Shown here: piece by piece, positions 1 through 64,000 of the stretch
Layout: every line of letters begins with the position of its first letter
How positions within the stretch are numbered: the first letter of the stretch is position 1
The notes under the pieces: model-generated
What the model was told of the DNA's origin: nothing
The model's input: only the letters and a program-made list of their open reading frames with translations
Databases searched by the model: none
Position numbers and translations under genes: made by a program
Assembly: GCA_016748015.1 (NCBI GenBank)
Contig: JAAOMT010000586.1
Location: 1 to 64,000 of the forward strand
Source: Geosiphon pyriformis uo1
Lineage: Eukaryota; Fungi; Glomeromycota
Length of the DNA: 64,000 nucleotides
Direction: 5' to 3'

Positions 1-872
1 AAAGTATTTTCTGAACAATGAGATACGATTGAGTAGATGTATATTGATAGGAATTTTTAGTTTGAAAAATCTAAATAATTTTCTCCTAATTATTCTAACA
101 ACCATTCCCCGCATTATATCCAATTTTGATGGAAAACATCTAATAAAAGCCAAGGAAATTTAGAATGACGAAAAAAGTAAAAACTCATTCTAAAGTGTAG
201 TCACACTTAGTACCTAAATTGTTCCTACCCCTAAAAAGTTAAACTTTAGGCAAGGCTTACACTTTTTACAACGCACGACCAACCACCCGGATATATAAAT
301 TTATCTTGAATCTTTTCTTAAATAAAAAATAATTATTGCTGTGAAATTTTCCATTAAAGAATTGATTAATTGTACCGTATAATTCGGCACAAAAAAATCT
401 TTTCATTTTATGCTTTATTAACTTTTATAGACCGAGTTCACTTGATACTTTCATAGTGAAAATTATCAGAAAAAATTTGAATTTGGTCAAGTTTTTGTAT
501 TTATTCGAGCTTGGCAAAACAAAACCCATAAATAGCGGAATAAATAACTGAAGTTTGCATCGTTTCAAAATCATGTTCCCAATATTTCACAAGAGTTGAG
601 GTTTTGAATCATAACTCCCAAAAAGAAATCTTAGCATCAGAATTTTAATGTTACATGAAAAGTAGAATCACTGTATAAGGTAAAATGACAAAGAAAAGAT
701 ATGTGGCGAGTTGTGATATTAACTTTCCACAAAAACCTTATTAGACTCATTGATAAATGGTTCTAACCGTGTAACTAAGGTCTTTTAAACAAAGTAAAAG
801 TATTTAAAGAAGATATTGCTGCTTCTGCCTTTTTCCAGTTCTTACATTATCACTGAACTTCTATTTAAAAAA

Positions 873-1850
873 ATGTCAAGCAATAACGCACTACTTTTGG
901 CTGCTGGCCTTTCAAAAATTCTTAACCAAGCTGTTTTGACCCAGGAAGATGCTAAGAAGAAGGCTGGGTTTTCTCGCAAAATAATTGACCTCGACGCCTT
1001 ACATAAAATAAGTTTGGTTGGTGGTAATATTTATTCTGAAAAGGCTATTGCCAATCATCAATCAAGACCAATCTACAAAGTAGGCTCGACTGAAACTGCT
1101 AGTACTCATCAAGTCTTTGTCAAGACCCTGACTGGAAAGACTGTAACTATTGAGGTTAACTCGAGCGATACTATTGATTACCTAAAACAAAAGATCGCAG
1201 CAAAGGAAGGTATCCCCCTAGATCAACAACGCCTTATTTTTGCTGGAAAACAACTTGAAGATGACCACACCGTGGCTGAGTATGATATTCAACGAGAGAG
1301 TACAGTCCATCTCATGTTGCGTATTCGTGGTGGTTATGCTAATCCCAGTATTCATGTTATCAGTTCTAACTGCTTAGATCCACAATTCGACTTTGACTTT
1401 ACCAATATTAAAGATACTAGGAGTTTCACTCGAGGAGTGTTACCCTATGTTCGTCCATGTGGTTGGAACCGAATTGCATTGAAAGTGTCAGATAAATATG
1501 GGTTGGATAATGAATGGCTTGGAGTCTCTTCAACTGCTTGGCCCGTTTCTTACCATGGAACTGGTAAACATAATGCAAAATCAATTGCCGAAGAGGGGTA
1601 TTTGTTGAGTAAAGGAAAACGATTCATGTTTGGCCATGGAATCTATTCAACCCCTGATATAAAGGTTGCCGAGTTATATGCCGAAAAGTTCACCTTTAAA
1701 GGCATTCAATATAGTATTGTTGTGCAGAATAGAGTCAATCCCGCAACACTTGCTCGCATCCCCCGGGAAAAAACAGGTCTTGGTGAATATTGGATATCAT
1801 CCCAAAACGAAGATATCCGCGCATATGGTATCTGCATCAAGAGACTATGA
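873..1850 (+). CDS. Ubiquitin-like domain fused to a PARP-like (NEURL4/Gig2-type) ADP-ribosyltransferase domain, copy 1 (325 aa, intronless)
   Basis: ATG at 873 matches the paralogue's start; the track's 816 start is TTG. Ubiquitin domain ~1110-1334 ([11 protein letters not shown]...[13 protein letters not shown]...LMLRIRGG). C-terminal domain has [12 protein letters not shown]...AELY, GEYW and IRAYGICIK, consistent with an H-Y-E ART fold. Confidence 0.85.
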
Positions 1851-2242
1851 TGACAGCGATTTAATTTTGGCTTTCTTTATTGGATGAGGAAACACTATTT
1901 ATAATGTTAGCTTCTAAATTATTAGTTTTTTTACCAAATATGAAATATTTCTCCTATGTTGTATTGTTTATCTACCAAAAGCTCAATGATAGTAGTTTTA
2001 AATTTTTGCTTTTTAATAAAAATTCATATTATGCAAGATAATAAAATTTATTTTGGAAAACTATGGAAATTCACCGACTCTTAACAATTCAAGAATTATA
2101 TTAAAAGACAAATTGGAATTAATTATAGTAATATTTTAGATATTTTGAATCGGTGAATCTGGTGAATGTGGGATAGCCTTGTTAAACAAAACTTCATTAT
2201 TTCAATATATATTCTTTCAAAACAAACTTTATAATATATGTA

Positions 2243-2760
2243 CTCCGGGGCTACACAAAATTAAAACGATTATTTCAAAATAAGATATGTCTGCCGCAAA
2301 GATTATGCATTGGACCAAAAAGGATTGGCGACTTATTCTTTCGACAGTTAAATCCTCTATAAGCACTGATTCGTATGCAAAATTTCGTATATGGTGTCAT
2401 AAAAGTGAGCTTCACAATTCTAATCAAACTGGTCGTATAATTTATCCAATGATTATGACCGCTGAAAAAGCAATATTTCAGGAAAAAAACACTCCAATGT
2501 ACAAGTGCAAACTTGTGAAAGATCTCCAAGATAATCTTGGTTTTGTGACTTTATAATCGCCAATAGAAAATATGTGAAGGAAAGTTAAAAATTGGATTCT
2601 CCAAAACCGAAAGCAAGGAACAGAGGATTAATTGGAGAAGGCAGTCTTTTACGTAGAATGCACTTCCATTGCTCGATTTATTGACTCGATGTTAAAACGT
2701 GTTAAAGAAGTTATAAAAAATAAAGGGTTATGTGACCTAGTGATATACGTTTTTTTTCAT
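2243..2760 (+). mobile_element. Degenerate, internally deleted Tc1/mariner transposon fragment between the duplicated units
   Basis: HWTKKDWRLIL resembles the Tc1 W..edW.kvlwsDE segment, and an SPIENM* remnant near 2556-2577 matches SPDLNPIENxW. Begins after TA at 2241-2242, where similarity to unit 2 stops. No complete right TIR seen. Confidence 0.6.
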
Positions 2761-3036
2761 TAATGAAGTCATATTAAAAAAATACTGATTAAGCAAGCTA
2801 TCGATCTATAACCGTAGTAAGGTAAAGTGATAAGGAAATAATATGTGGGCGTACAGCGATGTGTGATATGAGCTTTCCAACAAAACCTCAATTCAGGAAA
2901 TAATCTTGTTCATTGGATTTATTAATAAATGCCTATGACTGCGGTCTTTTAAACAAAGTAAAAGTATTTAAAGAAAATATTGGTGCTTCTGCCTTTTTCC
3001 AGTTCTTACACTCTTACTTAGCTTTCATTTAAAAAA

Positions 3037-4116
3037 ATGTCAAGCTATAACGCACTACTTTTGGCTGCTGGCCTTTCAAAAATCCTCGACCTACCTGTTT
3101 TGACCCAGGAAGAGGCAACGCAGAAGCCTGGTTTTTCTCACCAAATAATTAATGTCGACGCCCTACATAAAATAAATTTGGTCGGTGGCAATGTCTATTC
3201 TAACCAAAATACTGAAACTGCTATTGCCAATCATCGACCGAGACCAATCGGAGGTTCGAATGTCGGAACTACCAATCATCAACCAACACCAATCCTCAAC
3301 GGAGGCTCAACTGCTGATATTCCCTTTAATATATTAACAATAAGAGGCACAGGCTGGACTAAACCGAGTGATCAGCCAGAAATAATCTATGTCAAGACCT
3401 TGACTGGAATGACTCTAACTCTTGAGTTTAACTCTAGCGATACTATTGATTGCCTAAAAAAAAAGATCACAGCACAGGAAGGTATCCCCCCAGATCAACA
3501 ACGCCTTTTTATTGCTGGAAAACAACTTGAAGATGACCGCACCCTGTCAGACTATAATATTAACCCAAAGAGTACACTTCATTTGGTGTTGCGTTTGCGT
3601 GGTGGCAATGCTAGTATCCATGTTATCAGTCCTAACTGCTTAGATCCACAATTCGACTTTGACTTTACCAATATTAAAGATACTGAGATTTTCACTCGAG
3701 GAGCGTTTCCCTATGTTCGTCCATGTGGTTGGAAACGAATTGCACTGAAAGTTTCAGATAAATATGGGTTGAATAATGAATGGCTTGGAGTCTCTTCAAC
3801 TGCTTGGCCCGTTTCTTACCATGGAACTGGTAAACATAATGCAAAATCTATTGCCGAAGAGGGGTATTTGTTGAGTAAAGGAAAACGATTCGCGTTTGGC
3901 CATGGAATCTATTCAACTCCTGATATAAAGGTTGCCGAGTTATATGCCGAAAAGTTCACCTTTGGCGGCAATCAATATTGTATTGTTGTGCAGAATAGAG
4001 TCAATCCCGCAACACTTGCTCACGTCCCCCGAGAAAAGACAGGTCTTGGTGAATATTGGATATCACCCCAAAACGAAGATATCCGCGCATATGGTATCTG
4101 CATCAAAAGACTATGA
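3037..4116 (+). CDS. Ubiquitin-like domain fused to ART domain, copy 2 (359 aa, intronless)
   Basis: Intact ORF paralogous to 873-1850. Ubiquitin domain ~3382-3606 ends [11 protein letters not shown] domain nearly identical to copy 1. Longer linker with a duplicated NHxPxPI-GGS segment. Confidence 0.85.
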
Positions 4117-5022
4117 TAATAGCGATTCAATTTTGGCTTTCTTTATTGAATGAGGAAACATTATTTATAATGTTGCTAGTCTTTTATCAAATATGAAATA
4201 TTTCTAATATGTGGTATTTGTATCTGCTAAAAGCTCTAAATTTTTATATTAAAGTTTGCTTTTTTAATAAAGATTTCAAATTATGCAAGTTAATTAAATT
4301 AATTTTTGAAAACTATGGAAATTCACTGGCTCTTTACAATTCAAGAATTATATTAAAAGGCCGATAGGAATTATTTATAGTAATATTTTGGATACTTTGA
4401 ATCTGGAATAGCGTTGTTAAATAAAACTTCATCCTATTTCAATGAATATGTTGCTCGAATACAAAAAAATATTCTTTGTAATACATGTACTTTCTTGACA
4501 TGACATTAGACAAGTGTTCTATCAAAGAACAATTATTATTATTTTTATTAAGCTGAATTGCTTTCGTTCAATTTTAGAAATATCGGGCCTTGAATTTTTC
4601 CAATTGTTGTCTTTAATACTTTCCAATTTTCGGTCAATCAAGAATTTCAATCAGAAATAATTTTATCTATAATCTTTTCCGAGGACTTTGCTTTCTCGGA
4701 GTAACTTGATCTTTGCTATTTATCTCGGTTATTCCAAATATTAATCCGATGTTCTTTCATCATATGCGGAAACCGGATCTATTGATTCATTTACGATAGA
4801 AATTTTGTCAACACCCATTGATGATCTCTGGAGTTGCAGCAAAAAATGATAATTTATAAATTCTCTGAAACTTTCATCTTTTATTTGTTCAACCAAACAC
4901 AATTTTAGACTTAAATCTTACAATTTGCTTGTCTGTTGTTCTTAAACTTAAGGACGCATCTCGATGCCTATGAGCTTGAAATTGTCAAACTACCGCTTAA
5001 ATCAGCTATCATTGATATTCAC

Positions 5023-6534
5023 ATGGATCAAACAAAGGCCCCTCTGATAATATGGTTTCGAACAATTTTATCTAAAAATTCCAGCATCATAATTATTTTA
5101 CTCGCCATTTTATTGATGAGTACATATTCATTGCTCGGAAATTCATTGAAGTTTACTTTGAAAAGAAAATACGAAATGATTTTAGCAAAGCAAGTTTCCC
5201 ACATTAATAACCAACAAAATTGGAATAAAAAATTGGGTCCAATTTCGAATTTAGGGGATTTTCAAAACATTTTGAAACACACGATTGAAGATCAAAAGAC
5301 GAAAGAGTATCAGGAAACGCATGAACAAAGCATTGATACAAAACCTTCAATATTGAGTCCAAGAACATTGCCCGATATAAAGAAAAAGGAAATATTGGTA
5401 GCTTCAAATGACAAAACAGCACTGGATGAAATCAAGCTTCCCGTCACCGATTCAAGATTGAATGAATTTAAAAAATATTTATTTTACGCCCAACAGGCTT
5501 ATTGTCTTTCAAATGAATATAATTTATACCAAGGCATTCATGGTAATCAATTGAAAATTTTTCTCTCTCCACGAACTTAAAAAATTTGAATTTATAGAAT
5601 ATTCAAGAAATTTCACATGTAAAGAATATTAATTTCCAAAATAGCAAAATTAGAAAAAGTGGATGGAGAATTAATAGTCTACTTCAAAGGACCTGTAATA
5701 ACGAAAGAAAAATGGGAGAAAAGAATAAATGTTTTGGTCGATTACCCATATGAAGTCAAGGCGACTGTTGATGGAATATTTTTGGGACAATTCGTTCAAT
5801 TGGGTCAAATTCTACTTGTCAAAATTCTTTCTTTTTTTCGATATAATCCGACTTATCATCAAGTTCGATTAATCGGGCATGACATTGGTGGTGGTGAGAA
5901 TATTCAATTATTACAATATTTTTTTATTTGAATAAAATGAAGAAAAGATATTTTTACTTAATAAAATTTAAATTTGGGCATCATATTCAACTCTTTTTTC
6001 TTCAGTCCATGCTATTCTCACAGCTCTGGCAATAGAAAAATTCAACATGAATTTAGAAATTACGGTCTATACTCTCGGCCAACCACGAATAGGAAACAAA
6101 CAATTTTCACATTACGTTAATAAAAAAATTAAAGTGTACCGTATAACAAGGTCTGGCGATAATATATCACAATATCCACAACCTTCTGATATTTATTCGC
6201 ATCATGAACGAGAACATTGGATTTTACCTGGCGATTGTGATTGTAATACACCTGATCTGGTTTTTGAATGTCGAGGCAAGAAAAGCTCGGATTCAAATAA
6301 TGGGCAGGAATATTTCAATGAGCCAACGGTTTGTTAACCTATTTTGAAGTATATTAAAAGTATTATCGATTTTAACATTGTTTTTACTTTACCTTTTCGC
6401 GACAGTTGTGCAACAAGCAGGCATTCAATAAAAATCCATTCTCAGATGTTGAACATTGGGGTCCATACTTCGGTTACTATATGATTTGCCCAGATATATC
6501 AAAATCAATTCACATGCTTTCTCGAAATTCATGA
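5023..6534 (+). CDS. Class 3 lipase-family homologue, predicted catalytically inactive, N-terminal TM anchor; exons 5023-5542, 5645-5893, 6006-6328, 6406-6534 (~406 aa)
   Basis: GT-AG introns join the track ORFs in frame. Motifs AYC, VYFKG, IGHDIGGVHA (canonical GHSLGG), YTLGQPRIGN, RITRSGDNISQYP, YSHHEREHWI, EHWGPYFG. Hydrophobic segment IIIILLAILLM. Start ATG is a best guess. Confidence 0.85.
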
Positions 6535-7783
6535 ATTTGAATTCAAAGACAATTCATCAATCAAAAACTTGTAAAAAAGCATTTTAAGCTTCCAATATTA
6601 AAGACAAGATAGATTTATAGTAATTTTGCAAAAGCAAAATATTAATTTTAATTTAATGTAGTCACCTTTATTTTTTGACATAATTCAAATTAAGTTCTTT
6701 AAATTAAAGAAGGCTGTATTTCTACCATTAGCACGGTAAAGTTTAGAGATCGCAGGAGTGTCTAAAATATAAATATTTGAACAGATAAAAAGCAGTGATA
6801 TTTCGTTTTATTTTGGTTGACCATTTTCATGGGTATTTGTCAATTGATGACAATCAGCCATTTATAAAAAGATAAATTTTGAAAAAAAAAATTGGCTCTA
6901 ATTAATTTAAATCATATAATCATAATTGATTGTCAGTTAATAACAATTAAAAGTTAAAAGAAAGAAATTGGGTTTAAAATGTTTATTTTTCAATTAATTT
7001 TTAATTTTTGGTTCTGAATTAAAAATAACTAGTTATTTTGGATTTACAAATTAGTTTTTTAAAACCAAGTTTAAGAAACAAAAAAAATTAATATTATGCA
7101 CATCAAAATTTAAATTCATTTAAGCCTTGAATAATATAATATTGATTTGCTTTACTAGATTTTACCTCAAAAGAAGTGAGTTTCAGATGAGAGGATTGAA
7201 GAAAGGAAAAATCTTTAATAGGTTGATAAGCTTTTATCTAAAATAAGTTCAAGTCTATTCCAAAAACACCGAAAAATGAAGGAGAGCAATGGAAGTTTTT
7301 TATTAGTGTGCCTAATAAGGGTTTTTAATCAATATTGAAATCAAACATTGTATTGATACATATTTATTAATTTAATCACTTATTATTTATTCAATCAAAT
7401 AGTAGATCTCAACATAAAAACGAGGGAGATTTGCTCTAATTTCGGGATTTTGATAAAAGCTTAGTTTGTTTCAAGTGTTAGACATTTGGTTTAAGAATCC
7501 TCCAGTTATTTATAGCTATCTAACATTTATTTGTGTTTTTGTTGCGTTTTTCCCATGATAAAAAATGGAATAAAGTGAAGACCATGCCATTAAATAGTTT
7601 TCCCGAATTGTAGATCAAGGCGGCTCAATTTTTTGACTATAATAATCTTGGTTGACAGGAATTTTTGTCAAAATTTTTTTTCAAAGGATTGAATTTTTTG
7701 ACAACATATTAATTGATATTTTTAACAAAAGATTAAGATTTTAATCAAAATCCACCATAAACTCCCATTTTATAACTGATAAA

Positions 7784-7990
7784 ATGATATTTAAAGCCTG
7801 GGAGATCATAACAATTGTTACAATTGGTTTCACGGTCTTATTCATAATTATCAATATCTATTTATTATATATACATAATTATTTGAGCCGAAATACGATT
7901 AAAAGATTATTTGGTCTTCGTCCAAGTTCTGAAAAAGGCCAACAAATTTTACCAATGAACATGCCTCCGATTATTATTACTGCTCCATGA
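7784..7990 (+). CDS. Putative small single-pass membrane protein (68 aa)
   Basis: ATG in aaaATG context, ~25-residue hydrophobic N-terminal segment, basic juxtamembrane stretch, Pro-rich tail, aataaa signals near 8170-8190. No recognised family. Confidence 0.4.
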   Translation: MIFKAWEIITIVTIGFTVLFIIINIYLLYIHNYLSRNTIKRLFGLRPSSEKGQQILPMNMPPIIITAP

Positions 7991-10900
7991 TCTGTAGAGA
8001 ATTTTACCATTAAGGCCAACCTAATATTCATCTGTCAATGATAAACGGTAAATTGACAATGACCCCCTTTGAATATTTTCCATAAATTCAAATGGATTAT
8101 CGACATGGATTACTCGTGGGAATTTTTTTATTTTTTTTCATCGATTTTTATCATTGTAGCAATGCAAAAAATAAAACAATAAATAAATAGAATAATTATA
8201 AAAATGTTTTTTTTTTCATATGATCTAGATCACTCTCTACCTTTCTTTATCAATCTTAATTCCTTGTACCATGATTTTATCATTGAGTTGGAACCTTTTT
8301 TACTTTATTTTTTAATATTTGTACAGTAAATATTTGTAATAATTTCTCAATTCAATTCTTTCAAAAAATTGTTTGTCTTTCGTTCTTCAAAACCTTTTAT
8401 CATGAATATCCTCATTATTACATGTGAACATAATATTTTTTTAATTTGGAAATCACATTTATCAATTATTAACATGGATGTTCATCATAATAACAGAAAG
8501 AATTGATTCCTAGAAAAATTTGCATGTAGATCTGGAATTACTAGTCTTCCATCCAAAACATTATGATAACCTTTTTTGTTCCCACCTTGAGAATTTTTTT
8601 TGGCTTTATTATCCATTAAAGGTATGTTTTCTTTTCGGAAACAAAAACTCTGGAATGAAAATCTTCGGCAAATAAGTTATACAATTTTGGTATCAATATT
8701 TGAATTTACATATTTATTTAATCAGAAGATTTTCGAAATTTTACAAAAAGATATCCTTTTTTTTATGTATCCTACCATGATTTTATTGAAAATGTTTTTT
8801 TGGGGGATACCAACTTTTAAACTTGAAATGAAAAGTATTTTGTACTTGATCTAAAATTTTTCTCATTTTATTATAATGAGAAAAGAAATTGTATAAGAAA
8901 AGTAAATTTTTGGATCTTGTAAAATTTAGAATTTTCTCAAGGTTTCGACTAATGCTAATTTACTTTTTCCAAAGCTATCAAATGGCTGAGAGGCAAAAGA
9001 ATTTCAATATTTATAAAAGTTTATTAAATTTTTAATCCGTATTTAAATTTATTTATAGATTAACAAAATATTGTTTAATTTGGTCTTTTTGTTATTATAA
9101 ATAAAAAAAATTATTTAATAACTTTTAAACCATATTTTTTTAATAAAGTAATTTCAATATCATAAAATGATGTAAATCTGTTTGACAACTTTTTTAACTT
9201 GAATTCAAGAATAAGAATTACATAACTGAAAAATATTTTGAAGACACACAGTCTGTTTAAGAGTCAATTCAAAATTTCAATTTTTTTGTGAATTTTCAAG
9301 TATTTTTTTAAATTAATTCTAATTTTAATAGTATTATATCAAAATTCTAAAAATTCAAAGTTAATTTTATAAAATAATATTTACAGTATTTACTTATTCT
9401 GGGTCCAGTAATTCAAAACTATCTAAAGTTGGTAACAAAGTTATTAATTTTCAATAAAAAATTAAACTTTTTTTTGTTAATTATGATTTTGTCAATTCTT
9501 ATATGTTATTTATTATTATTACTCAAATTTGTTATTATTGTTGAGAATAGTAAATGCTGATTCCACAGTTTTTATTCATTTTCTTTTTTATGATCATTTT
9601 TATTTAGAATTTTTGATAATATTATTAAAAATAATAATATTTTCTGTAAATGTTTAATTAAAAGTGTTTTGTACTTTTAGTAATTGAAAAAATTACTGTT
9701 TAGATTTTTGTGGCTTAAAATACAAAAATAAATGTTATTTTTTTTCTAAATATTGTATTTATAGAAATAACTAATTCTTTGTTTCCAAATTTTTAGTCGT
9801 AATTTAAATTCTTTCACCAAAAAATTTTACTTTTGATTTTCTTGTTAAGATTATTTTTTATAAATTAAAAACAGTAAAAATATAAAATACCAGTTTTATC
9901 ATTAGTATTATTAAAAGTTTTTGTTTTTTTAATAATATTTATTTTGTAAAAAATAATTTTAGATTTAATCCTTATAAATTGTTGCAAGATCAGTTTTATA
10001 AATATCTTAATCACTATTTTTTTTTGAAAAGGTGGTAATAAGATTATCTGAAGATAAAAAAATAAGCTATACTATCAACAAAAGATAACACAGCTTATTA
10101 TAAAAAAATAATTAATCAAAGAAATTCCAAACTATTCTAAAACATTTATAAATTAGCTTCCTAATTTAATTAGTAATTAATATGCGATTTCTTTAACATA
10201 AATGGAAAAGCCAGCCGGATTTATTCTCAATTCTTCAAGTAAATCAATGTCAGTTGTGAATTAAATCTTTTATCTCATCTTTTCTGTTCTTAAACTTTAT
10301 CGTTCATTGTATTTTTCACTAATTCGCTTAAATATAACAATTAAATCTATTTTTTTAATTGTTAGCTCTGTTTTTAGAAACAATTAATCTTGTTTGAATT
10401 ATTAAAATGCTCTAAGTAGTTTAACAAAAAAACATCCAGTTGAAGGATGCTTTTTTACAACTCCAATGTGTTCAAGCTATTTCACTCTGAACTATTATTT
10501 ATAAACCAAAAATTAGCTTACTTAAAAATTTTAATAGTAATTGTTCCAAGTTCTAAGATTTTTTAAATTAAGTTCAACTTATTGTTTAGCTTCAATTCAG
10601 ATAATACTAGTCAAGTTGGACTATTTAGTATACAGCTTATGGATATGGGTCCCTTACTTAATTTGTATCATTAATTGAAAAAAAAAAATTGTTTCTTCGA
10701 AATTTCAAAGTAATTTTTGGGAATACAAACAATACCCAGATTTCAACCAATCAATTACACTCTTTTTGACAAAAAAACATTAATTAACCAATTTTATTTT
10801 AGATTGTGTGATAATGTCTAAGATTTATTTTTTAACCTTGTTAAATATTAATATATTGAGTAAAGCTATTAGAAATGCAGTTTATTGTAATAATTAACAT

Positions 10901-13900
10901 TTCAAATATTAAAATAACAATGTTTTTAAAGTTATGTTGCGATTTTACACTTATTTAATTTTTTGTAAACAATTAACTATCAGTTTAATTTTGTGATGAT
11001 TCAATATAAATTAATGTAACTTGCTACAAACCTTTTATAAAAATAAAAAAAATCTCATTAATAAAATAATAATTTTTTTTTATATTGTAGAAGATTTGAC
11101 TATATTGCTTATTAATGTTTTGTAAAAACAGTCAATAAAATTTTTGACAGCTTTACTAAAAATAATTAAGTTTAGATACAGTAAAAACTATATATCTAAA
11201 TATTTCAGTTCTTATAATTAATATTTAAAATTCTGCTAACACAATAAATTAAACTTTTTTTATTATTTGAAAAACAAGCTTTTGTTTTAGTTTTAAGTTT
11301 AAAATCTGTTGAAAATTTAATGCAATAAAAATTATTGTTTATTATTTAATTTTGTTCTTAGTTTTAATTATATTATTTAAATTCGAACGACCAAGTTTAG
11401 TTTTAGTATAATTATAAAAGCACAAATTGATTCAAATATTAATTTTTTGTTTTATTTATCAAGTTTTTGTAGTTTAATATAGTATTTTATTTATAAAAAA
11501 AACAGTCACTTTATGTTATTAAAAATTATTGATAGATATTCTATTGTTTTAAGAAATATTAGTCAAGAAATTTAATAATTAATTTTTACTATTAAACATT
11601 AAAAAAATATATTTAATATTATTAAGAACTCATATTATGCTATTATTCTTGAATTATCTTGGTTACAACTGCATATTTTATTAATTAACTAAAAAATATA
11701 TCTTATTATGTTTTTCGATATGTCTAAAATTATAAATATATATTAATCAAATTAAAAAACAAAATTAGCTTTTTAATTATTAATAGATAAGTAATATAAT
11801 TAATGTAATTAGTTTTGAAATTACAAATACTAATTTTGGTAAAAGTTAAAAAATAAGTAGCAATTATTAATAAAAATAACACAACTGTTATAATTTTATA
11901 TTTTAATTAATGTTTTTAAAATTCAACAACAATATTAATTATTTTTGCCAGTTGTTTATTTAATGAATTATAAGATCAAATTTTACTTTAAAGTTAAGTT
12001 CTATAAATAGATATCAAAAAAAGATAAAGTTAACTTTTATTGGAAGATAAAAAAATATTAAGATAATTTTATTTCAGATACTTTTTTACAGCTTTGGAAA
12101 ATATTTGCATATAAAATTAATGATAATATAACTAACAATTAAGTCAACAACTATTTTTAAAGTAAAATAGCTAATTATGTAACATTTATGATTAATATAT
12201 AATTAAAAAAAATATTATAAAGAAATGTTAAATTGCAAAAAAAGTTTTTTTTAATTACTTAAAGTAATAGTGTAAAAACTTAAAATAAAAACATACCAAC
12301 AACTTTTTTTACTTTTATATTTTTATTGTTAACATTTTTCTTAAAAATTAATATTATTTAGTTTTTAATAGATTTTTTAAAAATTTTAACTATTTTAAAT
12401 TAGAATTTTTTTAGAAAAAAATAAGTTTGGTTTAGTTATTCTAAAATTTTGTCTTTTATCAACAATGTATTAATTATATTACAAAGATTAATTTAGCTAT
12501 AAAAAATTTTTTTTTAATTTAAACAACAATATAATTATTAAAATAAATACAAACAAAATTTGGGTGTACTTTTTAATATAATTATTTTTAATTAATTATT
12601 ATTTATTGAAAAAGAAAAAAATTTGTATTTTTAATTACTTTAATTAATTAATTAATAAATTGTGTTATTTATTTAAAAAATTAATCTAATATTATAAAAA
12701 CTAAAATAAATTTTTTTTAACACTCTTATATCTTTTAACAATAAATAAGTAATTTTTTAAAATGTAAATATTTTTAAAAAATCAAATTAAATCATATAAT
12801 TGGTTTTGAAAACATAAAAAGCTTTTAAATATATTATAGAAAAACTGATATTTTTAAAAAAACGGAATTTATACTTAATAGTTTTATTAAAAGTAAAAAA
12901 AATTCAAATTACTTGGTTTTAAGTTGTAAAAACCACTTTTTTTAATTCCAATAAAATAATTTAAAAGCATTGATATTAAACAATATTATTTTAAACTAAT
13001 TAAGTGGGTTTATTTTAAATGTTTAAATTATTATTCAATATGCTGTTTTTTTTAAAAAATCTTAAGTACAATGTTTGATTTTAATAATAACTATCTTTTT
13101 GAATTGTTAACTATTTTGCAAATAATAAACTTATTTTAATTTTATTTAATTAAAAAAAAAATTAAAGAATATATATTTGTTAATTGTATTAGAGCTTTTA
13201 AAAACACAATAATATAAATTTTAACAATAATTAACTAGATTAATAAGAATAATAATAACGTTTGTAAATATTTTTTTAAAGTAATGAAAATTTTGATTTA
13301 AAAAAAATAGAAAGTAGTTAAAAATTAAAAATTTTAATTTATAACCCATTCAAATCTATATTCGAAATATACCAGTTGATAGAGTGCCAAGAAAATAAAG
13401 TTTTAAAATTTTTGGCTGACGAATTATTATCTCATCAAATGAACATAAATATAATGACAAACTTTTTTTAAAAAAATGGTAGTTGCCAAAAAATTTTGAC
13501 CTCGGTAAATTCCACGTGTAATAGGGAAAAATTTCATCAAGTGAAAAATCCTGAGGACGTTGGGTACCCGAAATAAACAACGAACACCCCCGAGAAGTTC
13601 ACCGGTGATCATCACGTATTGAATTTTTGATGTCTAAATTCATGTCCCTATATACATTTATTGTTAGCTAATCATAAAGTTTGTAAAACCAAAGGCTTTA
13701 AGCGAGACCCTAAAAACCCGAAAAGGGCACATAAGGAAAATTACCATAAAAAATTAATCTCTCACGAAGAAAAATGACCCTCGTTCTGAAAAAGAAAGGT
13801 CCTGAATTTATTTAGACTTTGAAACGAACCATTGATTGCAAATACTTGTTTTTTAATATGCGCGCGTTAACGTAATTTAGATGAGTCTTTGGGTTCTTTT

Positions 13901-14224
13901 CTGAGGAATTAAGGATAAAATTTTAATTCGCAACATTTCTAAAAATTTAAAACGCTAATAGTAGCAAAATTTACCTTATTATTTTAACCATCTTCATAAT
14001 AGTAAAAATTTGATTTACTTGTAAAATTGACAAAGTAACAAAAAATTAAGCCATTTGAAAAAAACCAACTACATATTCTTGGCATACTAATACTATAGGC
14101 CAACAAACTTCCCGAATAGAATATTAAATTTCCAAACGTAGAATTACGCCTCAATTTTAATTTTTAAAATCGATAATCACTTGGCATATGTTAATAGAGT
14201 ACTCGAAAAACCAAAGCCAAAGAT

Positions 14225-15050
14225 TGCCTGGAATGCGTTATGGGTCTCGTCATGATTTGGGGAAATTTTATTCCTTCGTCGTCAGTCACTAGATCATGCG
14301 CCTTTTTCCTTTAATACATCTCAAGCTACGCGTTCTTTGCCAGAGTTTCGAGAGGTAAAACAAAAATTACAGAGAATGTGGAATTTAGGTTCAGTCCCGA
14401 CAAGATTTTCGAGCCACTAACTACATCTGGGTTCATATGATCGAAGGCCTTGTTTTTGGTCCAGAAATTTGTTTCGATCGCAAATCGTTGTGAAGGAGGG
14501 AAGGATATAGAAAAATGATAATATATATTATAATCACGACTTGACACTTATTGTCGGTGGGATTTTTGCATTAAAAAAAAATGTTCCAATGTCTATTTCT
14601 TCAATGGGACTCTGTCAATTGTATATTTTAACCTTTCAGGTAAACGTGCCCAATTACTGATCTAGCTTCCAAGATCAGGCAACTCCCCTTCAAATGCAAA
14701 GTTTTTTGTTTCTTCAAGGAGGGATGTAATTTGTATTAATGGGCAAAATTCGGAATTAACAAGATCTTTTTCTGGATTAACAAATTAAGCTCGCTCGAGA
14801 ACCTCTACTGTTGAAATCCAAAATGTATTCATCTTCACCTTCTCCATCCTTGAGAGGGAAAAACTGTGGTGATTCTTTGAAACTTTGAGATCATAAGAAA
14901 AAAGCTCTTGGGGTATTGAGAGATTTTTCTACTAAAACTAGCCTAAAAAATTTGCCTTCGGAGCTCTTTTTCCTATAGCCATCGAAAGATATCATCCTCT
15001 CTGTGCTCAAATGTCTTCTCTAAATGCATGAGCTTCTTTCATAAAAATCC
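14225..15050 (-). pseudogene. Possible decayed coding region of unknown product
   Basis: Locally higher GC with CpG retained. Minus-strand frames read protein-like for long stretches interrupted by isolated TAG/TAA (e.g. the 14326-14547 frame continues as KKAHDLVTDDEGIKFPQIMTRPITHS). No family recognised. Confidence 0.25.
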
Positions 15051-15532
15051 ACGATCAAATAGTGAAAAGTTCATTCTTACAATTATTCAAATAGGGATAT
15101 CACCCTCTTAACGCTTGTAAATTTTTTTTTATAAAAAAACTACGAAATCTAAGCCTTTCGATAAAAATTTCTGCTTTTCTTTGATAAAGTATTGAATTTC
15201 CACAGCTTTTATCTAAAAGTTCCAAATCGTTATATTTAAGGGTGGCTGAAAGGATTGTATAAACTATCACTGAAGATGGATATACTACTGGAGAACAAAG
15301 TTGGCTCAGGAAGATTATACGATTGACGACTGAAATCAATGATGTATATGAGTGAAATAATTTTATATATAAATATTCAGGTTCAAAGTGGTAAACTGAT
15401 TTTTAAATTAAAGATTTGACGGCGTGCCTGAAAGACAGGATGAAGATAATGTGTAAAAGGTATATATATTTCAAAGGAAGGAGATTGATGTAAACTTTTT
15501 TTTTGATTTTGTTGAAGGGGATTGTGAATACT

Positions 15533-16800
15533 TTAAGGAGTCGATTGATATGGTGGTATTTCTTGATTTTCGATATTTTTAATTATTACATTTTCATCCA
15601 TAATTTCCTTCCAAATGGATGGTAAGATTGAAGAATCGGGTGAAAACCAATGTTTGGAACCAGCTTTTTGTTGATCATCCATCTTGTAAAGTTCTGGGTT
15701 ATTATCGTTGAAAACGTTTGTTGTTGATCGACTGGTGAATTCATTAGCAGTATCGTTTCTGAGAGAATTACTAGGTGTTGGAACTCCACCTTGCAGAATT
15801 TTATGGAGTGGAGGTAACTGGGTTGAAAAGTTTTCCAAATTTAAAGGGGCGTCCAATAATTGCATCGGAGATACATTAACCAAAGAATCAAGGTCTGACA
15901 GCGAAGTTAAAGCAGAGATTGGCTCCAAAGAGGAGATGTGTACTTCTTTGTTTGGTTTACATAGAGGAGGAAGTTTCTTGTTATGTGAGGGCCGAGCCTT
16001 ATTGATCCAAGGATCTCCTATATGAGCTTCGGTGAATGAATTATTACAGGCATCAAAAGTCGGAGATAACTATACCAATATTATTAAAGAAGATAATCTT
16101 GAGTAATCTATATTAAATTAATTAACTATTAATCACGTGATAAAAACCTGCTGATATACGGAATGGGGTTGTTTTGGGGAATGAGTCTGGCAAGAATCAT
16201 CAAAGTAAACGAAATTTGATAACGAAGAATCATAGGGTGATTTTGGTATAATAGTAGTTTGATAATGTTGATTTGCTGAATAAAGCAAATAATGATGAAA
16301 TTGAAGTTGAAAGATATTTAAATTTTATATTATATATAAACATGCTCACCTTTTTGTTGTTGTTTAGAAGGATAATATTGCGTCTTTGAGGGAGAGACCT
16401 GTAGTATGCTAGGACCTTGATTGGTGTGCGTCTCAATACTCATTGCTGATGATATTTTGGGAGCTTTTTCAATTACTTTGAGGACTCCAGGCGCCAAATT
16501 ACCTTTTGTCTCTAAGATTTCACTTTTTAATTTCCTTTTGAAATCTGGGTCTTGCTTTTGAAGATAAGCATCATCAATAGTACTTAAAATTATCTCTATT
16601 CGATCCTCCCTACTTCTAATTATGTCGAAATTACTTTTCGGAGGACCGCGTTTCTTTTTGTTTGTATCAAATTGACATTCCATCTGTAATTCTTCACAAC
16701 GGCTACATAACGGCGGTCCTGTACATTTTACCTTCTTTTTTCTACATGTTAAACATGCCGCAGTTACCTTTAAACGTTTGATTGGTGGTCCGGGAATCAT
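15533..16800 (-). CDS. Zn(II)2Cys6 binuclear-cluster transcription factor; exons 16800-16350, 16275-16148, 16069-15533 (~371 aa)
   Basis: ACLTCRKKKVKCTGPPLCSRCEELQMECQF followed by KKRGPPK and a short coiled coil. 74-nt and 78-nt GT-AG introns join ORFs 16330-16893 and 15533-15928 in frame. Confidence 0.88.
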
Positions 16801-19464
16801 TTTGATGGTTGAAAATGACCTTTTTAATTCATAATATGCGCGACCTTTAAGAGTCTTTTTATGTAAATGAAAGAAAATTTCCTTCTGCTTCACACTGACT
16901 TTTAGTTCCGATAGCCAAAATTAGACTATTAACATGAAAAGAATGTTTAACAATAACAAATTAATGAAAGTCAAAGAAAGGAAAGAAAAATATGATCTGT
17001 TACGCAAAGATTAGTTTGATTTTAACTAAAAAGTGAGAAAAACTCAAGCAAAAATGGTAAATATGGAAAATGGGATGAGTTACTCGCGACAGAAGGTAAT
17101 ACAACATAATATATATATATGAGAAATTGGTATCGTAAATTTAACACTGTATGCAGTTTTTTTCCCGATGAAAGGAAATTTTTCTGATTTAATTAAAAAT
17201 CTGGGTTTACCTGAAATCGGGGTTTTCCAAGGTCGGAAATTCCCTCTTTGTGTAATCTGATAATCAATAATAAATTCATGTCCGAATGAACTCCCCCAAA
17301 AAAACATATTTTTTTTTTCGTAAGGGTTTGGGACATTGAAAATCTGAACTAATTTAGAATTCACAGCCGGAAACCCAAATTTATTAGGTCATCCATTAAT
17401 TTAAATAGTATATATAACGGGGGGTGGGGCACTTTTTCAACTATTTATACATTGGTTAACTTAGTTCCACAGAAGTAAGTAACAACCTCCTTGTATATCT
17501 TTTTAGAATAAAGCAAAAAATGGTACAGTTTAATCATAATAAAGCCCATAACCAAACTGACTCAGGCCAAAATTATGTAATAGATCTTCAAATAAATTAA
17601 AAAAAAAAAGTTTTATTTAACTTAACAATTGCGGAGTTTTAGATGACTTTTTACTTGCAGGAAGATCATTTACTCCGAAAATTGCGAATTGACTGAGATC
17701 TGTGTTTCCCTTCATGCAAATTTTCAGAAAGGATCTCTTTTTCAAATTTTACTTTCATGAACCTATTGAGCTATTTTTTGAGCTCATGTACAACTTAAAA
17801 GTCCGATTTCATTAAAGTGGTATCAATCATATTTTTTACTCAAACTCATTGCCCTTATGGTAAAATGGATCTTTCTCAATCTTATACTAAACTATAGCAT
17901 AAAAAATTATTTTGGATTAAAAATTTAATAAAAATTTTTTTTGATATAAATATAAATTCATATTGAGTTTTGGATTTTGGATTTTATTGAAATTTTTTAT
18001 CTAATTAATAATAACAAGGGAAATTTTTTGGAATTCTTGTGTAACATATTCGACTTTAAAATTTTTCCACTTTTTATATTTTGTTTATTAAAATTGGCGT
18101 GGGAATACACATCTCTGGGAACTTTTTTTCAATAATTTGGATACAAACTAAAAAAATACGGCTTCTTTACTAATCAAAAAACGCTATGATTAACATCCTT
18201 CAAATTTTATTTTTCATTTATTATCAGAAAATAATTGTTCGATTTCAAAAAAATCCCATTTTTGATTAAATCATTTCCTAAATTAGACTTTTACATTCTG
18301 AGTTTTTAATATATAATAAAGAATTAATTGAAGAAATAAATTTCGGATTGAGCTTTTATAAGTGGTTCCCGAACCATTTTACCATATTTAGAAAATTAGC
18401 CGATCATTGTAGTCGTGCCATATCGAAATGCGGAATATCCCGAAAGTTCTAGAATGAACCAATCGTGAAAGAGTTTTTACATAATAATTGTTATAAAATG
18501 TGCCGTTTTCAATTTTCTTGGTTTGCTTTATGGTTCTTTAAGGATTAGGATCTTTTTCATATAATTTTTTTCGAGTCTGGACTTCAGATCTATTCAAGAA
18601 ATCTCAATAATTTTTCTAATATAATGTGCCTTTCCAAAATTCTCAATGTTCTTTGAAATGATCCCATTTATATAAAAAAATTATTCCTTTTAATAGATGA
18701 AGTGTGAGACGGCAAAAGATTTTATGTTTCAGTTAATTCCTTTAATATTTAATATTCAGTTTTGTTTTCTCTCTCTTCATCAAATAACGAAAGGTATATT
18801 TGTAACGTTCCCCTTCAGAAAACATTGACGTTTTTAAATGATCAGAATAAAAAAACCGACACTTTTGTAAAATACACATAGTAATTGAGATAATTAATTT
18901 CAGTAAAGAAATGTTTCTCCCTTCTTGAAAGTGATGAATAGAAAAGTACGACCCATTTAAATTACTGGTAGGCGTCTAAAAATGCCGCAAGAGTTTTGAA
19001 CAATTAAATTTAGTTGCTATTTCAGATTCCAACTTATGCCAGGTAGTTCACAAGTTTTTGACATACAACTCAGAAATATTGAAGTAGTTGAAAGAAGGCA
19101 ACAGCAAAATTTATCTGTCATTTTATTGGAGTCTCCAGTAAAAGTTAATTTTTTAAAATTTAAAAGTTCATTGAGAGATGCAACCCATATTTATTATGTG
19201 GATTGTCATTTATTTGATGAAGGATAGTTAGCTTTACCTAGACGTGAATTACAGTTTGCCAATCGGTCAAGTCTTTTAAAGCTCTGAGTTATTAACAGAA
19301 AATGTTGAAATTCATAGTTGAGAGATTTATGCAAGCTCCAAAAATAATTTAAATGTGATGCTGAGTGAATATTTATAAATATTATTAAATAATCAATACT
19401 CCTTAAATGACGCAAAGCTTCTAGGCCCGAAAATAGCAGAAAATGAGAAATTAATTTCAACGAT

Positions 19465-20123
19465 ATGCCAAAAAAAGAAAACTTCGTACTTGAAGAAAAA
19501 GTTCATGATATTGAGCAAGATAAAAAATTCCCTCTCGAAGGCATTTCTAATTCTATCCTACATGGGAGTTCAGGTGATTGTAAAATATTCATTTGAATTT
19601 ATTTATTAAGAATTGTCAAATTTAGTCTTTTAAAATTTGTAGTTTACTCAACTCTCTCTCGGCGAAAGATTCGACGAGCTTTAGGTTTAGCAACAGGATC
19701 TTATTATAGATACCGGGTATTCAAGAAATTTTTGGCTTCAATTTATATTTTTGAAAGTGAATTTTCATTTTACTGTATTCAATCCTCGAATTAGGCATCT
19801 AAAACAAGTTTCAAATCTAAATATGAAACTGTACAAAAGAAGTTGAAACTAAAATATAACCAGAAATGTCAATTTCATCCTCTTGGATGCTTTATTGTGG
19901 ATGAGTCCGGCAGATACCATCTAATCTTGAACAAAAAATTATGATTAAACATTGGGCTTGTCTTATCGTAAGTAAAAATTCTCAATTGAGTTATCCTGCA
20001 TAGGTATATGAATCTTATTTTTAAACAAAACAGGCATCTGGTGACGACGTGAAAGTAGATACATTACCTAATTTCGAGGAAATACCAGAATTTAATGTTG
20101 AAAATGCTGTTCTCTTGGAATAA
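19465..20123 (+). pseudogene. Four-exon gene of unknown function with a 1-nt frameshift; exons 19465-19573, 19643-19716, 19795-19967, 20034-20123
   Basis: Three canonical GT-AG introns of ~66-78 nt give MPKKENF...RRKIRRALGLATGSYYRYR|ASK...KYNQKCQFHPLGCFIVDESGRYHLILNKK/MIKHWACLI|ASGDDVKVDTLPNF...*. Frame breaks in the A6 run at 19933-19938. The 5' end is uncertain. Confidence 0.55.
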
Positions 20124-22169
20124 GTGGTTTAAGTGTGAATATTATAAAAAGAATAAGTTTAGTTAAAAGACTGAAGAAAGCTATCAAAAATTCAAAAACA
20201 ATCAACACTAAATGTGTGGTCATTACTGACTTATAGAATTTATTGGATAGTTTCAATGGCATGTTAAATTCATAGATTAGAAAAAAAATATATATTAAAT
20301 ATAATTTGACATATAAATTGGAGAAAGTTTCTTATTTTTTTGTTTTCATAATCTTATTAACATTTTATAAAATTTTGTACTTAAAAAGGGCAGCCATTCA
20401 TATTAAGTTAATTCTTATTGAAAGAAAAATATTGGCCATTATAAAAACTTTAAATATTGCATAATTACTAAAAAAAAAAAAATGTAATTTTATCACAATA
20501 TAAGAAAACCGAACAAAAAAAATAATGTGTGCTTATGTTCAAAGTTATTAATAACTTAAATTTGGATTCATTTTTAAATAACAAAAAAAAACATTGTTAT
20601 TTTAAAAACACAACAAAATTGCATGTGTTAATTAATGCAAAAATAAAAAAAAGTGTGAAAATTGGAATTATTCTTAACAAATATGAATATGACATATAAA
20701 AAATTATGATATTAACTATTTAATACTGTGAAAATGTTTTATAAAAGAAATAAGAAATCAATAGTGTTTCGTAAACAATTTTAATGTGAAAAATCATAAT
20801 GTATTTAAAAATTTCAAATGCTAAACTGGCCAGTAAAATGTGATATGTGAGTTTATAAAAAATTATAACATTAATGCAGCAAAAAAATTTGTTACAATAT
20901 TGAACAAATAAGAAATTAACAAAATATCATAATAAAAAATCCATTTTTGCAATTATTAAGTGCTTTAAAATAAAATCTCCCAAAAATTGCTAATGACTCA
21001 AAAATATATATATGATTTTATTTTTACTAAATATTAATGTTTATTTCATGAAAAACATATTAAATTAAACTTATAATTTTATAATAAAATATTTAAATAG
21101 TATAAAATATTTACTAATTGTAATCTTTATTCATAAAAAAATAATACAAAAACATTTTGTATAATAAATTGTTTTAAGTTAAATATTAAAGTTCATTATA
21201 TCAAAATTTCTATTATAATAAAATTATTTAACATACAGTTTATTGCGAAAATAATTGAAAAAAAAAACATAGAGAATTACATGAATGTATTTTTTCTCTA
21301 TTAAGATAATTTTTTTTGTTAAAACACTAATATTTAAATTTTTTGTATTTTCTACCAGTTTTTTCATTAAAAATTGAGCCAAAATGCTAAAATTCTGATA
21401 AGAACAATACAAAAAGATTTCGCATTTTTGTAAAATAAAATATATTTAACAAAATAATTTTTAATTCAGTGAAAATTATACAAATTAAGGAAAATAATAA
21501 TTGAAAAAACCATCTTTTTCTTAAAAAAAATATTCTGCCAAGCAATTTAATATGTTTAAATTAATTTTTCAAAAAATACAGCAATATAAGACTATTTTTT
21601 GTATGTTTCGCCAATAGCAGGTAAAAAATACATCAGTCTTATTTCAACAATTTTCTGGCATTTGAAAATATAATAAAACAGTAATATGAAAAAATCGTTA
21701 ACTTTTTCAGTTTCAAAAAAAAACAACTTAAAATCTTTACAGGTAACCACTTTTTTAAAAAAGTAAAACCCATTTATTTTGATTTACAGAAATAATAACA
21801 ACAAAGATGGGTGTCGAAATTTTTAAAAATTATTGTTTTGAACTTCAAAAATTTATGAAAAGACAATAACAGTTTTAACAGAATAATTTCAAGCAAAAAA
21901 AACTATCTTGTAATAAAATATATTGAATTTTGAATGTTATTAATAAAAGAAAGTACCCATTAAAGAGTTTGGTAATTGTTATAGCTTGGTTAATTCATAT
22001 TACAAGTGTTTTTTAGTTGCAAAAAGCTGAAAAAATAATTTTGATTAATAATATTTATAATATAGTAATTTTCGCTTTTTTTCAAAAAATTTTGCCTTAA
22101 CAGAATATTTAATTTTTATAATATATTATTTGGGATTTATTTTCACATTACTTAATTATATACTTTAAT

Positions 22170-22530
22170 TATTTGTTTGTTTTTTTGCCTGTGCAAGTAT
22201 ATTTCAATCACTATCTGTTTACATACAACCTATTCAAGCTATATATTAAATGCGACTCACGCTCTTTCTACACGTGACCAGCCACTCGAGTCGATCAAAG
22301 ACTATCTTCTATTCAAGACTATTTTCAAAAAATCCAAGTTAAACGTATTTAACGTCACTCACCATCTCTAGCAGCTTTCTCAAACCCAGAGAGCATATAT
22401 GCCCCAGCCATATAACACAATTTGAATCTCTCCACATTAACCAATTTTTTACTAGAGACGAGATCCGCGGCATCGTCATCACTAAATAGACCAATTCTTT
22501 ACAATTTGACCGATGGGACCCATATTTACT
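22170..22530 (-). mobile_element. 5'-truncated non-LTR retroelement fragment (LINE 3' end or LINE-dependent SINE)
   Basis: Contains tttctacacgtgaccagccactcgagtcgatc, matching the 3' UTR core of the LINEs near 49875-49905 and 57423-57455. A-rich tail on the minus strand, (TTTA)n next to its 5' end, short open frame ending ...GFEKAARDGE*. Confidence 0.65.
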
Positions 22531-24978
22531 TCGTTATTTATTTATTTATTTATTTACTTTAAATATTTATTACTTAATTATTATTGGTTGATTGTGTTAA
22601 TTTATCTAACATGATTTACAAAAATTTACAATACATTAAATAGTTTTAAATTATGAATTACCTCAAACTTCGTAACAAATAAAAAATCCAAGTGTTTTGT
22701 TAAATTTAGCAAAATTTTATAGATTTAGGATAAAATTCATGATACTTCAGTAAAATTTACAAAAATTATATGTGTATTAAAAGTATTATTATACTTTACT
22801 AAGTATAAACCAATCACTATTTACAAATTACATATTCAAACTTAAAAATAGATTATATGCTTTTTACACATGGTTGGCCACTCAAATCAATCAAGTTTGA
22901 TTTACAGTAAAGTTTTCTTTATCATTTACATATATCTTGAAAATCATAAAGTTTCAAAAATATAGAAAAAAGTTTTTTCTTTCATTCCAATCTATTGCAG
23001 TTGCATTAAGTTTTTTATCTAAAAAATAATTATTGATAAATTCAATGTTTACAGCACTTCTAATCTGTTTTATAATTTTTGAAATTTTTGTTGCTACATT
23101 TTTAAGTTTTCTAATATGATGAATAAATAAATAAATAAATTACTATTAAAACTTTTTAACAATAATTATTTTTGTAAATATTATTATTACCAAAATCAAA
23201 TTTGGACTTAGATTATCAATAAAACAAATTTTTTAACAAATTTTATGAAAATAATTTGGCAAATTAATTAGCAATTTAAACATATAAAACAAAATCAATT
23301 GAGTTTCAATTAATATATTCAAAACTGGTAATCTTGTAAAAAAAAACTTTGCAAAATTAAAAAAAAAAAAAAACAGTTTTATAGATTAAAGCCAATTGTG
23401 TTTTTAAAATTAAATAATTGGAAAATAAAACAGATGTAATTATGGATTAAGCCAATTTTATTGCTAGTTTCAAAAACTGTACAACTAAAAAAAGTTGATT
23501 AATTTGACTTTTTAAAGCTATAATTTCTCTTTAACGCATAAAAGTTATTTATTAAACTAAATTTTTGAAATAAAAAGTAGTATATTATCACAAACTAATT
23601 AGTTTTAATTAATAGCAAAAATCTAATCACATACTATAAAAAATATACTAAAAAAATTATTATAATGACAAAAAAATTTTGAAAATACAAATTTTACACA
23701 AAAATACTTTAAAGACTAATTTAAGACCAACAAAATTAAATAAAAATTAAAAAACAGTTTTAATATAATTTAATTTAGTTTGAAAAATATTAAACCTCAA
23801 CACAAAAACAGCTATTTAATATTTTTTAATAACTGATAATAACTTTTTACTTATTAATAATATTAAAAAATACAGCAGTACCAAAAAAAGTAATGTTGTT
23901 TGAGTTTTTATAGTATTGATTAATTTTTCAGAATGAAGAATACTGTTTGTTAATTAAAAAACACATAATAAGATATAACTTGTTTCGTTTTATAACAAAC
24001 AACAATAATCCTGTTAAACAATGCAATTAAATATTAATCACTGTTTAATTTGATAAATATTTTATTATTGTTAATGTCAAAATCAAAAAAAAGCGTTGTT
24101 GTTTACAATTAAATTAAAGCCAATTATTTTTATTGGCATAATGATACAAAACTAATAAAAAAACTAGAATTAAATAATTGGATCAGAGCTATTTTTTTTA
24201 AAAAAAAACCAATTTTAAAAACATTAGTTGTAATTTTTATGTTTTTAAAAAGTGGAAAATTGTAGTTTTAAAAAACACCAAAAGAATAACTTTACCTTAA
24301 AATTTCAAATCAATTTGCTGCCGTTATAATTGTTAGTGTTAATAGTTGTTTTTTGGGTGTTTATTCTTTTTTAGTTATTTAAAAATATTAAAAGTAATAA
24401 AAATTGTTACAAAAATACAAAAGTTTTTAACACAGACTTTTTATTAAAGTCTTAAAACTTTTGTTGATAGTAAAAACAACATTAAAAATGTTTTTGGTGT
24501 GCTTTTAAAAAAACTTTGGCTGAAAAAAATTTAAGCCAAAAAAGTTTTTGTTTTAATGACAACTAAAAATTGGTTTATTTATGGAAAATGCTTTTAAACA
24601 TTTTGTTTAACTGTTTTTACTGATAAAAAAGTTTTCTGGTTATAATAACAAAATAAAAGTTTTTTTCTTTTGCTTTAATTGTAAACATAAAATCTACCAA
24701 ACTAAAAGAAAAAAATGATTTTACAAATTAATAAATTTTAAAGCCTAAATACAAACTCTTTTTTTTAAAAATTTCAAAAAAATAAATATTAGAAAATTTT
24801 TTATTTTTGTAAAAATCACAGCTAAAAAAAAATAACACAATAATACAATCAAAATACATTAAATCCATATACTTTCATACCAATAAAATATTAATCTTTT
24901 TTACTTACAAGCACAAACAACAAACTTAATATTTATTTGTCAAAAAAACTTAGTATATTAATTTTTAAAAATAATATA

Positions 24979-26053
24979 CATTGTGTGACAAAAAAATTGA
25001 CTACAAATCGATCACAGTTCCACGAAAATCGTATGTTTTAATATATTGTTAGAAATACCAAAAGTCACTGACTTCAACAATATAAAATTTAATATACAAA
25101 TTTTTCTCGGTAATCAATTCGCAACGTCGCAACTTTGAATTTACCAAATTAATTAGCATGGCTTTTTGCTAAAGAACTCCATAAATCGCTCCAAATCATC
25201 CATATTTTGCAGCATTTGTTTTTTTACTTCACGTTTAACAATTGCCCATAGATTTTCAATAGGATTTAGATCTGGACTACACGATGGTCAGTCAATAACT
25301 TCAAGTACATTTTCTGCAAGAAATACCTTAGATTTTCGACTCGTATACTTGGGATTATTATCTTATTGAAAACGCCACTTGTTCCCAAGTGCTCCATTAA
25401 CTTCTCCAACATGTTGTTGGGAAATTTCAATATAAAACTTAGTATCAATGATATGCAAAAAACAAAGTAACTAGTTTTTCCTTTCATAAAAAGTCGCACA
25501 AAAATTTTTATATGATCTTTTGGTCTTGGCCGAATTTACCGTTTTCTCTTGTACCAATGTCCAATTATTTTTGGGAACAGTAAAATACTGTTTCATTCGA
25601 AAATAAGGGTTTTTTATATATCCCAAGTGATTTAAATGTCTGTCAATTGTGCGAAATAAATATTTACTCCTTTTTTATCTGGTGCAGTAGCAATTTTTGT
25701 AGGAACAAAAAAGATTTTTCATCAACATATTAACCTACTTTTTTCGATATATGTTCTGTAATTTTTTTACAACAACCATTACCGGCTTTGTACTCTATTT
25801 TTTCTATTTTTTTCAACTTTTATACATTGTATTGTACTTAATTTTAGAACGGAACTGTTTGACTTTTACTTGCTACTTTCTTTGAACAACAAATTCATTC
25901 CGAATGTGAATTATAAACAAAGTTACAAATTAATTCTGCTTTGAGAATAAAAGAAATGAAGTATATCACGCGGAATTTTATTTTATTCGGATTGGATAAA
26001 AAATGAAAAGGTTTTATTATGTAATTTTGTCAAGTTTTTTGTCACACACAGTG
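24979..26053 (-). mobile_element. Tc1/mariner DNA transposon, degenerate (~1.07 kb), with TIRs and TA target duplication
   Basis: Left TA|cattgtgtgacaaaaaaattgac; right gtcaagttttttgtcacacacagtg|TA. Minus-strand remnants FQ*DNNPKYTS and D*PSCSPDLNPIENLWAIVKREV. Confidence 0.9.
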
Positions 26054-29000
26054 TATATACATATTATACATATACTAAAAATCCAAATTCAAAAACAAAA
26101 ATTATTATTATTAATTTAAAAAAAAATCAAATAATTATGAGCATTATAACTTGATTAAACAGATAATACAAATTGTTTAACTTGTAAATATTGATAGTTG
26201 AAAAAAACACTATAATATTTGAAAAATGAACAAACATACAAAAAACAATACGTTTTAAATAATTTATCACAATTTTGCAAAAAAATTTAAATTATCTAGT
26301 TAAATATATATTAAAAAATTAAATATGATTATAATGAAGCAGTTTTTTGCTGAAAATTAATTCTAAAAAAGCATAATTTTTTTGTGTTATAATCTTATAA
26401 AAGTCTCAAAGCTTTTTATTTACAAATACAAATTAAATGAATAAAAAAAATAATAAAACCACTTTATTATTTAATAATAATACATAAATATAATCAAAAA
26501 TTCTTTTATATTCAAATAAAAAATTGCAAAAAATATATTTTAAACATTTAAAGCCACTTTTTTATTAATATTACTTTTTATTACAATTTTCTAAATATAA
26601 AACTGATTTAAAATCATATAATACTAAAATTATTTAAATTAATATAAAAAACTTTTTTGCTTAAATTTGATTAAGTTCTATAATAAATTATTACAAATAA
26701 ACATTTATAATTTTTTTGATCCTTATAAATAAATTTAATTGATTTTACTATACAAATTCAGAATTTTTTAAATTCATTTTAATTTATGCAGTTTAAACAA
26801 AACAAAATTTTGATTTTTTTTAATTTACAAAGTCTTTATATTCAAATTTATTCAGGTCTAACACAAAAAAAGTTGAATATTTTATTTATTATTTTTAATT
26901 GATTAATTTTTATTTTTTAAAATATTTTTTATTAAGTTAGATTATATTTTGTCACAGCTTTTAAATTAAATTAAACATATTTAAGTGATTTTTTTTAAAT
27001 CGACATATTTTTAAATTTTGTTGAATTTTGATTCTGCATAAGATTATATATAAATAAATAAATTCTAATTTTTCGAGAGATCAATTAAATTTCCTTAATA
27101 TTTTTATATTGTTGTATTTATTTTTTACTTAAAACTTCAAATTTTAATTCCCACATTAATATTTGAAATACAGATAGCAAATATATTTTAACAAAATATA
27201 TAAGTAAAAACCTATTGTTTTTTATGTAAAAAATTAATACATTATATATTTATAATAAAAAATTTCAAAATAAATATTTAACAAGCAAATTTAAAAAAGA
27301 CTCAAAAATCAAATGTCAAATCAATTATTTTATTAATTTAAATCAGAATACAACATAGTTAACAGAATTCTTTGTAAAAAATATTAATGAACTTCAAATT
27401 TCAAGTTTTGAAATTATTAATTGTTTTTTTCAAGATAATATAGTGCTAAAAAAAATTATTATTTTAACAAGAAACATTAATCCAAAAATTTTAACCAAAA
27501 TTTGATATTTAAACCACTATATTGTATTGTTTAAAGCTAAAAATTTCAAAAACTTTTACATTTTCTGATAAGTTTTTTGGCTACTGGCTTTTAATTAAAA
27601 AATCAAATAACACTTAATTTTTTCAATTTTTCAATCTTTTTGAATTTCCAAGAAAGTTTTTATATTATGAAAATATTGATTTTTTTTTCAAAATGTTTGT
27701 ATGACTTTCAAAATTTTCTGTAATTTTGATTCTTTTGCAAAGACAAAAATGATATTTAGAAATAAAAAAATTTGTATTATTGAAAAAATATTTAATTTTA
27801 AAATTATAAAAATAAAATAATTAAGCATTTTTTAATATAAACAAATTTTTTAATGTATTTTTTTATTATACAAAACAATCATTACTTTTAAAAATAATAT
27901 TAATAATCATAAACATGTAAAATCTTCAATCTGATTAAAATTATTAAATATATATTAGCGTGATATCAGATTGAGAAAAATAGTTTCAAATTCAAGCTTA
28001 AAAAAAATATTTAACAAATTTTACTAACAGTATAGACTGAATTTTTCAAAAGTGTGCAAGTAATTGTTCTTTTTGGAAAGCCGAAAGACCACTTGATCGA
28101 CACCATAAAATCTAGACACAAGAATCATTCTAACCTTAAAAAATTATTTGCATAAGCAAAATTTTGAAAAAATCCCCACACTATTACAAAACAATAATTT
28201 TTAAGCTGTTCCCCAAATTAGATTTACAAATAAAAAGAAAAAAAGGGTTACATTCATATTTCAAAAAAGAAATTAGCTTCCACCTATATTACTGATTGAT
28301 AAATATTAAATGGAAACTAATAGTACTAAAAATTAATTCGTTTTCAGCGAAGTTTCGTCATTTAGTTGGGAAAATAGAATAACCTTATTTTATTGAATAT
28401 ATAAATATTAACCCGTCAAAACTTTTGAATTATAAAAGTAAATTAATAGTCTGGCTTAAAATGATTTCATTTGAGAAAGATTTGTATCCTTCTGTTTAAA
28501 AGCAACACTTTTTTTACGCTTACTCTAGGTATTATTTTCGAGTGTACTTATAAATGGGGGTGTTACTAAAAGACAAGGCCTTGCAATTGTAATACCATTT
28601 ATAATGAGTTATCTATAGCTGGAAAAATCCGGAAAATCTTTGATTAATAACAGTTGCGATTTTGTTCATAAGTTTACATCACTTGATCGTTTACAATAAA
28701 GACAATGGGAAAATATTTATTTCCCGATCAAGAATATTCTTTAAATTTAATACGCGCGAAAACCCGAGATAAGGATTTTGTTTTTAAATCATATGACTTC
28801 AAAGTTGGAGAGTACTAGTATAGATATAGAGTTAGAAACCTCTCGTCAATATATAATAAGGCATTATCAAAATTTAAATAAAAAATGATTAGTTTTACAT
28901 TTATTACATTGATATTTAGGCCCTAATGAATTTTTTATAGAATTTGAATTTAAAAAGAGAGAAAGAGAGAAAGAGAGAGAGAGATTCGAATAATAAGGCT

Positions 29001-30238
29001 TTCAATTGATAGATTCGGGAAAATAAGGAGGGACTTAACCGAATTAGAAAGTATTCGATGAGAAAAATTTCAAGAATTAGACACGATCCGCGAACAACTC
29101 GGAGAGAAAAAATTCGAATCATAAAAGAATGATTAATTCTCTTTTAGAGAAAGAAAGGAATCGAATTGATTCTATGAACCATCATATTTTTTACCAGATT
29201 TTTCGATTAATTTCCTATATTTTTCATAAGAATAAGTATTTTTTCTAAAAATAAAACTAATTAATAAGCTTAAATCTTACAGAAAAGCGAAAAAGGTATA
29301 TGTTTAGCTCTTGTGAAATATTTTTCTGTTATAAATTATAAAAATATGTTGTAAATAAAATATTATTTATATATTGAAATAACTTGAAATTGAAAAGTTT
29401 TACACAATTACAAAATTTTTAATGATCCAAAAATAATTTTATCTAGTATTTGCAATAAGGCTAATTGATTTATTAATTTCTTAAGGATGAATAAATTTTT
29501 TTTATAATATCTAAAAATAATTATATATTATACTTCTTTTCTTTTTAAGATAAAATCTTTGCTTATTTATCAAATGTTCAAATTATATAGCTGTATTTAT
29601 TTTTCATTTTTGTATATTTTAATTTTTAATATTTTGTTTGTTTCTATTTTTAGTCTTGAAACTATTTATTTGTAACAGTTTAATAAGACTAAACTTTTCA
29701 AAATGTTTTAAAAATATGTTTAATCTTATAAATTAATTCAATTAAAAAATGAATTTAATATATTTTTTGTCAAATTATTATTTTTGAAAAAAGAGAATTT
29801 TTTATTCTTTTATTTTAATTTTTAAAATCTTTTCTTTTAATATATGTAAATAGAATATTTAAACCAAAATTTGTATAATTTTTTAAATTCAAAATTACTT
29901 ATATATATTATTAACAAATATTAATAATTTTTTTACGACTACAATAATAGAACATATATATGCTTAACAAAATAGAAGAGGCTCACACACTTGCTACGCT
30001 TGACAAGCCACCTGATTTAAAAAATCATTTCGATTATCGTTTATTTTCAATTTGATATTGTTTTGTTTATATATAATTATTATTTTTTATTTTTAGTATT
30101 TAAATTTCCTTTTTATTTATTTAATTTAAATCATAATATGAGCTGCACAAAAATTTTATTATTTATTTGATTCACATATAAAAATCTTTTATAAAAAATA
30201 TTCATTATTTGCAAACTTAAATTATGAGTTATCTATTT

Positions 30239-30269
<31 letters not shown>

Positions 30270-31094
30270 TAATAAATTCCATCATTGCTTCATTTATTTG
30301 ATTAAACTACATAAGAAGAATTGTCCATTTTGAAACTAATTATTTTATTTAAACAAAAATAAAAATCATAGGATTAATAAAAATATATAAGAATATTGAG
30401 AAGGAAAACGAAGAGAAATAGGTTTTAATTTTTTGTAAACAGCACAAGTTATTCTAAATATAAAAATTAAATATAAAAATTAAAGATCAACAAGATATAG
30501 CCTTTTTTATATACTTTACTTGATGTAATTATCTCGCTTAGAACGAGAATTGCAATACCTTGTTAAATTGGTATCTGTTTTAAAACAATTCACAAAAGGC
30601 AATAAGTATTATAAAAGCATTCGCACAAACATTTTATGAAGTTATTAACTATTAAATTCTTTAAGAAATAGCTTTGGATTATTAGCTTGAAAAATAATTA
30701 AAGTCAGTAGCTTTAAATAGAAATTTTGAAAGTTTAATTATTTAGCTAAATATATTAAAAAAAGGCTAGTTTAAAAGCTAATTATGAGAAACACTACTGA
30801 ATTATTATTGTTAAGTTGAACTTTGACCATAAATTCCAATATGTTTTTGAATCAGCTAAATTTTCTTTTAAAACCTGAATCATTCAAGCAAGGTGTTTCC
30901 AAAATTTTCAATTTCAAACACTTTATTTCTTACCTATGAGACTTTGATTAAAATTAACTGTTGTGAAAACATTAGATGTTTTCCCAGATATTTTAACCCA
31001 GGAAAAATTTGAAATTTCGGAGGATATTTCGACATTCTACAGAGCCATGGAGATTTAATTGGCAGCTAAATTTAACAATCTTAATTTAATATTT

Positions 31095-32711
31095 TTACAT
31101 TATTAATATTCTGCTCGAAAACAGTTGTTTCTTACAAAATTGTGCATTTAAGACTTCCATCGATTCAGTATTACAAACTCCAAATGTTATACCAAAATAT
31201 GGTCCCATATGAGCTGCTTCTGGGTCCATTCCAGTTGTATTCTCTTGACCTAGATTGCAATTCTATTAATTAATCAGAGTAGCGTGTTTGATTAATGAAT
31301 AAAATTTATATTCAGTCATGAAACAATAAATATTTAAACCACAAAATTTACATACTGGATTCTCGCCATGACCGGTTAGAATGTAATTTTTATTCCCATT
31401 AACATTCTCATCTAAAAACCCAGTACAAGCCCATACCTCAAAATTATACGGGTTATTTGGATCAGGACATCCACAATCAGGATAATTAATCCAAAACTCG
31501 GTTTCATGATGCTGAAAACCCATCGTGCCAGCTCGTTCTAGATGCTCACGAGGCAAGTAATCATTTGCATGAGTTATTCGTGATATTTTGATATTGAGAG
31601 CATTGATAAGATTGGCGAATTGCGCGAGACCCAAGCGTGGTTGCCCAAATGTTGTTGTAATAATTTGCATGTCTTTTAAGAAGGAATTTGGTTGAAAAGA
31701 CTCGAGAGTTAATTCTAAGCTTGCTAGAATTGCGTAAACTTTTTCAATAAAGTTAGTCGTAGAAGAAATTTAGAAAAATGTCTTTAGAATTTTCTATAGT
31801 CATTTTATAAACTTCAAAATTTAATATTCTAAGAAAATTAATCATATAATAACCTCCACCAATTCCATGACCAGTTAATAACAATTGCCGTCTCCCATGT
31901 CCATTGGTTGAAGGTGGTCTGGCTAATTTCTCAATTTCGTCCAATAGAAGAGGTTTCATTGTTTTTATCTCACCCAACCAAGCCTGATCCAACACTGGTG
32001 CCACCGAGCTCATAGGCATAATTCGACGCAAATTATCATGCTTGTAGACTCCCACAAAAGATTTTCGTTTTTTCCATTGTCGTGGGGTTAAATCAAGGCC
32101 TTTAAAGTATACAATTATTTCACCTGTTTGGGAGACTTTATATGCATGAGCTTGGAGAATATTAAAGAAATGGGTTATTAAACAGTTAATTTTGGAATTG
32201 TTACAGAATATTACAAATCTTACAAAGAACATTTACCAATGACGCCTGGTACAACGTGTCCAATGGAGTTTGAATCTCTCATACAATATGGAATATTTGC
32301 CACTCGAGCCATTCTGTTAAAGAGAGACAAATCAGGGTCACTTGAAAGGATTACGCGTATTGGAAGGCTTGATAATTCAGGTTGTCCTAGATCTTCAAAT
32401 TGGCCTGCTATTTTAAAATTTTTGCTTCGTTTTGAACGAGCTATATCTGAGTATAGGGTACTAATATTTGGATTGAAGCGAAAGGAAGATTTTGAATTGA
32501 ATGAGACCATTCTATGCGGTTGAAAGAATGAAAGTGTTTTATTCACGAGAGACCAAAGTCTAGCCCTAAGAAATTTGCAAGAATCAAAAGAATTTAATGC
32601 AATTGAATCTGAGACATTTGGATGTAATGAATTAATCCAAATTAAAATCAAAAAAAATACAAAAAAAATCCATCTCTTGGATTGAAAAGTGGTTCGTGAT
32701 ATTAATGCCAT
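31095..32711 (-). CDS. Class 3 lipase-family homologue, predicted catalytically inactive, N-terminal TM anchor; exons 32711-32237, 32150-31854, 31738-31356, 31262-31095 (~440 aa)
   Basis: Same three intron positions and phases as 5023-6534. Motifs PYC, VYFKG, TGHGIGGVYA, TFGQPRLG, RITHANDYLP, FQHHETEFWI, AHMGPYFG. TM WIFFVFFLILIWI. The extreme 3' end could hold one more intron (gtaag near 31135). Confidence 0.85.
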
Positions 32712-34752
32712 AGATATTGGTGTTAAAAATTTTAGAATTGCCAGAACTAGAAAATCAACTACCACTTAAAACTTTATAAAATCAAAGACAAGGGACAAAA
32801 AAATCTCAGCCCAATTAATTAACAAACAAAATACAAATAACTATAAATGAAGAATTAAACTGATTTTGGAAAAAGAAATTCCAGCTTTATTAAGTTTGAA
32901 TATTTTCTTCCATTGTTTTAGAAGAATTCATACAAATATTGAAAAATTATGCGCATGTGAGTAGATTGATTATTGTGAAGACTGGATTTATATCGATCGG
33001 CACTCGGTGGAAAAGTCACCCGTTTTTTCTGTATGGGATTAAATCCTCCATTGAGATTCAGAGATCTGTCACATTAAGTCTATAGCTTGAAGATTGTCTT
33101 GCTAAAAAGTAATAATGTGATTAGGATTTTTAACAAAAGTGATTCATATAAACAATTCGATAAATGTATTCAAGAAACATGAAATAAAGTGTTACATAAT
33201 TTACACTAAATTTCATTTAAATTTAAAAAAGTTATATTTAAAATAAGTTTAATTATTAATCTTAGTATATTTGGCATCTTGAAACAAAACAATTTGGTAG
33301 TAAAAATTATTTAAAAGCTATAAATTAGAAATGCTCTAAATTAAAATTAATAAATAGACATGGCCAAATAAAATAAAACATATCTTTTGGAAAAAACTAA
33401 AGAACAATTGTTATAATATATTTTCGCGTATTAGATAAGTATGTTAAAAAAAGCAAATAAAATGTCGAGTAAAATTTTTATTAAAATTTCTAAAATAATC
33501 TGAATATACTAATAAACTCGTCAAAAGCATTGGTTAAACCAGCACGTAAGAAAGTGGATTATATTATTTCAAATAAACGCTTCGAATAATAATATTAAAA
33601 TATTATCCTTTTTGGTGAATTAAAATTTAAATTGTCTAATTTTGTTAATCAATTTATAGTTTTAATATTATTATAAAAATTTTGCTTACTTTTTATTTTC
33701 ATTAATTCAATGCTATTTTATTTTTTATAAATGTATCATAAATTTTTTATTAAAGAAATTATTAGTAATTTATGATAGATAATGATTATATTTTATGGAT
33801 CCATTAAAAAGAATCTTTAAATTTGGTTTAATTATCTGATTAGCAAGTAATTTCTATTATAAGATTTATATCTGGACCAAATGCTTTCTTAACTTGAAAA
33901 TTAATTCAAGCAAATATGACATATGAAAAAATTTAACTTAAATTGATAAAAATAGATTTTGATTTTTTTTTGACAAATTTAAGCAGTATGCCTCAATTGT
34001 CAGGTTTTATATATTGAAAAGCATTATAAATAAAATAAAATAATAAATATATTATGTAATATAAAACTGAACATTCTTTATAAAAGACATCTGTATTTTT
34101 TAAGGATCAATATTGTAACATAATCAAGCTTTCTTTACTTAAAAATTGCAGAAAATGATTTTAAAAATGCTAGTTGTGTTACTAAAGCATTTCTTTAGAC
34201 CAATTTACCTGAATTATTCACTAATTATTCTTAGTCTTGATTTGAAAAAATTCATAAAAATGTAGCCAAAAATTTACTGAATTAAAGCACTTTATGGTCG
34301 AGAAGTAAACAAGTGTTTTAGATTCTCTTGCAAAGAATTTAATAAAATTTATAAAGAATAAGCCAGAAAGATGTAAGAAACAAATTCTTTAATATTTATT
34401 AATTAATATAATTAGTTGGTTATATGTTTTTAAATAGTTATTTTGGAAATAATTTGTATAACAAGTTATTGAAATATTGTGTAATAATAAATTTTTTTTG
34501 ATATTATATATTAAGCAGTCAATAAAATTAAAATTAATAAAATCAATGTAAATTGTTCAGTTTTAATTATTATTATTAAATAAAAACTCAAATAAAAATA
34601 TAAGTGGATTTTTTTTTAATAATACAAAAAATCATTTGCGTTCTCATAATGAAACTTTATTTTATATTCTAAATAACTAGTTAGTTATTTACAGTAATTT
34701 ATTTATTTTTTCAATAAAAAATTGCTTTATCTTTTATTATTAACTTTATTAT

Positions 34753-34830
34753 TTGTTTTGTTATAAACATAATATTAAAAAATTAATTAATTGTTTTGTT
34801 ATAAACATAATACTAAAAAATTAATTAATT
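34753..34830. repeat. Two-copy 38-bp tandem repeat
   Basis: ttgttttgttataaacataata(t/c)taaaaaattaattaa starts at 34753 and 34791. Confidence 0.8.
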
Positions 34831-36789
34831 TTTATTATTATTAGGTGTTTTAAATTTAACAATTTAATAATCCTGATCTTATTACAAATTTTTTTAAAAA
34901 TAACCATATTATTATTTCTGATAATTTGAAACAAAAAAACTGTATTAATAGTTATTAATATTATATATTTAGTTATTCTATTTTTCAAAGCTATTAAAAA
35001 ATAAAAATAATTGATGTTTATTATTAAATTTTAGGACATTGATTAATACATACAATTATAATAACTGTTTTAGTTTTTGTTTGATTATTTTCAAATGTTG
35101 TTAGTAATAATAATTAACTCTTGTTTAAATACTTTTTGTTATTATTGTATATTGCAGACTTGTTAAAATTTTTTGTTGCTGTGTGCTAACAAATCTGTTG
35201 TTTTTTAAATAATGTTTAGTTATAGAATATTTCAAATTTTAATCTAAAAACTAAACTATAAAAAATTTACAATTAATCTAAGATTTCTAAATTTCAAAAA
35301 TTTAAATTTGTTAAAAGTATAAGGTTAGCTTATTTTAAGTTTATTAAGTTAAAATTTTTTAACAAGTTTTAATTGCGCATAATTTCCAAAAATTAAAATG
35401 TTAATATTGTAAATTAATTATAAAATGTTAAAACTTTTAAGTTATTGATCAATCCTAGTGAAGGTATATATTTTTTATAAAAAAACCACTTTTTTTATAC
35501 ATTTTTGAATAATATTATTTCAAGTTTTAGCATTATTATTTTTGCAAAAATGTGGCAAATTTTTCTAAGATAAATGTGAATTATGACAAACTTTTTCAAA
35601 TTATTCATATTTTTATTAAATACATAGTATATTTAATTAGACTTGTATATTGTACAAATTATAATAATTTGAATACTAAAATGTGATATGAAAATCTATG
35701 CTAAATTAATTATAAGAGTTAGAAATAATTTCAATATAATTTTTGGATTAAATTTTAACTGATAAAATGTTCTCCGATTTCCAAAGTTAAAAAAACACTT
35801 ATTATAATAAAACACTCAATTAATTGTATTATTATCTTAAAATTTTGGAATAATTTAAAAATTTATTACAATTTTTATCACCAGAAAAATGTAAGACAAA
35901 TAAGAAAATACAAAAATATTTCACAAAATGGCAAGTTACTACTTATTTAAAACTTAACAAATTAATAATTAAAACAAATAAAAATTCAAATTTGCCAAAA
36001 ATGTATTATTTCTTAAAATAACCAAGAGTATTTAAAATGATATGCTATTTATGCTATTACTTATTAAAAACCTAAAATAAATTAAATTTAAAAAAAAAGA
36101 AAACTTATTAATTATAACGTTTTTTTACAAACAAACATTTATTCTGTTATTTAATTCAAATATTTTACAAACAATAAATTAAAAATTAAACCAAAAAAAC
36201 TTATCATGTTAATGTTAAATTTAATTTATTACCAAAAGTTTTAATCGAAATTAATTTGAATTTTTTCTTGAAATATTCCCAAGAAAAGTGATTTAAATTG
36301 CTTTTAGACTATTATTAACTAATAAAAAAATCAATATTAGAAACAAAAAAGAATTACTTTAAAACAAAACTGAAACCTATTTACAATAAACCAAATAAAA
36401 AATTGTTTAAGCCATTTACTTATTCTTAATCTAAAATTAAGGTTTATAATTTGTTTAAAAACATAAAAATTTAAACATTAATAATATAAAACGCAAAATA
36501 AACTGGTAAAAATTAATTAAAGATTAATGTATTAGCTAAAAGCTAATCCAAACCAGAATTGTTCAATATGCTTCTGTTGTTATTGATTAAAACAAGAGAT
36601 TTTTTCCTATTTATAGCCATAATAAAGCTGGATACTATAATTAGTACTAGTAATACAAAATTGACAAGAGAATCAAAAGAGACAGAAAAAACCAAAGTTT
36701 TATTTTTTACAAGAAAAAAAGCAGGCTCCAAAACACTAGAATTATTAAAAACACCAAAAAAAAGGCTTCAATATTTTAAAAAAATTGTT

Positions 36790-38451
36790 ATCACAATGAA
36801 TGGTGGAGAAATAACTGCCAGTCGACGTCTTAAAAAGAAAACAAGTACTAATAAGCGAACGTTTTACTACTGAGATCGCAATACGCCGCTTTGTCAGAAA
36901 ACGTATCTCAATATGTTAGGAATTGGACTCATTTGGAAACCGTCAGAAATCATCTGGCAACGAATGGTATTGTGTCGCGCATTCACAGTAACGTAAAACG
37001 ACTGCCGCGATGGAAAACCAAAATAACCATTGATATTACCATCGCTACCGCCGTGAAGAATTTTCTCGAAAACTATGCTGAAATTCATGGGTTACCAAGT
37101 CCTGGTAAAAATGTTAATCGCATTACTCAATCGTTTACACTCTTGCCAGCTGAAACTAGTTACAAATCGGTCTATCGTAATTTTATTGCAGGTCTTGAAA
37201 ACAATAGCACGTTGAAATTGTTAAAATATGATGCGTTCCGAAGTTATGGCACCAATTAACGCCATATATTCAAATCATGAGTCCAAGAACGGATTTATGT
37301 GACACGTGCCAACATTTTCGGAACGGCCTACAATATAATGCTCGAAAGGAAGAAGCGAAAGATTTACTAAAAAGATACAAAGAACATTTAGTTAAAGGCT
37401 AAATTAGAGAGAAATTATTACAACAAAAATACAAAATTAGCAGAACAACAGAGGAAATTGGTAAACGAACATTTTATAACAAGAGGTAAAGCTGATTATT
37501 GTAGCGTTGATGCTACTGCTCATTATAGTTACGATTGAGCACAAAATGTTCACGTACCCCATTCCGATCAACAGGTAAGTAAAATATATTATCTCAGTCC
37601 GCGTAAAGTACATTTATTTGGTATTCAAGATGAAGCAGTAGGCGAACAAATTAATTACGTTCTCGATGAAGACGAAATTATCGGCAAAGGCCCTAATGGC
37701 ACACTAAGCATGGTATTCGACGGGATTAAGAAATTGAATAGAGGTGAAAAACATTTAAAGATTACTTGTGATAACGCCGGTGGTCAGAATAAAATTAATG
37801 CTACCATTTGATTTTATCTATATTTAGTAGTTTGCAGTTATTATGAAAGTATCGAACTAAATTTCATGGTACCTGGACATACTAAATTCAAATGTGATGG
37901 TAATTAAAAAACTCTAGAAAAACAACTGTAGATTGTGTGGACCATATTGTTGAGGTTGTGAAAAGATCGAGTACAGCAGGATTAAATAAAGCTCAGTGTT
38001 ATGACAACGGAAAAGGCTTTCAATACTTAGAACTTAACTCTGTATTGGGGATTTTCTTTAAAAAATTGAGTAGTTTGCAGAAATACCAGCATTTTCTATT
38101 TGAAGCAACTCGACCTGGAATTGTCAAAGCCCAGCTGGTTGCTAATAGTGCTTTTACTGAATTTAATTTATTGAAAACCAGAAAAGCAACTGTTTCTGAA
38201 ATTACTAAAGAAATTAAATCTTTATCAATTTTAATATTAACACCGCCTCCATTGGATTACAAAAGGCAAGAATACCTTTATCATAATATTAGCCCATTTT
38301 TCAGAGATGAATTTAAAGACATTACTTGTCCCAAGCCAGTATTAAATGTAATCAAGTAAATTTTATATTAAACAAAAAAATGTTTAAATAAACTTTGTTT
38401 TCTTAATTAATCGCACTTACGTTCAATAACTAAAATAACTATTTTCTCGTT
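36790..38451 (+). mobile_element. 5'-truncated, frameshifted Sola-like (probably Sola1) DDD transposase relic; coding remnant to 38359
   Basis: Across frames: PRTDLCDTC, HYSYD(TGA)AQNVHVP, YYLSPRKVHLFGI, GKGPN, ITCDNAGGQNK, FMVPGHTKFKCDG, EFKDITCPKP. Family name is from motif recall. The right end at 38451 (before AATT) is inferred. Confidence 0.7.
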
Positions 38452-40121
38452 AATTAATAAGTAAATGCTTAACATAATAACAATAGTAAAAACTGTTCCT
38501 AAACTTATTCAAGGAGTTCAATTAAATTGTTTTTCTCTATTTATTTGGGCTTCTAATCTAGCTAATTCTTCCTTTTTTCTTTGCAATTCTTGTTCGTGCA
38601 GAGGAGTTCCACAAATATTTTTAATTTCTCATTCTTTTTGTTCGATCTCACTTCGTAATTGAGAAATTATTTGCTCCTTTCCTCAGTTTCTTTCTCTTCA
38701 TTCTCTCAATGCTTGTTCTTTATGTTTAAGATAGTCTTTATCACCTCTTCATTTTAAATAGTAAGCTTCAGGATCTCTTAATTTTTCAGCTATTCTTTCG
38801 TTTTCCATGGTGCCAACAAATTTACCGGCTTTATTAAGTGGTCTTCCTTCTCCGCGGTTTTTGCCTCATCATTTTTGTAAAGTGAATTTGGGAAACAGCA
38901 CAAGAGTAATATTATCCTCTTTTCACCCTTTTTCTAGTTGATCTATTTCAGAAAAGCTTTCTCCCCAATTCTTTCGTTTTTCTTTTTCATTCATTAACTT
39001 ATTTTCTTTTCCTACTTGCAGGGAAATATAGAAATCGTGGCAATTAATTTCTTCTTTCATTTTTTGCATTAATACCTGTAATACTTCGCCAAATTCTTTT
39101 CAAATTGAGGGTTCTAGTGATAAGAATTCGTCATTTGAAACACGTTGCTTTGGTTCAATAGTAGTGTATCCAAAAGCTATTTCGTTGTGTAATCTCGAAA
39201 TCACTGCTTTTTTCAGCAATAATATTATCTGCAGTGGGTTGCAAACCTTTTTCGGTTAACTCTACTTGCTAGGGAGTGGCTGATTTATATTCTTTTGCTC
39301 AACACTCATTTCCGTAACTTTCTTTGTATTTTGGAACTATACGAGCAAAAAAATGAGGAGAGTTTTGACCAGCAAGGTTTCCTGTTGGTATAGTAAAGCG
39401 GAAGCCTGCAGGATGGTAAACTTTGTCTATCTTTTTCATGGTATCCTTAAGAACTGGCAATATTTCGTTTCATTCATCGATGTTCATAAATCTTACGTCT
39501 TTAATATGCTTTTTCCTTGACATCACACAATGGGCTTTTGCATTGGGACGAATATTGGCAAAAGTAAAAAAACTTCCTCCTAAGTCAAATACATAGCAAT
39601 CATACAAACCCTTTTCGCGAAGAACTACACTGTCACAGCCAAGGCAGGCTTCTTTACAATCAGATTTGAGACAAGCATAATTAGGTGTATTGTCTAAATT
39701 AAAGGTAAAATGTGTGGAATTGCTCGCCTTTTTCAATTTTGTTTGAACAATTAGTACACCAAGAACAAACATGGTGTTTGCTGTCTTCATAGACACTAAC
39801 ATCTCAATGAAGATAGATTTTACATTGAGGGCAAGTGGCGACAATTCTGTCTCACTTTCATTGGCCATGCTCGTTTAACCGTTTTACTCTTCAAGGCCAA
39901 TCACCACCCTCTTTATTCTTAAATTTTTCTATAGCTTCTCTAAAAATTCTCTTTTTGTTCCTTTCTCATTTTGCACATTTATTTAGTTTTTGTTGCACCA
40001 TATTTTGTGTGCAATCTCAACAGCAAAATTTGTTGGTTCTTTCTTCAGTGTTAGGTACTGGAACTGAAAAATTATTCTCTTCCTTTGTATTATTACAATT
40101 AAAACATTCTCTTTTAGTCAT
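38407..40121 (-). pseudogene. Genetic-code-4 (TGA=Trp) bacterial-type gene: CxxC-rich N-terminus, two degenerate HIT domains, coiled coil, C-terminal TM anchor; probably from a Mollicutes-related endobacterium
   Basis: Manual translation from ATG 40121 to TAA 38407 gives ~570 codons with 18 TGA, 3 TGG, two frameshifts (~39708, ~39210) and one TAG (39271-39269). No introns. HIT1: CLGC...FANIRPNAKAHCVMSRKKHIKD...EWNEIL...GFRFTIPTGNLAGQNSPHFFARIVPKY. HIT2: NIIAEK...FGYTTIEPKQRV...IWKEFGEVL...DFYISLQVG...ITLVLFPKF. Ends FNWTPWISLGTVFTIVIMLSIYLLI. Confidence 0.88.
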
Positions 40122-40250
40122 GATTACTTATTAATATAGTAAGTTTTAAGCAAAAAAAAAGAGCAAAATAACTATTTATTTAAAAACGAAAAGAACTTTT
40201 TAAATTAAACTGAGAGTAGCACATTAATATCCCATTAATAAAGCTGAATA

Positions 40251-40422
40251 CAGTCAACTCTTTTTATAAGGACCTTTTTTATAAGGATCCGCTGTTTATA
40301 AGTACCACCTGCGCTTTCCCAAATCGTAGATTCTTAATGATTCTACGCTTCATATAACGACCGCTGCTTATAACGACCGATTTTGCTTTGCCCGAGGTGG
40401 TCGTTATAAAGAGAGTTGACTG
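40251..40422. mobile_element. pogo/Tigger-type MITE (172 bp) with TA target duplication
   Basis: TA|cagtcaactctttttataaggacc ... ggtcgttataaagagagttgactg|TA. Internal repeats of the ttataa(c/g)gacc motif. Confidence 0.9.
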
Positions 40423-40442
40423 TAGATGATATTTTGTTTGTA

Positions 40443-40709
40443 TTAATATTTTTCGTCCAGATGTTTTTGTCTTTTGTTTTGTAATGGTACATCATTATCC
40501 TGCTTTCTTCTCTTAATGTTTATTATTTTTCGTTCTTCTTGGTAAATTTCATAAGTAATTTTTTCTTTATCTAGATATTCCTGGAGAGTTTGGGTATTAT
40601 TGATTTTAAAAACGTATGGAGCAATTTTTTCTCGTTCTTTTTTTAGAATGCTTCTAATAGTACTGTAATTCTTGGGTTCCATGGTGGATTTAATGTAAAC
40701 AAGTTTCAT
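40443..40709 (-). CDS. Hypothetical Lys/Glu-rich protein (88 aa), origin unclear
   Basis: Open ATG-TAA frame with protein-like composition, co-oriented upstream of the code-4 gene. It has no Trp codon, so the genetic code cannot be assigned. Confidence 0.35.
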   Translation of the reverse strand: MKLVYIKSTMEPKNYSTIRSILKKEREKIAPYVFKINNTQTLQEYLDKEKITYEIYQEERKIINIKRRKQDNDVPLQNKRQKHLDEKY

Positions 40710-41108
40710 ATTATAATTTTATATAGAGATAGGCCTAATAATAACTGCAAGTAAAACGTTTATCTCATTTTGACACCAAATTTAATACAGATTTAAATAT
40801 AATTCAGCTATTATTTAAAATTATAAAACTTAACAAAAAAATTATAAAATTTTTTAAAATAAATACAGTTTATATATAATCAATTACTTAAGTTAATAAA
40901 GCTATGCTAAATAAAAAACACAAAAGAATTTATTAACAATATTGATATTTTTTAAATTTTAAAAAACTTTTTTTTGTTAAATTAAAACAAATTAGTTAAC
41001 TATTGTTTATATTATTTATAAAAAATATTTTATTTTTAATATTTAAATTCAAAATACTTTTAAGATTTACAATAATAAATTTATTTTTAATAATTAAACT
41101 TTTTTTTT

Positions 41109-41231
41109 GTATTTAATTCTTAATTTAAAATTTAGTAGCCAAATTTGAATTTAATAGTTTATTAAAATTTTTTGGTATTTAATTCTTAATTTAAAATTCA
41201 GCAGCCAAATTTGAATTTAATAGCTTATTAA
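41109..41231. repeat. Two-copy tandem repeat, 66-bp period
   Basis: gtatttaattcttaatttaaaatt(t/c)ag(t/c)agccaaatttgaatttaatag(t/c)ttattaa at 41109 and 41175; differences are C/T transitions. Confidence 0.8.
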
Positions 41232-41859
41232 CATTTTTTATTAAACAGATTTTTTAATTCAAGTTTTAAAAACCAAATTTTTGGTTATAATTATATATAA
41301 TATGATATTAACATATTTTTTAGTTATAAGCTAAAAATTTTGTAAATATACTAAAAGCATTTTTTTAAAACTTAATACAATTAAAAAAAAATCAAATTTC
41401 TCTTATTAAAATTTTTTTTACATAAAAACATGTAATTTAAATCTTTTTTATATTAAACACAAAATATATTAAAATATTTGAAATTATATAACCACAATAA
41501 ACATTTTTTATAAAAAGGTTTCAAACAATAAGTTTTAAAATTAAAAGTTTTCTAATTAATAAATTCAAATTATATATATTTATTAGAATATTAATAGTAA
41601 TCTAAAATAGTTTTAATTAGTTTTAATAATTAATTATATATAGTTTATTATATAATTTATGTTTAATATGTAATAATAAAATTATATAAAATAATTAATA
41701 TTATTAGCAAAAAAATAATAATAAATATTTTATAAATTTATAATATTTATGATTTTTTTAAATAATAATAATTTTTATAAAGCTATTTAAAATATTATTT
41801 ATAAAAAAATCAATTAATTAAAATAATAATAATTTTATTACAAAGTTTAATTTTTTTCT

Positions 41860-44800
41860 CATTAATCTCCTGACCACAATAAGAGCAGAAGATTTTTTGT
41901 CATAGAAATAGCTTTTTTTTTTATTTCTTATCCTTGGTTTTTACAGTTATTTTTCTTTTTATATTTTTTTTTGTTGCTATGGATTTGGTAAGCTTTTCTG
42001 TTGGTAGTTTAAGTATTGGTTTGGCTGAATTGAGGACCCAGTCTAGTGGCAAGAAGAAAGCTCATGTGAATAGTGTGTACTCTCACAGTCTATCATTCAA
42101 GAAGCTAAAGAAACCTAAAACTAGTAATGTGGTTAACTTGTCTGTTGGCCTTATAAGCTTGGGAGATATTGGTGATACCAATGTTGAGTCTGTAGTGTCT
42201 TGAAGAAGTAAAGTTAAAAGTGTTTATAACAATGTAAGTGGTCTTTCAGATGTTGAAAATATGGCGAACATAATTGCTGAAGAAACCAGTTATGCAGAAT
42301 CAGGTAAGGATGATAATATTGATAAAACTATGCTGAAAAAAACTTACACTCAGACATATATGCTGAGCAATCTACTAAAGCAACCTGTGTTTAAACATAT
42401 GAGTAATGATGATAAAGTGCTGGAACTTCTTTTTCATGTAGTTGTTAGATTTAATCAATTGTTAACTGTCAGATCACATGTCCTGAATAGGTGCAATTTT
42501 GAACCAGTCAAATTTTTTGTATTGGATATTGAGTTATCTGCTGTACTGGGTGAAATTATTAGTGATAAATTAATTGCAGTCAAAAAAATTTTTTATTGAG
42601 TTGATGGTTTTAGGAAGGCTTTCACTCCCTTAAAATTTCCAGAAATTATTAGATCATTATTTATATTTAAAATGAGTTTAAAAAAGGCTAAAGAAATAGC
42701 AATTAGTGGGAAGATTTTGGTTAATGATGATCTCAGGAAAGTAAACAGCCAATCGGATCAGGAAGTAATCATCAAGGAGATCTCAGTTGATCTTTCCAAA
42801 TCGGCTATGGAGTCTGTTTTTTCCAAGTTTGGCAGAATTATATCAATTAAGATACAACTGATTGGTCTATAACAAAAGACTTTAATAGAATATGAATCAT
42901 TTGAAATAGCTAATTTGGTCACAGCTAAGTGGTCTGTTTTTTATGAAAAAAAATTCTGTTTGTGTAGCAAAGACAGTTGAAGATAAACAATTGTGGACAT
43001 TAAGAGATTTACATTGGGTCTTGCTTTATACTTTTCCAATTGAAACTATGGCTATAATTTTTCTGGTTTGTTGAAATTATATGATGGGAAAACTTGTTTT
43101 ATTGGCCATAATTTCAGTTCATACATGAATGATAAATGTGTGATAATGTGTTTTGCTAATGAAGCATCTAAATTGGCTGTTATTAGTTCTATTCTAGTGT
43201 TTAAGAGTGTAAATTTATGCTGAGCTGGTCTTTCTTTGGTCTATTGCACCAAGTATAAACAATTTGGTCATATTTCTGATGTGTGTTCAATTGGTGAGAA
43301 TTCTAGAATTCATGATAAGTAGGTGGTAACTTCTTAGAATTGTGTCTACTTGGCCAATATTTATAAAAAAAAGCAGACATTTATTGCTTATCTGGTTTCT
43401 TTTGGTGACAAGACTTGGGTCCAAATTGCTGGTAGTTTTTTCTCTTGTGTGATCTCGTCAGATTCTGTTGGTGCTGGTTTATCTTTGGGTATAAAACCCA
43501 TTTCAATGGTCTTCAATTTTTTTGGTAATCCTTATTTGGTTGATTATTTGGCTTCTTTAGAACACTTTTTGAAGCTTTTGTCAGATCAGGTTTTTGTTAT
43601 CATAAAAAAACTGACTTGTTAAATTGGTGCCTTTGGTAAATATGCTTTATGTATTTTTTCTGGTTGCTCAAACATCTTTGGCTTCTAATTTGAATTTGGA
43701 TATAACTTTAGATGTTATGGTGATGTCTTCTGCCCCCTCTTTTTTGGTCATTATGGACACAATCACTGACTTTAGCTTGAGTAATTTTAAAGTTTTGATT
43801 ACCAAGATGAGTAGATTGGAATCTAAGATGGTGGCTTTAGAAGTATCAGTTAAATTGGTTTTGAACAGGTTGAATTGCTTGTGTTCTGATTTGGATTTGT
43901 CAGCTTTTTTTACTCCTCAATGAGTAATTTAGTATAGAAAATTGCTACATGTAATGTTTGCAGTATCAATGTTTCTGCTAAGTAAAAAGACATTATCTGT
44001 TGGCATAAAAATTCTGGAAATTTGGTTTTGATAGTTATGAAAACAAAGTTAAGGTCTAGCTATAGACCATTGATTAAGGATAGATTTAGTGGGGTTAGAG
44101 TTTTTTTATCTGAATTGAACAAAAAGTTTCTTGGTGCTGGAGTGGCAATTATTATGGACACTTCTCTGGCTTATTATGTGTGTAAGATTTTTGAAGTGCC
44201 TGGCTGGCTTTTTTCTGTCAAGTTACTTTTTAAGAATAAATTTTTTGTTTCAATTCTGGGGTTTTATATTAGTGCTTCCCTGACTGTTTGTTTTTCTCAG
44301 ACTGGTAATATCAATTCTCTGATAGCTAAGACTATGAATGAGTCTTTTTTTGTTGTATTAGGTGAGAATTTTAATGAGAATGGTTCCTGCAGATGTGTGA
44401 GTTTTAAGAAGTGTCTTGATTTAGAACTGGTTAATTCTTTGTTGAAATGTTTATTTGTTAAGAATTTAACATGAAAAAATTCAAGAAGTGTAGAAAAGAC
44501 AATTGATTACATGTTCATTTCTTTAAATTTAGTTAATGCAGTGGTAAATCACAATGTTTTGAATATTAGTAAATATTTTAATACTGATCACTATGTGGTT
44601 TTTATGTCTATAGGTTTAGGTGGGCTTTTGAATATACAGTTAAACTTTATTTGCAAGCAAGCTAATAGGAACTGATAAAAATTTGATTTTAAAAGTGCTG
44701 ATAATATGAAGTAGAATAATTTCAAAGATGCTGTTACTCATAGAATATAAAAAGTATATTAGCATATAAATTAGCCAATCAGAAGTAGACATAGTAAATA

Positions 44801-47800
44801 TGGAATTTTAGGATTCCTCTCAGAGGAATTGCAGGATTCCAAGAATTTCAGAATTTTCATATAAGAAATTGCAGAATTTCAGAATTCCAGGCTAGAGAAT
44901 TGAAGAATTCAAAGAATCTCATACAATAAAATTTATGTATATAGCAGTAGTATTAGAAGCTAAAAAATTAGTCAAGTAGACTTCAAAAGTAAAGAAGACT
45001 AAGAATCAGTAAAACTCTCAGAGTCAATTAGACTCGCAGGTCATAATTATTAAATATCTTTTCTTTAAAAAATAGAATACTATAACTTGAAGTAAAATCA
45101 CTTTCATATTAATAAAATTATCCATTATTCTTAAATCCATGTTATTATTCACTACTTAACCTGCTGGCACAATAGCTCTTGATTATGGCTATTAACAGAA
45201 CACTTATTTTTTATTTTATTTTCTTTATTTCTTTATTTTCTTTTATTTTCTTTTATTTTCTTTTGTTATTCACTAAATTGATTAAAAAGATTAAGTACTA
45301 AGTTATTGATGTCAAGGATTGCCTGGTAAAAGACTTCTGCAAATAGCTAAAGCACGTAAAAAAATTACAGATTACTTATCAGAGAAATACTGGCCATTAA
45401 GCTGAAGAAAGAAATTAACAGAATTGCAATTCTGGGAAGCTATAAATAAACAACTATTGAATCTCTGTCTATTATACAAAAGACTCAACAAAAAACCTTC
45501 AGATAACAACACCTTTAGATTACTATCATCGCAAATAGCTTTTAAGCACCAAGTTATGAGTTTTGTTATTTGATTTGAGACCCCAAATAATTACCTGTAA
45601 CAGCACTACAGCTGCCAATACAGCAATGTTCTCTGATGAGTTTGCAATTACTATGAAGCTTTCAAATCTGTGTGCCATGTGGAACATTGTTTGCAGAATA
45701 ATAACTCTTTTGGCTAATAAAATATTCAAAAAAAAATGGTTTAAAGACTATAATAATATTTTCATCAGAGATTCTTCTAGGTTTCATAAACTGGAGCTTT
45801 TAGTTTTAAGAATTGTCAAGACTTTTCATGAAAAGAGTTCTAACAGATTTGTGTTCCTTATGGAATGCTAGATTTTTTTGGACAGTGTTAAGGCTTTGGT
45901 TATTTAGGGTCTTATAGACTTGGGTGTAAACTTTGATCATGTGCATTCAGCTCTTTTCAGTATAAAGAAGTTATATTGTGTCTTTAAGTTTGCTGAGTTT
46001 TTGCGATCTAAGAAGTTGGGTATTAGGTCAGCCATTAATAAAAGAATAAAAAATTTTGCAGTTGATAAGGATTATACAATCAAAAGTGTGCTAGAACATT
46101 CTTTTAAAAGAGTAGTTTTAGACTATCTGGTCATTAAGAATAAACTGATTCTAAAATCTGAAATAGTTAAGACTAAGGTAGATGTAATCATAGAAAACTA
46201 GACTAAAAAGCATAAGGTGGTGGCAAATTTCCTTAGTGATTGGTCTTACCAATACTGACCTTTGGAGTATGTTTTTAATGATGCTTTTTCTAATGTTATA
46301 TGTTCAGTTAGTTTTGATGAGTTGCTTAGTATGGTTTCTGATTTATCTGATGGCAAAGCTGCTGGTCTTTCTGGAGTCTCAAATAAGCTCTAAAAGCATT
46401 GCAACAAATTGGTTTTGGATATGCTTTTGGTGCTTTTAAATTTTTGTTTGTCTTATAAACAGGTGTCTAGTGCTTGAAAGGAAGCTTGGGTTTCAATAAT
46501 TCCCAAGCCTTATGAGTGAAAGAAGGTTTTTACAAATACTTAATCTATTGTCTTTATTAAAACTACTTGCAAAATCTTTTCTAAGATTTTTTTGGACAGA
46601 ATTTTTACAGCATGTAACACTTTTGATGTTTTATGAGAGAACAATTTCTTGGTTTTAAAAGATATAATAACACAGTCTCCTATTTTTGCCATTGATTTAG
46701 TTATTAAAGACACTTTGGAAAAGAACTTTGAGCTTTGGTTGGTCTTACAGAATATGTAAAAGACCTATAATTCTATTAGATAAGAGCATCTTAGGAAGTG
46801 CTTGGTCAGAATAAAAATGTGTGACAGATTCATTAAATTTTTTGGTGGAATTCACAATGGTCATGTCAACAGGGTTATGACTAATTTTGGATTGATGGAT
46901 AGATATCGAATACATAATGGTTTGGATCAAGGGGAGGTGTTCTTACTTCTTTTTTGGCACATATTTTATGATTTTCTTTTATGTAAAGTCAAGAAACAAG
47001 AAAGTGTGTGTGAATATAGATTGAATTTCTATTTTATTGCCAGGACTGGTCGTGTTGAATTTCAGGCTGAATTAATATTTTTTCTTACTGCTAGTGCTTT
47101 TGTCGATGATACAATCTGAGTTAGTAGCAGTCAGGTTTCAACACAACACATTCTTAATATTGCTAATAAATTTTTCAGGATCAATAATATTTCCATTAAT
47201 AATGATAAGACAGTAGTCATTCCTATTAATTGTCTTTCTTTGTCAATTAGTAGTCTACTTATTTTTATTACCAAAAAAGGTAAATCTCATTATTATCTAG
47301 GTATCTTTTTGTTTATTGAGAGTTTGTTGAAACCTAGTTTGACTAAAGCACATTCAGATGTTAAGTTTTTTGCCAATTTTGTACTTAGAAAAGTCATTTC
47401 AGATAAACAGTTCTTGTATTTAGTGTTAACTGTTTTTTATTCTATTGTTAGCTACAGGATACAGTTCAGCTTTGTTTCTATTGGGATGTGTAAAAAGTAG
47501 GATGCTTTAATTTACAAGAGTTTAAAATTGAAATTTGGTCTGCCTCTTAACTTTCCCAGCAATGTACTTTATTACTCTTTATTGTATGGTCTGAAAACTT
47601 TTAAGCCAGTACAGGCTAAAAGCAAAGTAACTTTTGTTGTATGTTTTGTAAACTCTGTTAAGATATTGGGTTGTTTGTTTTCACATAAGTCTCTTGACTT
47701 GTAGGCTCTAAGTTGGCATCTGCTTTATCTTTTGAGTTCTTCAGCTCATGTAAGGGTTAGTCTTTCTAATAATTTTTTGACAAATGTGATTTGTATTTTT

Positions 47801-49600
47801 CTTGGGTGCAAGTTGTCTTTGAGTGGTCCTATAATCAGTTTTTTTTATTTTTGAAATAGTATATCTATGTTGTTTATTCTTAGTAAGTCTGAGTTCTCCA
47901 AATTTTTACCTTCACTTCAATGGTATGGTATAGTTTTTGTAGAGCAGCTTCATAATCAGAAGGGTATAGTCTTTAATTGGAAAACTTTTAGATACTGAAA
48001 AAAGCTGAACTCACATGGCTCTGTTTCTGATTGGTTTAAGCTTTTTGTTGATTTTCTAAATAATGTGGCTTTTTTTACTGCTGGTTCTTCTTCTTTGGGT
48101 AGTATTGAACTTTTGTGCATTTTGAAGTCTAGTAAGTTTAGATATGTTGGTGGTAATTTGTTGGAAGTTGCAGTTAACAGCCTTTCTGTTTATATGGATG
48201 GGTCTCTGATGAACTTAGGGAGTACTAATATAAGAGCTGAAGCAGCAGTTTTTTTCAAGAATGTAAATTTGGGTTTGAGTGTTAGGATTTCTGGTCTGTT
48301 GTCTTCTACTTTGGCAAAGCTGCAAGCTATTGTATTGGCTCTCAAATGTGTTCCCTCTCTTAGCTCAGTTCATCTTTTTATGAACAGTTAAGCAGCCTTA
48401 AATGCATGCAGATTGGAATTGAGTCTGGTATGTCCAGATTTTCAGAATTGGTGTTGGATTAAGCATCAGCATATAGTGAACATTATTAAAAAAAAATTTA
48501 AGTATTAGTTGATACAAAGTTAAGAGTTATTTAGGTGTCTTAGGTAATAAACATGCTAATACACTTGCCGATGTTGTTTCTTTTTCCCTCTGGTGCCTTC
48601 TTCCTATTTTAGAAGAACATTATATTTTGGTAATGGCAATATTATTTCTGGTAATTCTAGACATTTTATTTGTGAGATCTTTTGGTTTATTCATTGTGCA
48701 CACAGAAAGATTAGTTCTGGATTTGGAGCTTTAGATAATAGTTTGCACTTGGATATTGATTGGCCTTGTTTGTCCTCAGTTTGACATTCTGATTTACACA
48801 TGGCTGCTGACTTCATTAGTAGGCTTACTGCTGGTGCTCAAATATACTTTATGAAAGCTTTGCATTGTTAATTGCCAGTTGCTATTTGAAAGCACCTTTA
48901 TAACAAGTGTTACCCTAGTATATTGTGTTTGTATTGTGGTGATGTTGAGGTTTCAGATCATGTTTTTTCTTGTATGGTCAATAAGTCTGTTTGTTATTAT
49001 TTGTTGGATGCCCATGTGACTGTTTGGTGTGCACTTTTTAGTTTGTTTCTTTTCTTTTTATGTGTGTTTCAATTATTGTCCTCCTGTATTTCGAATATTG
49101 CAGTATGTACAGCTCTTTACAAAAACTTTATTTTTAAGGATTGGTTTTAAAAGGCCACATTTGTTTTTAAAGATATTAAAGTTACAAGTTGGAAGATTGT
49201 GGACTTTGTATGTTCCTTCTGTCTTGCTTTTAGGGAAAAGATTTGGTCAGTCCATGCTAAACACCAGGCTTTTATAGAGAAGAATAGGCTGATACCATGT
49301 AATGATTTGATTCTAAAATTGGTTTCTAGACTGTTTTCATTGTTCTCTGCTGGTGTGGTCAGATTGTTAAGTATTAATAAAGTGTTTGGTGTTGTCTTTG
49401 AGTTTTGCATATCACATTTATTTCTTTTAGATATTGGGAACTCTGTCTCTGTTTATATAGATGCTTAGTGTTGTTTTGATCAGCTTAAGTGACTGGTTAC
49501 ATGTAAAAAATACATGATTTACACCTAGTTTAGATTAATTATTTGATGTATTATACTAGGCAGTATTTGGCTCTCACTTATTAAATAATAATAATAATAA
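41860..49600 (+). mobile_element. LINE A: near full-length degenerate non-LTR retrotransposon (ORF1 ~41979-43923; ORF2 43920-49468 with APE, RT, RNase H, CCHC), interrupted by a solo LTR
   Basis: KIATCNV, VLGENFN, TIDYMFIS, NTDH (APE). KAAGLSG, LVLQNM, GLDQGE, AFVDD (RT). VYMDGSL, STLAKLQAI (RNase H). CLYCGDVEVSDHVFSC. (TAA)n tail. Many stops. Confidence 0.93.
44732..45602. mobile_element. Solo LTR (871 bp) inserted in LINE A ORF2
   Basis: Termini TGTTAC...GTAACA. LINE coding resumes across it (compare LINE B). Contains a CCAAT box (agccaatcaga), gaatt(t/g)cag repeats, a TATA-like tatatag and aataaa. Flanks ATGC/GCAC may be a decayed 4-bp TSD. Confidence 0.85.
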
Positions 49601-49769
49601 AAAAATAAAGTTTAAAATAATATAATTCACAAATAAAAAACACTTATAATTAAATTTATTAAAAATTATTTAAATATAATAAATAATAAAAATAATATAT
49701 ATTAAATAAAAACATAAATTTTATTAATAATTAATAATTTATTATTATTATTATATATATTATTATTAT

Positions 49770-52700
49770 TATTATTATTATTTTTATTTTTTTATTATTT
49801 AATGAGTGAAGTCCAAACACTATTTAATGCTATATATCAAAAGAAATGATCTAAATTAAGTGTAAATCATGCACTTTCTACACGTGACCAGTTACTCAGG
49901 TCAGTTAAAACAACACTATACAGCTATGTGAACTAAAACTGCATCATGAATGTCTGAAAAAAACAAATACTGCTTGCAAAAACCAAAACAAACACTGAAA
50001 GTCTCAACAACACCCAACAAATCAACCACACTGGCAGAAAATCTCGACAACAAACCAGGTACTAAAATGGGAGCCAAATCACCTAAAGGAATTAACCTAT
50101 GTTTTTTCATGTATGTGCAATGTCTCGTATGAACCAACCAAATGTCATCTCTGAAGGCAAGACCCAGAAAACGTGTGAAATCCACAATCTTAAAACTGGC
50201 CACTCTGGGGTCATGAAAGACATTGACAGCCTCATGAAACCAATTATTAAAAACAAAACCCTTGTGAAGAGCCATTAACAATAAGGAACCAGAAACACAG
50301 GATGACAAAAGTCACAATATACTTGAAGAGGCGAGGGATAAGCCAAAAAGAGCCTTCCAAGAGCTCACATGGGACTCCAATAACTGTCACCAAGTAGAAT
50401 CATCAACCTTATAGGAAAACACATAATCTGAAACCTCCACATCACCACAATACAAACATATTACACTAGGGTAAAGTCTATTATAAAGGCACTTTTAAAC
50501 AGCCACAGGCAGCCGACAATGCAAAGTCTTCATAAAATAAGTAAGGGCATTAGCCGAGACTCTGCTGGTAAACCCAGTGGCCATATGCAAATCTGAATGC
50601 CATACCAGAGAAGATTATGACCAATCAACCTCGAAAACCAAATCATCCACCAAAAACCTCGAACCCAAACCAATTTTCCAATGTGCATGGCAAATGGAAC
50701 AAAAAATATCATGAACAAAATGCTTAGAATTGCCAGAAACTGCACCACCATCGGCCACCAAAAAGTGCTTATCCAAGTGAGAAGGAAGAAACCAATCAGA
50801 AATAAAATCAGAACCAGCAATCTCATCAGCATGCTTATTCCCCACCACACTTAAGTAACCTTTAACTTTGTGCCAGCCAACTCTCAAATTCTTCCCACAA
50901 ACAATATTAGCAATGTGCTGGCACTCTATCCAACACTGATTGTGAAAGTCAGAACCCAACAAACCCAATTCAGACTTGCACGCATCCAAGGCAGACTGAC
51001 TATTTGAAAACAGGCAAACAGAACTAGAATGGAGAATGCACTCTAGGGCCAAGATGATAGCTTGCAATTCCACCAAGATAGATGACATCAAACCCGAAAC
51101 ACCAACATTCAAGTCCAGATTAATGTTTTCAAAATAAGCAGCAGCATTAGCTCTACAGCCAACTGTGCCCAGATTCTTCAAAGACCTTTTTATGTAGACA
51201 GACAAACAACCAGTGTCAACCTGTGAGAGATGATAGCAAATAGAAAAAAATACACTAGAACCAAGAATACACGAAGAACCAACTACATCCAAAACTGATG
51301 GGGGAGCAGAAAAGGGAGTCACATCATTGAGATACACAGTAGAAAGCTTAAACCAATCTGGGACAGGGCCATGGGAGTCCAACTTTTTCCACCACTTGAA
51401 TGTGAACCAACTAAAGACAGAACCATGATGATCATAAAGTTGATCAACAAAAGCTATACCATAATGCCAGAGAAAAGGGAGAAAACTAGAAAATCTTGAT
51501 TTGCTCAGAACCTCTGACATGGGCACTTCACCATTGAAGCAAAATGCACTGACAAAAAAGCCACCCAGAGACAATTTACAATTGAAAAAAATGCAAATCA
51601 TGCCTGCCAGAAAGTTATTAGAAGCACTGATACAAATATGAACAGGAGAACTCAACAGGTGAATAGAACGTCAACACAAAACTTGCAAATCATGAGATCT
51701 GTGGGAAAATAAGCAACCCAAAACACCATTGGAATTCGCAAAACTGATAAGGGAGACTACTTTGTTCTCTGACTAAATCTGCAAAAAGAACTTCAGATCA
51801 TAAAAGAAGAGATAGTGAATTGTATTACTAGGAAAATCGAGCGGCAGACCAGACTTAAGCTTTAAATCTCTATGAATCATAGCATCCCATTTGTTGTACA
51901 CACCAACTGGAATGGAGTTAAACTGGGTCCTATAACCAACAATGGAATAAAGTACTGCCAAAACCAAATATAAGAATTGTTTATCTGAAACAGCCTTCCT
52001 CAGAACCAGATTGGTGAAAAACTGAATGTTTGAATGTGCTTTAGCCAAACTAGGCCTTGAAAGGCCCTCTGTTGAAAAAAAAATACCCAAATAATGATGA
52101 AACTTGCTCTTTCTAGCAATAGCAATGGGCACACCACTAATGGAAAGACAAAGAATGCTGATTCTGCTATTAATAAGGATGGCCACTGTCTTGTCATTGA
52201 TCCGAAAAAATTCACTAGCAACATCGAGAATATGTTGAGTGGCACTTTGACTGCTGCCGACCCAAATAGTATCATCGACAAATGCGCCAGCAACAAAAAA
52301 AGTAGAAAGTCTAGCCTGAGACTTAGCACAACCACACCTGGAGACAAAATGAGAGTTAAGTCTATAACCACATGCAATCTTCTGCTGCTTGACTTCACAC
52401 AAGAGAGAATCATAAAATATGTGCCACAAAAGAGGAGAAAAGACCTCTCCTTAATCCAAACCATTATGCACATAATAACTACTCATCAGCCCAAAATTCA
52501 TTATAATTTAATTGGTGTGATTCTGATGAATGCCACCAAAAAACCGAATGAACTTGCCACACATTTTAATCCTGACCAAATATTTCCTAAGATGCTCCCA
52601 GCCAACCAAGTTATACACTTTCTACATGTCTTGTAAAACAAGCCAGAATTCACGGTTCTTTTCCAGAGCATCTTTAACAATAGAACCAATAGCAAAAATG

Positions 52701-55700
52701 GGAGATTGAATAGTTGTACTCTTCAAAACTAAGAAGTTGTTACCATGAAGAATGTCAAATACACTACATGCCGAAGAAATCTTATTAGAGAGAATCTTGG
52801 AAAGAATTTTATGAGCCATCTCGATTAAAGCAATAGGATAAGTATTTGTCAGCACATCTTCCCACTTATATGGCTTGGAAATCATCGAGACCCAAGCCTT
52901 CCTCCAAGAACTGAGTACCAATTCATATAACAAACAAGAATTCAAGAGAACTAAAAGGATATCTAAAACAGATCTATCACAATGCTTCCAAAGTTCATTT
53001 GAAATGCCAGAAAGGCCAGCAGCTTTGCCATCAGACAGATCAGAAACCACTCCAAACAACTCATTAAAACTAATTGAATTCATTACACCAGAAAAAGCTT
53101 CATCAAAAACATAATCCAGAGGCTAATATTGATGACACCAATCACTAGAGACATTAGTAACCACTTGATAGGAGTGAGTCCAACCTTCCATAATTTTGTT
53201 CACCCTAGACTTCACAGGATCAAGTTCCAAAATTAGCTCATCACCCACTACCAAGTGGTCCAAAACTACTTTGCAGAAAGGATGCTCCAAAACACTCCAA
53301 ATAGTATGATCCTTGTTCAACTCAAAGCTCTCCATTTTTTTGTCAATCACTGACCTAATCTGAGACTCTTTAGCATAGACTGATTCTGATAACTTGGACG
53401 AACAGTAAGATTTTCTGATTCTGGCCAAAGCTAACCAAATAGTGTTAAAATGGGAACCCAAGAGAAAAAGAGACTTAATAACAGAGGCATTAGCCAGATC
53501 AAAGCCACCCCACAAATCAAGTAGAGAGACAAACTTCCCATGAAATACCAGACATGACGCTTTAACAATTCTCGACACCAAAAGTTCTAATTTATGAAAC
53601 CTAGAGGATGGCTCATTAAAGACACTATTGTAACCCTTGAACCACTTCTTTCCGAAAACACCTTCAGCTGACAAGCACATTATTTGATGAAAAATGTTTC
53701 ACATTGAATCCAGACCTGAATTTTCTGAAGCAACACAGAACTCATCATGAAACATGGCAGCATTAGCCACCGTATCTTCTTCAAACTTGATCTACTTAGT
53801 CTTATCGGCACCCTTAAAATTATATTTTTAACAATTCTTATTCATCTGTTTATGCAACAAGTTCAGACACATGTCCAGAAGGCCACCAAGACCCACAGAA
53901 ACAGAAATGGCATTATGATTAGTGTTAAAGTACTCATCAACAACAAACACATCACAATCCACTACCGCATTAACCAAATTTGATGAGATAAACAAGTAAT
54001 CAATAGTCTGGTAATACCCTGAGAATTGCTCTATGTTGCTACCTTTGCAAATGAGCTCCCACCCAAAGAATTGACCAAGCCCAACTCGAAACATTTTTTG
54101 AAGCTAACACTCTTATGAGAACTGTCTTTATTAAAATTGTCACCCAAGACGATAAAAAAAGACTCATTAACAGCCTTTGCAATCATAGAATTAACATCAC
54201 TTGCTTGAAAAAAATGTATTTTCAGGGATGCTCCAGTATACAGCCCCACAATCGACACAGAGAGTTTGTTTCCGAAGAGCAACTTGATAGAGAAAAGCTG
54301 GCCAGGAATGTCCAAAATTTTACACACATGCTAAGCCAAAGAATTGTTCATAATTATCACCACACCAGAACCTAAATGACCTATGTCCAAACCCAAAGTA
54401 AAAATCCTGACACCATCAAACTTGTTCATGATCCATGGATGGATCTTACCTTTCAGCTTAGTCTCAGTAACAATCAAAATCAGATTGTCTATTTCCTTAT
54501 GCCAATAAATAACATTCAATTATTTACTAGAATTGTTCAACCCATGAATATTGCACATAGCAATTTTCTAAACTAGACCATTCATTGAGAAGAGGGTTGT
54601 AAATTTGCATTACCAACCAGAGCCAAACTATTAAAGTGAGCAGACAAGCATAACACAGATTTGGAAAGGCCTTCCAACATATTCTCCAATTTGATGACAT
54701 GAGAGATGCTGACAAATTTGAAGCCATAACAGTCTCACCACTAGTGGCTTTACTCGATCCCACTCTCATCACTATATCCTCCCTTTGATTCTGTGATGGG
54801 GGGGTCATTGACAGCTGATATCCAGGGCTAGGCTGGGAAACCACCAGCACAAGTGAATCCAACCTCTTAACCAACTCACCAATTTGTTCTGCGAGGCTGA
54901 TAAGACTGCTTTCAATACTGTTTAGTCGTTTTTCCAAAACACCATCAACACAAAGGAGAGGTTTATTATTATCAGTAGAACCAAGAGTAAAACAGACTAC
55001 CAGAAAGAACATGGAGGGGAGGTGTGCCAATCACAGAAGCCCAAGATTTTCTACCAAAAGCCAAAGGCTGGAAAATAGAGGCAGATTTCTTCTCATAAAT
55101 TTTCACCAACCTAAACTTATCCTGAGCTAAGAGAGGAGTCCTCTTGCTTTTAAGACTAGGAGACACAACAGCTGACTTACAAACCAAAAGAGAGTAACCC
55201 AAAGAATTGCAAGCAGAACATAAAGGGGTGACCAAACGCGACCAGTGGAGACCAACTCTTCTTATAACTGGGGTATTGGCTATGGTCCAAGTTATGTCAA
55301 TTTCAGAACTAAAACACACAGTGGCACAGTGTACATAATTGTAGTTGACAGAATTGCAGTCGATCACACACGTTTTCCCATTCACAGAGCCAATGAAATT
55401 CTACAGATCATGAGCCATCATTTCTACAGGGAGAGTGTAGAGCAATGCCCTAAATTTATCTTTAGTATCTTACGTTTGTTTATCAATGTCAGCCCTGGCC
55501 ACACGAACTGCATCTTTATTAATAAGAATAGACCACTCAACAGCCAATAGATCAGCTTAATCTTGATCTTCTAATTCAATAATTGCTTTTTGCTACAAAC
55601 TGACCAGTTGCATTTTGATTATCTTAATCTTCTCAAACTTAGACACAGCTGCATGCACAGTCTCAACAGAAGTTCCCACAAGAATTTCTTTCAACACAAT

Positions 55701-56528
55701 TGCCCGATTCAAATGAGTGTTGACAGGGTGCTTAAGATCGGTATTTACCACAATACCACAATCATTTGTCAATCTTGCTGCAGTCATCATCACCTTTTCA
55801 GAAGTGAAGATAGCATGAATAATCCCACCAAATTTTGAAGAGATAGAGGCCCTCTCAAAACCATTTACACTTGAAAAAATTTTTCTGACAAAATTCAATT
55901 TTTCCTAAGAGGATTTCTTAGCGATAGCCACAAAATCAATATCTAAAGCAAAAGATTTACAAACAAGAACCTGGATGGAAGGCTTAAAAGAGAAAGAAGG
56001 TAGGAGGAAAACAGACTCATTCAAAACACCATCATTATCATTGATAGCATCATAGTTGATTTTTTTCAAAGGCTTTCTCAAAGCTTTCACAGTCTTAATA
56101 CGTGAGCTTTTAGGCATTTGGTTCAGGTCTTCAGCCCCAAGAGCACCACCTTCCCCATAATTGAAGCTGGTTTCCTTCATCAAACACTCCTCTTCCATAT
56201 CAATATTTTCAGTCTCAGTAGTATCACCAGCCTCAAAACCCCTTGAATGACCACCAAACACATTATCAGAAACTCTATCACTACCAATTTTTTCAACCAA
56301 AACACCACCCTTTCTTTTCTTCCTTGACAACTCGAGTTGGGAACCACTACCAAAACCAAAAACTTTAACAGCTTTCCTCATGACAGCAATACTAGGGCCA
56401 ACAGTGGTCTCGTAATTAAGCAAAAATGGTTTGAATTTATCATATTGAATGGTAAAAAACTTTTTTCAAAAAATTATTTTGGCTCTTTTTGGGAATTTTG
56501 GGATGAACGAGAAAAAGAAGATTATGCC
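49770..56528 (-). mobile_element. LINE B: full-length degenerate non-LTR retrotransposon, least decayed copy (ORF1 ~56423-54582; ORF2 54585-49916)
   Basis: IVTETKL, VLGDNFN, TIDYLFIS (APE). KAAGLSGISNELWKH, PIALIE, WLVLQDM, AFVDD (RT). VELQAI, LFSNSQ, WHKVKGY..VVGNKHAD (RNase H). ORF1 knuckle remnant CSACNSLGYSLLVC. (TAA)n tail. Confidence 0.95.
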
Positions 56529-56571
<43 letters not shown>

Positions 56572-56582
56572 TATTATTATTG
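56529..56582. repeat. (TTA)n microsatellite with a TATATA interruption at the LINE B 5' junction
   Basis: Seen directly; the same interrupted array occurs at ~49740-49781. Confidence 0.9.
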
Positions 56583-57339
56583 CTGTTTTGTTTTTTACAG
56601 ATTTACATAATTTAAAAATCTTAATTAATATTTAAAATTATATAATTATAAGATATTATTTAAAATAAGTTATATTATGATAATTAATTTGTATAAGTTA
56701 ATAAATAATTTTGCAGTTTTTATGTTTGACAAACTTTATTTTAATTTTATAATTTAATATTTTAGTATTTTGTATAATTATATAAAAAATTATTTGTTAT
56801 TATTAATTACAAGATTTATTAAAAATATATATTAATTAATATAAAATATTTGGTTTTATTTTATATAAAATTATATTAATCTAATATAAATATATATTGT
56901 AATAATTTTTAAAAAATTTAAATTATTAGTTTAATTACTTTTTAAGTTTGTACTTTTTATATAATAATTATTATTATAACAAACTTTTATAAATTTAAAT
57001 AAAAAAAATTCGTTAGTATATATATTATTAAATAAAAAATATTATTTTTATATAATTAATAATTATTATATAATAATATTAAAAAAGTTTATACATAATA
57101 AATACAATTTATAATCAATAATATTTTTATGCTTAAAACATAAAAAAATAAATTGTTGCTGTATAATTATCTAGTTTAATATATTAATAATACTAATATA
57201 AACTTTAATTAATAATAATTAACTAAAAATTAAAACCAACCAAAAATATTTTTGTAAAAAAATCCAAATTTTTATTTGGTAATATTAAAAAAATTCATAT
57301 ATAATACAATTTATACTTAATAATAATAATATTTTTTTA

Positions 57340-60300
57340 TTAACACTTTATGAATAAGATCCAAATACTATTTAGCACAATACATCAAACTAAGTAATCT
57401 AAACTAAGTACAAATTATGTATTTTCTACATATGACCAGCCATTTAAATCAATCAGAACAATACTATGAATTTATCTTAACAAATACTGTACTAATAATA
57501 CCAGAAAAAAATTGCAAAGCTTGTGAAAACCAAAACTAATAATATGTGCTTTTACACTATTAAGCAATTTGATGATATTATTAGAAAACAATAATGAAAA
57601 CCCATAAGTTCTTAGAAGCACCAAATTATTATACATGATTAAATTTCTTATTTTTATAATTGTTTTAAACCTAGCTCTTACTATTTACATCTTTGTTTAA
57701 TAAGTCATCTCTAAGTTTCTTACTAATTCAATGATCATTTTGCCAACAATTTTAATATATCCAAAAATAGACAAAGTTTTCAAATATCAATTCTTAAAAA
57801 CAAAACATTTGTATAAAGAAATATACACTTTAAAGTCAAAAACACATGTAAAAAACATTTACATGACACAAAATAAAGACAAACTTAATTCCAACATAAA
57901 AACTCACTAAACTATATAAGAATTAAACAATTCCACATAAGTGACAAAGTTTATTATGTATATAAATAAATAGTCAAGAAGTTCTACTTCCCTATAATGC
58001 AAATATAATATATTGGAGTATGTTTTATTATACAAATATTTCTTAACAGCAACTAGCAAATAATAATATAAAGCCTTTATAAAATACAAACACAAATCAA
58101 TAGTAGATTTACTTGTAAAGCCAGATGTCATATGTAAGTTAAGATATTACATCAAAAAAGTTTGAATCTAATTCACATTACCAATTATATTTGTATTAAT
58201 AATATTAAACTTAAGTCCTATCTCCCACCAAGCCTAATAAATGACCCTAAAAATACTATGCATAAAATAATAAATATTTTCAGACACTTCCATTCCACCA
58301 GCCTTAATGTAAACCTCTTTAACAAGTATAGAAAGTATTAAATTCAAGCATGAAGCTAAGTTAGTCAATTTATTAGCATATTTATTGCCTGAAATTCCCA
58401 AATAATTTTTAATCTTAAGCCAAAATATGTCAAGCCTCTTATTTTTAATAGAATTTACTACACTATATTTCTTTATTCAACATCAATTACGAAAATCCAG
58501 CAAAGCCAACTTCAACTTAAATTCACAAACATCTAGAACAGCCTAATTGTCTGAGTATACCACAATACTATTGTTTGCAAGAACACATTCCAAAGCCAAA
58601 GCAATTGCTTGCAATTTAGCCAACATAGAAAAAAACTAAACCACCAATTTTGACATATATGCTCAGATCCAAATTCACAAAAAATGCAGCTGTATTACAC
58701 TTTAACTCATATGTACCTAGGTTTTTTAAAAATCTATCTGTGTAAATATTAATAACATTTAAATTAACATTAAAAAAACACCACCACATCATAAAAAAAC
58801 CACCAAAACTGAAAACATTTAAATGCTATAAGTTATTAAAAAATAACTATGCAATAAGATAACAAAAAAAATTGACCAAATGCTTACATGCCAATTTGAA
58901 CCACACAAAGACAAAGTCTCTAAAATTGAGTTTTTTCTAATGACAAAAACTTTTTTAATTGAAAACTACACTTTTTTTATCATACAATTGTTTAACAAAA
59001 GTGATACAAATTTTTAAACAATCTGGAAACATTATAAAACACCAAATTTTCCAAAACAGAAGACATTAGAGTGCTTTTAAAAAACCAAAATGCTAAAAAA
59101 ATATTGTTGATGAGAAACATATCATAATCCAAAAAAAATTTCACCATACTAGCTAAAAAGTTGTTGACTGGACTGATTTTTAACTTAATAAGAAACTGTA
59201 AAAAATGCACTAAAGACCAACTTGAAACTTGCAAATCAAAGTATTTATAATTGAACAAATAACTGAAAATACTATTAGCATTTAAAAAACACAGCACTAA
59301 AGCCAACTTACTCTTTACTTGTATTTACTCAAAAGATTTTAGACTATACAAAAATAGATAATAAAGAATTTTATTAGAAAAGTTTTGAAACAAATCAATC
59401 TTTATTCTCAAACCTCTCCTAATTAGCGTATTTCATTTATTATACACACTCTTAAAAACAAAACTAAATTGGGTTCTGTAATTAACAATAGAGTGCAGTT
59501 CTGTTAAAACCAAATAGAAAAATTGTTTATTTAAAATAGCTTTTTTTAAAACCATATTAGCAAAAAACCTGATATCTGAATAAGCTTTTACCAGACTAGA
59601 TTTGGACAAACTTTAAAAAGACAAAAAATACCAAGATATTGGTAAGACTTCTCTTTTCACACAATAGAAATTGGCAACTCATTTATTAACAACAAAGTAT
59701 TTTTAACTCTCTGGTTGATAAGAATAACTACTGTTTTTTCATTATTGATTGTAATATTATTAATTTTAAAAAAGCCATTTGCAAATGTCCAAAATATATT
59801 GAATAGCTGCCTAATTATATTTAACCCAAATTGTATTATTAATGAAAGTGCTAGCTGTTAGAAATGAAATTATTTCACTCTGGTTCTTTAATTTGCCAGT
59901 CTTGACAACAAACTTAGTATTAATCTGATAACTACACAAATTCTCTTGCCTTTTGATTTCACACAAAAAAGAGTCATAAAAAATTCTCTAAAGTAAAAAA
60001 GAAAAAATCTTACTCTGGTCTAAAGTATTGTGCATCTAATATCTATTAGACAAATCATAATTAATTATAATCTAATTGATTTTGTTATTGTGAATACTTT
60101 CAAAAAATCTGACAAACCACTTACACATCTTGATCTGAACCAAACTGTTCTTTAGATAATATTAATTTACAGAATTATAAATCTTTTACATATCTTGCAA
60201 AACCAATCAAAGTTCATAACCCTTTTCCAAAACATTTTTAACCACTGAACTGACAGCAAAAATAAGAAATTGGGTGGTAGTGTCTTTCAACACAAAAAAA

Positions 60301-63300
60301 TTGTTACTACAAAGAACATTAAATTCATTATATACTAAAAAAACTCTATTAAAAAGAATTTTGAAAAGAATTTTTTGGGTTGTTTCAATCAATACAATCG
60401 GTCTGGTATTGGTCAAAACACTCTTTCATTTATAAAATTTAGGAATCATTAACACTCAAGCTTTTTTTCAAAATCAAGATATTAACTTACATACCAAACA
60501 AAAATTCAAAAGATCTAAAAACAAAATAAGCACAAAACTGTTACAATGTTTCTATAGCTTATTTGTAATACTAAAAAAATTAACAACTTTTCTATCAAGT
60601 AGGTTTTTGATTATATGCACCATTTTATCATAACTAATAGCACTTATAACACTAGTAAAAGCAGTATCATTAATATAAGCTAATGGCAGATATTAATAAT
60701 GCCATAAATTAAGAACATTATCTAATACTTTTTTCTTTCTAGTCCAGTCTTTTATAATTGCATCAACCTTAAATTTAATCTTAACAGGATCCAGAATTAA
60801 ATCATTATTAGCAACCAAATAATTTAATATTACTTTTTAAAAAAGATACTTTAATACATTCTTGATTATGTGACTGTTATTAACAGTAAAGCTTTTTATT
60901 TTCTTATTAATAGCAGATTTAATATTTATCTCTTCAGTTTTCAATGACTTAATAAGTTTGCAGACACAGTATAACTTCTTTATACCAAAAAAAGCAGATT
61001 TTACATAATCAAAATTAGCATCAGAATCCAATAGAACCTAAATAATTAAAGTCTTACTATGTTTTAAAGATGTCTAATGACTTATTAAAGAAACAAATTT
61101 ACCATTAAAACTTATATGAAAAAACTTGACAATTTTAGAAACTAAAATCTTTAACTTATAAAACTTGGAAAAATTTTTAGTAAAAACACCATTAAAGTTT
61201 TTGAACTACTTCTTTTTGAAAATTTTATCAGTTGATAGACATATCATCTTATAAATAATATTTTATATTGCATCCAAATTTGAGAACTTCTTGGATGTGA
61301 CAAACTTCTTAAAAAATAATATTACATTACCTGCTATGACATTTTTAAATTTGTTTTATTTAATTTCATTAGTATTTTTAATGTTAAACTTTCAATAATT
61401 CTTATTTGTCTGCTTGCACAAAAGATTTAGTTATATATCTAGTAAGTTATCCAAACTTATAAAAACAAAAACAGCCTAATAATCAGTATTGAAATAATTT
61501 TTAACATTTAAAATGTCACAATTTACTATTATATTAATCAAGTTTGAAGAAATAAACACATAGTTAATTGTTTTCATAACATCTTTAAAATTTTTTCATG
61601 TTAATGTTTTTGTAAACAAATTCTTAACTAATAAGTTGACCAGTCCTAAACTAAAGCATTTTTTAAAACTAGCACACTTATGGAAACCATTTTTATTAAA
61701 ATTACCACTCAAAATGACAAAAAAAATTTGTTTACAGCTTTTGCAATCAGAGAGTTAACTTTTTCAGCCTAAGATAAGTACATTAATAGTGTTGTACCAG
61801 CATACAGCCCCAGGATTGAAACAGAAAATTTATTTTTAATGAACAACTTGACAAAAAAAAGACAACCAGAAACTTTAAAAATTTTACATAAATGTCTTGC
61901 TAAGGCAATGTTCATAATAATTACAACACCAAAACCTAAGTAACCAGAGTCCAAACCAGAAACAAATACACAAACATCATCAAACTTATCAGCAATATAT
62001 GAGCAAACTTTTCTCTTTAGCTTAGTTTTAGTAATAATTGAAATCAAATTGTGCATATCTTTATGTCAATAGATAATATTTTTTTGCTTTGCAAAATTGT
62101 TCATACTCTTGACATTGCATGTGGCAATTTTCCAAATCAAATTAATCATTAATGAGAAAAAGTATCTAAATCCAAACTTTTATTGTCTAACTTGGCTAAC
62201 AAGTCTATGACCATATCAAATAAATTGTTTAACTTTTTCTCAAATCTCTTGACAGTTGCTTGATCCAAAACACTACTCTTATTACAGTCTTATTATTAAT
62301 AACTGCATCTAAATTCTTATTTATCATTATATTTATCTCTTAATTCTGTGATAAAAAAGTTACCAATGACTAATGTCCAGAGCTAAACTGGAAAACTATT
62401 GGCCTAAATATGTCTAATCTCTTAACCAGCTTGTTTACTTGCTCTGCAAGACTGTATTTAAGAGTAGCAAACCTATCATTTATATTCACAAAAACCAGCA
62501 GGAAAAACTTTATCTTTGAAGAGAAGCCAAGATTCAATGAATTATTATGCACAGAAAGAAAAAAGAAAAACCTATCAGCAATTATAGTTTAAGAAACACT
62601 ACCAAAAACTACCAAATAAGCAACAGATGTTGAGTGTTTGACATAAATAGCAGTCAATCTGTTTTTATTGGTGTTTAACAATGTTTTATAAAAAGAATAA
62701 CCAAAGAAAAAATTCTTATTTACAAAACAGTTCAATAATATATAATTCAGATTCTTATACTTTATATATTTGACAGATTCCAGATAAAACTAGCATAGAT
62801 TGGTGCCTTTTAGTACTGATGTAATTATTATGGTAGTATTAAATAATTCAGCAAAGTCAAAGTAAACAATTACATATCTGGCCCAAGCAGATGTAATTAG
62901 ATAATAGTTAATAATACATGTTTTTTTACCTACTAAAATAATATAATCTCAAATATTATGTGCATCAGTTTTTACTGACAAAGTATACAACAGTGCTTTA
63001 TTATAATTGCATCTTATAATTTCTTGTTTTTATCAGCTTTAGCAATATGCATGATATTTTTTTTAATTAAAACAAATCATTTAACTATAACTAAATTAGC
63101 ATAATCTGATTGCTTAAATTCTACCACAGCTTTTTGTTACAGCCCTACCAATTATATGTTAATCAACTTAATAACTCTAAACTTAGATAATACAGTATAC
63201 ACAGTCTTAACTAACATCTCAATTGGAATTTTTTTCACAACCACAGTCTAATTTGAATCTCTAACAGACTTTTTGAGATCAATATTTACCAAAATTATTA

Positions 63301-64000
63301 TTTTTTTTATGATATCAGAAGTCTGAACCAAACTTGATTCAAAAATAAATATTGCTTTGATAATTCCAGCAAATTTTGAAAGAGTAAAAGCCTTCCAAAA
63401 CCATTGATTTTTGAAAACAATTTTCTAACTGCCATTAGTTTTTTTTAAAAAAATTTATTAGCAACTTTATTCAGTTCAATATTCATAGCAAAAAATTTTC
63501 TAACAAAAACATTGACCAAGTTCTTTAAAAAAGAAAAAAGCATTAAAAAAATATTCAACAGAATGTCATTATTATTATTATTTAAGAAATTAATTTTTTT
63601 TAATGACTTCTCCAATGTCTTTTTGGTTTATACTCATGAACTTTTAAGTATTTGATTAGAATCTCTCTTAGCAAAAGCATTATTTTTACTATAGTCAAAG
63701 CTGATTTTTTCAACCAAATATTCTTTTTCTATGTTTACATTATTAGACTTAGTGGTATTACCAGCCTCAGAATTTTATAAATAACTGTTTAATTCTTTAA
63801 CAAAAGCCTTTCTGCCATTAATACCATCTTTCAAAGCACATTTTCTTCTTTTCTTCCTAAATAAAACAGATTTAATACTAACACCAGAGCCAAAATTTTT
63901 AAGAGTTTTTTTCATGATAGTGATATTAAGATCAACAATAGTTTCATAATTAAGCAAAAATGGTTTAGATTTATTATATTAAATAGTAAAAAACTTTTTG
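57340..64000 (-). mobile_element. LINE C: heavily AT-eroded copy of the same family, 5' end just beyond the window
   Basis: LNYETIV...RKKRR ORF1 start homologous to LINE B. WKIATCNV near 62130, TNTRPIVLIET, 3' UTR core at ~57423-57455. Confidence 0.9.

Follow-up and report, generated by a model that had tools for sequence, protein, structure and literature searches.

A Sola1 transposon family reading UGA as tryptophan in the nuclear genome of Geosiphon pyriformis and its relatives in Mycoplasma-related endobacteria

Sola1 transposons are known from Rhizophagus (PMC5751038), and a 4-bp AWWT target duplication is given as their hallmark (Bao et al. 2009, as cited in PMC3845634). Gene transfer from fungus to Mycoplasma-related endobacteria (MRE, Ca. 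Moeniiplasma) has been described (PMC10507103). An earlier note on the DNA studied here took this direction as the one usually emphasised; transfer from MRE to Diversispora epigaea has, however, already been reported (Sun et al. 2019, as cited in PMC8227670). The presence of Sola1 in Glomeromycotina is thus known, and so, separately, is transfer in each direction between fungus and MRE. In a literature check that was incomplete and had key Geosiphon papers outside it, no paper was found on a code-4 (UGA=Trp) eukaryote-type transposon or on a vehicle for MRE–fungus transfer.

The elements described here share with Sola1 transposons a PF25273 DDD transposase of about 590 aa, short terminal repeats beginning with GG and the 4-bp AWWT duplication. 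They differ in their length of 4–9 kb, in a transposase and operon-like cargo written in code 4, in a fungal intron-bearing arm, in a small NLS-like ORF and in having relatives on bacterial chromosomes. Published cases of MRE–fungus transfer involve the same partners and both directions, with kinase and LRR genes recurring, but they concern single genes without a vehicle, whereas the genes here are still in code 4, bounded by a transposon and present in dozens of diverged copies. The Crinkler-like AACRNL adjoins hAT elements (PMC12957317). Pack-MULEs, Starships and ToxhAT, like the Geosiphon family, hold host genes (of Crinkler type too) between transposon ends and give non-autonomous derivatives; they keep to one code and one compartment, whereas the Geosiphon family joins spliceosome-dependent genes with UGA=Trp genes. 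Wolbachia inserts and NUMTs consist mostly of donor-genome pieces that were taken up passively. They resemble the present case in being symbiont-type DNA that decays in host chromosomes, but the Geosiphon insertions show the signatures of a transposase, and no core symbiont genes were found.

The window analysed was a stretch of 64,000 nt (positions 1 to 64,000 of contig JAAOMT010000586.1, G. pyriformis uo1). A remnant of a whole Sola1 element extends from 36794 to 40737, and these ends agree with the junctions guessed beforehand at ~36.8 and 40.2–40.8 kb. It begins with a code-4 remnant of a Sola1-type DDD transposase on the plus strand (36794–38356), which lacks about 65 codons at the 5' end, is frameshifted and has TGA at three conserved Trp sites. 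A code-4 cargo pseudogene follows on the minus strand (38407–40121). Between this gene and a small Trp-free ORF on the minus strand (40443–40709), whose NLS-like tail is altered in the window copy, a Tc1/pogo-like MITE of 176 bp (40249–40424) was inserted at TA. The MITE has 26-nt arms (92%), its site is empty in the sister copies L132 and L016, and no second copy of it was found in the Geosiphon assembly (G000). Read depth in other runs also covered the MITE. The small ORF belongs to the terminal module of the element, and 40513–40737 is many-copy sequence of that module. The window copy has lost its left arm and the 34-bp terminal inverted repeat at either end, all of which sister copies keep.

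The nuclear location proposed in the earlier note was supported. Annotated protein hits at 76–77% identity point to G. pyriformis, or a fungus very close to it, as the host. SSU genes of 18S size are present on the contig, which is longer than 1 Mb, and the locus is surrounded by lipase, Zn2Cys6, ubiquitin and LINE sequences. In run X1, which may come from the assembly's own sample, contigs identical to the window had a depth of 57–99, the left flank one of 99, and the right junction was bridged by one of these contigs (40663–41069); at the left junction no bridging piece was among the run X1 pieces listed. A chimeric assembly was rejected on this depth, equal to that of the nuclear flanks, and on the bridged right junction. 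Neither MRE-type rplB nor bacterial 16S was found in the Geosiphon assembly, which indicates that bulk MRE DNA was not brought along. COX1 was not found in the assembly either.

The frame of the cargo gene was followed on the minus strand from 40121 to 38410. Over 568 codons we counted 18 TGA, 3 TGG, a single TAG and no TAA, identical to the earlier count; fixed frames across the cargo region contain 9–24 TAA each. Against a background of 0.34, the probability that TGA makes up 18 of 19 stop triplets in this frame is ~5e-8. Under table 4 the sequence is one gene in three pieces. An intact 568-aa homologue is present on L131, a soil-metagenome contig, with 84% nucleotide identity to the window and with 21 TGA and 1 TGG. 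Its TGA sites mostly coincide with those of the window gene, and wherever it has Trp the window copy reads TGA or TGG. The Trp columns align among L131, the window and the 65%-identical copy on C669, with TGA and TGG exchanged at three of them, and pN/pS between the window and L131 was 0.27. Far from having TGG at these sites, the intact homologue is richer in TGA.

The window copy of the cargo gene is dead, as the earlier note had proposed. A +1 frameshift lies near 39714 and a −2 frameshift near 39206, GAG has become TAG at 39269–39271, and a 39-bp deletion near 38442 has taken away the true C-terminus and stop. Both frameshifts had been ascribed to homopolymers; this holds for the one near 39714, next to a T run, but not clearly for the other. 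Retention of CpG relative to neighbouring LINEs was reproduced, with an observed/expected ratio of 0.64–0.65 in the cargo region and 0.04–0.29 in the LINEs at 42–56 kb. The frame also keeps 22 CAA, 1 CAG and 2 CGA unmutated. Because these 25 codons are intact and TAA is absent from the frame, hypermutation was rejected as an explanation of the TGAs. C-to-T erosion was seen in old cargo copies, as in L018, where TGA has become TAA. GC3 of the cargo genes is 0.21–0.24, an MRE-like value.

The cargo protein has a Cys-rich N-terminus (five CxxC motifs in the intact homologue), two HIT-like domains that are similar to each other (pairwise test, E 5e-5), a charged coiled region and a hydrophobic, transmembrane C-terminal segment. 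A Pfam search of the cargo pieces found nothing; proteins containing TGA were searched piece by piece. Resemblance to HIT proteins is weak (PDB 3imi at E=0.011; Atlas HIT-clan matches 0.86–0.90). The match to HIT hydrolases (PF01230) falls on their triad-bearing region and the two internally similar domains are shared with them, but the triad of the cargo is degenerate and Cys-rich and membrane-anchor parts are added. The HxHxH of HIT is reduced to its first His, the only one kept in all aligned cargo copies; the region reads H-F-F-A-R, or H-F-Y-M-W in the C669 copy. From its sequence, the protein is probably a membrane-anchored, catalytically dead pseudo-HIT, with nucleotide binding as a putative function.

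The earlier note had read the locus as an integrated MRE fragment. Its code and its nuclear location stand, but the gene proved to be cargo of a many-copy Sola1 transposon whose transposase is itself in code 4. A 4.5-kb region of the window gave 49 matches across the Geosiphon assembly and a piece of the transposase 118, and the 34-bp terminal repeat gave 94 matches compared with 0 for a control. Other code-4 islands, for which the earlier note had suggested a scan, were found in the assembly: the window cargo gene lies in at least four other elements, among dozens of element copies. It adjoins the transposase on C790, C657 and C701, and on C669 it lies in a 5.2-kb element with perfect terminal repeats and ATAT duplications but no transposase. 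Target duplications on full copies are ATAT (C648, C669, C702, C718, L134), AAAT (C790b) and ATTT (C633), and the fungal flanks differ from copy to copy. The sister transposase copy L019 matched PF25273 (E=1e-17), a domain that we take, from its motifs, to be a Sola marker. A DDD transposase, AWWT target duplications and terminal inverted repeats identify the family as Sola1. Short non-autonomous derivatives of 0.4–0.5 kb with perfect ends also occur. The commonest code-4 cargo of the family is a different protein with a D-W-D-E-C motif near its start (L006:3087–4016, L032:4223–5200 and others) and pN/pS mostly of 0.2–0.5 among copies; it is putatively similar to a HAD-type phosphatase.

In 20 nuclear transposases, five Trp sites hold 54 TGA and 32 TGG, toggling in both directions, and all remaining sites together hold 40 scattered stops. 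The 190 pairs gave a median pN/pS of 0.17 with a lowest pS of 0.16; the window copy has a pS of at least 0.32 to each other copy. Most values above 0.4 involved copies with visible erosion, L014 and L021 among them. Since ratios near 1 are expected for dead copies within one nucleus, divergence took place mostly while the transposase was made with UGA=Trp. The share of TGA among Trp codons is 0.62 in the transposases, 0.86–1.0 in Geosiphon cargo and 0.74 in MRE genes, compared with 0/11 in host genes and 0/14 in Crinkler exons, and it tracks the A-ending share of Lys, Glu and Gln codons, as for a synonymous codon. TGA in the family is a synonym of TGG under purifying selection. The nuclear-clade transposases checked have a GC3 of 0.39–0.41, which exceeds that of host genes as well as that of MRE genes (0.22–0.29) and of the MRE transposase (0.25); this suggests that the nuclear clade may have spent a long time outside a typical MRE chromosome.

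Homologues of the transposase are annotated in assemblies of Ca. Moeniiplasma glomeromycotorum, one of them a few kb from rpsS, rplB and rplW. Both MRE copies use code 4; their ends are TIR-like and preceded by ATAT, and they have restriction-modification or LRR neighbours. On MRE contigs there are also LRR genes that match the LRR cargo of nuclear elements. A quick maximum-likelihood tree (SH-aLRT only, no bootstrap, midpoint root) placed the Geosiphon transposases and copies from two other assemblies in one clade (SH 99), sister (SH 90) to the clade that includes the MRE copies; jointly (SH 98) these clades were nested among standard-code Sola-like proteins. No MRE chromosome copy fell inside the nuclear clade in this tree. 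The nearest Sola-like protein checked for its code around the two clades, L038, is a 2.3-kb relative in the sister clade with ATAT flanks and uses the standard code (0 TGA, 8 TGG). A single recoding event in MRE would be the simplest reading of tree and code. In the MRE loci examined the cargo gene had no match, and outside Geosiphon its homologues were found only on the short metagenome contigs L131 and L132. Because no MRE chromosome with the cargo was found, its MRE origin is argued from code, codon composition and company. Exact patterns found no transposase relative in GTDB, where a query with MRE rplB returned no MRE genome.

Several further relatives were noted. L036, a contig of Ambispora leptoticha, has a code-4 Sola1 transposase (7 TGA, 0 TGG) annotated as a single spliced fungal gene, with an MRE-like gene beyond a TIR-like end of the transposon and a fungal-type gene 1.5 kb downstream. 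L044 (GCA_009771465.1) belongs to the nuclear clade and has an arm with a fungal kinase; its code-4 ORFs are intact even though its CpG ratio is 0.00–0.14 throughout. P0241 and P0242, in the cluster of P0014, are Sola-like transposases on short contigs labelled as Desulfobulbaceae and Thermodesulfobacteriota MAGs; they are eukaryotic DNA that was mis-binned or else another Sola lineage in bacteria. Runs X2, X3 and X21, which cover a pair of rhizosphere metagenomes and a second organism, contained numerous variants of both the transposase and the small ORF and a few of the cargo; the window flanks were absent from these runs.

Full copies have a left arm of fungal type, 2–4 kb long and within the terminal repeats, with Crinkler (PF20147, E 2e-18) and kinase genes. 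These genes use TGG only, contain GT..CTAAC..AG introns and have fungal relatives; they were searched exon by exon, with exons unjoined and unrepaired. Most full copies also carry the small ORF, whose intact form of 85 aa is Trp-free and has a ferredoxin-like fold and a conserved bipartite NLS-like tail. It occurs in 882 protein clusters, Dentiscutata included, and was not found in the copies on MRE chromosomes. The fold is a common ferredoxin-like unit without a specific match (best Z 7.7). A second assembly with fungal-looking flanks, JGI 3300063414, contains elements of the same design with 33 of 34 terminal-repeat positions identical. Two full copies there, at separate loci, are 97% identical end to end with near-neutral differences, which is an indirect sign of transposition. 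Comparison with a third copy gave a pS of 0.2 and a ratio of 0.2 for the transposase, and for a Crinkler exon a pS of 0.19 and a ratio of 0.9, the frame being open in two of three. This co-divergence indicates that the intron-bearing gene moved with the transposase during its code-4 selection.

We favour, with a probability of roughly 0.7, the reading that a Sola1 lineage passed from a eukaryote into MRE, was recoded, gathered MRE-type genes, is translated in a code-4 cell, likely an MRE, and repeatedly inserts in the fungal nucleus. Tree and code support the step in which a eukaryotic Sola1 would have entered MRE and been recoded to UGA=Trp, and code and GC3 that in which it would have gathered MRE-type genes, the window cargo among them. 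Insertion signatures are plain at nuclear AWWT sites; transposase made in the bacterium would have inserted the copies there, and the small NLS-bearing protein possibly assists its nuclear entry. Nuclear copies, untranslatable there, would decay or be moved in trans, the latter suggested by the short perfect-ended derivatives. Some copies may return to MRE with fungal genes on board, as the co-divergence of Crinkler arm and transposase suggests, and such return trips are likely. MRE are the most likely translating host of the code-4 genes; we infer this translation, the nuclear entry of the transposase and the return trips from the combined pattern. A broader proposal is that the family is a two-compartment shuttle, needing the endobacterium for its transposase and the fungal nucleus for gaining and keeping intron-bearing Crinkler and kinase genes, and carrying genes in both directions; this we put forward tentatively, at a little under even odds. 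Two points above all lack an explanation: no MRE copy was found within the nuclear clade, and the transposase GC3 of ~0.40 exceeds that of both MRE and host genes.

An element autonomous in the nucleus, with UGA read as Trp in the cytosol by readthrough or a recoding device and the code left over from a single ancient stay in MRE, would account for the higher GC3 of the transposase, for Crinkler arms with introns that diverge in step with it, for the NLS-like small ORF and for the short derivatives with perfect ends. We consider it unlikely, since cargo genes with 15–21 TGA have remained open and selected, which is beyond leaky readthrough, and TGA acts as a free synonym of TGG. Nor was a decoding device seen. 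No TCA-anticodon tRNA was among the 62 top-scoring host tRNA genes, a list that represents a floor, both host tRNA-Trp(CCA) have a normal 5-bp anticodon stem, and no tRNA-Sec scored above the cut-off. Host-wide recoding of UGA was rejected, with no UGA-reading tRNA among the 62 read. No tRNA genes were found within the elements, and an element-encoded suppressor tRNA was rejected on this ground. As a separate observation, contig C202 (10.5 kb) has clustered, duplicated tRNAs for Arg-TCT, Tyr, Leu-TAA, Ile-TAT, Phe and Lys (225–660, 5130–5525, 10060–10491), in contrast with the dispersed tRNAs of the host.

Mould mitochondria also use table 4. This shared code has been pointed out before (PMC10507103). 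Translation in the fungal mitochondrion or in a mitochondrial plasmid, from which the nucleus would be reached, with the MRE copies as a side branch, would agree with the missing MRE copy in the nuclear clade. It is quite improbable given that the sister clade sits in MRE chromosomes, and that the cargo is MRE-like in GC3 and its LRR genes match those on MRE contigs. No mitochondrial copy was seen in the assembly, which is without COX1. Passive, NUMT-like capture, in which break repair would have taken in a piece of MRE chromosome with the transposon just part of it, would suit the window copy without terminal repeats and the MRE-like gene outside the TIR-like end in Ambispora; it appears very improbable, as sister copies end precisely at terminal repeats with target duplications and the assembly yielded no MRE core gene. 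For the element family as a whole, target duplications, exact ends and some 100 terminal repeats largely refute it. An artefact, either assembly with contaminating MRE reads, which are common in fungal assemblies (PMC11423566), or TGG-to-TGA change in a standard-code gene, of which the eroded L018 might be taken as a sign, is extremely improbable in view of the nuclear depth, the bridged junction, the different fungal flanks of each copy, the MITE and lesions unique to the window copy, the spared CAA, CAG and CGA codons with no TAA, and the intact homologues richer in TGA.

If the shuttle proposed above is real, it would give the known exchange between fungus and MRE a physical vehicle and, as MRE switch hosts, would also carry genes between fungal species. 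The favoured reading offers a concrete vehicle for gene movement, so far unexplained, between uncultivable MRE and their mycorrhizal hosts. It would mean that a protein or DNA made by the endobacterium gets into the host nucleus, a path that could become an engineering route for AM fungi or MRE. The family shows a cut-and-paste transposon of eukaryotes in adaptation to the code of a bacterium. It has a built-in tracer, since the choice between TGA and TGG tells where a gene last underwent translation. Islands of this kind end up mis-annotated as intron-riddled fungal genes or thrown out as contamination. The window locus contributes a distinct cargo with an intact homologue outside.

Other features of the window were recorded. 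Two paralogous, intron-poor, standard-code ORFs on the plus strand (798–1847 and 3022–4113) consist of a ubiquitin domain followed by a weak PARP/ADP-ribosyltransferase-like match (E 0.054 in the first). Class-3 lipase-like genes lie at 4915–6337 (plus strand) and 31266–32765 (minus strand) and have motifs of GHxIGG type in which the customary Ser is missing (GHDIGG, GHGIGG). Across 41883–56500 there are decayed LINE-like elements on either strand, with RNase H at 50618–51670 and with CpG almost gone (o/e 0.04–0.29).
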